Shown piece by piece: positions 1 to 64,000 of a DNA stretch of 64,000 nucleotides. How positions within the stretch are numbered: the stretch's first letter is position 1; the number at the start of each line of letters is the position of its first letter. The notes beneath the pieces were generated by a model that saw only the letters and a program-made list of their open reading frames with translations, was not told where the DNA came from and made no database searches. The position numbers were made by a program, and so were the translations under genes. The stretch is taken from IMG/VR virus record IMGVR_UViG_3300049856_000265, positions 21,555 through 85,554 of that record; one strand, written 5' to 3'. The DNA is from a virus.

Positions 1-4
1 TTAA

Positions 5-1141
5 ATGGGCAAAGGTACACGAGCAATAGGTGGGGCTGCTCAAGGAGCTGCGGCGGGAGCTGCTCTTGGTCCATGGGGTGCAGTTGCTGGTGGTGCTTTA
101 GGTGCTTTGGGCGGTCTTTTTGGAGGCGGCGAATCTGAAGAAGAAAAAGCAGCAAAAGCCATACAACAAGCGTATGGCGACCAGACAATCCTAACGCCCG
201 AGCAACGTCGAGTTCAGTTAGAATATCTTAAAAGTGTGGGTCAACTTACTCCAGAAATGGAACAAGCCATTGCCCAACAAGATACCCAACTTAAAAGTAT
301 CAATGTAGATCCTCGTTTTAAGAGCGCCCAGATGGCTGCCCTTAATCGATTGAACCAACAAGGCCACGAAGGTCTTACCCTTGAAGATCGTTCAGCCTTG
401 GCCGATGTACAGCGTCAAAATGCCCAAGCTCAACGTGGTCAACAAGAAGCTATTCTTCAAAATGCTCAAGCTCGTGGAATGGGCGGAGCCGGTGCTGAAC
501 TGGCTGCGCGTCTGTCTTCTGCACAATCTGGAGCAGACCAAGCAGGTAGCCAAGGCCTTAAAGTAGCGGCACAAGCTCAACAAAATGCCTTGCAAGCTAT
601 GCTTGCAGGTGGTAATCTGGCAGGACAGATGGGTCAACAAGAGTTTTCAAATCAAGCTCAAGTCGGATCAGCTCAAGATCTTATTAATAGGTTTAATACT
701 GGAAATCAACAAAATGTCCAACATAGCAATGTTGGAGCCCGTAATGCAGCTCAAGAATCTAATCTTAGGGATGCTCAAAATCGAGAAGCTAATCGAGTTG
801 ATACTATGAATAGACAGCGCCAAGGCGATGCTAATAACCTTATAGACTACACAAATTCGCACAATAATCAATTAATTGGCAAAGCTGGAGCTGGAATGGG
901 TGTTGCCCAAGCTCATACGGCTGCTGAACAGCGTGCCGATTCTGGATATGCTAGTCTTCTTGGTGGCGTTGGTGGAGCCGTTAGCGCTGCTAAATCCATG
1001 ATTCCTAGTAGCTTGACCAGTGGTACAGCTCCTAGTGCCTATGCAAAACAAGCAAATGCCGGAACTAGTCCTTTGGCAAAAGCCCCAAACCTGATACCTG
1101 AAGAAGACGATCTTCTTGGAACGAATAAGTGGTTTAAATAA
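5..1141 (+). CDS. putative internal virion / DNA ejection protein (Gln/Ala/Gly-rich)
   Basis: Gly-zipper N-terminus (GAALGPWGAVAGGALG) followed by a long Q/A/N-rich helical body; first of three tightly coupled large genes at the end of the virion module. Confidence 0.6.
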   Translation: MGKGTRAIGGAAQGAAAGAALGPWGAVAGGALGALGGLFGGGESEEEKAAKAIQQAYGDQTILTPEQRRVQLEYLKSVGQLTPEMEQAIAQQDTQLKSINVDPRFKSAQMAALNRLNQQGHEGLTLEDRSALADVQRQNAQAQRGQQEAILQNAQARGMGGAGAELAARLSSAQSGADQAGSQGLKVAAQAQQNALQAMLAGGNLAGQMGQQEFSNQAQVGSAQDLINRFNTGNQQNVQHSNVGARNAAQESNLRDAQNREANRVDTMNRQRQGDANNLIDYTNSHNNQLIGKAGAGMGVAQAHTAAEQRADSGYASLLGGVGGAVSAAKSMIPSSLTSGTAPSAYAKQANAGTSPLAKAPNLIPEEDDLLGTNKWFK

Positions 1142-1143
1142 CT

Positions 1144-2376
1144 ATGGCATTACCTTTAGATCCTAGTTTATTCATGAATGCTGGAATTGGTAAGACTCGT
1201 AATCTTACTGAAGATGATCTTCATCTTGAAGATTCCTTACAAGATCCTACTCAAGTAGCTATGCCCGAAACAGCACCTCAAGCTGCCCCAATGCCTGCAG
1301 CTATCCCTAAATCGCAGTTTCCTACATTGGCTGGAGTTGAATATAATCCTTCTGATGATTATTCTAAAGCTCTAGAAGATGCTCGAAAAACTGAGCAAAT
1401 GAATAACTTGCTAAAAGCTGGTAATCAAATTGCAGTTGGAGCAGCTGGTTATAGCGGTGCTAAACCTGATATGACTGGAACTAATGAAGTTCTGGATGCC
1501 GTTACTAATAATGCTAAAGGTAAAGCCGCTGACTTTGTATCTAAACAGAAGTTTGGACAAGAACAGACACAAGGTGCTCAATTAAAAAGCAAACTTAAAA
1601 AGGACTCAGATGATTTAGATCCTAATTCTGAAGCTTCTATGAGTATGCGTAAGATGTATGAAACGCAATTTCCTAATATAGCTAAAGCTTATGGACCTTT
1701 GTGGGAACGTGTGGCTGCAGGTGATGCTGATAAGATACTGAAACCTATGGAACTTGGAGAACAAATAGCTGCCCGTAGGCAGAATTTGCAACTAAGTTTG
1801 GATAATAAACGTGATATTGCTCGTGAGAAAGCTGAAGCAGCTAACTCTATGAGTGCTGGTGTTAAAAAGTTAGATCAAGAGTTTGCTAAAGACTATAATG
1901 ACTGGACTAGTGGAGGTCGCGCAGCTTTAGATAAAAACATTGAAAGACTACAAAGCTCCAAAAAAGCATTAGAGTCGGGTGCAGTCAGTTCTGGTAGGTT
2001 TATTGGCCGATTACCTGATATTCTTAAACCAGAAGATCGTATTAGAGTTCGGGATGATGTACATGCTGCTGCAGTGGCCGGAATGCGGGCAGCTCTTGGT
2101 GCGCAATTTACTGAAAAAGAAGGCGAACGTATTCAAGGGTATGCCTTTAATGAAAAGCTTTCTCCTGAAGAGAACATTAAAAAGATTGATGCAGCTATTA
2201 AGGAACTTACTGAAGCCAAAGCTAATAAAGACGCCAAAGCTCTTCAATTTCAACAAAAAGGTACGTTAGCAGGATATACTCCTAAGATCTCCGTAGATAG
2301 TGCACAAGATGCTACTAAAATAGTAAACGGTGTTACTTATAAAAAAGTCCAAGGCGGCTGGCAAAAGGTTAAGTAA
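1144..2376 (+). CDS. putative internal virion / ejection protein
   Basis: 410 aa charged helical protein, short C-terminal VNGVTYKKVQGGW motif, TAATG coupling to the next gene. Confidence 0.55.
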   Translation: MALPLDPSLFMNAGIGKTRNLTEDDLHLEDSLQDPTQVAMPETAPQAAPMPAAIPKSQFPTLAGVEYNPSDDYSKALEDARKTEQMNNLLKAGNQIAVGAAGYSGAKPDMTGTNEVLDAVTNNAKGKAADFVSKQKFGQEQTQGAQLKSKLKKDSDDLDPNSEASMSMRKMYETQFPNIAKAYGPLWERVAAGDADKILKPMELGEQIAARRQNLQLSLDNKRDIAREKAEAANSMSAGVKKLDQEFAKDYNDWTSGGRAALDKNIERLQSSKKALESGAVSSGRFIGRLPDILKPEDRIRVRDDVHAAAVAGMRAALGAQFTEKEGERIQGYAFNEKLSPEENIKKIDAAIKELTEAKANKDAKALQFQQKGTLAGYTPKISVDSAQDATKIVNGVTYKKVQGGWQKVK

Positions 2377-5189
2377 TGGCTGACAATAAAGACTTTCTTA
2401 CTGATGAAGAAATGGCTCAGCATGAGTCTTCGTCATCACCTGACTTTTTGTCAGACGATGACATGCAAAAACATGAAGCCACATCTGAACAAGAAGCGAC
2501 GGCAGAAACTCCAGATTTCTTTAGCATGCCTACTTTAAACGATCCTAGAGAAGCCGGTTTACGAGCTTTTGCTAAAAACGCAACTCTTGGATTTGCTCCT
2601 AAAATTGGAGCAGCTGCTGGAGCTTTAGGCACATTGTCAGAAGCTGGAGTAGATCCTAAACTGGGTCTTTTTGGATCTCTTAAGAAGAATTATGAAGAGG
2701 CTTTACCAGAAGTGCGTAGCCAAACTGCAGCTCAAGACGTTGTAGATGAACGTAATAGTCCTTGGTTAAAGGCTATGGGCGGTTTAGCTGGAACTGGAGC
2801 AGCTTTAGCTGCCGCTACCAGCGCCATGCCTCTTCTTGGCGGTGGAGCAGCCAGTGGAACTGCTGCTTTAGTTCCTGAAATAGGCGCTGGATTAGGTCAA
2901 AGATTAGCATTAAGTACTCTTAAACACGGTCTTATAGGTGCAGAACAGATTCCTGCAATGGCTGCTTATGGGGCGGTTCACGGTGCCGGTAGAACTGAAG
3001 ATCTTACTAATATACCTGATTTGGCCAAAAATGTAGCTACAGATGCCGCAGAGAATGCAGCTATGTCTCCTGTAGGCGGCGCAACTATTGGAGCCCTTGG
3101 AGAATTAGCTCCAGCGGCATATGGCGCAGTTAAACCTTTACTTAATCCATTAGTCAATGCTGGCAAAGGTGTACTAGAACTACCTGGACGTATTCCTTTT
3201 GTAAAAGGACTTGGTAAACGTTTTGCCCTTAATTTGCCAGAAGGTGCTACAACTAGTGGATCTGATGCTAATAAACTTGCAACTTCAGAAGCCTTAATAA
3301 CTGCTGGCAAAGAGGCAACAGTTCCTTTAGAAAAATATCATACTAAACTTATTGAAGAATCAGCTGCTAAAATTACGGATATTGCTAATAGAATATCTAG
3401 TATTACAGCTGAAGGTGCTTCTAATGAAAATCAAAACATCATTAAACAGCAATTAGCACAAGCTAAAGCCATGTTTGCTGATTTAGTCAATGCGGGCGAA
3501 GAGGCTGGTAAAGGCATTGGCGAAATGATGAAGGGTGCTAAGGGCTCTACAAAGGCACTTAAGGATAGCTTTACGGCTCTTGAGACTTCTGTAAAAGAAA
3601 ATCCTTGGCTATCTCAAGACGAAGAAGCTAAAGCTTTTATTAGTCAATATAAACAAGCTATTTCAGAAGCTGGCAAAGAAGTGACATTACCCTCTTCTAT
3701 TATAAGTAAATTTGGAGAAGAGGAAAAAACGGTACTTAAAGACGCTTTTAAGGACGCTAAAAACCTTTCTCCAGAAGATGTAGACTATCTAAAAGAAGTC
3801 ATTAAATTGCCTCAAGATCAACGAATGGAAGCGCTTAGTAAGCGTTTTTCTCAAGTTGAAAATAAAGTTGTTAGTGGAAAAGCTACTAAACTTGCACGGC
3901 CCATTGAAGATACTACGGATGAGCGCGAGTTCTTAGAAGGCTCTTTAAAGCATGCTGAAGAAAACACCCCAGAGCTAGTACCTAGTTTACAAAAAGACCT
4001 AAACAATTTTAGACCTGATGAAGTTACGCAAACTCAAGTTAATTCTGAAATAAAAGCATCTAATCCTTCTGTCTTAAAAGAATCAGCATCTGCACCCGAG
4101 TACCTTAATGCGTTAAAGGCCATTGATGATAAGATTCAAAAAGTAGGATCCGATAGTCAACTTGGCAGAACCTTATCTGAAAATAGAAAAAAGCTAGTAT
4201 CTCAAGCTCGTACTGAACTATTAGGCGAAGCTAAGGGAACGGCAGAAGAGCTAGCCACTAAGTACGGAGCTTTTAAAGACATAATTAATAATTCTAATTT
4301 AGGTAATAAAAAAGAACTGGCCAATAGCCTTCTTAAAGAAATGTCTAGTATTGTAGAGCAGCCCGACACAGCAGTTCAATTAAATAAATTTAATACGCTT
4401 ATAGGCACTGTTGAAAAATTAGATCCATCTTTAGCTAGAAAGCTAACAGAAGAGTTTACAGTTTTAAATCAAGCTAAATCTAATATTCCTAAAGTAACTA
4501 ATCCAGAGCAGGTTGCTAGTTTTCTTCAAAATGAGTTACCCGTAGTTGCTGAAAATGCACCAGGAGATATTGCTAAGAAGAAGATATTTAATCCTTTAGA
4601 ACGTTATGCTGGAAAAGAACAAGCAAGTCAATTAGAACAAGAAGCCACTACGGCTGCTAAAGCAAGACTAGAATCTATTGAAAAACGTAAGTTATCTGAT
4701 ATTACCACTGTTTTACAAAACTTAGGTAATATGAAAAATATGGATCCTAAAACGTTTTCTTATTTTCAAGATCTAGAAAAAGCTTTAAAAGAAATGGATA
4801 AAGCACAAGGCACGGAAGTTGCGCATAAGTTCTTCACAGAGAATGCGCCTTTAATCGAACGATTTAAAGTTATGGCAGAAGACGCCAACCGAACTGGTTT
4901 TAATAAAATACTACAAGGCGGTAATGCATTAGCTGCGCTTGCTGGCAAAATAACAGGAAATGTAAGTCGGGCTTTAGCTAAACCCATTACTCAAGCAAGT
5001 AGTGCTGTATCTTCTAAGTTTCCAAAACTAGTCCAAGCTCAAGATGAGTATATACGTAAAGGCTTGAAATCTGTTCCTAAAGTTATTAATGAACTGCAAT
5101 CTAGTGATCCTATAGTTAGGGCTTCTTCCGCATTTACAGCTTCACAAATCCCATCACTTCGTAAACTCACTAAAGAAGACGAGAAATAA
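2376..5189 (+). CDS. large internal virion / ejection protein
   Basis: 937 aa; acidic N-terminal repeats (DFLTDEEM/DFLSDDDM), Gly/Ala hydrophobic segment, long helical remainder, as in podovirus ejectosome proteins. Confidence 0.55.
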   Translation: MADNKDFLTDEEMAQHESSSSPDFLSDDDMQKHEATSEQEATAETPDFFSMPTLNDPREAGLRAFAKNATLGFAPKIGAAAGALGTLSEAGVDPKLGLFGSLKKNYEEALPEVRSQTAAQDVVDERNSPWLKAMGGLAGTGAALAAATSAMPLLGGGAASGTAALVPEIGAGLGQRLALSTLKHGLIGAEQIPAMAAYGAVHGAGRTEDLTNIPDLAKNVATDAAENAAMSPVGGATIGALGELAPAAYGAVKPLLNPLVNAGKGVLELPGRIPFVKGLGKRFALNLPEGATTSGSDANKLATSEALITAGKEATVPLEKYHTKLIEESAAKITDIANRISSITAEGASNENQNIIKQQLAQAKAMFADLVNAGEEAGKGIGEMMKGAKGSTKALKDSFTALETSVKENPWLSQDEEAKAFISQYKQAISEAGKEVTLPSSIISKFGEEEKTVLKDAFKDAKNLSPEDVDYLKEVIKLPQDQRMEALSKRFSQVENKVVSGKATKLARPIEDTTDEREFLEGSLKHAEENTPELVPSLQKDLNNFRPDEVTQTQVNSEIKASNPSVLKESASAPEYLNALKAIDDKIQKVGSDSQLGRTLSENRKKLVSQARTELLGEAKGTAEELATKYGAFKDIINNSNLGNKKELANSLLKEMSSIVEQPDTAVQLNKFNTLIGTVEKLDPSLARKLTEEFTVLNQAKSNIPKVTNPEQVASFLQNELPVVAENAPGDIAKKKIFNPLERYAGKEQASQLEQEATTAAKARLESIEKRKLSDITTVLQNLGNMKNMDPKTFSYFQDLEKALKEMDKAQGTEVAHKFFTENAPLIERFKVMAEDANRTGFNKILQGGNALAALAGKITGNVSRALAKPITQASSAVSSKFPKLVQAQDEYIRKGLKSVPKVINELQSSDPIVRASSAFTASQIPSLRKLTKEDEK

Positions 5190-5190
5190 C

Positions 5191-5472
5191 ATGTCTAATG
5201 ATAGATTTGATAAGCTAGAGTCTAAAGTTGATCGTCTTGATGAGCGTTTGGATACTATTACGGTAGTTTTGGATAGAAATACGAATTCTTTGCAAGAACA
5301 TATGCGTAGATCTGATGCCAATGAAGCAGCTATTGAAGAAGTCAAAAAGGCAATGTCGCCGGTCGTAAGCCATGTTCAACGTATTACTTGGGCAGTTCGG
5401 GGCATCTTCTGGTTCGTTTCAATCTTGGCTGCAGCGGCGCTACTAGCCCACCAATTAGGTATTCTTAAGTAG
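5191..5472 (+). CDS. holin/XhlA-like membrane protein
   Basis: N-terminal coiled coil plus a single C-terminal TM helix; follows virion genes. Confidence 0.5.
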   Translation: MSNDRFDKLESKVDRLDERLDTITVVLDRNTNSLQEHMRRSDANEAAIEEVKKAMSPVVSHVQRITWAVRGIFWFVSILAAAALLAHQLGILK

Positions 5473-5473
5473 T

Positions 5474-5962
5474 CTAATCTTCGGACTCTTCCCAGTTACC
5501 ACTACGTTTTAAAGCAATTGCCAAAATCATGGCATCTTCTTCGTCATCTTTTACACTTTTCTTAACGGTATTATCAATAGCGTTATTTAAAGCTTCTATA
5601 GTATTAGTATTAGCAATCTTACCCATAGCTAGTGCTTTCGTATACATGCACCTGTTCCTAGCATTGTTTGCGTCGTAGAACGGCTTGCGATCCTTGTAAA
5701 TAAGCTTGCCTTTGTGATCAAAATTAGTAATAACAGTCTCTTCCAAAAAGGCATTTAAAAAGGCTTTCTCTTTATCGTTTAGTTTATCCACGTAATCGCA
5801 GTCAAGTTGTTCAAGGCGAGTTTTAACCTGGCGCTTAAAGTTCAAAGCAGGATACTTTTCCTTATTACGAGGAGTCTTTTGCTTATCGACTGCAAGCTTG
5901 GACTTATTACGGATATTATTCTTGTTCTTTTGTTTCTTTTTTGTTTTTGGCATCCTTGCCAT
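5474..5962 (-). CDS. hypothetical basic protein (likely start MARMPK at 5962)
   Basis: in-frame ATG at 5962 reduces the overlap with the upstream gene; Lys-rich N-terminus. Confidence 0.55.
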   Translation of the reverse strand: MARMPKTKKKQKNKNNIRNKSKLAVDKQKTPRNKEKYPALNFKRQVKTRLEQLDCDYVDKLNDKEKAFLNAFLEETVITNFDHKGKLIYKDRKPFYDANNARNRCMYTKALAMGKIANTNTIEALNNAIDNTVKKSVKDDEEDAMILAIALKRSGNWEESED

Positions 5963-6317
5963 ATTTTCTCGATTTTCCTGTTGTTCCTGGATAAAAACGT
6001 TTATCCGTAAAAATGCTATAACTTTCGGGTAATCCAAAAGAAATAGGATCTAGTCTATAATAAAGACCCCTAGCTGTGCGATAAGGGGTAAAGTGTTCAC
6101 TAAGAATTCGTTTAAAGACAAGTTTGCCCACATGAGTCTTTGGACATTTCTTTTTAAAGAATTCAAATATCATAGTAAAGGCTATTGGATTATCTGCAGC
6201 TTTAATGCCATACATTTGAATAAAGGACTTGACTTCACGCTTACGACCATTGAGTTCAGGCTCTTCCTCAGCTCCAAAAAGAGCAGCTTGGATAAGAGTT
6301 TCAATCTCATCTGACAT
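5916..6317 (-). CDS. hypothetical protein, possibly DNA-binding
   Basis: 133 aa ORF in the minus-strand operon. Confidence 0.55.
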   Translation of the reverse strand: MSDEIETLIQAALFGAEEEPELNGRKREVKSFIQMYGIKAADNPIAFTMIFEFFKKKCPKTHVGKLVFKRILSEHFTPYRTARGLYYRLDPISFGLPESYSIFTDKRFYPGTTGKSRKYGKDAKNKKETKEQE

Positions 6318-6319
6318 AG

Positions 6320-6712
6320 TTACTTATTGATCGCCTTATTGACTCCGAAGGCCAACGCTGTTGTAAGGGCCGCACCGAGGGCAAAGTACAAAGTATTGTG
6401 CCAAAATGAACTATTCTCCCGATCAACTAGCTGTTTTGAAAGAGCTTCTGATTGAGTTCTCCAAAGCACTACTTGGCTATCTAGTAAGGAGTTCTGTTGG
6501 TCTTTAAGCCCAATAAGCTTAGTAGAATTATCCAAGATCATCTTAGTAGTCTTGAGTTCTTCTTTATCTCGTCGTACTTGGAGTTCTTGATCAGTTGAGA
6601 AAACATAACCATCGCAGTTTGAAGGATCACCACGTTTAATGAATTGGACAGGATTGCAAGCTAGTGCCGATTGAGCAAAAAGGAGCGAACCGATAATCAA
6701 GTACTTATGCAT
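6320..6712 (-). CDS. spanin-like envelope protein (signal peptide, coiled coil, C-terminal TM)
   Basis: likely start MHKYL at 6712; signal ends SALA-C; C-terminal hydrophobic helix LYFALGAALTTALAFGV. Confidence 0.5.
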   Translation of the reverse strand: MHKYLIIGSLLFAQSALACNPVQFIKRGDPSNCDGYVFSTDQELQVRRDKEELKTTKMILDNSTKLIGLKDQQNSLLDSQVVLWRTQSEALSKQLVDRENSSFWHNTLYFALGAALTTALAFGVNKAINK

Positions 6713-6713
6713 A

Positions 6714-7004
6714 TTATTTCTTCTTTGCCCAGTAGGCTTCGATTTCGGCTGGCGTTTTGTTGGCTTGTTCTTTCTGATCTGCCACCAGGCGCTCCTGGAG
6801 CCTTGCAGTTGAGTCTTTGACTTCTTGTTGAGCTTGGGCATTAGCCTCAACCTTAGCGCCTATAACGGCATCCTGGAGGCGGCCATCATTAAGCTTGGCA
6901 TCTGCTTTCAAATCACGCTGAAAGTAGTTACGGAGCATTAAAAGGCCTATAATAGCGCCCAGAACTCCTACGATCCATTGCCACATTGATTTAAGCTTTT
7001 CCAT
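6714..7004 (-). CDS. i-spanin-like protein
   Basis: N-terminal TM helix plus a periplasmic coiled coil, adjacent to the spanin-like gene. Confidence 0.5.
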   Translation of the reverse strand: MEKLKSMWQWIVGVLGAIIGLLMLRNYFQRDLKADAKLNDGRLQDAVIGAKVEANAQAQQEVKDSTARLQERLVADQKEQANKTPAEIEAYWAKKK

Positions 7005-7663
7005 TAAATAGTCTCCGATAAGTTATGAAGTTTTTCAAGCCATTGAAACGGAGTAAAAGCCGTATGACTTTGGGTTACTTTATTTAGACCATGATGTCGA
7101 CCAACGGCTAGAGCAATAGCAAGTACATCGGTAATATCATTAGGCATTTGACGCACTTTACGGGTAATGTTGCTAGGGATTTCAGAAGGTAGTTTAACTT
7201 GTTGAGATACCAAGTTAGCTGTAGGTACTTTGTAATCACGTTTGCCTGCCGAGTCTTTAACTGCCTTGATACCTAGAATCCCTCGCCAAGTGGTAGCACC
7301 GAAGTCTAGATAACCTAGTTTGAATTCATCAGCAGCCATGCAAGCAAAAGCATTAATAGTAGGGACTACAGCTGAACCCATCATTTGATTTGGATTAGAA
7401 AAGAAAGCTTCAGTGATTATTACTTCTGGAGTGCCTTCTAGATCGCCTTGTGCGAGTAAACGAAGAGTCTGCTGCATATAACGGTATTTCTTACCTTTAG
7501 ACCAAGAATCTTTAGTCCAGATCATGCCACAAGTTTCAATACCTACTTCTTGAAGCTTAAAATCTAAGGTAATAATGCAAAAAGCCATATGACTAGAACT
7601 AGGATCAAGTACTAGAATGCGATGTTTGTCAGCTTTAAATAGTTGAGGAAGAGAATTAGCCAT
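7004..7663 (-). CDS. ruvC: RuvC-like Holliday junction resolvase
   Basis: ILVLDPSS (catalytic Asp), IITE, ATTWRGILG and C-terminal NDITDVLAIA motifs. Confidence 0.75.
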   Translation of the reverse strand: MANSLPQLFKADKHRILVLDPSSSHMAFCIITLDFKLQEVGIETCGMIWTKDSWSKGKKYRYMQQTLRLLAQGDLEGTPEVIITEAFFSNPNQMMGSAVVPTINAFACMAADEFKLGYLDFGATTWRGILGIKAVKDSAGKRDYKVPTANLVSQQVKLPSEIPSNITRKVRQMPNDITDVLAIALAVGRHHGLNKVTQSHTAFTPFQWLEKLHNLSETI

Positions 7664-7688
7664 AAAAAAAGCGTCACATCCTTGTGAC
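7664..7688 (-). promoter_or_regulatory. hairpin plus U-tract directly before the ruvC ATG; loop matches the CsrA/RsmA site
   Basis: minus strand GTCACA-AGGA-TGTGAC-GC-TTTTTTT-ATG; ACAAGGAUGU fits the consensus ACARGGAUGU. Confidence 0.55.
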
Positions 7689-7695
7689 TTATCTG

Positions 7696-8025
7696 TTATT
7701 CCTTAACAGAAGTAGGTTTAAGAACAGTTTGGCGATGTTTACAATCGCTCTTACTGCAAGAATACAATAGTTTAAAACCCATGTCAATAATAAAGATAGT
7801 ACTTCCACATTTCACACACTTAGGTTTAGTCTCTTTAACAACTTCTGGTGTAGCGTAATTTACTGGATTATCTTTATCAGTTAGTTCGGAATACAAGGCT
7901 TCATTTTTACGGGTATTCTTTTCAGCTCTAGCTAGCTGCTTCTGAAGATGTTTTAACTGAGACTTTTGTTGGCGAATAATACCACGTAGGAATTCTACTT
8001 CACTGCGCTCTTTGGATTTTGACAA
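7696..8025 (-). CDS. coiled-coil plus zinc-ribbon protein
   Basis: CVKC...CSKSDC. Confidence 0.6.
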   Translation of the reverse strand: MSKSKERSEVEFLRGIIRQQKSQLKHLQKQLARAEKNTRKNEALYSELTDKDNPVNYATPEVVKETKPKCVKCGSTIFIIDMGFKLLYSCSKSDCKHRQTVLKPTSVKE

Positions 8026-8657
8026 TCGAGTTCCTTTATCAGCATGTAGGTCGTTTCAACATCATATTGGAGTTCTTTAATTGTATAAAGATTCTTAAGT
8101 ATGAAATCACAATTAGATAAATCAATTTGCTCAGAAGCATGAGTATCTGAACTAGCAATGCCGGGGCGCTCAATGCCGATGGTATAACCGCCTAATTCTT
8201 TAACTAAAGCTTGCTCATTGCTAAAACGGGCGTCATCACAGATGTAATTCTTACCTGCTTTGATTTGGCTTTTGAAAGCATTAAGCCAATAATCTTGGGC
8301 AACAGTCTCACGAAATACTTCAGTACCAACTACTTGGAGTAACTGCCTAGGCGTCATGCAAAGAGTATTGCAAGGATTGTTTATAGCATTAAAAAACTGC
8401 TTAGCTGTAATAGGATAGAACTTAGCGCCTGCAATTCGACAAAGGTCCATTACAGCAACCTTATCTAAGTTAATACTTAGTTCACATTTCTCTTTAGCAA
8501 CTTGATCCGTCAAAAGAAACATAGGAAGATTAAAAGCTTCGGATACGATTTGCTTAAGTGGTCCAGCAAAGCTAAGCCGCTCAAAGCCTTTAGCTTCTAG
8601 TATCTTAGCTACAGTAGATTTACCAGATAGTTTCTTACCAGACAATGAAATGATCAT
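7995..8657 (-). CDS. deoxynucleoside monophosphate kinase
   Basis: P-loop GKKLSGKST, SFAGPLK, TPRQLLQVVGTE, DDARFSNE, HASE. Confidence 0.9.
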   Translation of the reverse strand: MIISLSGKKLSGKSTVAKILEAKGFERLSFAGPLKQIVSEAFNLPMFLLTDQVAKEKCELSINLDKVAVMDLCRIAGAKFYPITAKQFFNAINNPCNTLCMTPRQLLQVVGTEVFRETVAQDYWLNAFKSQIKAGKNYICDDARFSNEQALVKELGGYTIGIERPGIASSDTHASEQIDLSNCDFILKNLYTIKELQYDVETTYMLIKELDCQNPKSAVK

Positions 8658-9007
8658 GCGGTCCCCTTTAGTTGAGAATACAACGTTTGAGCCATCTCTG
8701 TAAAGCGTAAATGATTCTTACCTAGCCAACTAGCTACGATTTCTTCTAAGTTATCGACATCCAATCCTATAACGGAATCAAGGTGCAAGTACTTAAAATA
8801 AGCATGGGTAAGTTCATGGGCCACTACCTCAAGAGAAAGCTCATCATCTCTAAAATCGATCAAGAATTCATTAGGCGAAGTGATAGCTCCTGAATCATCA
8901 CCGTATAACTTTATATATGGCTTAGTTCTCCAAAGACGACAAGTCCATTCATCATTACCTATAATGACTTTTAGGACTACTTTCGGCTTTGCTCTAGTTT
9001 TAGGCAT
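8654..9007 (-). CDS. small HEXXH metallopeptidase-like protein
   Basis: VAHELTHA with downstream EE; likely start MPKT at 9007. Confidence 0.6.
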   Translation of the reverse strand: MPKTRAKPKVVLKVIIGNDEWTCRLWRTKPYIKLYGDDSGAITSPNEFLIDFRDDELSLEVVAHELTHAYFKYLHLDSVIGLDVDNLEEIVASWLGKNHLRFTEMAQTLYSQLKGTA

Positions 9008-9008
9008 A

Positions 9009-10316
9009 TTAGGCTTTCCACTTGCCTTTAATGATATTAATAAGTTGTCTTGCTCCATTTTCGTAAACTAAACAATGAGTCTGCATCCAAGAACTAGGAC
9101 CCTTATTGTAGTTTAGTTTAAGATAAGAACTAGTTCCCATAACGTAGGCTTGTCTAAGAATCTCAGGACTGTGAGTATGGCCACTTACGGAAGCCAGAAA
9201 AGCTAATTCAAGAGAAGAGGCAGAACCTCGGCTACCATTAGGCCCCAAGTGCCCATGCATACCGCATTCAATTTGCTTGGAACTAATCTTAAAAGAATCC
9301 TCAGATTGAAGAAACTTTACCTTACTAAGCTTTTGATATTTACTAATTCCATATTGCAAAGGATCCTTGCCCTGAGCTTTAGCAAAGGCCAACTCAAGCC
9401 CAACAATATGATTTTGTGTATCCCTAAGGTAATTGCCCTCATCTAACCATTTATCCAAAAATTCATCATGATTACTCTTAACCACTATTACTTGTTTCTT
9501 TGGATATTGCTGTAGATTTGCGAGTTCAATGGCAGTAGCTTGAAGTTCTCCAGCTAGACTATTTTGAGCACCTAGCATAGCTTTCATTAGTAATTTACGA
9601 TCAATATGATGATTAACTGAAATTCCATCAAAAAGATCATGCATGATTAGATAATCAGGTTTAAGTAGTTTGAGCATTTCTATAGTACAAGTTCGGACTA
9701 CAGGATCAGTATATCCAACATGCCAATCTCCAGGAATTAAGGCAGCAAGCTTAGCTTCTGAAGTTTTTCCACTAGGATGATACTCAATTCCAAGATCTAC
9801 GAAACTTCCAGTTTTAGAAGCCTGAACTTGTCGATAATGGTAAAGCTTAGAACTCGTTACTTCTACTACAATTGCTCCAATAACTAGATCTAGATTGGCC
9901 ACAATAGATCGTTTAGAAGTACCTTTAAAAGGTTTACAGCATGTTCCGGGAGTCATAACTACCCTGGGGAGATTGCTACTAGGAGACGCTATGGACTTTA
10001 GGCGCTGCTTAGGTGAACCATAGATAACACTTCGTTCGTTACCGTGAATTCGCCCAAGCCCTGAAATAGGATCAGGTTGATCTGGGCTAATCGGCAAAGT
10101 AGAAAGACTTAGATTATTGTTAAGCAAGACATCTCTACCAATTAAATTACCATAGTTTAAGATACTTTCGTCTATCTCAGCTTTTTTAAAAAGTGTAGGA
10201 GTACTTATAAATACAACTTCGGCATGCATTCTTTTGCTATAGTTTTTAATAGCTTCTAGAAATCCTACATGACCCTCACAACCTGGAACAATAGTAGTTA
10301 TAATATAGCGTTTCAT
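9009..10316 (-). CDS. calcineurin-like metallophosphoesterase/nuclease, T5 A1-like
   Basis: GDWH, HDLFDG, SNHD, HGHLGPNGSRGS, GHTHSP. Confidence 0.75.
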   Translation of the reverse strand: MKRYIITTIVPGCEGHVGFLEAIKNYSKRMHAEVVFISTPTLFKKAEIDESILNYGNLIGRDVLLNNNLSLSTLPISPDQPDPISGLGRIHGNERSVIYGSPKQRLKSIASPSSNLPRVVMTPGTCCKPFKGTSKRSIVANLDLVIGAIVVEVTSSKLYHYRQVQASKTGSFVDLGIEYHPSGKTSEAKLAALIPGDWHVGYTDPVVRTCTIEMLKLLKPDYLIMHDLFDGISVNHHIDRKLLMKAMLGAQNSLAGELQATAIELANLQQYPKKQVIVVKSNHDEFLDKWLDEGNYLRDTQNHIVGLELAFAKAQGKDPLQYGISKYQKLSKVKFLQSEDSFKISSKQIECGMHGHLGPNGSRGSASSLELAFLASVSGHTHSPEILRQAYVMGTSSYLKLNYNKGPSSWMQTHCLVYENGARQLINIIKGKWKA

Positions 10317-10744
10317 TTTAGTCTCTTTCTTGTAATAGAGGATCTTCGACTATTTTCGGACATAGTTACCCATTCCATATTACTAAGTTTGTAGCCTTCA
10401 TCTGGATTAATCCTGTCAACAGATGGGGCCAACTTTCGATCATAGTTATTACAAATATATTGATTATATAAGAATACAAAGGAGGGGTGTTTTTCTGCCC
10501 AATCATAAAAGGTTTCTTTAGGAAGAAGCGATTTTCCTTCATAAAGATGATATTTCTTTTTTTGAATACCTTCTACTCTAGATTTCATATTACGATAAAG
10601 TCGCATAAGAAACCCTTTAGGTGTTTTTTCATATTCTTTATCTTTATTTGGATTAAGTGCTCTAGCCCGTTTATGATTATGAGGGCCGCAGAGCCCGTGA
10701 GAATGTGTCTTTTTACTACAACCTCGCTTTGAGCATATTCCCAT
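10313..10744 (-). CDS. HNH-type endonuclease with N-terminal Cys/His zinc motif
   Basis: CSKRGC...GLCGPH; PSVDRINPDEGYKLSNMEWVTMSEN. Confidence 0.7.
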   Translation of the reverse strand: MGICSKRGCSKKTHSHGLCGPHNHKRARALNPNKDKEYEKTPKGFLMRLYRNMKSRVEGIQKKKYHLYEGKSLLPKETFYDWAEKHPSFVFLYNQYICNNYDRKLAPSVDRINPDEGYKLSNMEWVTMSENSRRSSITRKRLK

Positions 10745-10745
10745 A

Positions 10746-11474
10746 TTACTTAGTTCCTAGTAAAGAAGCTGTGACATTAGCCGTAGCTTGGGAGCTGCCG
10801 CTAAGACAAACTCCAAACATACCACATTGGTTCTTACCTAACGCATAATCAGTAACTGGACCTTTAAAGTTGGATAAAGCAAGATCGCTAGCCGCCGCTA
10901 CATGGAAGTTTTTATTGTGCATTTCATAGCAAGCTGGATAGGTATAGCAGGATAGTGAAAGGTTATGTGCACTATTCCCCGCAGCTACTACAATTTTAGC
11001 ACCATTATAAAGAAGAACGTCCATGGCTAGGCGTTCAGCTCCAGAATAACTGCCATCTACCAGACTCATATTAACAATGCTTGGATTCATCTTTAAAAGA
11101 ATGCGCATATATTCCAGCACTCGTGTGTTATAATTATGAGTTTCTGCATAACTCCTGTTTTCAGCATCATCATGGTACCATTTAATCATAGCTAAGCAGT
11201 GGGTTTTATTATTCATCTTTGAAGCAATAATCCCCAATATATTTGTTCCATGACCATTTACGTCTTGTATACCTTGGCCTGTAACATCAAATTGAAGACC
11301 TTTACAAAGGTATGGTTGAATCTTTTTATTATGGACAGGAAGTCCCGTATCAACAACTGCAACTACTTTACGCGTTTCTACAGGTTCTGCACCAAAGCAT
11401 TGAAAAGCAAAACTAATCAAAAGAAGAAGCAAGAATTCCCTATAGAAGTCTTTAAAGAACTGTTTCATAGGCAC
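10746..11474 (-). CDS. exported subtilisin-like (S8) serine protease
   Basis: signal peptide; VAVVDTG, HGT, AAGN oxyanion motif, GSSQA. Confidence 0.85.
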   Translation of the reverse strand: MPMKQFFKDFYREFLLLLLISFAFQCFGAEPVETRKVVAVVDTGLPVHNKKIQPYLCKGLQFDVTGQGIQDVNGHGTNILGIIASKMNNKTHCLAMIKWYHDDAENRSYAETHNYNTRVLEYMRILLKMNPSIVNMSLVDGSYSGAERLAMDVLLYNGAKIVVAAGNSAHNLSLSCYTYPACYEMHNKNFHVAAASDLALSNFKGPVTDYALGKNQCGMFGVCLSGSSQATANVTASLLGTK

Positions 11475-11487
11475 CTCTACTGTCAGA

Positions 11488-11931
11488 TTATTCTATTGAG
11501 TAACTTTTGGCAAGTACAATATTATAACTATGTAGATTAAATGGTACAGAATAACTAAAGATCCATCGTTTAAATCCAAGACTAGCTGAATAGACTTTAT
11601 TTAAAGTATCCACATTGTTATTAATAGAATAGGCATCTACTGTCATATTAGAATAGAAGATACCCTTTTGAAGCTGCATGCCTAAATAAGCAGAAAATAG
11701 AGCACTAGGTTTAATAGTAGTTGTGGTATTCTTAGCAAAGTCTATTAAACCAGTGGCTTGTTTAGTTTGGACATTGTTCTGTTTAGCCGTTTCAATAAAA
11801 CGATTAATATTATGGAGGATCAGTTGCTTTTTAAAAACAGCAAGATTATTACTAGGCCTAGGAGGAACTTGGATAAGTTGCCCATAGGCTATAAAAGGAA
11901 AGCATACCAATAGGATTAGTATGCGTCGCAT
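11488..11931 (-). CDS. exported hypothetical protein
   Basis: signal peptide MRRILILLVCFPFIAYG; C-terminal half looks beta-strand-rich. Confidence 0.55.
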   Translation of the reverse strand: MRRILILLVCFPFIAYGQLIQVPPRPSNNLAVFKKQLILHNINRFIETAKQNNVQTKQATGLIDFAKNTTTTIKPSALFSAYLGMQLQKGIFYSNMTVDAYSINNNVDTLNKVYSASLGFKRWIFSYSVPFNLHSYNIVLAKSYSIE

Positions 11932-11933
11932 GG

Positions 11934-12860
11934 CTATTCTAGGACTTCCCCATCATCCGTCATGAAAACACCCCAGTTAGCTTTATTTTCATTCTTATAA
12001 TCATTGATCGCGCCAGGCTCATTAGCAATAATAGAATTAGGAGTAATTACAAAAACACCTTCATTTGAAATACCATTGATGTGATTCTTCTCTACCGCAA
12101 GTTTGGATACTAATCCAAAAGTAATATCAATACCGTCTTTAACTGCCTTGAGCATCTTAGTTTTACGAACTTTAATCACAAGACTTGAGGCATAGTAAAT
12201 GCCATCGCCGCCATAGGGCGTGTCGGTTGTAGGACCTCCTGGGAAGGCTGGAGGCGTTTTATAGGAATGGTTAACGAAAACTAAACCTGCGTTAAACTTG
12301 CTATTAACTTTACGAGTGTTGTTGATCTTATGGCTCATAATCCGCATACGTTCTCGGATCACCTTGGCCGCCTTCATCATAGCACCACCAAGCTCGGAAG
12401 TACCATCGTCATTAATCGTAACGGAATCGCGGCTAAGAGTATTACCAATAGAATCCACGATCAAAAGGATATCAGAAAGAAGTTCACCAGAAGCTTGATC
12501 TGAAACGTATTTATCAAGTTTACCAAAAAGATCTTCAAGATATTCAGCATCATCCAAGATAACATTATCAAGATCAATACCCATACTCTTCATCCGAGAA
12601 TGATCGACTTTACCTTCGGTAGTAATGAATACTGGAATAACCCCTACCGCTTGGGCTTCTTTAGCCAAGTAATATGCTAGACTCGACTTGCCGCCATTGG
12701 ATGGTCCGTAGAGTTGTACGACATGGCCAAGGGGTAAACCTTGGAGTCCTGAGATGGCTTGAAGAGCTGGTGTAATAGGAATGATTTTATCTTCTTTAAA
12801 AGGAACGCTAGCAACCTTAATAGATTCTTTATACTTTGATAGATCAAACTTTTTAGCCAT
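11934..12860 (-). CDS. recA: RecA/UvsX-like recombinase
   Basis: GLPLGHVVQLYGPSNGGKS, LIVDSIG, FVNH, PYGG, AVEKNH. Confidence 0.85.
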   Translation of the reverse strand: MAKKFDLSKYKESIKVASVPFKEDKIIPITPALQAISGLQGLPLGHVVQLYGPSNGGKSSLAYYLAKEAQAVGVIPVFITTEGKVDHSRMKSMGIDLDNVILDDAEYLEDLFGKLDKYVSDQASGELLSDILLIVDSIGNTLSRDSVTINDDGTSELGGAMMKAAKVIRERMRIMSHKINNTRKVNSKFNAGLVFVNHSYKTPPAFPGGPTTDTPYGGDGIYYASSLVIKVRKTKMLKAVKDGIDITFGLVSKLAVEKNHINGISNEGVFVITPNSIIANEPGAINDYKNENKANWGVFMTDDGEVLE

Positions 12861-12861
12861 G

Positions 12862-13041
12862 TTACTCCTTGTTACAAGCTGAAATTAGCTGTGTACATTG
12901 AAACTTAATATAATCAAGTTCGCTTTCAAAATAGCGTTCTTGTTGTGCTAGTTTATTATGGGATTGATATAATTTGTTTACTAAATAAACATTGCCTAGG
13001 ATGCTAAAAAAGAGCAACCCTTTAAGTATATTAAGCTTCAT
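12862..13041 (-). CDS. small membrane protein (59 aa, below ORF-track cutoff)
   Basis: MKLNILKGLLFFSILGNVYLVNK...ACNKE; start sits 7 nt after a TATACT box. Confidence 0.6.
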   Translation of the reverse strand: MKLNILKGLLFFSILGNVYLVNKLYQSHNKLAQQERYFESELDYIKFQCTQLISACNKE

Positions 13042-13048
13042 AACTTTA

Positions 13049-13077
13049 AGTATACCAAAGAGTAACTAAGCTGTCTA
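13049..13077 (-). promoter_or_regulatory. sigma70-type promoter (leaderless), divergent from nrdB
   Basis: TAGACA-N17-TATACT on the minus strand. Confidence 0.65.
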
Positions 13078-13173
13078 CTAAAACAAATAATGTATAAGAA
13101 TCTTGAATTAAACCTTTGCGTCTGTTAGCCTGAAAAGGTAATCAAACGTTATAATTAAAACTGGAGCAAGCTA

Positions 13174-14133
13174 ATGCTTTTTAGGCCACGGGCGTCCTTT
13201 ACGCCATTCGAGTATCCGCAACTATTTGAATATTTTACAAAACAAAATCAAGCACATTGGCTTTGGACCGAAGTTTCCTTGGCTGGAGATATCGCTGATT
13301 GGAATTCCAAGCTTACTGAAACTGAAAAGAATGTAGTAACTGGTATTCTTAAAGGTTTTACGCATGTCGAAACTTTAGTGGGAGAATATTGGGGCAACCG
13401 AGTATTCAAATGGTTCCCAAAGCCTGAGATTAAAGCTATGTGTTCTGCGTTTTCCAACATGGAAGCGGTACATGCAAAAGCATATAACTATCTAGCTGAG
13501 AGTTTAGGCTTAACTGAGTTCGAGGCTTATGCCAATGAACCTGCCGCCAAAGCTAAAATCGATCATATTTTGGATACGAATGGCAAGTCGCGTCCAGCCA
13601 TTGCCAAGTCCTTAGCAGTGTTTAGTGGCTTTACTGAAGGCGTAAACCTTTTTAGTAGTTTTGCCGTCCTTCTAAACTTCAGCCGTTTTAATAAACTTAA
13701 AGGGGTCGGGCAAATCATTAGCTGGTCTATTCGAGACGAGTCATTACATTCGGAAGCCGGGTGCTGGCTATTTAGAATGCTAATCCAAGAGAATCCAGAT
13801 ATCTTAACTGAGGAGTTCAAGAAGGAAATCTATGAAGCTGCACGTTTGACAGTAAAGCTTGAAGATGACTTTATCGACATGGTATTTAAGACTGGATCTA
13901 TTGAAGGTTTAGATCCGGTAGACCTTAAGCAGTATATCCGTTATCGAACTAATGCTAAGTTATCTGACCTAGGTTTTAAAAGCAATTGGAAGCAATTGGA
14001 TAAAGCTGCGGTGGACCGTATTACTAGCTGGTTTGATATTTTAAGCTCAGGTCAAATCTTGACCGACTTCTTTGCATTAAAAAGTTCAGAGTATTCTAAA
14101 GGCCATGTAAATTGGGATGAGGTTTTTAAATGA
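13174..14133 (+). CDS. nrdB: class I ribonucleotide reductase beta subunit
   Basis: HWLWTEV, EAVHAKAY, EGVNLFSSF, RDESLH, DFF. Confidence 0.95.
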   Translation: MLFRPRASFTPFEYPQLFEYFTKQNQAHWLWTEVSLAGDIADWNSKLTETEKNVVTGILKGFTHVETLVGEYWGNRVFKWFPKPEIKAMCSAFSNMEAVHAKAYNYLAESLGLTEFEAYANEPAAKAKIDHILDTNGKSRPAIAKSLAVFSGFTEGVNLFSSFAVLLNFSRFNKLKGVGQIISWSIRDESLHSEAGCWLFRMLIQENPDILTEEFKKEIYEAARLTVKLEDDFIDMVFKTGSIEGLDPVDLKQYIRYRTNAKLSDLGFKSNWKQLDKAAVDRITSWFDILSSGQILTDFFALKSSEYSKGHVNWDEVFK

Positions 14134-15815
14134 TTAAAGGGATTGATTATCCAAATTGGATGGATGAATCACAAGGACTTAAAACTTTACAAAATGGTTA
14201 TCTACTTGAAGGCGAAACGGTAAAGCAAGCTTGGGAACGGGTTAGTAATGCCGCAGCTAAGCAGCTAGGAAAGCCTGAACTAGCTCCTAAGTTCTTTGAC
14301 ATCATTTGGAAAGGTTGGCTTGGACTTGCAAGCCCTGTTTGTTCGAATCTTGGATCAGAGCGTGGTCTTCCTATTTCCTGCTATTCTGTCCACATTCCAG
14401 ATAGCATTGACGGCATTTATAAAACATTACATGAACAAGCTTCTCTTTCTAAGCAAGGTGGCGGCGTTGGAATATATGCTGGCGATATCCGCGCTCGGGG
14501 TATTCCTATTAAGAACGGAGCAAATGGCCATAGTGAAGGCGTAGTTCCTTGGATGAAGATCTTCGATGTTAGTACTATTGCTACTTCGCAAGGATCAGTA
14601 CGCCGGGGTGCTTCAGCAGTATATCTTCCAATCGACCATGGGGACATTAAAGAGTTCCTGCGCATTAGGCGGCCTGAAGGCGACGTGAATCGCCAATGCT
14701 TGAATCTTCATCAAGGAGTTTGCATTACAGATGAGTTTATGCATAAAGCTTTAGGCGGCGATAAACCTGCTCAAGAACTACTTCTTGAAGTTTATAAAAC
14801 GCGGCTAGAAACGGGCGAACCCTACATCTTCTTTACAGACAATATTAATAAGGCTAATCCAGAATGCTACAAGGATAAAGGATTGCATGTAAGTACGAGT
14901 AACATCTGTTCTGAAATTGTACTCCATACAGATAATGATCATAGTTTTGTATGCTGTCTTAGTTCTATGAACTTAACTAAATGGGATGAATGGAAAGATA
15001 CGGATGCCGTTTATCTAGCTACTTGGTTCTTGGATGCCGTGATGTCAGAGTTTATTGAAAAAGCTAAGACAATCCCTGGTTTTGAGCGATCTGTGCGCTT
15101 TGCTGAGAAGAGCCGCGCTTTGGGTTTAGGCGTCCTAGGATGGCACAGCTTGCTTCAATCTGAAGGTACGGCCTTTGACTCATTCCGAGCTAAACTTCTC
15201 AATAGAGCGGTGTTTAGCCGCCTTAAAAGCGAAACGGAAAGGGCTACGAAGGACTTGGCGGTAGAGTACGGTGAACCAGAATGGTGTGTAGGGCACGGTC
15301 GGCGTAATACTCATTTGATGGCCTTAGCTCCTACGGTAAGCAATGCCACGATCTGCGGCAATGTAAGCCCTAGTATCGAACCTTGGGTAGCCAATGCTTT
15401 TGCTAAGAAAACAGCTAAGGGCGTCTTCATCCAGCATAATCAACAATTAAAGCTTAAACTAGCTGAATTAGGCCAAGATAGTGACGAAGTTTGGAAGTCT
15501 ATTGTAAATCATGAAGGATCCGTTCAGCATCTAGACTTTTTGGATAGTAATACTAAAGATGTATTTAAAACGGCTTTTGAAATTGATCAAAGAGCTATAG
15601 TTGAGCAGGCTTGTGAACGTCAGCAGTTTATAGATCAAGCTCAAAGTCTTAATCTATTCTTTAGTAGCTCAGTGGATCCTAAGTATTTTCATTCCGTCCA
15701 TGTTCAAGCCTGGAAAGGTGAACTAAAAACACTATACTATGTTCGTAGTTCTAGTGTTCTTAAAGCTGATCTTTCAAGTCGTGAAGATTCAAAATGTGAG
15801 GCTTGCGAAGCTTAA
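14130..15815 (+). CDS. nrdA: class I ribonucleotide reductase alpha subunit (compact, no ATP cone)
   Basis: PISC, SNICSEI, LAPTVS, DQAQSLN, KTLYY, C-terminal CEAC. Confidence 0.95.
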   Translation: MIKGIDYPNWMDESQGLKTLQNGYLLEGETVKQAWERVSNAAAKQLGKPELAPKFFDIIWKGWLGLASPVCSNLGSERGLPISCYSVHIPDSIDGIYKTLHEQASLSKQGGGVGIYAGDIRARGIPIKNGANGHSEGVVPWMKIFDVSTIATSQGSVRRGASAVYLPIDHGDIKEFLRIRRPEGDVNRQCLNLHQGVCITDEFMHKALGGDKPAQELLLEVYKTRLETGEPYIFFTDNINKANPECYKDKGLHVSTSNICSEIVLHTDNDHSFVCCLSSMNLTKWDEWKDTDAVYLATWFLDAVMSEFIEKAKTIPGFERSVRFAEKSRALGLGVLGWHSLLQSEGTAFDSFRAKLLNRAVFSRLKSETERATKDLAVEYGEPEWCVGHGRRNTHLMALAPTVSNATICGNVSPSIEPWVANAFAKKTAKGVFIQHNQQLKLKLAELGQDSDEVWKSIVNHEGSVQHLDFLDSNTKDVFKTAFEIDQRAIVEQACERQQFIDQAQSLNLFFSSSVDPKYFHSVHVQAWKGELKTLYYVRSSSVLKADLSSREDSKCEACEA

Positions 15816-15832
15816 TTTAAACAAATATATGT

Positions 15833-16462
15833 ATGAAGTTGAAATGCAATAAATGTAAAATAGAAAAACCGCTAACCATTGAATTCTTTAAAAAAGGTAA
15901 AACTAATAAGTACGGCTTTGCGCCTCAGTGTAAACTCTGTTTAAACGCTTATCAAAAAGCACATAGAACTAAAAATAAAACGACAGTAAATGCTAAGCGT
16001 CAAGAGCATTATAAAAAAATACCTGATAAAGTAAGAACTTGGGATCAAAAATCAAAAGCTAATCGCAAAAAACGAATGCAAAATGATTCAGAATATGCAG
16101 CTTTTATTCGGAAACAGAATCTGGATCGTAGAAATAAACGGTTTAAAAATGAACCTAGTTATAAAATAGGGCATGCTCTTAGAACACGCATTAGGAAAGT
16201 TCTTAAAAATAGTAAAAAAGTAGGATCAGCGGTTAAATATTTAGGATGTTCTTTAAATGAGCTTAAGCACCGTATAGAATCCCTATGGCAACCTGGTATG
16301 ACTTGGGAAAACTATACAATAGACGGTTGGCATATTGATCATATCAAACCACTATCTTCATTTAATCTAGAAGATCTAGAACAGTTTAAACAAGCTTGCC
16401 ATTATACTAATTTACAGCCCCTATGGGCTAAAGACAATTTAAGTAAATCTGATAAAGTTTGA
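15833..16462 (+). CDS. HNH homing endonuclease
   Basis: N-terminal CNKC..CKLC; WHIDHIKP...CHYTNLQPLWAKDNLSK. Confidence 0.85.
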   Translation: MKLKCNKCKIEKPLTIEFFKKGKTNKYGFAPQCKLCLNAYQKAHRTKNKTTVNAKRQEHYKKIPDKVRTWDQKSKANRKKRMQNDSEYAAFIRKQNLDRRNKRFKNEPSYKIGHALRTRIRKVLKNSKKVGSAVKYLGCSLNELKHRIESLWQPGMTWENYTIDGWHIDHIKPLSSFNLEDLEQFKQACHYTNLQPLWAKDNLSKSDKV

Positions 16463-16487
16463 CAAGCTTGCGAAGCCTGAGTATACT
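16459..16487 (+). promoter_or_regulatory. near-consensus sigma70 promoter driving the ncRNA and probably the NAD operon
   Basis: TTGACA-N17-TATACT; predicted TSS ~16493-16494 coincides with the 5' end of the RNA stem. Confidence 0.8.
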
Positions 16488-16493
16488 GAAAGA

Positions 16494-16677
16494 GTAGTAG
16501 CGGCGTGGAAAGCTGGGATATTCCGGATACGGTAAAGTCCCTGGAGACACGCAAAGCAACTTGGGGCGCTTATCGTTAAAAGGACCCAAATCGGACGCAG
16601 TAAAGCGGGACAGGCAGACCATCCGATCTTCCTCCGCATCAGTTTTCGAATAGCCAGACTCGCGACTGGCCTACTAC
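16494..16677 (+). ncRNA. tRNA-shaped structured RNA, copy 1
   Basis: closing stem GTAGTAG/CTACTAC, GCGTG/CACGC stem, GCCAG/CTGGC hairpin; three blocks shared with 27694-27860. Confidence 0.75.
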
Positions 16678-16748
16678 ATGTTTTGATAAACAAATAAGTA
16701 TTGTAGGGATTCAGTTAGAATCCTGAATTTAAAACTTAGGAGATAAGT

Positions 16749-17828
16749 ATGGATTACCAACTCGCAGTATTCGTGGGTCGTCTGCAACCCTGTCATATCA
16801 GTCATTTAGAAGCTATCCGTCAAGGATTAGCAATTGCTGATAAACTTCTTATCATTATCGGATCTTCTAACGCTGCTCCCAATATTAAAAATCCCTTCAG
16901 CTACGATCAGCGCAAAGCCATGATCTTGGCTGCACTCGACGAATCGGAACAAAAACGAGTAACTTTTGAAGGTGTGCGGGACTACTATTATAATGAGAAC
17001 AATTGGGTAACAGAAGTTCAGAATGCCGTAGCGCAACATTCTAAACCCATGGATCAAATCGTAATGTTAAAACATTATAAGGATTCAAGTTCTTATTATC
17101 TTAATCTTTTCCCTCAATGGGATGCTCACCTAATCCAAAACACTAAGGTCATGAATGCCACAGACATTCGTAAATCGTTGTTTGATCCAGATAATCTTAA
17201 AGAAGTTACAGAATGGCGTGATAAAGGGATTGATAATTCAGCCTATAAAGGTAATTTTCTAGATCGTACTAAAAAAATGCCATTAAATATAGAGCATTGG
17301 CTTATGCACAACTTTATAGGCACAGAAGCTCATTATGCTCTTATTAAAGAATATCAGTTTATAAAGGCGTATAAAGCATTATGGGCTAATTCCCCCTTTC
17401 CTCCTACTTTCGTGACGGCAGATGCTGTAGTTATTAAAAGCGGGCATATTTTGCTAATTCGTCGTAAGTTCGAACCTGGCAAGGGACTTTATGCTTTGCC
17501 TGGAGGTTTCATTAAACAAACTGAATCCATTGAACAGGCGGCTATTCGTGAGCTTAAGGAAGAAACTAGGATTGACATTCCAAAGCCTATATTGCATACT
17601 TGTATTAAGGATATGAAAGTATTTGATCATCCAGAACGAAGTTTAAGAGGCAGGACCGTAACTCATGCTTACTTGATCAATCTTGGACAAGGTGAGCTTC
17701 CTGCTATTAAAGCATCGGATGACGCCCTGGGTGCCCAATGGGTCCCAATCCTTAGTTTGGGTAAGCTTGAATCTGAATTCTTTGAAGATCATTTTTCAAT
17801 GATACATTATTTTGTAAGTAGGAGTTAA
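16749..17828 (+). CDS. nadM: bifunctional NMN adenylyltransferase / ADP-ribose pyrophosphatase (NadM-Nudix)
   Basis: GRLQPCHISH, IGSS...KNPF, NATDIR; Nudix box GGFIKQTESIEQAAIRELKEET. Confidence 0.92.
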   Translation: MDYQLAVFVGRLQPCHISHLEAIRQGLAIADKLLIIIGSSNAAPNIKNPFSYDQRKAMILAALDESEQKRVTFEGVRDYYYNENNWVTEVQNAVAQHSKPMDQIVMLKHYKDSSSYYLNLFPQWDAHLIQNTKVMNATDIRKSLFDPDNLKEVTEWRDKGIDNSAYKGNFLDRTKKMPLNIEHWLMHNFIGTEAHYALIKEYQFIKAYKALWANSPFPPTFVTADAVVIKSGHILLIRRKFEPGKGLYALPGGFIKQTESIEQAAIRELKEETRIDIPKPILHTCIKDMKVFDHPERSLRGRTVTHAYLINLGQGELPAIKASDDALGAQWVPILSLGKLESEFFEDHFSMIHYFVSRS

Positions 17829-17829
17829 T

Positions 17830-18141
17830 ATGCCATGCTATGATGGAAGAACTGATCAAGATTATGAAAATGAAAAGTTAAAGGATGCTCTTAAAGAATT
17901 AGGTAATGATTTGAATGATGTTACTATGATGCTTTGTTTAAGTCTTGCAGCAATTCAAGAGAAAGTGCCTCAACTTTATGAGGAATTAGTCTGCGCTACT
18001 CCTAAAATGTATAATTGGCATAATGAGCATAAAAAACTAGATGAAAAGCGTAAAGCCGAAGCGGAAGCCGTGTTGCATGAGATTAAAAAAACAGAAGAGA
18101 CTTTAAAAAGGCTTAAAGCTGTTTACGATAGGAAGAAGTAG
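17830..18141 (+). CDS. hypothetical protein
   Basis: RBS GGAG, coupled within the operon. Confidence 0.6.
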   Translation: MPCYDGRTDQDYENEKLKDALKELGNDLNDVTMMLCLSLAAIQEKVPQLYEELVCATPKMYNWHNEHKKLDEKRKAEAEAVLHEIKKTEETLKRLKAVYDRKK

Positions 18142-18142
18142 T

Positions 18143-18610
18143 ATGCTTAAATATGAAAAGATCTCCTTATTTGATGCGCCTAAAAATAGCCTAATCGTCC
18201 ATGCCGTTAATGCAGGAGGTAGATGGGGTTCAGGAATTGCTAAGGAGTTTAAAAAGCGTTATCCTAAAGCTGAGACCTATTATATGGCTAGATGTGCTTT
18301 TGGAAGTACTCTTGCTAGATTTGGATGTCACCATGTTGGGGAAGAACACCTCGTGGGATGGCTTGGCACTTCAGCAGGTTACGGGCATACTAAATCCCCA
18401 GAAGATGAAATCTTAATTTATACGACTTTAGCTATTCAAGAAATGCTAATTAGTATATCTAAAGAAGATCAAAACCTTCCACGTACTGTTTATTCTAATA
18501 AGTTCAATTCAGGACTTTTTGAAGTACCCTGGGAAAAGACGGAAAAGATCCTTAAAACTATTTTAAAACTCAATCCACATATTGAGTGGATTGTTTGTGA
18601 CCCGACATGA
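18143..18610 (+). CDS. macro domain protein (ADP-ribose binding/hydrolase)
   Basis: SLFD, IVHAVNAGGRWGSGIAKEFKKRYP, NSGLFEVPW. Confidence 0.85.
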   Translation: MLKYEKISLFDAPKNSLIVHAVNAGGRWGSGIAKEFKKRYPKAETYYMARCAFGSTLARFGCHHVGEEHLVGWLGTSAGYGHTKSPEDEILIYTTLAIQEMLISISKEDQNLPRTVYSNKFNSGLFEVPWEKTEKILKTILKLNPHIEWIVCDPT

Positions 18611-19170
18611 AAAGGCTTGAACGTCATATTAAAAATACAAGATGGACTCCTGTTAGTTTTGTAAGAAAAGATAAATACGATACTTATTGGCTAATGCGAT
18701 GCGAATGTGGTAAAGAAAAGATAGTTTTATATAAAAATTATAAACAAGGTAGATCTTTAAGTTGTGGTTGCTATAATAAAGAAGTAGTAACTGATCGTAA
18801 ATCTACACAGCAAAAGCCGTTTGGAGAAAGTGCATTAAATCACTTATTCTTAGTTTATAAAAAAGGAGCTAAAGAACGTAATCTTTCTTTTGAGTTAACT
18901 AAAGAGGAATTTAAGAAATTAACATCAGATATTTGCCATTTTTGTGGAGTAGAACCTAGACAATTAACAGGCAGAACTAAGTATACTCAAATTAATGGAG
19001 ATTATACTTATAATGGAATTGATAGATTAGATAATAAAGAAGGTTATACTATAGGTAATTGTGTAACTTGTTGTAAAAGATGTAATTATGCCAAGCACAG
19101 CAGTACTCAAGAAGAGTTTGAAACTTGGATTAAAAGACTTGTAGATTTTCAATTGAGAAAATCGAAATAA
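18607..19170 (+). CDS. HNH homing endonuclease
   Basis: WLMRCECG...SLSCGC; CHFCG; GIDRLDNKEGYTIGNCVTCCKRCN. Confidence 0.85.
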   Translation: MKRLERHIKNTRWTPVSFVRKDKYDTYWLMRCECGKEKIVLYKNYKQGRSLSCGCYNKEVVTDRKSTQQKPFGESALNHLFLVYKKGAKERNLSFELTKEEFKKLTSDICHFCGVEPRQLTGRTKYTQINGDYTYNGIDRLDNKEGYTIGNCVTCCKRCNYAKHSSTQEEFETWIKRLVDFQLRKSK

Positions 19171-19186
19171 CGTAAGGAGTTTTATA

Positions 19187-20563
19187 ATGAATAGTTTTCT
19201 TAATAATTTAATACTTGATGTAGATTCTTATAAGTCGAGCCACTTCCTGCAGTACCCGCCGAATACTACTAAAGTCTTTTCGTATATCGAATCCCGTGGC
19301 GGTAAGTATGCCCAAACCGTTATGTTTGGACTTCAGCCTTTGCTTAAAAAGTTAGAGGTCGGCGTAACTAAAGAAAACGTCGAAGAAGCTAAGACTTTCT
19401 TTGAAGCACATGGCGAACCTTTCAACTACGATGGCTGGATGTATATTGTAAATGAACTTAAGGGTAAGCTTCCTATTAAGATCAAGGCAGCTCCTGAAGG
19501 TAGCGTAATCCCAACAGGCAATGCTTTGGTAACAGTTGAGAATACTGATCCTAAATGCTATTGGTTAACTTCCTGGCTTGAAACTCAATTGCTTAGAGTT
19601 TGGTATCCCATTACAGTTGCTACCCAATCTTATACTATTAAGAAGATCATCAAAAGCTACCTAGAAGCTACTTCAGATGATCCTGCAGCTGAGCTTCCTT
19701 TTAAGCTTCATGACTTTGGATCGCGTGGCGTATCCAGTGAAGAATCAGCAGCCCTTGGTGGCGCGGCACACCTTGTAAACTTCATGGGTTCTGATACAGT
19801 TGCTGGAGTAGTTCTGGCTAATCGAGTTTATAAATCTCCCATGTCTGGATTCTCTATTCCAGCTTCTGAGCACAGTTCTATTACCTCCTGGGGACGTGAT
19901 GGAGAGCTGGCAGCCTATCGCAATATGCTGAAGCAGTTCGCTAAGCCTGGAGCCCTTGTAGCCTGCGTATCGGATAGTTATGATCTTTATAATGCCGTTG
20001 AAAACCTGTGGGGCGGTGAACTTAAAAAAGACATCGAAGAATCAGGAGCTATCCTTATCGTGCGACCTGACAGCGGTAATCCAGTAGAAGTAGTTCTTAA
20101 GACTACTCAGCTTTTGGATAGCCGTTTTGGCAGTACCTACAATACCAAAGGCTTTAAAGTTCTTAATCATGTTAGAGTTATCCAAGGTGACGGGATCAAT
20201 GAAGAATCGATTCGCCAGATCCTTGAGGTTTTGAAAGCTAATGGCTATTCTGCAACCAATATCGCTTTCGGTATGGGCGGTGCGTTGCTTCAGCAAGTAA
20301 ATCGGGATACTCAGAAGTTTGCCATGAAGTGTAGTCATGCCGTAATCAATGGTAAGTCAGTTGAAGTGTACAAAGATCCTGTTACAGACCATGGTAAGAA
20401 GTCTAAGAAAGGCATGCTTGATCTAGTCTATCGTATGAATAAGTTTGAAACTATTCAAGGCGATAATGCTTGGGGTTCAGTACTTAAAGTAGTATTCCAA
20501 GATGGTAAAGTTACTAAAGAATATACTTTAGATGAAATCAGGGCCTTGTCAAATAAGTTTTAG
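19187..20563 (+). CDS. nadV: nicotinamide phosphoribosyltransferase (Nampt)
   Basis: DSYKSSH, LHDFGSRG, PASEHS, VSDSYD, RPDSG, QGDG, FGMGG, RDTQKFAMK. Confidence 0.95.
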   Translation: MNSFLNNLILDVDSYKSSHFLQYPPNTTKVFSYIESRGGKYAQTVMFGLQPLLKKLEVGVTKENVEEAKTFFEAHGEPFNYDGWMYIVNELKGKLPIKIKAAPEGSVIPTGNALVTVENTDPKCYWLTSWLETQLLRVWYPITVATQSYTIKKIIKSYLEATSDDPAAELPFKLHDFGSRGVSSEESAALGGAAHLVNFMGSDTVAGVVLANRVYKSPMSGFSIPASEHSSITSWGRDGELAAYRNMLKQFAKPGALVACVSDSYDLYNAVENLWGGELKKDIEESGAILIVRPDSGNPVEVVLKTTQLLDSRFGSTYNTKGFKVLNHVRVIQGDGINEESIRQILEVLKANGYSATNIAFGMGGALLQQVNRDTQKFAMKCSHAVINGKSVEVYKDPVTDHGKKSKKGMLDLVYRMNKFETIQGDNAWGSVLKVVFQDGKVTKEYTLDEIRALSNKF

Positions 20564-20580
20564 TATGCTAATCTAAGAGC

Positions 20581-21363
20581 ATGGAACCTAAATGGTTTGT
20601 TCTTGGAGATGTTCATGGAAAGTACGATAACTTGATGAAGCTTATTAAGCTGATTCGAGATGATGGTGGTTTAGACTTCAAGAATGGTGATATGCTAGTC
20701 CAACTTGGAGATCGTTGTGATCGTGGCCCTGATTCTTTCCGAGTTAATAACTTTTTCTATAAGCTTGAAAAGCGCTATCCTAGCCAAGTGATATGTTTAA
20801 AGGGCAATCATGAAGATATGATGCTTAAGGCTGCACTTAACATTGATAATTATGGATTTATGCTTAATGGCGGCGGCGCTACGATGAAATCTTATAAGTG
20901 CTATAGCAACAATCCTCAAGTTCTTGGATACAAGCTTCAAGATTGTGGACATTTACTTTGGCATGACCGTCAACCTATCTTTTATGAAACTGATAAGTAT
21001 ATTTTTACTCATGCACCTATTCCTCTGCCAGAATATCGGCATAACCAGGCTTCTCGTGATAACTTTAGAGAGGATAATGAGACTTGCTTTTGGAGCTATG
21101 GCGGTGATAAGTTAGTTGATTGGGTTGATCCTGAACCCGTACCTGGTAAAATCGCGGTATCTGGCCATGTTCATGGAATGCATAAGCGTAAAACAGATAA
21201 CCAGTATATCGTCCCTGGAATCCGTCAAGTAGGTAGTAGTTTTTGCATCGATACTGGCAGCGGTTGCCACAAGGCAGGGTATCTTACAGCTTTAGAGCTT
21301 ACAACAATGACTCAGTATACTAGCAATGGAGAGGTCCTAATAGGAGAGTTTATAAATGAGTAA
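20581..21363 (+). CDS. Ser/Thr protein phosphatase (PPP-family metallophosphoesterase)
   Basis: GDVHG, LGDRCDRG, KGNHE, THA, SGH, IDTG; preceded by TTGTCA-N17-TAATCT-N6-ATG. Confidence 0.85.
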   Translation: MEPKWFVLGDVHGKYDNLMKLIKLIRDDGGLDFKNGDMLVQLGDRCDRGPDSFRVNNFFYKLEKRYPSQVICLKGNHEDMMLKAALNIDNYGFMLNGGGATMKSYKCYSNNPQVLGYKLQDCGHLLWHDRQPIFYETDKYIFTHAPIPLPEYRHNQASRDNFREDNETCFWSYGGDKLVDWVDPEPVPGKIAVSGHVHGMHKRKTDNQYIVPGIRQVGSSFCIDTGSGCHKAGYLTALELTTMTQYTSNGEVLIGEFINE

Positions 21364-21712
21364 CAAAGTTGACTATAATACACCTGCCCATAAAGGGCAT
21401 TGGATTAGTGGATCCTTTTCTAATCCAGCTACTCCTGATGAGATTGCTCAAGCTGTAAAAGATGGTATGATCCCAATGAGCGAACTTAAGGACGGCCAAT
21501 GGTATGCTGGGCATTGCAGGAATGCTAGCAAGGCTCAATGGAAAGCCGAGGCTAAAGAGTTTAGCTATTGGCGTTATAAGTTTGGTAACTACTTTCTGGA
21601 TACGGCTAATCATATCGAAGAAGATAACGGATTTGATTGTTTTATCCCTGTAGCAGAAACTACACCTGAAACTAAGCATTTGGAGGCTAAAGATGAATCA
21701 GATAAAGGTTGA
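21356..21712 (+). CDS. hypothetical protein
   Basis: coupled ORF, GHCRNASKAQW motif. Confidence 0.6.
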   Translation: MSNKVDYNTPAHKGHWISGSFSNPATPDEIAQAVKDGMIPMSELKDGQWYAGHCRNASKAQWKAEAKEFSYWRYKFGNYFLDTANHIEEDNGFDCFIPVAETTPETKHLEAKDESDKG

Positions 21713-22385
21713 ACTTCAAGAATGGATGGGTTCAGATCGGCAAATTGCGGAAGCCGCTTGGACTAGTAGCCTCACCTTAGAATCCAAAGATACGAGGACT
21801 CAAGAAGACATAGCCCGAGTAGTTCAAATGCTAATAAAAGACAAACATGCTAGCCCTATTGAGGCTGTTGTCTTTAGATTTTGGATTAAAATGCCTATAT
21901 CAACGGATCGTCAGCATATGACTCACCGTATTGCTAGTCATAATGGTATGTCTGGACGTTATAGGACTATGCCTGCCGAGTTTCAAGTAGTTCCAGATGA
22001 CGTTAAAGATATTATTAATAAATTCCCAGCAAACTCCTTATGTAATTGGGTAGACGAGTATCAAGCTATTTGCAGATCTTCTAATGATTGGTATCAAAAT
22101 GTAGCGGCGGCGGCTAGGCCGTTAATTAGTACAGAACATATTACTAATACTGAATTTAAACGACTTCGTGAGTTCTTTCGTGGCGTACTACCTCAGAATA
22201 ATATTACAGAGCGCACTACAATTATGAATCTTCGTAGCTTTGCTAATTATCAAAAGCTTCGTAATTCAGAACATGCCCAACCTGAAATTAAGCAAGTAGC
22301 TGAACTTATGCTTAAAGCCGTAATAGAAGCTAATGTTTGTCCAGTTGCTATTGCAGCTTTGCAAACTAATGGCTGGAATATCTAA
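21693..22385 (+). CDS. thyX: flavin-dependent thymidylate synthase
   Basis: HASPIE, RQHMTHRIASHNGMSGRY, NLRSFANYQKLR, HAQPEI. Confidence 0.9.
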   Translation: MNQIKVELQEWMGSDRQIAEAAWTSSLTLESKDTRTQEDIARVVQMLIKDKHASPIEAVVFRFWIKMPISTDRQHMTHRIASHNGMSGRYRTMPAEFQVVPDDVKDIINKFPANSLCNWVDEYQAICRSSNDWYQNVAAAARPLISTEHITNTEFKRLREFFRGVLPQNNITERTTIMNLRSFANYQKLRNSEHAQPEIKQVAELMLKAVIEANVCPVAIAALQTNGWNI

Positions 22386-22436
22386 CTTTAGTAACAAATA
22401 TTAATAGTAAACGAATAGCTTTTAAGAAGGAATAAA

Positions 22437-22658
22437 ATGGCAGCAATAACAGATAGACTTAAGACAGCACTTTTACATGCTTTTGGGCTTCCTGAAACAT
22501 CACTTGAGCTAATCAATGTGATTAATGAGCAAAATCAACAAATTACACAACTTACAACGAAATTTGACGATTTACTTGTTAAGTTAGATTCCGATGCTGG
22601 AGTTAGTGATACTGACTATCTTGCTTCACTTGAAGTTTCAGAAGATTGGGATTCATAA
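22437..22658 (+). CDS. small putative virion protein
   Basis: RBS AAGGAA; LVKLDSDAGVSDTDY motif; preceded by AACAAATA. Confidence 0.55.
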   Translation: MAAITDRLKTALLHAFGLPETSLELINVINEQNQQITQLTTKFDDLLVKLDSDAGVSDTDYLASLEVSEDWDS

Positions 22659-22662
22659 TAAA

Positions 22663-22926
22663 ATGCCGAATACGCCACTTTCTCAATTAAATTATAGACC
22701 TGGACATCATTCAGAAGAAGCTGAGCTTTTGCATCACGAGCTACGAGTTTCTATTAACTCAATATCGGATGTACTAGAGACTAAAGTATCAAAAGAACAG
22801 TTTCTAGCTATAGTAGATAGCTTTACACAGAAAATAGAAACTTTAGACGCAGATAATAAAGTACTATTAAACATCATTAGTCAACAAATTCAGTCACTTA
22901 GTGATCGAATTACAAACTTAGAATAA
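22663..22926 (+). CDS. small coiled-coil protein (likely start MPNT at 22663)
   Basis: heptad-rich C-terminus LSDRITNLE. Confidence 0.55.
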   Translation: MPNTPLSQLNYRPGHHSEEAELLHHELRVSINSISDVLETKVSKEQFLAIVDSFTQKIETLDADNKVLLNIISQQIQSLSDRITNLE

Positions 22927-22944
22927 TTAAAAAGGAATAAAATA

Positions 22945-23421
22945 ATGACAACTGTAACTAAACTAACCGGCCTTGCCTCACAATCTTACTCTGAAACAGA
23001 CGGAACAGCACTTGTTCAAACTTCTACAATGTCGGATGCTGTAGAGCAAGCATCATTGACTTTGGCCATGGCCACTGCTGGCGTTAATAAAGGAACTACA
23101 GAACTAGAGCTAGTAAATGCTGCTGGAGTTACCGTTGCTACTATTAAAGGTAAATACGAAACAAACCTTACTGTTAACTTGACTGCAACAGAAGGCGCTT
23201 CTGCTAATAACGGTTCTACTTCTCAAGCTATTACTTGGAATGTAGGTTTGGACGCTTTTGGCCCAGGCTCAAAGATTAAAGCAACTTTCTCAGGTAAGAT
23301 TGCAAAAGAAACTGTTACAGGTTCTGGATATGCAAGTACTATTAGCGGTAGTGGACATACGGTCATTACCTATCCTTTTAAAGCTGTTTCTGTTGAAGTT
23401 ATTGAAGGTTCTGACGGTTAA
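22945..23421 (+). CDS. Thr/Ser/Gly-rich beta protein, putative virion decoration
   Basis: RBS AAGGAA, structural-protein-like composition, followed by a terminator. Confidence 0.5.
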   Translation: MTTVTKLTGLASQSYSETDGTALVQTSTMSDAVEQASLTLAMATAGVNKGTTELELVNAAGVTVATIKGKYETNLTVNLTATEGASANNGSTSQAITWNVGLDAFGPGSKIKATFSGKIAKETVTGSGYASTISGSGHTVITYPFKAVSVEVIEGSDG

Positions 23422-23452
23422 GTTCTAACCTTTAGCTAAGTTTAAAGCTAGT

Positions 23453-23489
23453 CCTCGGTAGGTTCTTCGGGATCTATCGAGGTTTTTTT
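23453..23489 (+). terminator. intrinsic terminator abutting the GT9 start codon
   Basis: CCTCGGTAGGTTC-TTCG-GGATCTATCGAGG-TTTTTTT then ATG. Confidence 0.8.
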
Positions 23490-24419
23490 ATGTCTAATAA
23501 AAATGTAGTTATATTTATAGAAGGCGGTTTAGGCGATCAGGTTGATTCTGAGCCGGTAGTGCGCAAACTAAAGGTGCTATATCCAAACAGTAAAGTAATA
23601 TTAATTACACAACATTCTGAAGTCTTTGATCACCTAGGTTTAGATATCTACAAACCCGGTCAGTTTATAGTGCCTGACGACGCTTTTATAATCAATACCC
23701 TAAAGCCTATAAATCACGTTTCTAAAAACTACATGGTACATAAGCTATGTCATGGCGTAGACTATGCTAGTTTACAATGTTTAAAAGGTACTTTAACTGC
23801 TAAAGAGAAAGAAATAACCCTTAGCTTTGAGCCTAAGCACCTAGCTCATGTTGAAAAGCTATGTGGAGATACGAGTAAGCTAGTAGTTCTCCATCCTGGT
23901 CTTGGATGGGCTTCCAAAACCTTCCCAGACGACGTATGGGACTCTTGGATTGACTTTCTTCTGGCTAACGGCTATAAGGTGGCCCTAATAGGTAAACGTG
24001 TTAACGAGGCGCAGGGAGCGTTAAAACTAAAACCACGAACTCATCCAAACTTTGTAGATTTAATAGATAAACTTAGCCTTAAAGAAACATTCGCATTGCT
24101 GTCTAAAGCCCCTATTCTTATATCCAATGATTCGTCTCCTATTCATATTGCAGGAGCTTTTGACAACTATATAGGCGTTATAGCTACTTGCAAGCATCCA
24201 GAATTAATACTACCTTATAGGGGCGGTTTTGGTAATGTCTGGCATAAAGCAAAATCTCTTGAAAAGGCTAGGATGTATGATGAATATAATCATCTACCTT
24301 CAAAAGAACTATCTCTAATCTATTACCTTCCCGATGGCATAACTAGCATTCGTCCGTATCTACCGTCTCCTTTGGACATCTTATGCTATGTTCAATCTAT
24401 ATTAGTTGACAAGACTTAA
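23490..24419 (+). CDS. glycosyltransferase family 9 (heptosyltransferase-like)
   Basis: GGLGD, VVLHPG..WASKTFP, LSLKETFALL, ISNDSSPIHIAGA. Confidence 0.85.
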   Translation: MSNKNVVIFIEGGLGDQVDSEPVVRKLKVLYPNSKVILITQHSEVFDHLGLDIYKPGQFIVPDDAFIINTLKPINHVSKNYMVHKLCHGVDYASLQCLKGTLTAKEKEITLSFEPKHLAHVEKLCGDTSKLVVLHPGLGWASKTFPDDVWDSWIDFLLANGYKVALIGKRVNEAQGALKLKPRTHPNFVDLIDKLSLKETFALLSKAPILISNDSSPIHIAGAFDNYIGVIATCKHPELILPYRGGFGNVWHKAKSLEKARMYDEYNHLPSKELSLIYYLPDGITSIRPYLPSPLDILCYVQSILVDKT

Positions 24420-24486
24420 GTTACTTAGTCTCTACTCCCACCACAAAGTACTTGCAAATTGAGTAACTTTATAGTAAGCTGAGGGT

Positions 24487-25659
24487 ATGAGTAAACCTAA
24501 CCGACTTTCCCATTCGGCATGCAATAAGTTTCAGCAATGCCCTAAAGCTTACCAATATCATTACATCGATAAGTTGCGTTCAACGGTAACTTCGTCAGCG
24601 CTCATTTTCGGTTCAGCAATTGACTTGGCCCTCGGAGCCATGCTTGAAGATCATAAAAACAATAATCTAGACATCCTAGGCCAAGCTTATGAAAGCGTAT
24701 TCGTGCGCAATTGGCGGCGCGGCAAAGTAAACAACGTTGAAGTAGATCTATTTGATAATCCAGATATTGTTTATGCTGCCGCCGATCTTGATATTAAGCT
24801 TTTTAATCAGAAGGATTGGATGCAGATCTTGTCAGCTGGTCAGAACATCTATCTAGGTATTAATGCTTTTAAAGGAATTACTCCTGAAGCCATTATGGCC
24901 ACTTATGATCTAGTGCTGGCTGAAAAGGAAGCTAAAGGCTGGGATAACTTGCCAGTAAATGCTAGGAAGTTCTATAACTATGTCAATTGGCTTTGCTTAA
25001 CCAAGAAAGGCATCTTGATGCTTGAGGCTTACCGTACTGAAGTCTTGCCTAAAATCAAGAAAGTACTAGCTATCCAAAAAGAAATCAATATTAGTAACGA
25101 TTCAGGTGATAGTATTATTGGCTATATTGATCTAGTTGCCGAGATGGATGACGGTAAGGTTTATGTTTTGGATAACAAGACGGCTGCTCGTGCCTACGAC
25201 TGGGATGCAGTTGAAAAGTCAACCCAGTTAGCTCTCTATGTACATGCGGTTGAAAATGAATATAATACTCGTCATGCCGGGTTTATCGTCCTAGGCAAAG
25301 CTATCGATAAAAACCTGGTTAAAACTTGTGCGTTTTGTAAAAAAGATCTTAGCGGTAGCCGAGTCAAGACTTGTGATGAGATGCTTCAGAATGGATTACC
25401 TAGTAAAATGTACCGATGCGGCGGCGAGATCCAAGAAGTAGCGCATCCTAAAGCTACGGTTCAGATCTTGCTTGGAACTATTCCAGATCAAGTAGATACT
25501 TTGGTTATGGAAAATATGATGGATATTAATGCTGCTATTAAAACTGAGGTATTCCCGCGTAATTTGAATGCTTGTGATAAACCTTTTCCCTGTCAGTTTA
25601 AATCGCTTTGCTGGAAGAATAGTATGCAAAACTTGGTCGATACGAAGGAGAAAGAATGA
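24487..25659 (+). CDS. PD-(D/E)XK exonuclease (Cas4/AddB-like) with Fe-S cysteines
   Basis: LSHS..CP, GYIDLV, VLDNKT, QLALY, C-terminal CDKPFPCQFKSLC. Confidence 0.85.
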   Translation: MSKPNRLSHSACNKFQQCPKAYQYHYIDKLRSTVTSSALIFGSAIDLALGAMLEDHKNNNLDILGQAYESVFVRNWRRGKVNNVEVDLFDNPDIVYAAADLDIKLFNQKDWMQILSAGQNIYLGINAFKGITPEAIMATYDLVLAEKEAKGWDNLPVNARKFYNYVNWLCLTKKGILMLEAYRTEVLPKIKKVLAIQKEINISNDSGDSIIGYIDLVAEMDDGKVYVLDNKTAARAYDWDAVEKSTQLALYVHAVENEYNTRHAGFIVLGKAIDKNLVKTCAFCKKDLSGSRVKTCDEMLQNGLPSKMYRCGGEIQEVAHPKATVQILLGTIPDQVDTLVMENMMDINAAIKTEVFPRNLNACDKPFPCQFKSLCWKNSMQNLVDTKEKE

Positions 25660-25886
25660 GTAAACTTAAGTACTATCTAGTAGAAAATGAAAGAATGACT
25701 TTAAATAAACTACATAATGCAGATTTATTGCTCAATGCACGTAATAGAGATTGTATGTCACGCATGTCTGAAGAACTTTTAGGAACTATCGGTGGGCTTA
25801 CTTTTGAACAACGGGCTACTTTTGAGAAAATCTTCAAAATGGGCTATATTGCAGGTTGTTGCTATTATCCAGAAGAACAAGATTAA
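25656..25886 (+). CDS. hypothetical protein
   Basis: RBS AAGGAG, ATGA overlap. Confidence 0.6.
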   Translation: MSKLKYYLVENERMTLNKLHNADLLLNARNRDCMSRMSEELLGTIGGLTFEQRATFEKIFKMGYIAGCCYYPEEQD

Positions 25887-25945
25887 TAGGATTATACTTT
25901 ACAAATTGAGTAACTAGTGCTATCCTCAAAATATAGGAGATCTAA

Positions 25946-26191
25946 ATGAGTAAAGTAGGACAATCGATCAGGCTTAAGCAAAGCGAAACCAAGCCTTATG
26001 TAACTTTAGGCATCGCGACAACTGACGAAGGCTATGAACTTCGCAGGGTAACGGTAAGTGGTCTTGAAGTACAAGCTTTTAAAGTATTGCTTAAATCTAA
26101 AGAACGTGCGGAAGTAATGCAGCAATTGCAACTCGAGTTGAGTGCTTATATTATTAACTTTAATCGTGGTGAAACTAAGGAGACTAAATAA
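25946..26191 (+). CDS. hypothetical protein
   Basis: RBS AGGAG; upstream TTTACA-N17-TATCCT. Confidence 0.6.
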   Translation: MSKVGQSIRLKQSETKPYVTLGIATTDEGYELRRVTVSGLEVQAFKVLLKSKERAEVMQQLQLELSAYIINFNRGETKETK

Positions 26192-26685
26192 TGGAAGAAA
26201 TGTGGGAATCTATAAAAGATTATCCCGATTATCAAGTAAGTAATTCTGGTAAAGTTTATTCTCTAAAGAATAATATGGAATTAAAAGGTCAAGTTGAGCG
26301 TTCTGGGTATAGGTTAGTTAAGCTTTTTATTAATGGAAAAGCTAAATCTTGGATGATCCATCGACTTGTAGCCAATGCTTTTATGGATAACTGGAATAAT
26401 AAGTCTCAAGTCAATCATAAAGATGGAAATAAACAAAATAATTACTTTCTTAATCTAGAATGGGTTACGGCTTCTGAAAACCAATTGCATGCTATAAAAG
26501 AAGGTCTTGTACGGCATTGTGAAGGTGAAACGCACTTTAATTGTAAGCTTAGTTCTAATGATGATGCTGAAATTGCAGAATTATACAAAACGCAATCACA
26601 AGTACAAATTGCTAAAATGTATGAGATTTCTCAGTCTAGTGTTGGACGGGCTTTAAATCGTTATTATAAGAAAGGAATTAAATAA
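26191..26685 (+). CDS. NUMOD4-HNH homing endonuclease
   Basis: EMWESIKDYPDYQVSNSGKV, IHRLVANAF, VNHKDGNKQNN..NLEWVT, C-terminal HTH. Confidence 0.9.
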   Translation: MEEMWESIKDYPDYQVSNSGKVYSLKNNMELKGQVERSGYRLVKLFINGKAKSWMIHRLVANAFMDNWNNKSQVNHKDGNKQNNYFLNLEWVTASENQLHAIKEGLVRHCEGETHFNCKLSSNDDAEIAELYKTQSQVQIAKMYEISQSSVGRALNRYYKKGIK

Positions 26686-27351
26686 ATGAATCGTTCTGAA
26701 TCAATTAGTAAATTGGCTGTAGCTTTGCTTAAAGCTCAAGCAAGTATGGGTAATGCCAGCAAAGGCGCATCTAATCCTTACTTTAAATCGAGCTATGCCG
26801 ATCTTAACTCTATTCGTGAAGTCGTAACTCCAGCTCTTAATGCTAATGGCATTACGGTGCTTCAACCTACTACTACTTTGGATGGTAGGGCTTTTGTTGA
26901 AACATTGCTTCTCCATGAATCAGGTGAATTCTTGTCAAGTTTGACTGAAATTACAGTAGCTAAAGCTAATGATCCTCAAGCGGCAGGTAGCGCTATTAGC
27001 TATGCCCGTCGATATGGTCTGCAATCCTTCCTTAGTGTTGGTGCAGTAGATGATGATGGCGAAAAGGCCATGGCTCGAGGTCCTAGCCCTGCTCAACAGA
27101 AATGTGAGGCTAAAGCCGCGTTTAAGGCCGCCACCGCCGCCGTCTCAGAACCCCCTACAGTGCCCGCTACGCTTCCTGCAAGCGCCGTAGCTGAACGTTT
27201 GGCCGTAACTAGGCCCGAGGTATCGGCTGCTCCTGTCGCAGCTCCTGAGGCCGTTAAAACGCCTAAAAAGACCCCGTTTAATAAGCCGGGCAAGGTAGCA
27301 ACCCCAACTCCTATAAGTAATGGTACTGGCGACGCTGGAGGTTGGTCATGA
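26686..27351 (+). CDS. erf: ERF-family ssDNA annealing protein
   Basis: NPYFKSSYADL, LLHESGE, DPQAAGSAISYARRYGL, DDDG. Confidence 0.9.
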   Translation: MNRSESISKLAVALLKAQASMGNASKGASNPYFKSSYADLNSIREVVTPALNANGITVLQPTTTLDGRAFVETLLLHESGEFLSSLTEITVAKANDPQAAGSAISYARRYGLQSFLSVGAVDDDGEKAMARGPSPAQQKCEAKAAFKAATAAVSEPPTVPATLPASAVAERLAVTRPEVSAAPVAAPEAVKTPKKTPFNKPGKVATPTPISNGTGDAGGWS

Positions 27352-27446
27352 AATGGGTAATTGCATTGGTAGCTTTGGCTGCTTGTGTGACTTCAGGTCA
27401 AGTAAGAGAACATAATCACGATACTCATAATAAAGGAGTTAATTAA
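27348..27446 (+). CDS. tiny lipoprotein (32 aa)
   Basis: MKWVIALVALAAC lipobox, RBS GGAGG, ATGA overlap. Confidence 0.55.
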   Translation: MKWVIALVALAACVTSGQVREHNHDTHNKGVN

Positions 27447-27447
27447 A

Positions 27448-27684
27448 ATGTCTGAATCGAATAGTAAATATGTAAAAGTAGGTCAAATTGTTTTGAATAC
27501 GGATAAAGAGGGTAAAGAGTATCAACAGTTAATTCTCAATAAAGAATTTATTGAAAATGCTAATAATCTTATTAAATTGGCTTTTCTTGATAAGAGCGGT
27601 GGTCGTCGCTTTAATATTTTTGAGCCATTTGAAGGTGCACCATCTTTTGTTAAATATAATGTTTGTGTAAAAAAAGCAGAATAG
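27448..27684 (+). CDS. small hypothetical protein, possibly ssDNA-binding
   Basis: RBS AAGGAG; position after erf. Confidence 0.5.
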   Translation: MSESNSKYVKVGQIVLNTDKEGKEYQQLILNKEFIENANNLIKLAFLDKSGGRRFNIFEPFEGAPSFVKYNVCVKKAE

Positions 27685-27693
27685 TAATACAAT

Positions 27694-27860
27694 TTGTGCA
27701 ACGGCGTGGAAAGCTGTGGAGCTAGTGATTAACGATAGTCGGCTTAAGAGCAACGGATCACACGATATGTACCACTGGAGACACGCAACGAGCCGTCGTA
27801 GGGGCCATGTAAGAATGATCGGCAATTCCTCTAAGCCAGAGTCGCGTCTGGCTTGCACAA
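27694..27860 (+). ncRNA. tRNA-shaped structured RNA, copy 2
   Basis: closing stem TTGTGCAA/TTGCACAA; same three conserved blocks as copy 1 with compensatory stem changes. Confidence 0.75.
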
Positions 27861-27868
27861 TTCATTTT

Positions 27869-27935
27869 GAGTTGGCTAGGTCGCGCCTAGTCCTGACCTG
27901 ATGGTACCAGGTGACTCCGGGGAGAGACCCGACCA
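27869..27935 (+). ncRNA. compact multi-hairpin RNA candidate
   Basis: GAGTT/GACTC enclosing CTAGG-TCGCG-CCTAG and ACCTG/CAGGT, then CGGG-GAGAGA-CCCG-ACCA. Confidence 0.5.
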
Positions 27936-27948
27936 TTTTAGGAGAAAT

Positions 27949-28119
27949 ATGAAAAAATCAGCTAATGAACTTGCTAAAGGCTCTAGTCGTCGAAGACGAA
28001 ATGAACGAGCAAATACCTATCAAGCTATATTGAATGGCGAATTGGTATTGCCTAAAGTTAGAGTTAAAAAGCCTACTAAAAAGCAACGTCGTCTTGCTAA
28101 GGCGGCGCTAAATGGATAA
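27949..28119 (+). CDS. small highly basic protein (likely start MKKS at 27949)
   Basis: RBS AGGAG before the ATG at 27949. Confidence 0.6.
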   Translation: MKKSANELAKGSSRRRRNERANTYQAILNGELVLPKVRVKKPTKKQRRLAKAALNG

Positions 28120-28399
28120 TACACCTAAGTTTCAAGAACCCGTGCCCTTGTTTGCAGACGATGCCCCTTCTTTGATCAGCGATGAGCTAGCAAGTAAACT
28201 TAATCCAGAAGAAGGTCCTTTAACCGAAGCTGAGATTGAGAACTTTAAACGAGTCCTTTCTGGATTGCCTAAAGATAAGAAAGTTCGTCCTCAACGCTAT
28301 TGGTACAATGGTGACTTGATTAGTCGTGAAGAACATGATAAACTGAGCTGGCAAGAGAGACATGACAGTAGTAATCGTGGTAATAGTAGATTGAAATAG
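28112..28399 (+). CDS. hypothetical protein
   Basis: coupled ORF. Confidence 0.55.
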   Translation: MDNTPKFQEPVPLFADDAPSLISDELASKLNPEEGPLTEAEIENFKRVLSGLPKDKKVRPQRYWYNGDLISREEHDKLSWQERHDSSNRGNSRLK

Positions 28400-28622
28400 A
28401 TTTTACAGCGAGCTATAGGACGTCTAAAGGCTCCGCAAGGTAGGGGATGAATTCCTGATTGGTCCGGTAAAACGGACTAAGTGCTGTAAGTACGAGTCAC
28501 CTGCGCTGTGGTGAGATTGGCTAAGCAACTGTAACGGGTTTTATTAATATTGCCCAGTGCCTAAGAAATATTAGTAGCTGTGGACCTCGTGGCTAGAAGG
28601 GTGTAAGTCCCTAGGGGTACGA
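28400..28622 (+). ncRNA. structured intergenic RNA candidate upstream of primase-helicase
   Basis: TTACAGC/GCTGTAA, GTCCG-GTAAAA-CGGAC, TCACC/GGTGA, GGG-TGTAAGT-CCC. Confidence 0.5.
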
Positions 28623-28640
28623 TTTTATACTGGAGGAGAG

Positions 28641-30593
28641 ATGCAATTGGACTTTATTCGCGTTAGTTGTGGTCTTAACGACAAAGGCCGCCTTATCCCA
28701 GCTTCCGAACTTGGGAATGCAATTCAAGATCATAATAAAGATTACTATCGCTCTATTTTTAAGTACACCGATAAACATTATGCCGACTTTCAAAAGTCAG
28801 GCTCCGTAGCAGGCGTTACCGATCTATTGACGTCAAGCTTAGTTTTTGACTTCGATTCAGCTCTTAATCCAGAACTGGCGCGGCAAGATGCGGTAGAACT
28901 AGTTTCAAGGCTTATGAAAGCTGGAGTTAATACTGACGACTTTATGGTAGCTTTTAGCGGGCAAAAAGGCTTCAGCATTGAATTAGATACCCGCCATACC
29001 TTTACCCCTATCCAAATGAAGCGGTTAGCCTCAAATCTAGCTAAAGATCTTAAAACATTTGATACTAAGATCTACAACGCCTCTAGGATCTTCAGGTTGC
29101 CCTATACGAAGCATCCAAAGACTGGATTGTACAAACTACCTATTACGGTAGGCCAGCTTTCAGAGCTTAATATGGATCAAATTAAAGCCATGGCTAAAGA
29201 CTTGGATAATGCTGCAGATCCAGCTAATGCTGAAGTAACATTACCTGAGACTCTTTTGGATATCTTCCAGCCTGAGAAGGAAGTTAAGCCTGTTTATGAT
29301 GGCGAAGAGCTTAGCCAAGACTTTAAAACCTTGGACTTCTCGACTTGCCATAAGTCCATGCCTAAGTGCAAATTCTCATTGTTGAATGGGTTCTTTAAGC
29401 CAGGGAATAGAAACCATGCCTTGATGGCGCTAGCGGCGCATTATAAAAGCCATGGTACGCCTAAAGAAGTAACTTATCGCATCCTAAAAGGTGCAGCTGA
29501 ACTTCAAGCTCGTCGCTTTAATCAAGAACCTTATGAAAATGACAAGATCTGGAATGAAATCGTCAAAGTAGTTTATAGCCCGACTTGGAAGGGTGCAGTC
29601 TATTCCTGTAAAGATCAGGAATGGCTTAAAGAAGTCTGCCCTAATGACGGGATGTGTAATTCTAAGCAACGCGATTCGGTAACTGACGTTACGGAAATGG
29701 CTGCTAGTTTTACCGACTTCTCAACTAACCTTGAAAAGAATCTTATTAAAACTGGGCTTAAAAGTCTAGATGACAAGCTTATGCTTTTGACTTCGACCTC
29801 AGTAGGTCTTTTGGGTGCACCTGGATCAGGTAAAACTTCTTTAGCTCTTAAAATCCTAGCCAATGCTAAAGAGTCTGGTAGTTGTGGACTTTTCTGTTCT
29901 TTGGATATGGGTAAGCCCATTGTATTTGCTAAAATGGCCATGAGTGTTTCAGGACTTAATGATCGCGCACTTATCGACGTGTTTAAGAACAATCCAAAGA
30001 AGCGGGAAGAGATTAGCCGCGCCGTTAAAGAGAAGTACGGATCCTTTCCTATTTCCTTCAGGTCTGGGCAATCTGTCCAGGATGTTAAGGAACTCGTAAT
30101 TGATCAGCAGGAAAAACGTGGTGAAAAGATCAAGCTTGTAGTTTTGGATTACCTTGAGCTTATCGGTGGCCCCTATTCTGATGCCACAGCTAATTCTGCT
30201 TATATTTCAGCACAGCTTAAAGATCTTTCAACGGATCTTGAAACTTGCGTAATTACCTTGGTTCAACCTCAGAAGTCGGCGGGTGGTGCGGAAGTGCCGC
30301 TTGAGTCTATGCGCAAGATTAAAGGTGCCTCGGCTCTTGAGCAGAACTTTAGAACTATTCTTTCGGTATTTCGAGAAGGGTTTAGCCCAACGCATCCAGA
30401 AAATGATAAGTACATGACTATTAACTGCCTTAAAAACACTTTGGGTGGATTGTTTAGTGTAGATTACCGTTGGAGCGGCTTGCAAGGGGAGCTTTACGAG
30501 ATGACTTCAGAAGATAAGGTTGATTTGGCCTATCTTCGTGAACAAAATGCTAAGAAAAAAGATGATTCTAAAAGTTCAGGTTGGGGAGATTAA
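28641..30593 (+). CDS. primase-polymerase (AEP-like) fused to a DnaB-like SF4 helicase
   Basis: VFDFD, FSGQKGF, RIFRLPYTKH, GNRN; GAPGSGKT, VVLDYLEL, LVQP, KN. Confidence 0.85.
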   Translation: MQLDFIRVSCGLNDKGRLIPASELGNAIQDHNKDYYRSIFKYTDKHYADFQKSGSVAGVTDLLTSSLVFDFDSALNPELARQDAVELVSRLMKAGVNTDDFMVAFSGQKGFSIELDTRHTFTPIQMKRLASNLAKDLKTFDTKIYNASRIFRLPYTKHPKTGLYKLPITVGQLSELNMDQIKAMAKDLDNAADPANAEVTLPETLLDIFQPEKEVKPVYDGEELSQDFKTLDFSTCHKSMPKCKFSLLNGFFKPGNRNHALMALAAHYKSHGTPKEVTYRILKGAAELQARRFNQEPYENDKIWNEIVKVVYSPTWKGAVYSCKDQEWLKEVCPNDGMCNSKQRDSVTDVTEMAASFTDFSTNLEKNLIKTGLKSLDDKLMLLTSTSVGLLGAPGSGKTSLALKILANAKESGSCGLFCSLDMGKPIVFAKMAMSVSGLNDRALIDVFKNNPKKREEISRAVKEKYGSFPISFRSGQSVQDVKELVIDQQEKRGEKIKLVVLDYLELIGGPYSDATANSAYISAQLKDLSTDLETCVITLVQPQKSAGGAEVPLESMRKIKGASALEQNFRTILSVFREGFSPTHPENDKYMTINCLKNTLGGLFSVDYRWSGLQGELYEMTSEDKVDLAYLREQNAKKKDDSKSSGWGD

Positions 30594-30594
30594 T

Positions 30595-30906
30595 ATGGAA
30601 AATGATGTAGTGCCTGCGATCTTGTTTATCGGTGAAGTTGTCAAAGTAAGTACTAAGATTATGACAGAACTTGAACCTGAACCAGGTGAAGATGCTGAAG
30701 TTCAAACAGCTAGTGTCATGTTGTTGGGTACTGTTTTGGATAGTGATTGTATGTATTTGACATTGGGTGTAATTGATGAAGAAGGCGAATCGCACCCTAA
30801 ACTCGCCATTAAGCATGCAGATATTGAATCTATCCAAGTTTATGAAGACGATGTTGAAAATATGCTCGATCCAGCTAAAGCCGTTGACGGAAGTTTAATT
30901 AATTAA
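30595..30906 (+). CDS. acidic hypothetical protein (likely start MEND at 30595)
   Basis: RBS GGGGAG; lies between helicase and polymerase. Confidence 0.6.
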   Translation: MENDVVPAILFIGEVVKVSTKIMTELEPEPGEDAEVQTASVMLLGTVLDSDCMYLTLGVIDEEGESHPKLAIKHADIESIQVYEDDVENMLDPAKAVDGSLIN

Positions 30907-30909
30907 ATC

Positions 30910-33069
30910 ATGCGTAAAACAGAAGTAGTAACCTCCTCAGCTAGGCTTGAAGAGTTAACTGAGCTATTCTGGGAATCGCCCTATCTTGCGACCGATACTG
31001 AAACAACTGGCCTGAAGCGGTTTGACGAAGTAGTAGGCATCTCCTTTAGTCCTAATGCTGATTACGGTATTTATATCCCTATCAAGATCTGGAATGGTCA
31101 AGAATTAGTTAAGCCTTGGAAAGACGAGGCAGGTTGCTATGTTTTCGATTGGATTACTATGCAGTTATTAAAGTCTAAACGACTAATTACTCATAACGGA
31201 TCATTCGACGCTAAGGTAATAAATACGACGTTTGGTATTGATGTTATCGATAAGATCTTTTGTGATACTCAATTACTGCATCATACTCTTGATTCCGATC
31301 CACCCCACGGTCTTAAGCCGCTGGCCGCCAAGTTTATTAGTGAGGATGCTAATGCCTCCCAGGACGATTTAAAGGCCTCTGTAATAGCAAACGGCGGTAG
31401 TTGGAATGCCGAGAACAAGGAATTCTATAAAGGTAACTGGAAGCTTCTGGGGACATATGGTGCCTACGATACGATCTGGACCTATGCTTTGTTTGAGAAG
31501 TTCTGGGCCGAGCTGAACCTGCCTAAGAATGCGAAGCAGCTTAAACTATTCCAAGAAGAAGTTATGCCGCTTCAAGCCAGTACTTATGATATGGAAACTT
31601 ATGGAATTCGTGTGGATGTTGCCAAAACAGAAGTACTTAATGCGCAAATGGCTCAGCAAATTGAAGTTTTAGAAGATGAAGTCTACGCTACTATGTCCGA
31701 TCAGCTTAGATCGTACGAGCTTAATAAGATCTTTGAAACTACTAAGATGACCAAAGCTTCGGCTTTAGGTAAGGCTTTAATAGCCGCTAATCTTGAGCCT
31801 AATCCAGAAGATCCAAGAGTTCAAGATATCGCTTACGATTTAGCTATTAAAAGAAAAGAAACTAAACGAATCTTCAATTTAGATGCGGGAGATGACAAAG
31901 CTTTTCTGATCTATGATCTTATGGGAATTCCCTGTACTGAGTTTACAGCTTCGGGTAAGCGTAGTACTGCTAAATCTACTATGGATGCTTTAGCTGAAGC
32001 TAATGAAGATCGTAGCCCCGTCATTAAAATGATTAGGCAACGAAGTGGTGAAATCAAACAGAAAACTACTTATGTTGAGGCTATTCAATCCGACCATATT
32101 GATGGGCGAATCTATAGCGGTTTTCGTCAAGTAGGCACTACCTCAGGACGCTATAGCAGTGGGGGTAGTAGCATTAACATGCAGACCCTTCCTAAAAATG
32201 ACACTAGGATCAAGTCGCTGTTCATCCCAGATCCTGGATGGGTTTTTGTGGCGGCTGACTACTCAAGCCTAGAACCTAGAGCCTTTGCCGCAGCTAGCGG
32301 TGAGCCTAAACTTAAGAAGATTTTCACGGATGGGCTAGACTTCTATAGCTCTATCGCAATTGATGTATTAGGTTTGAAGGGGGTATCTGCTAATCCAGAA
32401 GATTCAGATTACTTGGGAACTGTAGATAAAGATAAAAGACAGTGGGTTAAGGCCATAGCACTCAGCATTCCCTATGGAGCAGAGGCTGGAAGATTAAGCC
32501 AATTATTAAAGGTTGATTATCAAGAAGCTCAAATAGTCGTTGATAAGTATTTAAAAGCCTTTCCCATTCTTAAACAATGGATGGATCGATGTGCTTTAGA
32601 GATGAAAATGAACGGCTATGTTGATGGAATCTCAGGTCGAAGAAAGCGCGGCGATATTGTTAAAGAATTATATGATAAAGGAGTTAGAGATTTCGGTAAA
32701 AAGAATACGGAAAAGGTCTTTAATAAAATAGGACCTAGAGAAGGCATAAAGGACGCCATCGGCCTATATCTAGAATGCCGTAATCTATTGAACGTATCCA
32801 GAAATCATAAAATTCAGTCATTAGCAGCTTCTATTTGCAATCGAGCTATGATTAAGTTCCGAGAGTCTATCAAGGCTTCAGATTTAAATGCTACAATTAT
32901 ACTTCAGGTGCATGACGAGCTTGTAGCTACTTGTCCTAAAGAACAAGCGGAAAGGGTAGCTGCCATACTAAAAGAATGTATGGAGCATAATGCCATTACT
33001 GCCATTTTGGATATTCCTTTTATAGCTGAACCGATCATTACTGATAAATCTCTTGCTGAAGCGAAATAG
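30910..33069 (+). CDS. polA: family A DNA polymerase with 3'-5' exonuclease
   Basis: DTETTG, HNGSFD, YGAYD; TTSGRYSS, ADYSSLEPR, KAIALSIPYG, QVHDE. Confidence 0.95.
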   Translation: MRKTEVVTSSARLEELTELFWESPYLATDTETTGLKRFDEVVGISFSPNADYGIYIPIKIWNGQELVKPWKDEAGCYVFDWITMQLLKSKRLITHNGSFDAKVINTTFGIDVIDKIFCDTQLLHHTLDSDPPHGLKPLAAKFISEDANASQDDLKASVIANGGSWNAENKEFYKGNWKLLGTYGAYDTIWTYALFEKFWAELNLPKNAKQLKLFQEEVMPLQASTYDMETYGIRVDVAKTEVLNAQMAQQIEVLEDEVYATMSDQLRSYELNKIFETTKMTKASALGKALIAANLEPNPEDPRVQDIAYDLAIKRKETKRIFNLDAGDDKAFLIYDLMGIPCTEFTASGKRSTAKSTMDALAEANEDRSPVIKMIRQRSGEIKQKTTYVEAIQSDHIDGRIYSGFRQVGTTSGRYSSGGSSINMQTLPKNDTRIKSLFIPDPGWVFVAADYSSLEPRAFAAASGEPKLKKIFTDGLDFYSSIAIDVLGLKGVSANPEDSDYLGTVDKDKRQWVKAIALSIPYGAEAGRLSQLLKVDYQEAQIVVDKYLKAFPILKQWMDRCALEMKMNGYVDGISGRRKRGDIVKELYDKGVRDFGKKNTEKVFNKIGPREGIKDAIGLYLECRNLLNVSRNHKIQSLAASICNRAMIKFRESIKASDLNATIILQVHDELVATCPKEQAERVAAILKECMEHNAITAILDIPFIAEPIITDKSLAEAK

Positions 33070-33087
33070 ATAGTCTATACTAAACTT

Positions 33088-33255
33088 ATGAAACAAAAAG
33101 ACAAGATCAAAAAGCTACTTAACGAAGCTTATGAAATGCTTAGTCGGCAGGTACTCCCTAGCGAAGAGCTGAAAGCGCGTGCTATGCTTAAAATGGCTAT
33201 TAATATCGTCTTGGATGCTGAGGACGAAGAAGCCCCTAAGAGCGGTGCTGTATGA
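33088..33255 (+). CDS. small hypothetical protein (55 aa, leaderless)
   Basis: TTGCTG-N17-TATACT-N6-ATG; MKQKDKIKKLLNEAYEML. Confidence 0.55.
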   Translation: MKQKDKIKKLLNEAYEMLSRQVLPSEELKARAMLKMAINIVLDAEDEEAPKSGAV

Positions 33256-33551
33256 ACGTAAGTATGGCTGTATTTATGCTAGTAGTTAATGCCATACTTA
33301 ATTTTATAGCAGTTGGTGCAAATGCTCAAGATGAAGAACGTCATGAAGTGAGTGGTTTTTGGTTTATTGTTGGACTTCTTAATATTTGGGCTATTTACGT
33401 AATGTTGGGGTAATAAAATGATCACTATTTGGACAGTACTCAAAATATGGTTTGCTTGGGTAGTTCTTGCCCCAGTTGTCGCCATCTTGACTATCTTTGG
33501 AATAGCCGTAAGCTATTCAGCTGTTCAAGAACTTTTTAGAAAGAAACATAA

Positions 33552-33896
33552 ATGAGCGTCCTGTCTGGTATCCAAGACACGTTCTATTTATTGGCTAGAG
33601 AAGGTAAAGAGCCTTCTTTTATCGAAATTGAAGCCAATGACTATGCGGCTTTACTAAATGAAATGGAATCGCAGCAATCCTATTATCTTAGAGATCCTAT
33701 GCCCGAGCCTCCAGTTGCCAAGTATACGGTTAATTGGTTTGGTGCAATTGATTCTAAAGAATACGATCATTCTGCTCCAGCCTATCTGGATGCGTTGAAG
33801 AAATGGCAAGATCAGCAAGAAGCTAAATCTAAAGAACCTCAAAAGCTTGTAATGTGGGCTCCTTGGGGTCAAGTCGAAATAAAAATGAAGAAATGA
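33552..33896 (+). CDS. hypothetical protein
   Basis: 114 aa ORF in the + operon. Confidence 0.55.
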   Translation: MSVLSGIQDTFYLLAREGKEPSFIEIEANDYAALLNEMESQQSYYLRDPMPEPPVAKYTVNWFGAIDSKEYDHSAPAYLDALKKWQDQQEAKSKEPQKLVMWAPWGQVEIKMKK

Positions 33897-34162
33897 AACT
33901 TCCTAAAGGCCGAGTAGTTTGGCAATATGTTTCAGGCGGCGGTATATACGGCATGAAAGATCGCGCCGCTAAGGGCGGTAGCGGTACGCTATCCTTACTT
34001 AAGATCGGATCATGCATGTTCATTACAGGAGATTTAGGACTAGTCACGACTCCAGTCCAGTCTATTGAAAAGATCGATGGCTGGTTTTATGTCAAAACCA
34101 TGAATTCAGTTTACAAAGTAGCTGAGCAAGAGTTCAAAAAGCCTAAGAAGAAAACTAAATGA
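33893..34162 (+). CDS. hypothetical protein (likely start MKLPKG at 33893)
   Basis: ATGA overlap; TTPVQSIE...KTMNSVYKV motif. Confidence 0.55.
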   Translation: MKLPKGRVVWQYVSGGGIYGMKDRAAKGGSGTLSLLKIGSCMFITGDLGLVTTPVQSIEKIDGWFYVKTMNSVYKVAEQEFKKPKKKTK

Positions 34163-34266
34163 AATACCTTATATTGTTTTTAATTATGAGTTGTTCGAAA
34201 CCTTTATGTAAAGATCGTCCTTGGAATTACTTTGATTTAGAATGTCAACCAAGCAGGCCTAAATGA
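34159..34266 (+). CDS. tiny putative lipoprotein (35 aa)
   Basis: MKYLILFLIMSC, ATGA overlap. Confidence 0.45.
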   Translation: MKYLILFLIMSCSKPLCKDRPWNYFDLECQPSRPK

Positions 34267-34403
34267 AATATCTGATCGTTCTAATCGCAGGAATCGCAGC
34301 TTTGACTTATATCGATCATCTTTATAACAAAGATCTTCAGCAAAGCCATGACTATAATCGTTGGGTAATCGAGCATTATTGCCATACTAATGGCGTTAAG
34401 TAA
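34263..34403 (+). CDS. small membrane-anchored protein (46 aa)
   Basis: MKYLIVLIAGIAALTY, ATGA overlap; last gene before the strand convergence. Confidence 0.45.
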   Translation: MKYLIVLIAGIAALTYIDHLYNKDLQQSHDYNRWVIEHYCHTNGVK

Positions 34404-34698
34404 GCTTAAGTACAATTGGAATATGATAGGCCCAATGACCTGGATCTTTAGCTATTCTATCCAATAAGCTATTACTGTTCATAATAATATCAGCAACTGG
34501 ATTACTAAATACTAGTTCTCCAGTATAGTCAAGCCTAACCTTAGTCGCGTAATGCAAAGTAAAAAGATCATTTAAACTACTACCAGGAATTGCCCGTTTA
34601 AGGCGATCTAAATCGCTATTCCTAAACTTAACTCCAAGCTCTTTGGCTTTTTTATGATAAAACTCAGCCCTAAGCTTGAATAACTTATCAGACTTCAT
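34396..34698 (-). CDS. hypothetical protein
   Basis: last gene of the minus-strand array. Confidence 0.5.
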   Translation of the reverse strand: MKSDKLFKLRAEFYHKKAKELGVKFRNSDLDRLKRAIPGSSLNDLFTLHYATKVRLDYTGELVFSNPVADIIMNSNSLLDRIAKDPGHWAYHIPIVLKLT

Positions 34699-34930
34699 TA
34701 GAGTCCAGTCCTAGTACTTCGGGCGAATGATCCAAGATGCCGTCGTATTCTTCCATACCATACTCGTAAAGCGCAGCTTCGCCGTTAATCGTAATCTCAA
34801 GATCGTTATGGACTAGCCGATAGTCTTTAAAGCCTTCCGGTGCAGTCTTATCATAAACTCGAAAAAACCATGTATCATCTAAGTCGCGATGCAATGTGCC
34901 TTTAAGGCCAGTAGCATTGATTGTTTTCAT
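34688..34930 (-). CDS. hypothetical protein
   Basis: coupled ORF. Confidence 0.55.
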   Translation of the reverse strand: MKTINATGLKGTLHRDLDDTWFFRVYDKTAPEGFKDYRLVHNDLEITINGEAALYEYGMEEYDGILDHSPEVLGLDSNEV

Positions 34931-35127
34931 TTGTCTTCCTTATTCATGACTATAAATTCGCCTTCAGTAGGCAGTTCTCCAGAAACTTCAAAATGTGCAA
35001 TAGCATCTGGTTCAAAACCGTAAAGATCTTGCAATTCAGAATAAATAGTAGTTCCAAAAGATGAGCCATGAGTAGTATTGGATTCCTCGCCCCATTCGTA
35101 TATAGGAATAAAGAAGACACTTTTCAT
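34927..35127 (-). CDS. hypothetical protein
   Basis: ATGA-coupled ORF. Confidence 0.55.
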   Translation of the reverse strand: MKSVFFIPIYEWGEESNTTHGSSFGTTIYSELQDLYGFEPDAIAHFEVSGELPTEGEFIVMNKEDK

Positions 35128-35606
35128 TTAGTGCTCGTCCATCTTCCAATTTCCTCGCCATTCCAGCCAAGGATAATGGTGCGTCGTTCCTTATCGTCTT
35201 CCTCAAAACGGGTAGCGCCCTTGATTAGCTCTGGATAGTCTGCCGAGCTGAGCAACTCCCTACGCAAATTAGGATGCTTCTTAAGGCATTGTTGATAAGC
35301 ATAATTGTAGACTTGCTTGCGCCACCAAAAGAGCGGGCGGCCAAAGACTTTACCGATAAATTCACTAATATAATAGATATCCAAAGACCAAAGCCAATTA
35401 GGATAGTTCTTATGCTTATAGCAATATCCAGGGAAGATCAAGCCATGAAGACTTTGATCATTAAATACTGCGTAGAATCTAATAGTGCCGTACTTTTCCT
35501 TAATTTGCCCGCCAAAGCGGCCATAGCGATGACTATAATGATAAAGAATGTCTTGGCAAGAATTCATGCCAGCATAGTCTGTAGTATCGTCATCGTAATA
35601 GCTCAT
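35124..35606 (-). CDS. hypothetical phage protein (QIKEKYGTIRFY motif)
   Basis: QxKEKxGxxRFY motif that recurs in phage proteins; RBS GAGG. Confidence 0.6.
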   Translation of the reverse strand: MSYYDDDTTDYAGMNSCQDILYHYSHRYGRFGGQIKEKYGTIRFYAVFNDQSLHGLIFPGYCYKHKNYPNWLWSLDIYYISEFIGKVFGRPLFWWRKQVYNYAYQQCLKKHPNLRRELLSSADYPELIKGATRFEEDDKERRTIILGWNGEEIGRWTSTK

Positions 35607-36475
35607 GTAATTACCTCAAATGTATTGGTTTCAATGCAATGCTTAATGAAAGGATATAAAGCATTGTGAAGCGCCTTATTAAAAGGCTTATCCAAAAGGC
35701 TAGCTTCGCCTATTTGATCTTCCTTAACTAGATCGGCTATGTAGTCTTTAACGATATCTGGCAAGGAACTTGGATATGACGTCCTGTACACCTCATTACG
35801 ACTAAGTAGCTTTTCAAGCCTGATAGGCTGTACCGTATAGCTGACGTCAATTGTAGGGGCTTGTGGGCCTTTAGGACGGCTATTGGGCAATCCTTTCCAC
35901 TTGGTTTCCTCAGCTGTAAAGACTTTCTTATATCGATTGCCGCCGATACTTACAACTACGCCTTCAACGCCCATAAAACCAGGAACTAGCTTCGAGCCGT
36001 TAGCCTTAAGATCGGCCATAACTTCGCCAATCTTAGCAGCGTCTACACCGCCTTTATAAAGGACCGGCACTACGCTAGTTTTAGGCGGCAAAGGACGCTC
36101 TTCTGGCCATTTCCAATGATCAAAGAGTACGAATTGCTTTTCAGTTAACCCTTCACCTGAATTAATGCCAGGACCTACCCATTCCCCAAAGTGTTGGCCT
36201 ACGCCTAGTTTTTGGATGAATTCTACAGCATTGGTATAGATAAAGCTCGCGAAGCCGTAGTTATCATTTTCAGGAGTAATCCAGCGAGTACGACTTCCTA
36301 CTTTAAGGATATACTGCTTACCATCAACTTCAATAAAAGGCGCATCTGGTTGAAACCCAGTAGCTTCTAGAACTTCGGCAATGTAAACTTGAGCATTAGT
36401 ACCATGCAACTTTTGAGTAATGAACATGGGAAGTCCATCAAGGCGTTTGATATCTGGGAATGCTTTGAATTCCAT
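35603..36475 (-). CDS. RNA ligase (Rnl2-like nucleotidyltransferase)
   Basis: motif I TQKLHGTN, GSRTRWI, DNYGFA, FGEWVGPGI, FVLFD, EGVVV, KK. Confidence 0.8.
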   Translation of the reverse strand: MEFKAFPDIKRLDGLPMFITQKLHGTNAQVYIAEVLEATGFQPDAPFIEVDGKQYILKVGSRTRWITPENDNYGFASFIYTNAVEFIQKLGVGQHFGEWVGPGINSGEGLTEKQFVLFDHWKWPEERPLPPKTSVVPVLYKGGVDAAKIGEVMADLKANGSKLVPGFMGVEGVVVSIGGNRYKKVFTAEETKWKGLPNSRPKGPQAPTIDVSYTVQPIRLEKLLSRNEVYRTSYPSSLPDIVKDYIADLVKEDQIGEASLLDKPFNKALHNALYPFIKHCIETNTFEVIT

Positions 36476-36476
36476 A

Positions 36477-36680
36477 TTACTTCTTCTCTAATGATTTAAT
36501 AAAAGTAATCATCATTTCATTTACACATTTAGCTTGAGCAAGTTCATTTTCTGGATAAAGTTCAGCACAATATTGCTTGAACCAGTCGGCGGCTAGGTCG
36601 ATCTTATGAGTAACTGTAACGTCTCCGCTTAGTTTAACTCCGCAACCTGTAAGCATTGCTAGTATCAATAAATACTTCAT
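36477..36680 (-). CDS. small lipoprotein
   Basis: MKYLLILAMLTGC lipobox; RBS AAGGAG. Confidence 0.7.
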   Translation of the reverse strand: MKYLLILAMLTGCGVKLSGDVTVTHKIDLAADWFKQYCAELYPENELAQAKCVNEMMITFIKSLEKK

Positions 36681-36844
36681 TTAAGCTCCTTATTGCACAT
36701 GATTTCAAACAAAGTAGTGCCTTGATCATTTTCAAGAACCATGAGATTGCATTTACGATATTTGTCGCGATAGCCCATATCGTAAAGGTCTTGGTTAGCG
36801 CTAGCGCATGAGGTTAGGAGTAGAATTAGAAGTAGGTATTTCAT
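36677..36844 (-). CDS. small lipoprotein (55 aa, not in ORF track)
   Basis: MKYLLLILLLTSC lipobox; ATGA overlaps at both ends. Confidence 0.65.
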   Translation of the reverse strand: MKYLLLILLLTSCASANQDLYDMGYRDKYRKCNLMVLENDQGTTLFEIMCNKELK

Positions 36845-37314
36845 TTGAATTCCTTATCTTCCGTGGCAGAGAGGGCTTGGCGGGCGAGAACAATCGCGGT
36901 GTCTAAATCGTATCTAGTTCGATCAAGAAACTCGTCGTCTCGACTCGACGGCATCATTTCGTATTCCCATTTACCGACATTGTTCAGAACATTGCTGCCG
37001 CGCTTAACTTTCCACGTGTTTTTTTCCCAATGCGTTTTAATTACTTCAATACAGTTTGAACTCATCGGGTGTCCAAAGGTGAATTGGCTGCATGTCGCGA
37101 GTTTTGCTTCGAGGGCTGCGATGCGGTTGGCTGCTAACTTTTTAATCTCAAGATTTTGCCGCATCATTGCCTCCAGCTCCTCAATCCGTATGGCGTCCTT
37201 CTCGAATTCGGCGGCGATGTCTGCGCAAAGCGAGTCATAAACGTCGCAAGAGTCTTGTGCCTTTGCATTCTCAACAATCTGTTTTGCACGTTCGGGCGCA
37301 CTCTTCGTAGTCAT
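36841..37314 (-). CDS. hypothetical protein
   Basis: coiled coil plus WEYEMMPSSRDDEFLDRTRY motif. Confidence 0.6.
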   Translation of the reverse strand: MTTKSAPERAKQIVENAKAQDSCDVYDSLCADIAAEFEKDAIRIEELEAMMRQNLEIKKLAANRIAALEAKLATCSQFTFGHPMSSNCIEVIKTHWEKNTWKVKRGSNVLNNVGKWEYEMMPSSRDDEFLDRTRYDLDTAIVLARQALSATEDKEFK

Positions 37315-37488
37315 TCCCCGTTCTCCTTAGACCAAAGCATACCATTTCTAACGTAATCTCTAAGTTGTTCAAGATTTGTACTTACTATAAAGGCCCATGG
37401 ATAATCAACATGCATTTTATAAGGCGCAAGTTGTTCTAGTTTATGATCAATTGCTTCAACCAATTGCCTTTTAGCTAGCAAATAACCT

Positions 37489-37710
37489 TCACTTGGATGT
37501 TTCATTGAGTGCCTTAATAAGAGCATCTGCCAACATTACGGCAGTAGTTGGATGTTCTTGAACTAATCTATTAGGACTATTATGTGCCCCTGGAATAGCA
37601 CAAACGCAAAGTCCTTGCAAAGCAAGTGCTGCGAAGTATTCGCGTTTAGTAATGCCTGGTTCATTAAGCATATTTACAATTGCTGGAAAAGCCGGTTCAT
37701 CTGGTTTCAT
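37489..37710 (-). CDS. conserved small phage protein
   Basis: PAFP...GITKREYFAALALQGL motif; RBS GGAGG. Confidence 0.7.
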   Translation of the reverse strand: MKPDEPAFPAIVNMLNEPGITKREYFAALALQGLCVCAIPGAHNSPNRLVQEHPTTAVMLADALIKALNETSK

Positions 37711-37899
37711 TCTTCCTCCTCGAAGCCTGGATCAGATTGCCAATCTTCAAATTGTGCTAATTGCATTTCAAGTTCTATTTCACGTCGATAATCCCTAAGA
37801 GACTGCATAGATTCTAAGTAATCGTCGGTATATTCGACTGCAAAAATCATGTCCATTTGATAAAAGTCATTATGGTAAGTCCACATTGCCGGACCAGCT

Positions 37900-38238
37900 T
37901 TAGATGCGCTCATCGTCTTTGGACTCCCGCATTCTTCTAAGGGTAGGATTGCCCGTATATTCCGAAAACTGAATTGACCAAACTTCGTCAGCACCAGATC
38001 CCTGTACAACATGAGGTGTTAGCCAATCTAAAAACTCATCTTGACCGCGACCATATTTAGTCTGCCCTACAAGGATAAGTTGTACTGGATCTTCAGGGTA
38101 AGCGCGGTTTATATATTTAGCAACTCCGCTACAATGATAAGCTGAATCTAAAAGGCCTAATTCCTCTATTTTTGCTTTAAGTTCTTTTTCGTTAACTCTA
38201 ACTTCAGCATTTACAATTAGTTTTTCATAATCGCCCAT
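37900..38238 (-). CDS. hypothetical protein
   Basis: RBS AAGGAG; TAATG coupling. Confidence 0.55.
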   Translation of the reverse strand: MGDYEKLIVNAEVRVNEKELKAKIEELGLLDSAYHCSGVAKYINRAYPEDPVQLILVGQTKYGRGQDEFLDWLTPHVVQGSGADEVWSIQFSEYTGNPTLRRMRESKDDERI

Positions 38239-38465
38239 TATAACTTCTCCTTAGCGTTTTTACGATCCCAGAATTCAGAATAATCTTCAAGTCTAGATTC
38301 GTCAAGTCTAATGTAAATGCCATTAAACAAGATCTCAACCAATTCCTTCTTAGTCGCCGCACTGTAGACGTATCGCTCAAAGGTAGCGTTAATATCCATT
38401 CGACTGCCGTTAACCATAAATTGCACCACTACGACCTTTTGATTAGCTTTAAACTTGCGCTCCAT
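38238..38465 (-). CDS. hypothetical protein (small beta-barrel-like)
   Basis: RKFKANQKVVV N-terminus. Confidence 0.5.
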   Translation of the reverse strand: MERKFKANQKVVVVQFMVNGSRMDINATFERYVYSAATKKELVEILFNGIYIRLDESRLEDYSEFWDRKNAKEKL

Positions 38466-39177
38466 TAGCCAACTCTACCAATCTCCTGACAGGATGTCCA
38501 GGTTTAAAATATGCTTGAACATCGGTTAACTTCAAGTCTACAGGCAATCCAAAGGACCGCAGTCTAAGCCATCGCATCATCCTAGAATCAGGCTTCTTAG
38601 CTACGAGCATACCACCCACCATCCAAAGAACCCAAAGCGGCATAAAAAGCCACCAAAAGGGTGTAAACAGATTAGGTAGTCTAAAGATAGCCATCAGGTT
38701 ATAAAATGCAATATCTCCACCTTGCCGCTGATATCGGATATCGTATTTATCTGGATTCTCATTATTAAAACAATACCAATGCTTATCTCCAAAATCAGCT
38801 ACTTGCTTATGATAGTCTAATCCATACATCTTGGATAATCTAACGTAAGAAAGCATGTTATCATGGGCATCGCCCCGCGCATCAAAGCGCGACCGTCTAA
38901 TCCTACCAGGTCCTATCGTGATCGAGTCTAGTGCGCTCTTTACAATGTATTCAAAATACTCTTTAGGAATGCCCATATCAATTGCCTGTTGTACATAGTA
39001 ATCCAAATAAGAGATACCGTTATCGCTATGGGCTTTACGATCATCTTTAGGTAATTCTGGAAACTGTTCTTGAAGCCACGACCAAGGATCTAGGTTCATA
39101 AGACCATCTTCGGTCATGAAGTTAGCTAGAAAGTCTTGATGAATAGCTTGGAATTCCGGTGATTCTTGATCTAGCAT
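38449..39177 (-). CDS. hypothetical protein with a C-terminal TM segment
   Basis: RBS GGAG; AHSDNG and AHDN motifs; FWWLFMPLWVLWMVGG. Confidence 0.6.
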   Translation of the reverse strand: MLDQESPEFQAIHQDFLANFMTEDGLMNLDPWSWLQEQFPELPKDDRKAHSDNGISYLDYYVQQAIDMGIPKEYFEYIVKSALDSITIGPGRIRRSRFDARGDAHDNMLSYVRLSKMYGLDYHKQVADFGDKHWYCFNNENPDKYDIRYQRQGGDIAFYNLMAIFRLPNLFTPFWWLFMPLWVLWMVGGMLVAKKPDSRMMRWLRLRSFGLPVDLKLTDVQAYFKPGHPVRRLVELANGAQV

Positions 39178-39185
39178 GCTATCTC

Positions 39186-39959
39186 CTAATAGTGATGATT
39201 TTCATTAACAATATTATTGTTTGAATCGACTGTAAAAATACAATGATCATTATCAGTTGTGGAATATGTTCCAGGAACTAAAACACTAAACCTAGTATTA
39301 TTGCCTGCAGTATTATCCGAGAAGGAAGCTAGCAAGGTCCCATTAGACAACTTAAGAAATATTTCATCATAAATCCCATTAGCATCGCCACAAGGGTTGA
39401 TAAGCCCAACCGGCGTAAAAGGGGTAGGCGGCGCGTTAAGTCCGTTCGTTCCATTGGTCCCGTTACTTCCATTTGAACCGTTTGTTCCATTAGTTCCTGC
39501 CTGTCCTGTCGCACCTTGTGCACCGTCATTGCCATTACAAATAGTTACCGATTGGATATTAGTATCATCGATATCCAAAGATAAATTATCGTTTGAGTCA
39601 ACAGCTAACATAACTGTCTGCCCACCATTAGAACAACTCGTAGCTGCCAAAGTTGAGTAGACTATACTATGCCCATTGCTCCCGTTAACTCCATTTGAAC
39701 CATTAAGGCCATTGGTGCCATTAGTGCCGTTGCTACCTGCAGCACCTTGAGCGCCCGTCGCTCCAACTGCTCCCGTTTCGCCATCTTCGCCATTCTTAAC
39801 CAAAGCTTGAGTTCCATCTGTGCATTGTATAAGTACGCCATCATCAGTCTGGCTGATTGAACAAGGTTGCATCCGTTCTGGCGGTCCAGGCACAAGTCTA
39901 ATTGAAGTTCCAGGACCTTCTATACAAGCCATAAGCAATAACAAAACAGTATATTTCAT
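39186..39959 (-). CDS. collagen-like (Gly-X-Y) lipoprotein
   Basis: MKYTVLLLLMAC; two G-X-Y tracts separated by a CSNGG...ICNG module. Confidence 0.75.
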   Translation of the reverse strand: MKYTVLLLLMACIEGPGTSIRLVPGPPERMQPCSISQTDDGVLIQCTDGTQALVKNGEDGETGAVGATGAQGAAGSNGTNGTNGLNGSNGVNGSNGHSIVYSTLAATSCSNGGQTVMLAVDSNDNLSLDIDDTNIQSVTICNGNDGAQGATGQAGTNGTNGSNGSNGTNGTNGLNAPPTPFTPVGLINPCGDANGIYDEIFLKLSNGTLLASFSDNTAGNNTRFSVLVPGTYSTTDNDHCIFTVDSNNNIVNENHHY

Positions 39960-40191
39960 ACGCCTATCTCCATTTTGGTTTTAATAACTTCATCAAAATA
40001 TTCATCAATAAACTGAGCCATCTTTAAAACAGTATCTAAACTAAGTCTTATCTTAACAGATTCGTTTTCTGCGTCAATAACTATAAATTGCTTATTGTGT
40101 GTATTTTTAACTTCGAGTATGAAATGCTCCCCTATTGTTGGATGTTCCGTTACTTTTAGGTCAATGTTATTGATTTTCATTATAATACCTT

Positions 40192-40650
40192 TCAGCTCAT
40201 GAAAGCTAGCCATCCAACTTTAGCAACTTCTAAAGCTTGAGGCAATGTAAATACTTTACGTTCATGGCGACCACAATGACGCATTTCAATAGCTACCTCA
40301 TCACTTCCAGTATAGTGAGTTTGGATGGCGTTAACTTCTTTACCGCAAATATAACACTTGATCGGAATCAAAGGTACTTCGACCTTAGGTGTCGAAGGTG
40401 GGACATAGCCGCCATCCCAATTAAAAGCAGTTAAGGCTTCGTCATTGCTAATGCCTAAAGCTTCAGAATGTCGAGCATTAGCGGCAATTTTATTGAGCAT
40501 ATCTTGAGCCCACTGACGACCTTCATTTTCACTAGGCCAATAACGGACTGCTTCTACTTGACCTGTATTAATATTGCTAATAATAGCGGTCCAACGAGTT
40601 TTAGGATCTCCAGTGCCTCCCGTTTCGTAGACCATATAAGTCTTGCTCAT
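40192..40650 (-). CDS. hypothetical protein with a C-terminal Zn motif
   Basis: CYICG...HCGRH; RBS AAGGAG. Confidence 0.55.
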   Translation of the reverse strand: MSKTYMVYETGGTGDPKTRWTAIISNINTGQVEAVRYWPSENEGRQWAQDMLNKIAANARHSEALGISNDEALTAFNWDGGYVPPSTPKVEVPLIPIKCYICGKEVNAIQTHYTGSDEVAIEMRHCGRHERKVFTLPQALEVAKVGWLAFMS

Positions 40651-41123
40651 TGTTCTAACTCCTTAAGTTTATTATAATATCCAATCTTGCGACTAGGTGT
40701 TTTACTATGAAAACGCCCAAGGTAATAAGGATCGCCGCTTAGCTTATGCCGTTTGATTACCTTAGCCGCGCAATAACTGTTACCTATTATTGTATAAATA
40801 TTATACTCCAAACACTCACTACTAGCTATAACTGTATTTATTTGGAAAAGGCCATAATCTAGAGTCCCATTGCTGTTAAAGTTAAAAGCTACTGGATTAA
40901 GTCCGCTTTCTATAAGCCCTATGGCTAACATTTTAGTAGGATCTAGGCCGTAAGCCTTAGCAGCCTTTGAAATCGCACTATAGACTTCTACAGGCGCTTT
41001 AAACCCTAGTCTAGTTGAGTAGCTTTTAAGTGACTCCGCTTGCGCTTCTTTACAGCCTTTAAGTAGGGCTATAACTCCAAAGACAAAAAGCATATAGAGT
41101 AACTTGCTTTCATATCTAGCCAT
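40647..41123 (-). CDS. membrane-anchored lytic transglycosylase (SLT domain)
   Basis: AIGLIESG, NSNGTLDYGLFQIN, GRFHS; RBS AGGAGG before MARYE at 41123. Confidence 0.85.
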   Translation of the reverse strand: MARYESKLLYMLFVFGVIALLKGCKEAQAESLKSYSTRLGFKAPVEVYSAISKAAKAYGLDPTKMLAIGLIESGLNPVAFNFNSNGTLDYGLFQINTVIASSECLEYNIYTIIGNSYCAAKVIKRHKLSGDPYYLGRFHSKTPSRKIGYYNKLKELEQ

Positions 41124-41151
41124 AATACCTCCTTTAAAACAAATATACTTT

Positions 41152-41421
41152 ATGGACATTGAATCGCCTAATGATTCGGATTTCTTAGATTACTTCTTAA
41201 CAGTAGTGGCCGAGCATCCCTCGCCTAAACTTATAGCTACCATAAATGAGCAAGGTCAAAGCTTAACTCCTTTCGACGTAGCTTGGGCAGCGGGCTTATC
41301 GGAAGACGTAGGTCAGTATCCGTTAATTAGTTCGCCTAGTCAATATATAAATTACTTTATATTCTATGCTAAGTCTACTGGCTTAACTGGCTATTTGTCT
41401 TTCTATCCAAGCATCTGCTAG
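41152..41421 (+). CDS. isolated plus-strand hypothetical protein (likely start MDIES at 41152)
   Basis: fills the gap between minus-strand genes; AACAAATA 6 nt before the ATG. Confidence 0.55.
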   Translation: MDIESPNDSDFLDYFLTVVAEHPSPKLIATINEQGQSLTPFDVAWAAGLSEDVGQYPLISSPSQYINYFIFYAKSTGLTGYLSFYPSIC

Positions 41422-41956
41422 TTATCATCTAAATCGTCTTGAGGCGGTCCGGCAAATCGAAGCGTCCTTATCTCCCGAACGTATTTAAGCTCTTTTTCCC
41501 AAAGCGTAATAGGTTCTTTGCCTAACAATTCCATATCAATTGGACCATATCCATTCTTCATAATCTGAAGTGCGCTATCTAAGTCTTTTGCAATGGCATA
41601 ATCCTCAAAGATCGGATCGCCGTGACAATCTTGGACTTCATAAAACCTAAAATAAAACTTAGTAAACTCTTCAGGTAACATCTTTATCTCCAATTCGTTT
41701 AAAAGCACCTATGGCCGCATAAAAGGCAAAAGACAATGCCCAAACTAAAAGCCCTATCCAAATTGGCAATAGTAAGAATATATAAAATAGAAATAAACCT
41801 TTCATTTTAGCTTTTCTTTAATATAATCTTTTAAAGCTTTTATTGCAAAATAGCAAAACAAGTAAACAAAAGCTATGCCGTAAACTAGTCCATAAAAAAC
41901 CAGGACTAGCAAAGCGCCCCACAATGGCGACAATCCAATAATAACTAGCATCAAGC

Positions 41957-42145
41957 CTAATCGCATAGCAGCTCCTTAGGCGGTACTTGAAGCGCCTTAG
42001 CAATCTTGGATAGCATGACTAGACTTGGTGCCTTTCCGCGTTTCTCAATATGCGCAATCGTTGCTTGAGAAATGCCCGCTAGTTTAGCTAGTCTAGCTTG
42101 GCTAAGTTCCATAACTTGACGATAATGCCTAATTTGAGTTTTCAT
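41957..42145 (-). CDS. XRE-family HTH regulator
   Basis: LSQARLAKLAGISQATIAHIEKRGKAPSL. Confidence 0.85.
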   Translation of the reverse strand: MKTQIRHYRQVMELSQARLAKLAGISQATIAHIEKRGKAPSLVMLSKIAKALQVPPKELLCD

Positions 42146-42377
42146 TTAGCTCCCAATAGCTTTCTAGCCGTTGCGTTACGATTCTTAAGCCCTTTTTTTA
42201 CTTCGGCGCGCATATCGTCTTTAACCATGGCGAAACTGCTAAGATTGAGCGATTGTTCAGCCCAGAAATCAACTAGCCAATTGGATAAGGCTAGCCGCTC
42301 TTCTACCGTTTTAAGACGATCTACTTCGTCGATAGCATTGTCTAGGACTTCTAGCATACTAAGTTTATAATTCATAA

Positions 42378-42800
42378 TTAATCTCCTTTTTTAATAGCTT
42401 CAATTGCTTTAATAGCACTACTAGAAACATGTGTCAAGTTACGATCTGCAATAATGTAAAATGTAGGAATAGCTAAACCTAAATCTTCATTCCAATATTG
42501 CTGAATTTTTTCATATTCAAAATCTTCACTATTGCGCAATCCTTTAATCTGTGCATCGCATATCGTATGCTTTAACATTGTAGTAAGTAGTCCTGTAAAA
42601 GTCGTAACCTTAACTCTTGGATTAGCTATGTGTATTTCCAAAGATTCCGCGCGTCTTACGGGCACTCTAGCACCGTCTTTAGACGGATTATGTCCAATTA
42701 GAATCGTTATTGTATCAAACACTTTCAAAGCTTGATCTAGCACGCTCTGATGTCCTTTATGCCAAGGGTTAAAAGAGCCTGCATATATTGCATGTTTCAT
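42378..42800 (-). CDS. coaD: phosphopantetheine adenylyltransferase-like protein
   Basis: AIYAGSFNPWHKGH, NPSK, KGLRNSEDFEYE, VSSSAIK. Confidence 0.85.
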   Translation of the reverse strand: MKHAIYAGSFNPWHKGHQSVLDQALKVFDTITILIGHNPSKDGARVPVRRAESLEIHIANPRVKVTTFTGLLTTMLKHTICDAQIKGLRNSEDFEYEKIQQYWNEDLGLAIPTFYIIADRNLTHVSSSAIKAIEAIKKGD

Positions 42801-42801
42801 A

Positions 42802-43215
42802 CTACCTCACCATAAAGTAAATCAATCCATAATGTGTTAGGTGATGCACCATTTGATCAAGTCCCAGTGCCCACCAAAATAGAGTGTTAGCTCGCTTTTG
42901 TGCATCGGTAGACTCCATATAATCCTTAGCCGTTAGTGGTTTAAAGCGGCCTAGCAAATCAGGACTAGCTTTAATCCTATCCATCGTGAAATGAATAATA
43001 CCATCCCATAAGGCTAATGTGATAGCCAATTCAGGCTTAAAGCATAGGGCAATGGCAAGAGTAAACACCGCGTGTACGCCGCTATGAGCCATTAAAGGCA
43101 AGATCCATTCGGTGCCTGGTAGAAACTTCTTAAGCATATATTTGCCCTGAAGCGGATAGTCTGCTAGAAAATGTTTAAATTGGTAGATAACCAATAGCAA
43201 AAAGATCTTATTCAT
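42802..43215 (-). CDS. DUF3307-like membrane protein
   Basis: KHFLADYPLQ, HSGVH, IHFTMDRIK, GLDQMVHHLT. Confidence 0.8.
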   Translation of the reverse strand: MNKIFLLLVIYQFKHFLADYPLQGKYMLKKFLPGTEWILPLMAHSGVHAVFTLAIALCFKPELAITLALWDGIIHFTMDRIKASPDLLGRFKPLTAKDYMESTDAQKRANTLFWWALGLDQMVHHLTHYGLIYFMVR

Positions 43216-43370
43216 ATATCTCCTTTAATGATTTAGAAAACAGTAAGTAGGCACGTCGTAGTGCCACAATAGCCGATGCTTGTTAAGTCTAAGACTGTAA
43301 ACTAGAAAACAAGGGCAGTCAAAGGATTCAAGTTTATGCAAGTCTAGTGCGCTTGGATTAAAGATTTTAA

Positions 43371-43589
43371 TCATACAAGCCTAATTTCAGATTCATAGTT
43401 GCCTGTATCCATATCATAGCTAACAATCCCTGCGCTACAAAGCTCGATAAGAAGTCCTTGGACAAGATTGCCATAGTCCTTAACACTTAAATTCATCGCA
43501 TCGCAAAGCTCCCAAAGAGGCATAGCGCCTTTTAGGGCTAAGGTATCGCGCACCATTCTAGAAGTTATCGTTTTGTGAAAGGTCATATT
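43371..43589 (-). CDS. small winged-helix-like protein (approximate start)
   Basis: MPLWELCDAMNL...LIELCSAGIVSYD pattern. Confidence 0.45.
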   Translation of the reverse strand, partial: NMTFHKTITSRMVRDTLALKGAMPLWELCDAMNLSVKDYGNLVQGLLIELCSAGIVSYDMDTGNYESEIRLV

Positions 43590-43785
43590 CCCCCCATTGA
43601 TAACGCGATCTATATTTCTCAGTGCCATATTCTAGAACTAAATAACCGCGCATTTTAAGCTCATTAAGTTTACTATGCATTTTCATTGTATCATAATCGG
43701 GCAATTTAAGCTTAGCTTGCAATTCCTTAGCAGTCATATGACCGAAATAGATCAAACTATTAATGATTAGTCTATCAATATTCAT
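43558..43785 (-). CDS. small winged-helix-like protein
   Basis: MTAKELQAKL...LNELKMRGYLV pattern. Confidence 0.5.
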   Translation of the reverse strand: MNIDRLIINSLIYFGHMTAKELQAKLKLPDYDTMKMHSKLNELKMRGYLVLEYGTEKYRSRYQWGEYDLSQNDNF

Positions 43786-43796
43786 AATATTCCCTT

Positions 43797-44981
43797 CTAG
43801 CTAGCGATACGGCCTACTAAATGGCCGCTAGCTTTGTCATATACTTCACAAAACTGTTTTTCATCCGATTCAAGCTCGAGATATTCAATAGCCGTCATTT
43901 CGTTGCCGTCATAGTCTACGAAATAGAACATAGAGTCAAGTCTATGTTTAGGCACCGGATATCCGTTATCGTCTAGCAAGTCAAATGGTTCTTTAGGGAT
44001 ATCGTTGCTATCCTCAATATCTCTAATCGTTTGAATATCGCTATGGACTTCTTTAGTCGAGTCTTGAACTACTTTGAGCGCATTTTCGACCGCTACGCCA
44101 TTATTACGACTAGGCGTCGTTGGATAGGTTTTTAGATTACTTCTCCAATCACTTGGATAAGTATCATCCATATAATCATTTTGCCATGCGCTGCTACCAT
44201 AAGAAGCTTCGAATTGTGCTTGGCTGTAATAACTTTCTTTACGTGGAATAAACCCCTCTTGTTTAATCAATTCCCCATTTCGGTTAAAGGTCAAAGCCAT
44301 ATTGTCTTTAATAGCGTAGATTTTAGTATGAGTCAAGCCCCCTTCTTTAAGAATCGACTTCAATTGATCGGCATTAGTTCCAAAGGCCATAGATTCAATG
44401 CTAGGTATCCAACAAGCGTTAAGGTTAGCCGTAGCGTCTTTAATGACCATAAGCTCGCCTGTTACCTTATTGAGCGCACCAATAGCATAATAACCCGCTA
44501 GATTCTGCACAATCCCTTCTAGACCTTGCTCCGTCAAGTAATGCAATACATGTTCGGAATCATTAGTAGTGCGCTGCTTATATTCTTCGCCCATGTTTTG
44601 AACAATCCCATTATGTATAACACTCCAAAGTGAACTATTCAATGGATGCGTATTATTAAGGCTAACTTGATTAGTACTAATCCTAGCGTGAATAAGTAAA
44701 CCGCCGTTCATGATCTCAGGAATCTTGCCAAAAGCGTTAGATTCCCAAGCTTCGAAGATCGCCTTAAAAGAATCAGGCACCGCGCCGTTATTAAAGAATC
44801 GATTTTCAAAGTATTCAGGATCTAAGCACCGTTCGCCTACGAATTTATTACCGTTTAGCATAGACCAACCAAAACCGTCGTTATCCGATTTACCCATAAT
44901 CTTAGCCGATGCTGTAAGTAGTTTACTCAATTGTTTATGTTTAAGTTTCGCTGTATTGGTTAGAATCATCAATTTACACAT
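43797..44981 (-). CDS. class II (Ntn) glutamine amidotransferase
   Basis: N-terminal MC, DGFG, HARIST, NTHP, HNGIV, DSE. Confidence 0.85.
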   Translation of the reverse strand: MCKLMILTNTAKLKHKQLSKLLTASAKIMGKSDNDGFGWSMLNGNKFVGERCLDPEYFENRFFNNGAVPDSFKAIFEAWESNAFGKIPEIMNGGLLIHARISTNQVSLNNTHPLNSSLWSVIHNGIVQNMGEEYKQRTTNDSEHVLHYLTEQGLEGIVQNLAGYYAIGALNKVTGELMVIKDATANLNACWIPSIESMAFGTNADQLKSILKEGGLTHTKIYAIKDNMALTFNRNGELIKQEGFIPRKESYYSQAQFEASYGSSAWQNDYMDDTYPSDWRSNLKTYPTTPSRNNGVAVENALKVVQDSTKEVHSDIQTIRDIEDSNDIPKEPFDLLDDNGYPVPKHRLDSMFYFVDYDGNEMTAIEYLELESDEKQFCEVYDKASGHLVGRIAS

Positions 44982-46576
44982 TATGCCGCCTCACTATCTT
45001 CATGGTTTTGATCAAATGCCGCTTGTTCAGGAGTCAAGACGTTAATTCCCGCCGACTCTCCAAGCAAAGCATTATCAGGATTAAACTTCTTAATTCGCTC
45101 CATAATATAAGTTACAAGTGTCGCGCTCCAATTAAGCTTAGCAGCGTAACTTTCAATAGTCAAATCGGGCAAATTGCCTTCACAATGAGCTACTGAATAA
45201 AGAATCTTAATCCAATGTTTAATCTTAGTAAAGTTAATAGTTCCAGAATGAAGTCTAATCTCAATGGTCTTAAACTTGCTAAAAGCCTCAATATCGTTAA
45301 TGCAGCTATAGCGAGTATCTCGACCGCCTTCAGTTGAGGTACTGCCTACGTCTGAGCGGCAATAGGTGTTATTGATTCTGGACTTAGGCACCATGGCCTT
45401 GAGCATCGGCAATACTTTAGCTAGCTTATTGACGCTAATGGATGGCCGCCTTTCATGGGTTCTAAAGTCCAAGTGAACATGAAGACCGCATGACTTATTG
45501 ACTTTAGCTCCAACGTCTTTAAGCAGTTTGCAAAACTTCTCAAGATTAGACAAATCGTTAACATTAGTCAAGATGCGAGCTTCAAGAGGAATCTCGTCAA
45601 CGTCGTCGTCACAATCAATTGAGCCGTCTTCGCCTAGATTAATGCCTTTAATGCGTAATTCAGTGCATTTTTTAGTAAAGAAGTCCTTAGCAGCATCAAA
45701 ACCGCATTTAGCCTCTTCACATTCACTATGATCGCCATTTTCACAATGGCCACAATCGCCGCATGATCTAGGCGGAAAACCGTCTCGCGGCATAAAGAAT
45801 TCAATTTCGACGCCGATAGCTTCACCTTTAGGGATAGCTTGTGGAGTCTTAGGATTAGATACGTTGAAAGTCCTAGCGAAGAGTTTCCAAATATGCTCCG
45901 TTTGACGATTGAAGATTGAACCGTCCAAGCCTTGACGTACTTCTTTAGAAGAATCGCGCATATTACTCAAAGCCCTAATCTTGCGCTTTTGTTTATCCAA
46001 GCCTTGCGCCGTATAGTCTAGAGCGTCTTGCGTATTACCTCTTTGGATGAGCTTTAGTACGTTGCGTTTTTGCTTAGTCTTAAGACTGCTAGTATCGAAA
46101 ATCAATTTGCCATCTTCAAATTTAAGTAGTTTAGTCATGTCTATTTTCTCCTTTATAGGTTTAGTGCCATGAATGAATTTATTATCCAAAACGATATCTA
46201 GGAATTCCATTGGTTGCGACATTTGGCCGGTATACGTTATAGTTCCTATTTGCGTTAAGTCTAAGTTAAACAATGAACTATTTGGACTTGGACTGAGGAG
46301 CATAGGACGCATTTCGTTTCGACCTAAGTCTATAGCAGTCCGTCTAATAGCCTCTAAAGTCAAAGTATTGCCAATATCGTTAACTTCACTTTCAGCTAGC
46401 CTAGCCTCTAATTCTAAAGCTTCGTTATAAAATAATGAATCTCTAAGCCATCGGACTAGTTCGGTGCCCGTAGCCGTCATTTGAATAACAGCGCTATCTA
46501 CCCATTCGCGAGCGCATATATCGGAAACCATAAAAGGAATTCTTTGATTATTTATCTCATAGTAAATATGAGGCAT
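44981..46576 (-). CDS. putative amidoligase (COOH-NH2 ligase) with N-terminal extension
   Basis: IGVEIE, DGSI, E, VNKSCGLHVH, RYSCIN, TIEIRLHSGT. Confidence 0.8.
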   Translation of the reverse strand: MPHIYYEINNQRIPFMVSDICAREWVDSAVIQMTATGTELVRWLRDSLFYNEALELEARLAESEVNDIGNTLTLEAIRRTAIDLGRNEMRPMLLSPSPNSSLFNLDLTQIGTITYTGQMSQPMEFLDIVLDNKFIHGTKPIKEKIDMTKLLKFEDGKLIFDTSSLKTKQKRNVLKLIQRGNTQDALDYTAQGLDKQKRKIRALSNMRDSSKEVRQGLDGSIFNRQTEHIWKLFARTFNVSNPKTPQAIPKGEAIGVEIEFFMPRDGFPPRSCGDCGHCENGDHSECEEAKCGFDAAKDFFTKKCTELRIKGINLGEDGSIDCDDDVDEIPLEARILTNVNDLSNLEKFCKLLKDVGAKVNKSCGLHVHLDFRTHERRPSISVNKLAKVLPMLKAMVPKSRINNTYCRSDVGSTSTEGGRDTRYSCINDIEAFSKFKTIEIRLHSGTINFTKIKHWIKILYSVAHCEGNLPDLTIESYAAKLNWSATLVTYIMERIKKFNPDNALLGESAGINVLTPEQAAFDQNHEDSEAA

Positions 46577-46578
46577 AC

Positions 46579-46764
46579 TTAACTTACCTCTTCACTAGAC
46601 GCGCTAGGAGCTTCGCCATTGAGTTTAGCCATCATAGCTAGCTCATCGGCATAGGCTTGATCATAGAGCCTTGTGAGGATTTTAAAGACGTGCTTAGGAT
46701 TCTTGGACTTGATATAATTGCTAGTTACCCATTGTTCAAAGTTAACGATATTAGGTGTTTCCAT
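46579..46764 (-). CDS. hypothetical protein (likely start METPN)
   Basis: RBS AAGGA upstream. Confidence 0.45.
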   Translation of the reverse strand: METPNIVNFEQWVTSNYIKSKNPKHVFKILTRLYDQAYADELAMMAKLNGEAPSASSEEVS

Positions 46765-46768
46765 AAGC

Positions 46769-47323
46769 TTAAGTCCTTTCAATTGGATAATTGTTAAGCA
46801 AATCTGAAAGTGTAAAGTCCGATTCATTTTGAATCATTTGGATTAGTTTAGCCCGTTGTGCCGACCAAGCTGCCGACCTAGCTGCCGACCAAGCTGCCGA
46901 CCTAGCTGCCGACCAAGCTGCCGACCAAGCTGCCGACCTAGCTGCCGACCTAGCTGCCGACTCAGCTGCCGACTCAGCTGCCGACTCAGCTGCCGACTCA
47001 GCTGCCGACTCAGCTGCCGACAAAGCTTGTGCGTCGATTTCTTTTAAACTAAACTTAATTACAGCGGTAACAGCATCCCATGAGCGCTTATCCGTTTGTT
47101 TAGCTAAGAATAGACTTTCAGCGGCGCACCATGCTCCGAAACGGCGCATAATTCCCTCTTCTACATAATCGCCTTTAGAATTAAGCCAAAACAAATCTTG
47201 CATCGGAATAGCTTCATTTTTAAGCAAGTCTAAGAACGTGCCTTTATAGTCTTTATTAATAAACTTAATCGGATCATAACAAGGACCGAAATCAATGATT
47301 TCTTGATAAGTAATTGTTTTCAT
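46769..47323 (-). CDS. protein with an SAA(E/R/W) tetrapeptide repeat
   Basis: RBS AAGGAG; RRFGAWCA..D.RSW followed by the repeat tract. Confidence 0.7.
   Translation of the reverse strand: MKTITYQEIIDFGPCYDPIKFINKDYKGTFLDLLKNEAIPMQDLFWLNSKGDYVEEGIMRRFGAWCAAESLFLAKQTDKRSWDAVTAVIKFSLKEIDAQALSAAESAAESAAESAAESAAESAARSAARSAAWSAAWSAARSAAWSAARSAAWSAQRAKLIQMIQNESDFTLSDLLNNYPIERT
46859..47021 (-). repeat. 12-bp coding tandem repeat, 13 full units plus one partial
   Basis: plus-strand TGCCGAC(CA/CT/TC)AGC units encoding SAAE x5, SAAR x4, SAAW x4. Confidence 0.95.
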
Positions 47324-48286
47324 GTATCTCCTTTTAAGCGGCTATAAATAGCGTAAACCATTACACTTATTATGATATAGGTCATAATCCAAAGGCCTTA
47401 TCACATAGCGATAATTGGTCAACTAGATGAGTTTCAACCATATACCAAGGCAAATCATAGTAATCTCGATAGCTGATACCTTCATTAAGAAGATACTCCC
47501 ATGTTTGATCGTCTGGAGTCAACCCGAATCGAAGTAATATTTTAATAACCTTTTGGCGAGTTGTTTCTTCTTTACTCGGCATGATGAATCTCCAATTTAA
47601 CTTGCTTTACAACATAAAGAATCTGATAACCTTCTCCTAAGTTACTAAAATAACACTCTAATGCTTCTTTTAAATCTACAAAGTCTGCTAAAAGCGTCCA
47701 CTTATCTCTAAAACCATAAACCAAATAGACTTCATGATTGCTAGGTATCTTAAACATATGTTCTGCTAAGTATGTGATTTTAGGTTAGGGGCAGAAGGGC
47801 TACTTATACTTTTACCCTATATAAGGTTACTAAATCTTGCATAGCTATAATAAACTCAGTTGAATCAATATCAACATGAGGATTAGATAACAGAGTCTCA
47901 ATAGCCTTATAGATCTTAGATATATCCATAAAGTTAACAGGTACTCTATTAAAGAATACGTTATAGGTATTATTTATACGCTTAGCTAGTTGTTTATTAG
48001 TCTTAGCCATATTAGATAGCCTTCTCAATAGTCTCAGTCAAAGCTTTAATGCGATCTAGGTAATGGTCCCTTTGGAATAGCAAGTCTTTACTGATAGGCT
48101 CATATTCATTAAGCATAAGGTCTAGGCGATGTTCTAGGGCTTCTAGCTTAGTCTTAGTTTCAATGAGTAGTTGTCTATCGTAGTTAGTATCGCATGATTT
48201 ACACATAATATTAAGCTCCTATCGTGATTATTAAGGTTAGGATGAGTATGGTCAAAGGGAATAGCCAAAGGACTATCACGTTAAGG

Positions 48287-48616
48287 TCAATCTTGAACAT
48301 GGTCTTCTATCCATTCTATCATAGCTTCTCGAACATTGTCGCTATCATCGTCGTGGACTTCTTGCAATAGGACCATTCCCTCAACATTTAAAGGCATAAT
48401 ATCTATAATGTTTTGAGGCAAGTTACGTACCCAAACACTTTCAAAGCTTGATCTATATAAGTCGTCTGGTATAAAGCACCCTACTGCACATTTATTATTG
48501 TTTGAACCTCGATAAGCGCATCCTATGCCGTCCATGGTTGATGCCGTGCCGTCGTTGCCTTGCTTAATAGCTTCGATCATTGTGGCCTTAGTATGGCCGT
48601 TAATTGTCTTATACAT
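48287..48616 (-). CDS. hypothetical phage protein
   Basis: CAYRG..KCAVGCFIPD...LQEVHD motif; RBS GGGAG. Confidence 0.65.
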   Translation of the reverse strand: MYKTINGHTKATMIEAIKQGNDGTASTMDGIGCAYRGSNNNKCAVGCFIPDDLYRSSFESVWVRNLPQNIIDIMPLNVEGMVLLQEVHDDDSDNVREAMIEWIEDHVQD

Positions 48617-48834
48617 GGTTTAATCTCCCTATAGTGTATAGATTTAGTAAGGTCGAACGTAATTGATCATGGTTAAGGCTGTTAGGCATACGCTGATTAG
48701 GCCTAGCCAAAGTAAATAATAGTCTATAGGACGCATAGTTAATACCCTTTCGGCGATAATGAGAATCGTTATCAAAATCAAACTGAGTGTTATAAGCACT
48801 TAATCAAACGATTGATTAATCTAAATTCAGCTAC

Positions 48835-49020
48835 TTAAGCAGCTAATCTCATCATTTGGAACATCTCGTTCATGTTTACTTGCGCGATATCCCTCAATCG
48901 TTGGATGTTCTCAAAGTCCGCATCGACCAATTTAGCCCTAAGTAGCTCGACCTTAGTTCCTTGATACATCGTAAAGAACACAATAACGTTACCTTCATAG
49001 TAGAATTTAGGCTTATTCAT
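48835..49020 (-). CDS. hypothetical early protein
   Basis: RBS GAGGG; sigma54-like motif ~40 nt upstream. Confidence 0.55.
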   Translation of the reverse strand: MNKPKFYYEGNVIVFFTMYQGTKVELLRAKLVDADFENIQRLRDIAQVNMNEMFQMMRLAA

Positions 49021-49116
49021 AATATTATCCCTCTTCTTTATTGTTTATATCAATATCTATCAATAATCGTACCGTGAATATCTAGTGCAATATTGATCTA
49101 ATCGTTAGACTATCAG

Positions 49117-49386
49117 TTAAGCAGCTGTATTCCTTAGACGCTTGTTTAGCATGAACCGCTGTAGACTATCCATGCTATCTAAAGATAGGATGATATCAGC
49201 TAGAGTGTGTACCTTTTTACTCTTAGATACCTTTTTAGCCCGTTTAGCCTTATCGGTATAGCTCATTACGCCGCCTATAAGCTTCACGTACTGCTTAAGG
49301 CTAAGCTCATCGACTAGGCGGTTATAGATAGTCTTAGTATCTACTTGAGTGATCTTAAGGGCGTATAGGGCGTTAAGGTCGATCAT
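49117..49386 (-). CDS. hypothetical early protein
   Basis: strong RBS AGGAGG; upstream TTGACC-N17-TAACCT. Confidence 0.65.
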   Translation of the reverse strand: MIDLNALYALKITQVDTKTIYNRLVDELSLKQYVKLIGGVMSYTDKAKRAKKVSKSKKVHTLADIILSLDSMDSLQRFMLNKRLRNTAA

Positions 49387-49586
49387 AATTACCTCCTAAG
49401 GTATCAGGTTACTAAACTAGTTACCAGTGGTCAAGAGAATAGTATAGCCTAGGCGCATCAAACGACTAATCATATCACTAGGCAAAGCCTTGGTGTATAT
49501 CCTACGCCCAATGAAGACCATCTTATAGGTCTTACCCTTGAGTGTGAATTCCCTTGTCTCGGTTAGATTGGTCATACTAGGTATGT

Positions 49587-49813
49587 TGCATGCGCCATGC
49601 CATAAGCTAACCTTTGGATATCATAGGATCGTTAAGTAATCATGGTGTCGAACTTCTATACAGGGTATTGATATCATTGAGGAATAGATTAGACACTGCA
49701 CTAAAGATTGTCACTTGCGGCGTAGTGCCCGCGCATCGTATAATGATCGCGCGTACGCGTAGCAAGAAGCATGCCTGGCATAGTTCTTGCAGGGGGTTGC
49801 AATAGTCGTGCCA
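49587..49813. promoter_or_regulatory. cluster of sigma54-type -24/-12 motifs
   Basis: TGGCACGACTATTGCA (-, 49798-49813), TGGCATAGTTCTTGCA (+, 49776-49791), AGGCATGCTTCTTGCT (-, 49761-49776), TGGCATGGCGCATGCA (-, 49587-49602). Confidence 0.65.
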
Positions 49814-49976
49814 GGGGGGGGTGCCTTAACTTTGGACAACAATTACACATGTATGCTGACACATATAGCCTATTGCCATTCTTAACTTGAGTAACTTTAC
49901 CAACGATCTCGCCAAGTAAAGCTTCCCCTAGTTTTCTTGCCTTGACTTTTTGAGTAACTTCGGTTAATCTAAAAGT

Positions 49977-50129
49977 ATGACTGTACTTGAACTTATTACG
50001 CAACTAATTGAACTAGAAGAGCAACATCCTGGTAAGACTGTAAAAGGACAACTGAACTTTGGCCCAGCTCCTAATGAACTAATAGGTGGTCTTTTGCTTT
50101 GGGAGTTTCCTAATGATGATATTGAGTAA
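49977..50129 (+). CDS. small hypothetical protein (50 aa, leaderless)
   Basis: TTGACT-N17-TAATCT-N6-ATG; MTVLELITQLIELEEQHPG. Confidence 0.6.
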   Translation: MTVLELITQLIELEEQHPGKTVKGQLNFGPAPNELIGGLLLWEFPNDDIE

Positions 50130-50340
50130 CTTTATACTACTCGCGGGCCTGGCATCGCCCGATCCTCGTACCTTAGTCTGCACGATAGCCTACTCTTCAT
50201 ACTATGCTGGTTGTATTGAACAACATTACGGTAAGGGTCTAGATGAGCAAGCTATCCAAAAGGTACTTAAAGAATGTAAAGCTAAGGCTCAAGGATTTAC
50301 TAAAGCTTTAGACGTGTGTAAAGATGCTAAGTTCGATTAG
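50113..50340 (+). CDS. small exported Cys-containing protein (approximate start)
   Basis: hydrophobic N-terminus, four Cys. Confidence 0.45.
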   Translation: MMILSNFILLAGLASPDPRTLVCTIAYSSYYAGCIEQHYGKGLDEQAIQKVLKECKAKAQGFTKALDVCKDAKFD

Positions 50341-50480
50341 ACGGCCTACGAGCCTCAAGGCTAAGACTTAAGGTAGGAGTCTAGGCCAACCTACTCAAGC
50401 AGATTAGAAGATAGCCTAGGGGCGTATAGACGGCGGGCTTAGTCATTGACTATACATTATCCAAAAGGTATACTAAACCT

Positions 50481-50753
50481 ATGACTAGGAATACCGATCT
50501 AGAATACAAACTTAACTATCACATACTTAAGAGCGTTAAGGCTAAGTATCATCTTAAGAATACTAAGTGTAGGACCGTGCACCTAGGAGACCTTAATCGT
50601 GAAATAGGCTTAGGTCTTAGGCTTAAAGACGAACCTAGCTGTAAGCTAGTCTTTAAGACGCTATTTGCTATGTGGATTGATAATAAATGCTTTGAACTGT
50701 ATCCTGAACCGTCTTGGGTATGGGAACTATACTTTGACCTTAAGGATCTATAA
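50481..50753 (+). CDS. hypothetical protein (leaderless)
   Basis: TTGACT-N17-TATACT-N6-ATG. Confidence 0.6.
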   Translation: MTRNTDLEYKLNYHILKSVKAKYHLKNTKCRTVHLGDLNREIGLGLRLKDEPSCKLVFKTLFAMWIDNKCFELYPEPSWVWELYFDLKDL

Positions 50754-50989
50754 TGTTTAATCTACTGTTTATAGCTATGTCCATGTCTGCCCCGCTTTTT
50801 AAAGTAGGGGATACCGTAATTGTACAAGATAGTGAATTCGCTAACTGTTCAGCTATAGTTGCTGAAGTTTATGAACCACCTGGTCAAAATAGATATGACG
50901 TAGATGTCTTTAAATGTCCTACTCGCTGGTTTAAGGGTATGAGGCGTTTAAAAGATGTACCTGAAAACTTCTTATCCTTGCCACGCTAA
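50753..50989 (+). CDS. small SH3/KOW-like protein with a hydrophobic N-terminus
   Basis: FKVGDTVIV motif. Confidence 0.5.
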   Translation: MFNLLFIAMSMSAPLFKVGDTVIVQDSEFANCSAIVAEVYEPPGQNRYDVDVFKCPTRWFKGMRRLKDVPENFLSLPR

Positions 50990-51005
50990 AACAAATATTG
51001 TTTAC

Positions 51006-51206
51006 ATGGAAACCTTGCTCTTTATTGGATTACTAATAGCTTTTACCTTCATCCTTAGGACTGCCTTTAAGGGGCCTGGCCTAGGGATGGGAGGTGCCGC
51101 GTGTCATGAGAAGCGCGAACCTCACAAGTGGACTTGGGTTAAGCATGAAGGTAATGACCGCTTGCGGTGCGCTAAGTGCGGCGACATCTTTGGTGTAGAC
51201 AAATAA
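51006..51206 (+). CDS. TM plus zinc-finger protein (likely start METL at 51006)
   Basis: TM helix then C..HKW..CAKCG. Confidence 0.55.
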   Translation: METLLFIGLLIAFTFILRTAFKGPGLGMGGAACHEKREPHKWTWVKHEGNDRLRCAKCGDIFGVDK

Positions 51207-51230
51207 GCATAGCCACGTTATACTAAGGCT

Positions 51231-51665
51231 ATGAATTGGTTTAAACGTAAGAATAAAGCATTACCCGCCGTTTCAAACGTCATGACAGCTGAGGCCGCCC
51301 GTAAGGCTTCACAACTTGCCAAGATGCAAGTAGAGCTAGAGAGCCTTCAACAAGCTAAAGAAGAGTATTCAAATTTGTTGAGTTTAATCAATGTTGAAAT
51401 TTTGGCAGGAGCTTCTCAGGTTAAGGTAGCTATACTTAATTTACAGTTCCATAATCTAGTTAACCTTAGTCATCGTGTAGAGCTTAAGGGTATTTATTTC
51501 CATAAAGAACTAGGACTTAATGTAGCTCAAACTTATATTATTACTGAGCTTAAGAAGCTAGGCTACCAAGTAGTACTTCGTAATATTTCAATGCCCGTGC
51601 ATAGGATCGTTGGCGATGCTCCTAGCCTTTTTGCTGGACATGAGTTGCTCATCTCATGGGGCTAG
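51231..51665 (+). CDS. hypothetical protein (leaderless)
   Basis: TAGACA-N17-TATACT-N6-ATG. Confidence 0.6.
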   Translation: MNWFKRKNKALPAVSNVMTAEAARKASQLAKMQVELESLQQAKEEYSNLLSLINVEILAGASQVKVAILNLQFHNLVNLSHRVELKGIYFHKELGLNVAQTYIITELKKLGYQVVLRNISMPVHRIVGDAPSLFAGHELLISWG

Positions 51666-52122
51666 TCGTCAGCTAAGGCTCTGGCTCGATTAGGATTAAT
51701 TCTAGTCTTACGTAAAACTCTATTTACAAAAGGCGAACGTTCCCAATTCTTTTGGCTAAAATCAAATCCATAACCATCTTGATATATAGCAAAAGCGTTT
51801 AATCTGGTACTGTGTGAGTTATTAAAAGATGCGTCAGCACTGTTATAACGATCAAGCGGGTAGTCTAGATCCTGCTCTAGTTCTTTATTTATATATTTCC
51901 AATTAAAAGGCTTAGTCATTGGAAAACCTTTTAACCATAGAATTACTGGCATCCGCAATTCGTCCTGGATTAGTTTCTTTGCGCTCGCGACGATCTTGGT
52001 GTATAGTAATTTCAGATAAAGTACAGTAAAAAGATGTTAACATAATTAGAGATTTAGTATTATAATGACGTGTTTCTAAATGCTTTAATCGTTGATTATG
52101 TAATAAAGAAGTACCCTTAAGA

Positions 52123-53112
52123 CTAATCATTAAAACTACTACCAATTCCCATACTCTTTTGATTACTAAATCCCTTAGTAGCACGGGACGATTGCGCAAA
52201 GAGCTGAAGCATTGCTTCTTCTAGCGTAATATCGTAAAGAGCTGAACGAATAACTACTTCTTTTACATGGGCCACGCTAAAGTTATTATATTTATTATCT
52301 TGGATGGCCAGTTTAGAGGACTCAGTAGCCTTACCTTGACTGAAGAACTCAAGAAATTTAGCGCGAAACTCAGCAGAAGGGCGCTTAACTTCCATCACAT
52401 CGTCAAAACGTTGAGGACGATTAGTCAAGTTTTCAAGAAAGTTCTCTGGATAGTTAGTAGTAGCTAGAATCATTGTAGGAATTGTGAAAGTCTTCTCGAC
52501 GTTATCCAAAAGAGACAAAAGACTGGACTCAGAATAGCGTCTGCCGCCATCTGCATTTTCAACTCCACCCAAATCTTCAATGATAAGGAAAAGTTTAGTA
52601 ACTTTATTCGTAGCATATTCAAATCTTTTAATAAAATCCTTAACATGACGTGCTTCATACTTATCGCTAGGCCAGATCACGATACAAGTATCTTCTTTTT
52701 GAGCATACTCATTACAAACTTTAGAGATAGTTTGGCTCTTACCACATCCTGGTGCGCCATAAAGCAAAATAGCACGTTTAGGATCCATGTTGTAGAGTTT
52801 ATAAACATCAAGTTTATTAAAGAATGTATTAATTTTATTAGAAATATCCTTAGTTGAGATGTATTCTTCAAGGATATTAGCTGAAGTAAAGCCTGATTGC
52901 TGAAGAACCATCTTTTGATTTTCAATTGCAATAGTAAAAATTCCAGCACTTACTGAATAGGTTTCGACAATATGCGTAGGAGCTTCGACGAACTCCCATT
53001 GTACAAAACGATCATCGCTTGTAAAAAGACTAAAGTCTGATTCGGTGATCTTATCGCCTTCTTTTACATTTTTAATATCCGTAACTGATTTCACTTTAAA
53101 GAAGTTTGACAT
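52123..53112 (-). CDS. AAA+ ATPase (classical AAA clade)
   Basis: LLYGAPGCGKS, IIEDL, ATTNYPE, NRPQRFD. Confidence 0.9.
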   Translation of the reverse strand: MSNFFKVKSVTDIKNVKEGDKITESDFSLFTSDDRFVQWEFVEAPTHIVETYSVSAGIFTIAIENQKMVLQQSGFTSANILEEYISTKDISNKINTFFNKLDVYKLYNMDPKRAILLYGAPGCGKSQTISKVCNEYAQKEDTCIVIWPSDKYEARHVKDFIKRFEYATNKVTKLFLIIEDLGGVENADGGRRYSESSLLSLLDNVEKTFTIPTMILATTNYPENFLENLTNRPQRFDDVMEVKRPSAEFRAKFLEFFSQGKATESSKLAIQDNKYNNFSVAHVKEVVIRSALYDITLEEAMLQLFAQSSRATKGFSNQKSMGIGSSFND

Positions 53113-53114
53113 AA

Positions 53115-53327
53115 TTAAGACTGTCTCCACTTTTCATACATTACCCATTTAGTAACAAAATCTACAAGATCTAGCCAAGTATTATTAGGATCAGCTAACC
53201 ATTTTAGATAGGTCTTAACTAAGAGAGTTTGAGTTCCTCTTTCAACTATAGTAGGATACATCTGACAAACCACTGAAAGTTCTACCTTAAGAAGCGGATC
53301 AGCTCCTCTATCCCTTGGCTTGCTCAT
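53115..53327 (-). CDS. hypothetical protein
   Basis: coupled ORF. Confidence 0.5.
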   Translation of the reverse strand: MSKPRDRGADPLLKVELSVVCQMYPTIVERGTQTLLVKTYLKWLADPNNTWLDLVDFVTKWVMYEKWRQS

Positions 53328-53481
53328 TCTTGGCTTTCAAATGAGCTTCGTGAGCTTCTTGTTCTGTTCGAAAATATCCAAGATGCTTGAGTTTACCTTC
53401 TACACGTAGAACTGCCTTGTACTTTTTGATACGACGGTTGGCTTCGAAGCTTACTCCTGTAAGATATTTAGGCTTGTTCAT
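53308..53481 (-). CDS. stand-alone AP2-domain protein (57 aa, not in ORF track)
   Basis: MNKPKYLTGVSFEANRRIKKYKAVLRVEGKLKHLGYFRTEQEAHEAH; ATGA overlap with dcd. Confidence 0.7.
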   Translation of the reverse strand: MNKPKYLTGVSFEANRRIKKYKAVLRVEGKLKHLGYFRTEQEAHEAHLKAKNEQAKG

Positions 53482-53996
53482 TTGAAATCTTTAAAACTCT
53501 TTGAAGCTTGAGGACCTGTATCATTCATGTACTTACCTGAATAGGTTGTGCTTTCGCCCTTCTCTTCTGAGTAGGCGATTTGCCCTATTTTCATACCTGC
53601 ATAAACTCGAACTGGGCGCACCACAGCTAACTCCAAAGTAAGTTTTCCGGCGTATCCTGAATCAATAAAACCCGCTGTAATATGAACAAAAAGTCCAAGA
53701 CGGCCAAGACTAGACTTACCGTAAAGTACGCCTACTAGGCTTTTAGCTTCGGTAAATTCATTAACTGAACCGATATACAGCTCGCCAGGATGGAGTACTA
53801 GACCTTCTTCAGGAATACTCACTTCTCTTGTAGGATTTGTACGTTTAGGATCTAGAATAGGATCTGTGTACATCAGAAGTTTAGGAGCAAGTGTAAGATC
53901 ATACGAATCAGGATTCAGATTTTCTTCTACAAAAGGCATGATCGTAATCTGGCCCTTTTCCATACGCTTTTTAATCTCAGTTTTAGTAAGAATCAT
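53478..53996 (-). CDS. dcd: dCTP deaminase
   Basis: LNPDSYDLTL, GKSSLGRLGL, TAGFIDSGYAGKLTLE, IGQI, YSGKY. Confidence 0.92.
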   Translation of the reverse strand: MILTKTEIKKRMEKGQITIMPFVEENLNPDSYDLTLAPKLLMYTDPILDPKRTNPTREVSIPEEGLVLHPGELYIGSVNEFTEAKSLVGVLYGKSSLGRLGLFVHITAGFIDSGYAGKLTLELAVVRPVRVYAGMKIGQIAYSEEKGESTTYSGKYMNDTGPQASKSFKDFK

Positions 53997-54247
53997 GAGT
54001 TCTCCTTAGCTGCATCTTCTGCTTCCTGCTTAGCAATAATCTCCCTAAGCTGGGCAATACGTGCAGTCTGTTCAGCCATAGGCAATTTAAGCATGCCTCG
54101 AATAAAACGACGCTGGTTATTTACCAATTCCAAACGACTAGCATTAGTTATCGGAGCAATCTGTCCGGTAATGTCAGTAGTGTCGTAAAGTCCCATACGT
54201 TCAGCTAATTCTGTAAAAGTCCTACGGTTTTTAAAATTAGTTTTCAT
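53993..54247 (-). CDS. hypothetical protein
   Basis: coupled ORF. Confidence 0.55.
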   Translation of the reverse strand: MKTNFKNRRTFTELAERMGLYDTTDITGQIAPITNASRLELVNNQRRFIRGMLKLPMAEQTARIAQLREIIAKQEAEDAAKENS

Positions 54248-54381
54248 TATTAGATAATTTCCTTCAACAAGATTCCCATGGCCACAAGTTGCAACACAAT
54301 TGCAGATATACTATGATTAGTAAATAAACATAACCAACCTGCAGTACTTAAAGTAACCCCAATATACCAAGCTTTACTCAT

Positions 54382-55092
54382 TTAATAAACCTTTAAAAAT
54401 TCTACAACAGATTCAAGAGGAATAAGAATACCCCAGTTAACACTATTATCACCAGCGTACAGCACTCCAGTAAGGTGTCCCCAGAAATTCACTACTGGGC
54501 TGCCACTATTTCCGCCAAAAGCTGGTATATTTGTAAAGGCTGAATGATTAACTTCTACGCAAACGTTTCCGTAAAGCGTAGCTACGTTTTTATACATTCC
54601 TATTTCTTCTTTGCAAGGCTCTTCACTAACCATTACAGCGACTTCACCATATCCAATAAGCTCACCTTTTGAAAGGGTGAGCGGCATAAGTCTGGGATGC
54701 CCAACTAATCCAAGTTCTTCTCCAATACGAACACTACCAGCAATACTAACTCCAGTCATTCCAGGTACTTTATCAAGTAAACAAAGATCTGCTTTATTAT
54801 ACTTCTCAACTACGCGAAGAGGAATAGGACGTCGGTCTGCAGTCTTAGCATAAACAATACCTTGCTCATTAGCAAGCGCACATACATGTGCATTAGTTAA
54901 TGTAAGCACGTCTCCAGAAGGAGTTTGAATAGCAAAACCTGTTCCACCCGAAGTCTGTGCTTCGTTAGTTAACATTACTACCTGAGATCCAACTTTATTA
55001 CGAATATAATTACCATGCCATTGTGGAGCTTTTACTCCAATAATGCCAATAACTATTACTGTTGCTAGAAACTTTAGAGATCTTTTAATCAT
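54382..55092 (-). CDS. membrane-anchored trypsin-like (S1) serine protease
   Basis: N-terminal TM; GTGF, LTNAHVC, DLCLL, GGNSGSPV. Confidence 0.9.
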   Translation of the reverse strand: MIKRSLKFLATVIVIGIIGVKAPQWHGNYIRNKVGSQVVMLTNEAQTSGGTGFAIQTPSGDVLTLTNAHVCALANEQGIVYAKTADRRPIPLRVVEKYNKADLCLLDKVPGMTGVSIAGSVRIGEELGLVGHPRLMPLTLSKGELIGYGEVAVMVSEEPCKEEIGMYKNVATLYGNVCVEVNHSAFTNIPAFGGNSGSPVVNFWGHLTGVLYAGDNSVNWGILIPLESVVEFLKVY

Positions 55093-55133
55093 TATTTTAA
55101 ACCTTTTCCATAGTTTTAAGTGTTTATATCCTA

Positions 55134-55495
55134 AGAATAGCGTAACCTTCTAACCTTGTCAATACTTTATAAATGTTTGACAATAATTGTTCAGGCTGGT
55201 AATCTAAAAATAGAGCCCATCTGGGTCGGCTATAGCTGTGCCCGCGCTAATGTATTATTCTTCTATGCTCATTCTATAAACATTCTTGGATTAATACATA
55301 TTATCCTTGACAAGAATTCTTAGATATTGGTATACTAAGCTTACGAACGACTCTTCCTGAAGAGGATCGCTTCGAGCTTGACGCTCTACGCTACAGTCTA
55401 AGTCATGGCAAAAGAGACTCTGAAGAAGATCAATAGTAAGCTTAAGGCTTAAGTATAGCTTTAATCTTGACATGACTTTAAACATAGACTATCCT
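55134..55495. promoter_or_regulatory. promoter-dense divergent region (one minus, three plus sigma70 promoters)
   Basis: - TTGACA-N17-TATTCT (55162); + TTGACA-N17-TAATCT (55177), TTGACA-N18-TATACT (55307), TTGACA-N17-TATCCT (55467). Confidence 0.7.
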
Positions 55496-55503
55496 TAGAA
55501 TAT

Positions 55504-55794
55504 ATGGAATTTAGTACTGAGAACATTAAAGATCTGCTAAAGGCTGCCCGGCCTATTATGGTGTTAGTCTCAAATGCTAGCTCTGAGTCTGAACGAATGC
55601 TTATTTTGCATTCTTATGCTGAAGTAGTAGCTGGGATTAATGATATTCTCGTGGCTATTTCAACTGCGGTTGATCCTTTGGAGCGAAGCGCTGCTATTGA
55701 AGCTGTGGATCAAGGTATTAGGGACTTGGCTTTAGGTATGGCACCTTTTAGTGGTGATTTTAATGGATCGGGTCCTAGTGGGATGACTAACTAA
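55504..55794 (+). CDS. hypothetical protein
   Basis: ATG 8 nt after a -10 box. Confidence 0.6.
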   Translation: MEFSTENIKDLLKAARPIMVLVSNASSESERMLILHSYAEVVAGINDILVAISTAVDPLERSAAIEAVDQGIRDLALGMAPFSGDFNGSGPSGMTN

Positions 55795-55802
55795 ACAAAT
55801 AT

Positions 55803-55950
55803 ATTTAGAGTAGTTGACCAATACAGATAAGCCCATGCGTGGGACGGCCTAAGGCCAAAATAGCTGGTTTACGGTGTAAGACTCGTATTATAAACCTACC
55901 TCATAATGAGATGGTTTGAACTAAAGTCTACCTCCTTTTGGAGATGACAA
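55803..55950 (+). ncRNA. structured leader / ncRNA of the packaging operon
   Basis: follows AACAAATA; two hairpins share the same internal loop (UAC/AU). Confidence 0.5.
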
Positions 55951-55964
55951 GGAGATAAAGAATT

Positions 55965-56258
55965 ATGGATACAGCGCAACCCTCTACCCAATTGCCTAAA
56001 GATACATCTGAGATCATTTCGATTCCTCAGGTAGCTCAAGAAAAGCCTAAAGAAGTCTTGGAACTTGAGCAGGCACTCCGTGATGTTAATTCTTATAGTA
56101 TGGCTGTTGGAGCAGGTACTTACCCTGGTGCTCAAGTCAAAGCTATTAACGGTTTAATGGGCTTTCTTAAAGAAACCTTTGCCCAACTTGAACAAAAGTA
56201 TATTAACCATCCTCATATTCAAGAGTTGATGGCTCAAAGTAAAAAAGCTAATGGTTAA
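55965..56258 (+). CDS. hypothetical protein
   Basis: RBS AAGGAG. Confidence 0.6.
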   Translation: MDTAQPSTQLPKDTSEIISIPQVAQEKPKEVLELEQALRDVNSYSMAVGAGTYPGAQVKAINGLMGFLKETFAQLEQKYINHPHIQELMAQSKKANG

Positions 56259-56493
56259 AGATTACCTAATAGAAGGTCTCCTAATCGTCCTAGGAGCCCA
56301 GCTAGTGCATCTTCAGGCTACTGGACCGTGCGCAGCCTTAGCTATTGTCCTCGTTGCCTATAAGGCATTTAAAGAGGTCAGAACTACCGACGCGGCTAAA
56401 AAAGTAGAAGTATCGGATGATGGCGTTAAATCTAGGCTTTCAAGCATTGAAAATAAGCTAGCCCTTATGGGCGTATCTAAACGGACTATGTGA
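56251..56493 (+). CDS. small two-TM membrane protein
   Basis: hydrophobic N-terminal half plus a short coiled coil. Confidence 0.55.
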   Translation: MVKDYLIEGLLIVLGAQLVHLQATGPCAALAIVLVAYKAFKEVRTTDAAKKVEVSDDGVKSRLSSIENKLALMGVSKRTM

Positions 56494-56819
56494 AAAAGCT
56501 CAAAAAAGACACGGTTTACCTGGAACCTAGCAGTACCGAGAGGGAGATTGCTGAGAATCAGTTAGAACGCCTTAGAATGATTTCTAGGGAACGTCTTATG
56601 ACCTTTGAAGAAGTCCGTATTTATGATATTTTAACTAAGAATTTGCTATTGGCTAAGGGCGAGGCCACGACGATCTCAGCTCAAAGTCAGCGGCTAGAGG
56701 AAGCTAAGACATTATCGGAAGATGTTTTGCTGAAGATTGCCCAATCAGTAGATGAGACTCTGGTAAATAGGTCATTAGATTTTGTAGATGACTCAGGACC
56801 CGAAAAAGACCCTAAATAG
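56490..56819 (+). CDS. candidate terminase small subunit
   Basis: helical 109 aa protein overlapping the terL start; positional inference only. Confidence 0.4.
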   Translation: MKKLKKDTVYLEPSSTEREIAENQLERLRMISRERLMTFEEVRIYDILTKNLLLAKGEATTISAQSQRLEEAKTLSEDVLLKIAQSVDETLVNRSLDFVDDSGPEKDPK

Positions 56820-58266
56820 TAGTATTTCAAAGAGTGATGCTATCGATACGCTTTGGCGTAAAGGCATCCTCACGTGGAAACTCGACAGCTGCCAAAAACA
56901 TCTTTATAATACCTTTAAAAATGCTAAATATCGTAAAACAGTGTTTAATTGTAGTCGTCGTTTAGGTAAAAGCTATACTCTATTAGTAATTGCTTTTGAA
57001 ACAGCACTGTCTGCCCCAAATATGCAGATTAAGTATGCATGTCCTACTGCCGTAATGGCGCAAAAGGTGATTCTACCTATTACTAGGGAAATTCTAAAGG
57101 ATTGTCCTACTGATCTTATTCCAAAGTATGTAAGATCTGAGAAGTCTTTTACATTTGCTAATGGATCCGTTATTCAAATTGAAGGTACGGATGAAGGTAA
57201 TGCTGAAAAGCTTAGAGGTACAGCCAGTCATCTTTCCATCTTGGATGAAGCTGGATTTATGGACGATCTTATGTATGTTATTAATGACGTACTTATGCCG
57301 CAAGCACTTACGACTAATGGTAAAATGCTTATGGCGTCTACTCCACCTAGAAGTTCAGGCCACCCCTATATCCAATTAATGCATGAAGCCCAAAAACATG
57401 GAACTTTCATTAAAAAGACTATTATGGATGCTATGGAGGACATTAAAAATGATCCTCCTCATTTCAAAAATAGGATCACTCCAGAAATCGTAGAAGAATT
57501 CAAAATGAACTATGGTGGCGACTTATCGCCAACTTGGCAACGAGAGTTCATGTGCATGGTCCAAACAGATCAGCTAAGAGCCGTCTTGCCTGAGTTTACA
57601 GAGTCTACTGAAAAAGCTATCGTAGTTGAATGGCCTAAACCTGCTAGATTTGATTCCTATGTTTCTATGGATTTGGGTTTTATTGACTTTACAGGTATTC
57701 TTTTTGGATATTATGACTTTAAGAATGCTAAATTAATTATAGAAGATGAGCTTTTGCTGAACGGACATGAAGTTACAACTAAAGCTATAGCAGAACAAGT
57801 CAGGGCTAAGGAACAAGCTCTTTGGACTGATCCTCAGACTCAAATCTTTAAAGAACCCTACTTCAGAGTTTCAGATGATGATCTAATTACCCTGAATGAT
57901 CTACAAAAGCTTCATGGATTGCGCTTTATCCCAACTAAAAAAGACGGATTAGAGCTAGCCGTCAACCAAGTGCGGATGATGATCGGAGCACAACAGATTA
58001 TCATCCATCCAAGATGTATAAATCTTATTTTTCAAGCAAAAGCAGCTACTTGGGCTAAGAATCGTCGTACTTTTGATAGATCTGAAGAATCCGGTCACTA
58101 CGATCTTATTGCAGCTTTAATTTACATGGTTCGGAATGTACAATTCCAGAAAAATCCTTATCCTTTGATTGAAACTTATGGATATGACGTATTTACTAAA
58201 GGTGAAAAAGTTATATCGGAAACTGCTAGATCTATTAGCCAAATGTTTAATCTTCGTAAGAAGTAA
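56788..58266 (+). CDS. terL: terminase large subunit
   Basis: Walker A SRRLGKS, LRG, Walker B SILDEAG, ASTP, QREFMC, SMDLG, HYDLIAALIY. Confidence 0.93.
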   Translation: MTQDPKKTLNSSISKSDAIDTLWRKGILTWKLDSCQKHLYNTFKNAKYRKTVFNCSRRLGKSYTLLVIAFETALSAPNMQIKYACPTAVMAQKVILPITREILKDCPTDLIPKYVRSEKSFTFANGSVIQIEGTDEGNAEKLRGTASHLSILDEAGFMDDLMYVINDVLMPQALTTNGKMLMASTPPRSSGHPYIQLMHEAQKHGTFIKKTIMDAMEDIKNDPPHFKNRITPEIVEEFKMNYGGDLSPTWQREFMCMVQTDQLRAVLPEFTESTEKAIVVEWPKPARFDSYVSMDLGFIDFTGILFGYYDFKNAKLIIEDELLLNGHEVTTKAIAEQVRAKEQALWTDPQTQIFKEPYFRVSDDDLITLNDLQKLHGLRFIPTKKDGLELAVNQVRMMIGAQQIIIHPRCINLIFQAKAATWAKNRRTFDRSEESGHYDLIAALIYMVRNVQFQKNPYPLIETYGYDVFTKGEKVISETARSISQMFNLRKK

Positions 58267-58284
58267 AAGGAACAAATATAACGT

Positions 58285-60336
58285 ATGAGTCCAAATTCTA
58301 AGTATTTTGCAAGCCTACCTGGTCCCGAATGTGTAACTGAGCTAGAACATAAGTCTTCGTTGTGGGGTCGAAATCCCATTACTAACAGTTACTTGCAGAA
58401 GCTTTACAAGAGTTGGTCCTTCTACCATGGAAGCTTCCATCAAGGAGCTGAGCATGGAGTAACCTTTACAGGTGATCAAGGTGAACTTGTCCAATTCCCT
58501 GTAAATGATTATCGCAACATTGCTTTGCACTTGCTTAATATGACTACGGCTAATCGTCCTAGTATGCAAGCTCGTGCTGTAAATACTGATTATAAATCAC
58601 TTACCCAAACTATTCTTGCTAATGGTCTTTTGGATTATTACATGCGAGAAAAGAACCTTGAGGACTTCCTTCGCCGCGCGGCTGAATATGCCATTGTTTT
58701 CGGTGAAGGCTATGTTCGTCTTGGATGGAACGCTACTGCCGGTGAAGTTTTTGAAGAAGATGAAGAAACTGGGGATAAATTTTATGAAGGCGACATGGAA
58801 TTCGGTAACGTTTCTCCTTTGGACGTTATCCGGGACTCTTCAAAAGAAGACTATTCTAGCCACGACTACCTAATTGTTCGTTCGTTTAAGAACCGTTTTG
58901 CTCTTATGGCAAAATATCCTGAGTTGGCTGAAGAAATTGCCAATGCCCCTTCTAAAGATGACTTGGATAAGATCCGTTATCCTATGTATGGTGCAGATAA
59001 GACCGACGATATCCCTGTTTATGAGTTTTTCCATAAAAAGAATGATGCTCTTCCTGAAGGTCGTTATCTTATTTATGTAACTAAAGACGCCATCCTTTAC
59101 GACGGCGCTCTTCCTTACCGCGAAATCCCTATTTACCGCATTTCTGCTGCAGATATCCTAGGAACTCCTTACGGCTATACTATCATGTTTGACTTGCTTC
59201 CTCTTCAGGAAGCTGAGAACATGCTTTATAGTACTGTGATGACTAACCAGAATGCTTTTGGAGTGCAAAACGTACTTATTCCAAAAGGAGCAGATCTTAA
59301 TCTTAGCCAATTGACTGGCGGATTAAATATTATCGAATATAATGCTCTTCAAGGTTTTAAACCTGAAGCTTTAAACTTGACCCAAACTCCAGCTGAAATC
59401 TTTAAGATGATTGAGTTAATTGGGGCCAAAATGGAGACAATTTCAGGCATTAATAGTGTTACTAGAGGTGATCCTGCGGCCAGTCTAAAGTCTGGAGCAG
59501 CTCTTGCCCTAGTTCAAGCTCAAGCTGTGCAGTTTAGTTCAAGTCTTCAACAATCCTATGTTCGTCTTTTGGAACATGTTGGAACTGCAATGATTAAATT
59601 GCTTCAAGATTACGCTAAGTATCCAAGAGTAGCCGCTATTGCAGGTAAATCTAATCGAACCTATATGAGAGAATTCTCAAGTAAGGATTTAGTTTCGATT
59701 AATCGTGTAGTTGTAGATGTTTCTAATCCACTTTCTAAAACAACGGCAGGCCGTCTTGAAATTGCTAATCAATTGCTTCAAATGCAAGTCGTAACTAATG
59801 CCAAAGATTACTTTACAGTACTTAATACTGGCAATATGGACACTATGCTTGAAGGTGAGCAGATGGAACTGCTCTACATTAAGTCTGAAAATGAAGAAAT
59901 GCTTGATGGAAAACCTCAACAAGCTGTAGCTTTTGATAATCATTCCTTGCACGTGGCTGAGCATAAGAGTTTGCTTGCAGATCCTGATCTTAGGCGCGAT
60001 GCCGCTCTTGTAAAAGTAGTATTGGATCATATTCAAGAACATATCAATCTTTTGAGTGGCGGAGCGGATCCTAGAATTCTCCAAATCACGAATCAACAAC
60101 CTTTACAGAATCCTAATCAACCGCCACCTCAGCAACAAGCTCCTCAAGGCGGGGATACACATATCCATTTGCCAGCCCCCTCTCAAGGTGCTCCTCAAGA
60201 GCAAGTAATGCAGCAACCGCCTACTGGAGCAGAAGCGGCTCAACAAGTAGCTCAACCTAATATGCCAACTCCCGCAGGTAATCCCGATCTTCCCATCACG
60301 GCTGAACAAGGAATGGCTCAGATCACTGGACAATAA
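58285..60336 (+). CDS. portal protein
   Basis: 683 aa directly after terL; FGEGYVRLGW, ISGINSVTRG, SGAALA; Q/P-rich C-terminal tail. Confidence 0.85.
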   Translation: MSPNSKYFASLPGPECVTELEHKSSLWGRNPITNSYLQKLYKSWSFYHGSFHQGAEHGVTFTGDQGELVQFPVNDYRNIALHLLNMTTANRPSMQARAVNTDYKSLTQTILANGLLDYYMREKNLEDFLRRAAEYAIVFGEGYVRLGWNATAGEVFEEDEETGDKFYEGDMEFGNVSPLDVIRDSSKEDYSSHDYLIVRSFKNRFALMAKYPELAEEIANAPSKDDLDKIRYPMYGADKTDDIPVYEFFHKKNDALPEGRYLIYVTKDAILYDGALPYREIPIYRISAADILGTPYGYTIMFDLLPLQEAENMLYSTVMTNQNAFGVQNVLIPKGADLNLSQLTGGLNIIEYNALQGFKPEALNLTQTPAEIFKMIELIGAKMETISGINSVTRGDPAASLKSGAALALVQAQAVQFSSSLQQSYVRLLEHVGTAMIKLLQDYAKYPRVAAIAGKSNRTYMREFSSKDLVSINRVVVDVSNPLSKTTAGRLEIANQLLQMQVVTNAKDYFTVLNTGNMDTMLEGEQMELLYIKSENEEMLDGKPQQAVAFDNHSLHVAEHKSLLADPDLRRDAALVKVVLDHIQEHINLLSGGADPRILQITNQQPLQNPNQPPPQQQAPQGGDTHIHLPAPSQGAPQEQVMQQPPTGAEAAQQVAQPNMPTPAGNPDLPITAEQGMAQITGQ

Positions 60337-60339
60337 TAA

Positions 60340-60507
60340 ATGGCTAGACTGACTATTAAACCTATATACAAAGGCCAAACAGTTGAGCTGAATTCAAAAA
60401 AAGCTCCAATTAAGCTTGTTAGACATGGTTTTAAAAAGATAATGATTGCTAGTTTAATTTTAAACTTTATATTAGGAGGCGTAATAGCATATTTATGCTT
60501 ACGATAA
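60340..60507 (+). CDS. small protein with a C-terminal TM (55 aa)
   Basis: MARLTIKP...IMIASLILNFILGGVIAYLCLR. Confidence 0.5.
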   Translation: MARLTIKPIYKGQTVELNSKKAPIKLVRHGFKKIMIASLILNFILGGVIAYLCLR

Positions 60508-60514
60508 CACTCAA

Positions 60515-60889
60515 ATGAGCGTTTTTACTCTTTTAGATTTTCAACAAGTCCTCACTAGGGTCTATGATGAACCTAATAATAGACTGCGTACAGACGCTTC
60601 TTTATCAATAGATAGTGCTGTAATTTCTGTTAATATTGATGATGTTACAGATAGCGTTAAAATAGGTAATGGAGCTGGTGTTTTTGCAAATGTGTCTTCT
60701 GATAGATCTTTACAAGTTGCAAATGTTGGAGATCTTGTAAAAGAAGCCTACGATACTATTTTAGCAACCTATCCAACTACGTCGTCTGAAGTTTATACCT
60801 ATAAATCAGGAGCCACTACAGTAGCCGTTGTTACTGTAACTTATACATCTTCTAGTAAAGTAGATCTGCAATCGGTGGTTAGAACATAA
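60515..60889 (+). CDS. putative virion structural protein
   Basis: beta-rich; YDTILATYPTTSSEVYTYK...VTVTY. Confidence 0.6.
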   Translation: MSVFTLLDFQQVLTRVYDEPNNRLRTDASLSIDSAVISVNIDDVTDSVKIGNGAGVFANVSSDRSLQVANVGDLVKEAYDTILATYPTTSSEVYTYKSGATTVAVVTVTYTSSSKVDLQSVVRT

Positions 60890-61209
60890 TGGCTTATAAA
60901 TTTAATCCAACTACAGGTAAATTAGACTACTATAATTCTGGTTCAGGCACTGGAGATGTAGTAGGTCCTTCTGGAGCTACGGATAAAGCTATTGCGCGAT
61001 ATGATAGTACTACAGGCAAGCTTATTCAAGATAGCAAAGCTTATGTACAAGATGGCGGCGGAGTTCAAGCCCAAGCTTTTATAGGCAAAAAAGAAATTAC
61101 AGATGCCGTAGATATTCCAAGTAAGCATTATATGATTGCTAGTGGTATTACTATTACTAATACAGGATCTATAACAATTAGTTCAGATAGTGAATTAATT
61201 TTAATTTAA
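60889..61209 (+). CDS. putative tail-fibre-associated protein
   Basis: YKFNPTTGKLD; GDVVGPSGATDKAIARYDSTTGKLIQDS fibre-type motif. Confidence 0.65.
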   Translation: MAYKFNPTTGKLDYYNSGSGTGDVVGPSGATDKAIARYDSTTGKLIQDSKAYVQDGGGVQAQAFIGKKEITDAVDIPSKHYMIASGITITNTGSITISSDSELILI

Positions 61210-61219
61210 GGGTATAAAA

Positions 61220-64000
61220 ATGGCTATAGCTCCAGGTTCATTAGGCTTTCAACAACTTACGACTAGTCCTGCAGCTCCGCCTGTTGGATATTGTATTCTT
61301 TATTCCAAAACAGATAATGTTGTTTATCTTAAAGATTCATCTAATATTGAAATAGCATTAGGTTCAGCTAGTTCTATTACTTCTCTAACAGGTGAAGCTA
61401 CTGGAACAGGCCCTGGAGCTACTGTAGTCACTCTTTCAAACTCTGCTATAATTGGTAAAGTCTTAACTGGCTTTGCAACGGGACCTAATTCTACAGTTTT
61501 GGCCACTGACACTATTCTTCAAGCTATCCAAAAACTACAAGCTCAGGTTTCAGCTACAGTAGGAGCTGCCATTACAGCCCTAACTGGTGATGTTTCAGCT
61601 ACTGGACCTGGATCCTCTAGCTCTACTGTAAATACGGTAGGTGGAAAGTCTGCTGCTAGTATTGCAACTAGTGTAAATGATACTATTGCAGCTACTTCAG
61701 CAAATACAGCTAGTACCATTGTAAAAAGAGACGCTTCGGGTAATTTTGCAGCTAATAACATTACTGCTAGTTTGTTAGGTAATGCAACAACCGCTACTAC
61801 TGCTACTAATTTTACAGGATCTTTACTTGGTGACGTAACAGGAACTCAATCAGCAACCGTAGTTGCTTTAGTCGGTGGTAAAACCGCTGCTGCAGTGGCT
61901 ACTAGTGTAAATGATACTCAAGCTGCTACAGATTCTAATACAGCCTCTACTATCGTTAAAAGAGACGCTTCAGGTAACTTTGCTGCCAACCTCATTACAG
62001 CAGCTCTTTCTGGTAATGCCACGACTTCAACATCCTTTATTGGATCTCTTGTTGGTGACGTAACGGGTACTCAAGGTGCTACGGTAGTTTCTTTTGTAGG
62101 GACTTCTAGTGCTGCTAATGTACATCTTGCTGAACTTGCAGCTAATGCTGCGACTTCTACCAATACAGCTAGCACTATCATAAAACGTGATGCTTCTGGA
62201 GACTTTGCCGCAGGTACAATCACGGCAGATCTTGTTGGAAATGTAACTGGTAACGTCAGCGGAACAGCCGCTAATGTCACCGGAATCGTTACAATTGCCC
62301 ATGGTGGTACCAATTCAGCTACAGCTCTTAATAATAATCGAATAATTAAGTCAGCAGTCGGAGCTATTATAGAAGCCGCTGCGATTACGGCTGCTAGAGC
62401 GTTGATTTCAGATGCTAATGGTATTCCTACCCACTCTATAACCACTTCTACAGAATTGAGTTATGTTTCAGGTGTTACTTCTGCCATCCAAACTCAACTT
62501 AATGCTATTACTGGATCTGGTATTACTTCTCTAACGGGAGACGTGACAGCTACTGGACCTGGAGCCGCCGCCGCAACTGTAGCAGCAATTCAAGGAACTA
62601 TGGTTTCTGGAACAACTGGCTCTGGTAATGTTGCATTTTCTAATGCTCCAACTTTTACTGGACTGCTAAGCGGCAGTAGTGCTAGTTTTTCTAGTACAGT
62701 TACTGCTTCCAATCTCTCAGGAACTAATACTGGAGATGTAACGATAACTGATACAGATTCTATTGATATTACTTTGGCTGGACAGAATATTACAGCAGAT
62801 CTTAAACTATCTTCAGATGTGGCAGATGCTGGTAATATTAAAGCTACAACGACCGTACATTCTGGAGCAGGGGCCGGATTGCATGTAGAATTACCTTATG
62901 GAACTCCTGTCCAAATTGGAACGTCAAACTTTATAGGAGCAGCTTCTAGTTTTGCTCTTTCTGATCATGTTCATGCTCATGGAAATCAAACTAGCGCTAC
63001 TTTGCATGCTGCAGCTACAGCTATAGCAAACGGTTTCATGACTTCTAGTGATTTCTCTAAACTAGCAGCTGCGACAGCCGCCAATACGGTAAGCACAATT
63101 GTAATGCGTGATGGTTCTGGCAATTTTAGTGCTGGAACAATTACTGCATCTTTAAGCGGTAATGCAACAACAGCTACTACTGCTACTTTAGCAGGAAATG
63201 TCACTGGAATTGTAGCTATAGCAAACGGCGGTACTAACTCATCTGCGGCGTTAAGTAATAATAGAGTTATGCAATCCTCTGGTGGAGCCCTTGTCGAAGC
63301 TGCAGCCATTACAGCAGCTAGGGCACTTATCTCCGATGCGAATGGAATCCCTACTCATAGCGCAGTTACTAGTACAGAACTTGGATATCTTTCTGGAGTT
63401 ACCTCAGCTATCCAAACTCAAATAAATGGAAAACAAGCTACAGGTAATTACATTACAGCATTGACTGGAGATGTAACGGCTAGTGGACCTGGATCTTCGG
63501 CAGCTACTATTGCAGCTAATGCGGTAAGTAATTCTAAATTAGCTCAAATGCCAGCTAATACTATTAAAGGTAACAATACTGGAGCTACTGCAAATGCTCT
63601 AGATTTAACTACAGCTCAAGTTAATACACTTCTTGGAACGGTTACTTCTGTTGCAGCTAGCTCACCTCTTCAAAGTTCAGGCGGGGCTACTCCAACAGTA
63701 TCTTTTGCTAATCAAACAGCAAATACCGTATTATCAGGACCTACTACGGGTGCCGCAGCGGCTCCTACTTTCCGCGCTCTAGTTAGAGCCGATATTCCAA
63801 ATTATACAGTTGTAACTAAAACGGCAAATTACACAATTCTTTCAACTGATGATACTATCTTTGTAGACACTTCAGGTGGAGCTTTTACTCTTACTTTGCC
63901 TTCTCCAACAGCCCTATCTGGTAAGATCTTTAGGATTATTGACACTGCTGGTACTCTTCAGTCTAACAATCTTACATTAGCTAGAAGTGCATCTGAAAAG
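61220..64000 (+). CDS. long tail fibre / adhesin, runs off the window end (missing from ORF track)
   Basis: open frame from ATG 61220 (MAIAPGSLGFQQL); repeated ITALTGDV.ATGPG, NTASTIVKRDASGNF.A..ITA and GGTNS..ALNNNR...ITAARALISDANGIP modules. Confidence 0.85.
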   Translation, partial: MAIAPGSLGFQQLTTSPAAPPVGYCILYSKTDNVVYLKDSSNIEIALGSASSITSLTGEATGTGPGATVVTLSNSAIIGKVLTGFATGPNSTVLATDTILQAIQKLQAQVSATVGAAITALTGDVSATGPGSSSSTVNTVGGKSAASIATSVNDTIAATSANTASTIVKRDASGNFAANNITASLLGNATTATTATNFTGSLLGDVTGTQSATVVALVGGKTAAAVATSVNDTQAATDSNTASTIVKRDASGNFAANLITAALSGNATTSTSFIGSLVGDVTGTQGATVVSFVGTSSAANVHLAELAANAATSTNTASTIIKRDASGDFAAGTITADLVGNVTGNVSGTAANVTGIVTIAHGGTNSATALNNNRIIKSAVGAIIEAAAITAARALISDANGIPTHSITTSTELSYVSGVTSAIQTQLNAITGSGITSLTGDVTATGPGAAAATVAAIQGTMVSGTTGSGNVAFSNAPTFTGLLSGSSASFSSTVTASNLSGTNTGDVTITDTDSIDITLAGQNITADLKLSSDVADAGNIKATTTVHSGAGAGLHVELPYGTPVQIGTSNFIGAASSFALSDHVHAHGNQTSATLHAAATAIANGFMTSSDFSKLAAATAANTVSTIVMRDGSGNFSAGTITASLSGNATTATTATLAGNVTGIVAIANGGTNSSAALSNNRVMQSSGGALVEAAAITAARALISDANGIPTHSAVTSTELGYLSGVTSAIQTQINGKQATGNYITALTGDVTASGPGSSAATIAANAVSNSKLAQMPANTIKGNNTGATANALDLTTAQVNTLLGTVTSVAASSPLQSSGGATPTVSFANQTANTVLSGPTTGAAAAPTFRALVRADIPNYTVVTKTANYTILSTDDTIFVDTSGGAFTLTLPSPTALSGKIFRIIDTAGTLQSNNLTLARSASEK

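Follow-up and report, generated by a model that had tools for sequence, protein, structure and literature searches.

To our knowledge, no bacterial transcription route other than that of sigma-54 is kept strictly silent until an ATP-driven activator acts on it. What, then, is a dense cluster of sigma-54-type motifs doing in a phage genome, in the gene-free gap where the coding strand switches? The locus that raises this question lies in an 85,554-bp virus record (IMG/VR record IMGVR_UViG_3300049856_000265), which CheckV rates as complete. Bases 21555-85554 of the record make up the window, the whole stretch of 64,000 nucleotides that was analysed, and positions are counted from its first letter. 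A preliminary description of the window proposed that these motifs drive phage transcription from host sigma-54 or titrate the factor. Every comparative test that we ran fits sites of the sigma-54 type, although one of the five motifs on which the proposal drew turned out to be degenerate.

Results

Genome and source of the phage

The window carries genes for a terminase, a portal protein, a family A DNA polymerase, a primase-helicase, a ribonucleotide reductase and NAD salvage enzymes, and is also rich in small ORFs to which no function is assigned. Strong AGGAGG ribosome-binding sites precede several of the phage genes. The phage is uncultured, and the region is present in two sequencing runs, one from a freshwater-sediment and one from a freshwater metagenome, both of DNA; no RNA run is listed for it. 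One of the two is probably the source of the record, and mapping them revealed nothing about ends, starts or variants. None of 50,697 phage records matched the region at the nucleotide level. At the protein level, the terminase and the DNA polymerase have only distant cultured relatives, at 23–29% identity, in phages of Flavobacterium, Vibrio and Silvanigrella. Scans of viral contigs for close relatives, using the amidoligase and terminase proteins singly, gave no match, and neither did Rfam and tRNA scans of the window.

Four consensus sites and one degenerate motif

The preliminary description had placed five motifs of this kind in the region, and all five are found where it had located them, on the strands that it had assigned (Table 1). 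We scored sites with a home-made weighted consensus (maximum 21) and applied a threshold of 19 or more. Sites a, b, c and d carry the –24 GG and the –12 GC at the exact 10-bp distance of TGGCAC-N5-TTGCW, and in all four the letter directly after TGGCAY is a purine (G or A). The fifth motif departs from this pattern. Four of the five motifs lie on the minus strand and face the leftward genes, in agreement with the earlier remark that four of them are aimed into the small-gene array.

Table 1. Sites and neighbouring features of the control region, in window positions.
Feature	Position	Strand	Predicted transcription start	Remarks
Site a, TGGCACGACTATTGCA	49798-49813	-	~49787, leftward	Score 21.0 of 21, 0 mismatches; the genome's only perfect match to the extended consensus
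Site b, TGGCATAGTTCTTGCA	49776-49791	+	~49802, rightward	Score 19.5, 0 mismatches to the consensus
Site c, AGGCATGCTTCTTGCT	49761-49776	-	~49750, leftward	Score 19.0, 1 mismatch
Site d (solo), TGGCATGGCGCATGCA	49587-49602	-	~49576, leftward	Score 19.0, 1 mismatch; nearest to the first leftward gene
Fifth motif, CGGTACGATTATTGAT	49059-49074	-		Degenerate, without the -12 GC; the 61-aa gene at 48835-49020 lies 39 nt downstream
First leftward ORF, 52 aa	49417-49575	-		ATG at 49575, without a Shine-Dalgarno sequence
Gap between site d and the array, 158 bp	49603-49760			Holds an inverted repeat and a palindrome
GACA...TGTC inverted repeat	49692-49695 / 49709-49712			In the 158-bp gap
GC-rich imperfect palindrome centred on TATAAT	49739-49744 (TATAAT)			In the 158-bp gap
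G8 run	49814-49821	+		Abuts site a; no other G or C run in the genome reaches 7
TTGAGTAACTT(T/C), three copies	49887-49899, 49950-49962, 50122-50134	+		Ahead of rightward genes
First rightward ORF, 50 aa	49977-50129	+		No family match (Pfam, PHROG)

Sites c, b and a form a dense array at 49761-49813, in the order c(–), b(+), a(–), with a site every 15–22 bp. Sites c and b stand back to back and share a single T. They had been described as an imperfect inverted repeat, and the two are indeed 86% complementary. Sites b and a stand face to face, 22 bp from start to start, and also make up an imperfect inverted repeat.

The fifth motif had been reported as a weaker site some 40 nt upstream of a gene. 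Its location stands, but the motif itself is degenerate (Table 1). It scores under every threshold used and, taken alone, is indistinguishable from chance. The 61-aa gene downstream of it has a 46%-identical orthologue in the related locus L001, directly behind the single consensus site of that locus. When the two upstream regions are aligned, the fifth motif falls on the consensus site of L001; as a two-sequence alignment of AT-rich DNA, this correspondence is suggestive only. The fifth motif is probably a decayed or weak internal promoter.

Clustering of the sites

Counted over the whole window, the motifs are just mildly unusual. The pattern GGCAY-N6-TGC has 8 matches where 2.54 are expected (1 of 100 shuffles reached 8), and TGGCAYN5TTGCW with at most one mismatch has 6 where 4.53 are expected (33 of 100 shuffles reached 6). 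Four of the eight GGCAY-N6-TGC matches and both exact consensus matches fall in 49587-49813. These 227 bp hold the four strong sites, which are the best four consensus matches of the 85,554-bp genome, and four of the six sites that score 19 or more genome-wide. Scoring against shuffled controls had been proposed in the preliminary description; in 100 dinucleotide shuffles scored with the weighted consensus, clustered sites averaged 0.04 and never numbered more than 2. The clustering is not due to chance.

Flanking genes and neighbouring elements

Exactly 11 nt separate site d from the ATG of the first leftward ORF, a 52-aa reading frame without a Pfam or PHROG family and without a homologue in the 70 family loci described below. 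Since the usual sigma-54 offset, about 11–12 nt beyond the GC, falls on this start codon when counted from site d, the mRNA would be leaderless if d fires.

The 158-bp gap between site d and the array holds two symmetrical elements (Table 1), and GACA-N2-3-TGTC palindromes are present in the corresponding gaps of L002, L005 and G001. The gap could house an activator or bending site, for which the GACA/TGTC palindromes are candidates only. A consensus scan of 49603-49976 found no sigma-70-like promoter of 10/12 or better.

On the other side of the array, the G8 run has counterparts in relatives: G8-G12 or C9 runs lie 44–72 bp from sites in L005, L006, L030 and L044. Across 78 other viral loci, the density of G/C runs of at least 6 is raised 3.7-fold within 200 bp of sites (1.33 vs 0.36 per kb). 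The rightward genes are preceded by copies of TTGAGTAACTT, of which three more lie on the plus strand at 11497, 24460 and 25907, two of these just upstream of genes. GAGTAAC copies occupy the equivalent position in L002 and G001. We regard TTGAGTAACTT as a putative second, phage-specific promoter-like motif. The family was also searched for a conserved non-coding RNA on the right-hand side of the array; the sigma-54 elements and the G run are the only words that its members have in common. The small genes are barely conserved across relatives.

Conservation in related phages

Relatives were collected by aligning 30 metagenomic terminase homologues and using the alignment to fetch 70 loci (840,814 bp) from viral contigs. 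The loci were picked by a protein encoded 7 kb away and not by the motif. Many of them stop short of the control region, so that a missing cluster in these means little. The 70 loci contain 57 sites scoring 19 or more, of which 32 are clustered, in eight loci (L002, L005, L006, L023, L024, L030, L044 and L053). In the reversed sequence of the same loci there are 2 such sites, none of them in a cluster; in 20 shuffles, sites averaged 15.8 and clustered sites 0.3.

Whole genomes gave a similar picture. In five related genomes, all 11 exact TGGCAYN5TTGCW matches are confined to one place per genome, as clusters in G002-G005 and as a lone site in G001, the closest complete relative. Ten family genomes, our own phage counted, are complete or nearly so (93–100% by CheckV). 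In six of these, at least two exact or near-exact sites form a cluster; G001, G006 and G008 have one exact site each, and G007 has none.

The clusters share a recurrent layout, in which a solo site by the first leftward gene is followed by a gap, a dense two-orientation array and a G or C run. Solo sites stand at the corresponding place in L002 (647), L001 (370), L005 (367) and L006 (107). By mechanical ORF calls, the solo sites of L001 and L002 are directed at the leftward ORF that comes first, and that of L023, where the control region is oppositely oriented, at the first ORF on the right. The spacing within the arrays is equally regular: wherever a plus site is followed by a minus site, the two are 18–22 bp apart (11 of 11 family cases, 18 bp in seven), whereas the other orientations spread over 15–59 bp. 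The leaderless layout of site d recurs in G026 and is seen in two genomes only. No general excess of start codons at this distance was seen, in a count that is dominated by the ATG which the partner motif contains.

What the relatives conserve are the –24 and –12 elements, and not the spacers or the palindrome. The preliminary description had set in advance, as contrary to its proposal, a palindrome kept without the GG-N10-GC spacing; related phages display the reverse.

A face-to-face module in viruses and bacteria

The face-to-face arrangement was searched for more widely as a module of TGGCAYN5TTGCW, 2–6 nt and then the mirror image. It is present in at least 124 viral contig loci, on contigs of 4 to 480 kb. 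The viral matches listed comprise 159 distinct modules, equal to 318 arms. Position 7 was left free in the search pattern, and in the 318 arms of the matches listed it is a purine in 98% of cases (G 61%, A 37%). The same position is a purine in 29 of 29 intergenic, ChIP-supported Salmonella sigma-54 sites printed in PMC3844500 (19 G and 10 A, counted by eye).

Among the matches listed, paired arms agree at fewer of their five spacer letters than shuffled partners do (1.38 vs 1.76 ± 0.08 identical), which argues that hairpin formation is not what is conserved. The gene neighbourhoods are diverse, and the largest family of flanking proteins accounts for 20 of 80 viral loci among the matches listed. 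That ten identical letters recur beside so many unrelated genes speaks for a universal host factor and not for a phage-specific DNA-binding protein. Based on crude ORF calls for the matches listed, the genes on either side of a module diverge in 19 of 44 scorable loci, compared with 63 of 300 background pairs of neighbouring genes, and converge in 6 of the 44.

Bacterial genomes hold 45 module places in 596 Gb, with about 3 estimated by chance at even base composition. Several of the 45 are repeats within single metagenome-assembled genomes, and the hits span many phyla. The paired module is rare in bacteria in comparison with viral contigs (at least 124 loci), a comparison without a fold value because the size of the viral collection in bases is not given.

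Sigma-54 and activator genes

Sigma-54 promoters are reported to require an AAA+ activator (PMC3844500, PMC4591121). The preliminary description saw no enhancer-binding protein in the window, and its remark can be extended to the whole genome, in which no Sigma54_activat domain (PF00158) was found at E ≤ 1. Nor did any PF00158 match reach the family cut-off in 47 other records, made up of family members and array bearers; the single weak match, of 15 bits, is in G007, a genome without an exact site. The Sigma54_DBD domain had no match in the genome of the phage or in the same 47 records.

The 335-aa ATPase encoded at 52123-53130 was considered as the missing activator and rejected, as it is a classic AAA protein (PF00004) and not a member of PF00158. 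Of the 70 loci, L001 and L002 alone have it in the vicinity of the control region. A search for T7-type RNA polymerase (PF00940) in five array-bearing records gave no match, a negative of little weight, as the control genomes likewise had none.

Discussion

We hypothesise, with a confidence that we would call about even, that the four strong motifs are docking sites for host sigma-54 holoenzyme and that together they form a compact, two-way and activator-dependent promoter battery. From sequence comparisons we infer sigma-54 binding, promoter activity, the positions of the starts, the mutual exclusion of neighbours and where the activator comes from. The gene-free gap that would carry this battery separates an arm of small genes running leftward from a second arm running rightward. 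Site d would give rise to a leaderless mRNA whose first codon is the ATG of that leftward arm's first gene, with sites a and c supplying additional leftward starts further upstream, and site b would start rightward transcripts that cross the G8 run. Judged by estimated footprints, one bound polymerase would exclude its neighbour, so that binding would also select the direction of transcription. The closed state of the sigma-54 holoenzyme, together with the lack of a phage activator gene, implies that firing would call for an activator supplied by the host, or for a phage factor of an unrecognised type. If the sites are promoters, expression of the flanking genes would be tied to the state of the host.

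In line with this hypothesis, solo sites in the family stand at promoter distance from genes and in the correct orientation, as does the site of L001 before the orthologue of the 61-aa gene. Also in its favour are the clustering, its recurrence in relatives picked without the motif, the confinement of conservation to the –24 and –12 elements, the purine at position 7, the leaderless layout common to this phage and G026, the absence from 49603-49976 of a sigma-70-like promoter of 10/12 or better, the share of modules between divergent genes, the spread of exact sites over small genes in a 161-kb phage, and the precedent of phage YuA. Several observations count against it. No activator gene was found in this genome, nor one above the family cut-off in the 47 other records, and a conditional host activator is an awkward choice for the first genes of a lytic phage. 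With a packing of 15–22 bp, most sites are not occupiable together, and three to four promoters per operon seem excessive when G001 manages with one site. Of the ten family genomes, three have a lone exact site and one has none, and the leaderless layout is confined to two genomes. Moreover, the rightward arm has its own repeated TTGAGTAACTT, so that site b may be dispensable. Pseudomonas phage YuA, considered below, lacks a consensus cluster, and the precedent that it sets does not extend to arrays.

The main rival reading is a sigma-54 trap. An array that holds the factor or the holoenzyme without firing could, as phage DNA replicates, soak up scarce sigma-54 and silence host responses; alternatively, silent closed complexes could occlude or insulate neighbouring promoters. 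Holoenzyme is reported to sit stably and transcriptionally inactive on sigma-54 sites whatever the conditions (PMC4591121), and a trap would also account for a phage without an activator gene, with none above the family cut-off in the 47 other records. The sites exceed the need of one operon and face both directions. The G/C runs at or beside them, sometimes between two –12 elements, would be expected to resist melting. The contrast between at least 124 viral loci and 45 places in 596 Gb of bacterial genomes fits this account as well. However, overlapping sites would make a poor sponge, since at a spacing of 15–22 bp one polymerase would cover its neighbours. The one site that G001 retains is in promoter position before an orthologous gene, solo sites in the family also lie at promoter distance from genes, and a 161-kb phage spreads 10 of its 12 exact sites over 3.7 kb of small genes in a promoter-like manner. 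As to occlusion, roadblock repression by bound sigma-54 holoenzyme was reportedly tested in E. coli and not found (PMC4591121). We therefore regard a trap as unlikely. Promoters rank first and a trap second, and the two are not mutually exclusive.

Could the sites instead be read by another protein of phage or host, as iterons or operators of a replication origin, a packaging site or a partition site? Units of 16 bp in both orientations, set in a gene-free gap at a strand switch, would suit such a role, as would the AT-rich stretch that adjoins the array in L002 and the other direct repeats in G016 and G001. The contigs L005, L006 and L024 end at or near the array, but repeats and poly-G runs also break assemblies at contig ends. 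The recurrence of ten conserved letters at the same spacing in many neighbourhoods, the absence of a protein family common beside the arrays of the viral loci listed, and a sigma-54 match that reaches a position left free by the search make this reading improbable. An iteron-type origin in the strict sense was rejected: the repeats alternate in orientation, the motif is found in at least 124 viral contigs whose neighbours are mostly unrelated, and no initiator gene is adjacent. A role of the inverted repeats as nucleic-acid structure, whether hairpin terminator, attenuator or cruciform, appears more remote still, to the point that we give it hardly any weight. The c/b and b/a pairs are imperfect inverted repeats and the minimum-energy fold does pair b with a, but the spacers of paired arms are less complementary than those of shuffled partners. 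The fold z-scores of the array region reach just –1.8 and –2.1, and the flanks are unremarkable. Furthermore, no T run follows, and few modules lie between convergent genes in the matches listed. A hairpin terminator or structured RNA was accordingly rejected, on the grounds that spacer complementarity is lower than in shuffled partners, the fold z-scores are weak and the window contains no Rfam family.

Beyond this one genome, the arrays may belong to a phage DNA device shared by many lineages, in which face-to-face sigma-54 sites, often clamped by G/C runs, capture host polymerase. Such a device would be fired by an activator of an unrecognised type or would never be fired, thereby switching off the sigma-54 responses of the host. 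We put this forward tentatively and at well below even confidence. If it is true, it would represent a phage-specific use of enhancer-dependent transcription without a described counterpart. Consensus sigma-54 sites in a fixed paired arrangement, seldom found in bacterial genomes, are present in an uncultured phage family and in at least 124 further viral contigs. If the sites act as promoters, part of the phage programme would wait for a host signal that differs with the activator, for example nitrogen status, envelope stress or RNA damage. If they act as traps, they would amount to a DNA-based disarming of a host sigma factor. In either case, the phage probably makes use of, or sequesters, a transcription route of its host that has hardly been studied in phages.

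The published phage precedent that we found for sigma-54 dependence is a single one, Pseudomonas phage YuA (Yuavirus). YuA is described as a virulent phage without an RNA polymerase of its own that uses host sigma-54 for part of its programme (PMC5053324, PMC10914365), and a sigma-54-like promoter has been mapped in it by ONT-cappable-seq (PMC10914365). Whereas one such promoter is reported for YuA, the present phage carries an array. In the YuA genome we found no exact consensus site and no cluster, and with up to two mismatches there are 27 matches, compared with 49 for a control pattern. Pelagibacter phage EXVC031P, Bacteriophage sp. ctz7E20 and Roseobacter phage CRP-804, which were chosen via an ArdC-like gene that lies beside an array in another phage group, have no cluster either. 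In the literature that we searched, we found no description of arrays or face-to-face pairs of sigma-54 sites in phage genomes.

Comparing the phage sites with bacterial RpoN promoters of the glnAp2, pspA and nifH type reveals agreement in the –24 GG, the –12 GC, the spacing between them, the flanking letters and the purine after TGGCAY. Unlike those promoters, the phage sites belong to a genome without sigma-54 or an activator, and they are packed at 15–22 bp in alternating orientation. They also differ in the face-to-face pairs of the family, 18–22 bp apart in 11 of 11 cases, in the attached G/C run and in having no identified upstream activator site.

The paired geometry is reminiscent of pseudo-symmetrical bidirectional sigma-70 promoters, at which polymerase is reported to bind either way and one binding event to exclude the other (PMC12825309). 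By analogy, the phage sigma-54 pairs, which sit between divergent genes, may exclude one another in a similar fashion. However, the sigma factor and the elements are different, and two complete –24/–12 sites abut in the phage, without a shared –10.

On the functional level, a further possible likeness is with the silent sigma-54 sites reported from ChIP studies of E. coli and Salmonella, which have high affinity and hold holoenzyme without firing (PMC4591121, PMC3844500). As far as they are described in these sources, those sites are scattered, mostly intragenic and single, whereas the phage sites are clustered, intergenic, conserved in the family and fixed in geometry. The signal itself is ordinary; its carrier, its density, the fixed paired geometry and the attached G run are not.

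Sequence elements flanking the predicted sigma-54 array

The phage-specific motif TTGAGTAACT(T) occurs in six copies on the plus strand of the window, three of them to the right of the predicted sigma-54 array at the strand switch and two directly 5′ of genes (24487 and 25946). In relatives, the word GAGTAAC takes the equivalent position, with four copies in the viral locus L002 and two in the whole genome G001, while other subgroups have a different repeated word there (CTATAGAAAC in L005 and L006; TTTAGTAACA in L030). We regard TTGAGTAACT(T) as a candidate for a second promoter class, besides the sigma-54 sites.

The family, meaning the viral loci fetched with the terminase alignment, also has G8–G12 (or C9) runs at a distance of 0–72 bp from sigma-54-type sites, often followed by T(A)G. 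In a further set of 78 viral loci, the density of G/C runs at least six nucleotides long was 1.33 per kb at up to 200 bp from such sites, against 0.36 per kb elsewhere. In G016, an unrelated 36-kb phage, the sigma-54 pair (locus L247) is followed by a pair of 43-bp direct repeats, next a G8 run, next CTTAGGTCTA in four copies, and finally near-consensus sigma-70 promoters. Together these elements of G016 make up a composite control or origin-like region.

A 335-aa ATPase is encoded 2.3 kb from the array. Its homologues share 50% identity in L001 and 30% in L002, and in the latter the gene lies on the rightward strand, approximately 1 kb downstream of the array. The protein was ruled out as a sigma-54 activator of the PF00158 type, being a classic AAA ATPase (PF00004).

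Contig ends and module-bearing bacterial assemblies

Among the related or array-bearing contigs, several terminate within an array or G run or next to one, and the viral record G035 carries near-duplicate arrays at its two ends. Homopolymeric G/C runs are prone to slippage, and assemblies break at them. Such ends could have arisen where the assembly broke at repeats or poly-G, or they could lie near a real genome end. The window phage itself ends in a structural-protein-like ORF (927 aa so far) that continues past the record end, so the linear record rated as 'complete' stops inside a gene.

Some bacterial assemblies hold multiple contigs with the face-to-face sigma-54 module, namely Leptospira yanagawae (L203, L233), one Saprospiraceae MAG (L197, L217, L224, L234, L235) and one Deltaproteobacteria MAG (L204, L211, L216, L232). 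These contigs are often short or carry the module at their end, and they may represent phages or repeat elements that ended up in the same bin as the genome.

Positions of features in the window and in related loci
Feature	Location	Strand	Match
TTGAGTAACT(T) copies	window 11497, 24460, 25907, 49888, 49951, 50123	+	
G or C runs	window 49814-49821; L005 731; L006 319; L030 3425; L044 4395		
Contig ends at/near array or G run	L005 1-700; L006 1-300; L024 1-40; L046 1; G035 both ends		
Composite region	L247 1680-1920		
AAA ATPase, 335 aa	window 52123-53130	-	PF00004, E 1.4e-11
Last ORF	window 61220-64000		
Amidoligase/amidotransferase	window 43797-46576		
dNMP kinase	window 7995-8657		
Thymidylate-synthase-like	window 21693-22385		
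DNA transfer	window 9009-10316		
NAD+ salvage	window 16749-17828, 19187-20563		
Homing-endonuclease-like	window 10313-10744, 15833-16462, 18607-19170, 26191-26685, 53308-53481		

Other genes of the phage

At least five homing-endonuclease-like genes of the HNH or endonuclease VII type are dispersed among the replication and nucleotide-metabolism genes. NAD+ salvage is represented by a nicotinamide phosphoribosyltransferase and a cytidylyltransferase/Nudix (NadR-like) protein. The phage further encodes an amidoligase (PF12224) adjoining a glutamine amidotransferase, a dNMP kinase, a thymidylate-synthase-like protein and a PHROG 'DNA transfer protein', a set presumably akin to the gene clusters for thymidine hypermodification in phages like M6, a relative of YuA, the Pseudomonas phage reported to depend on host sigma-54.
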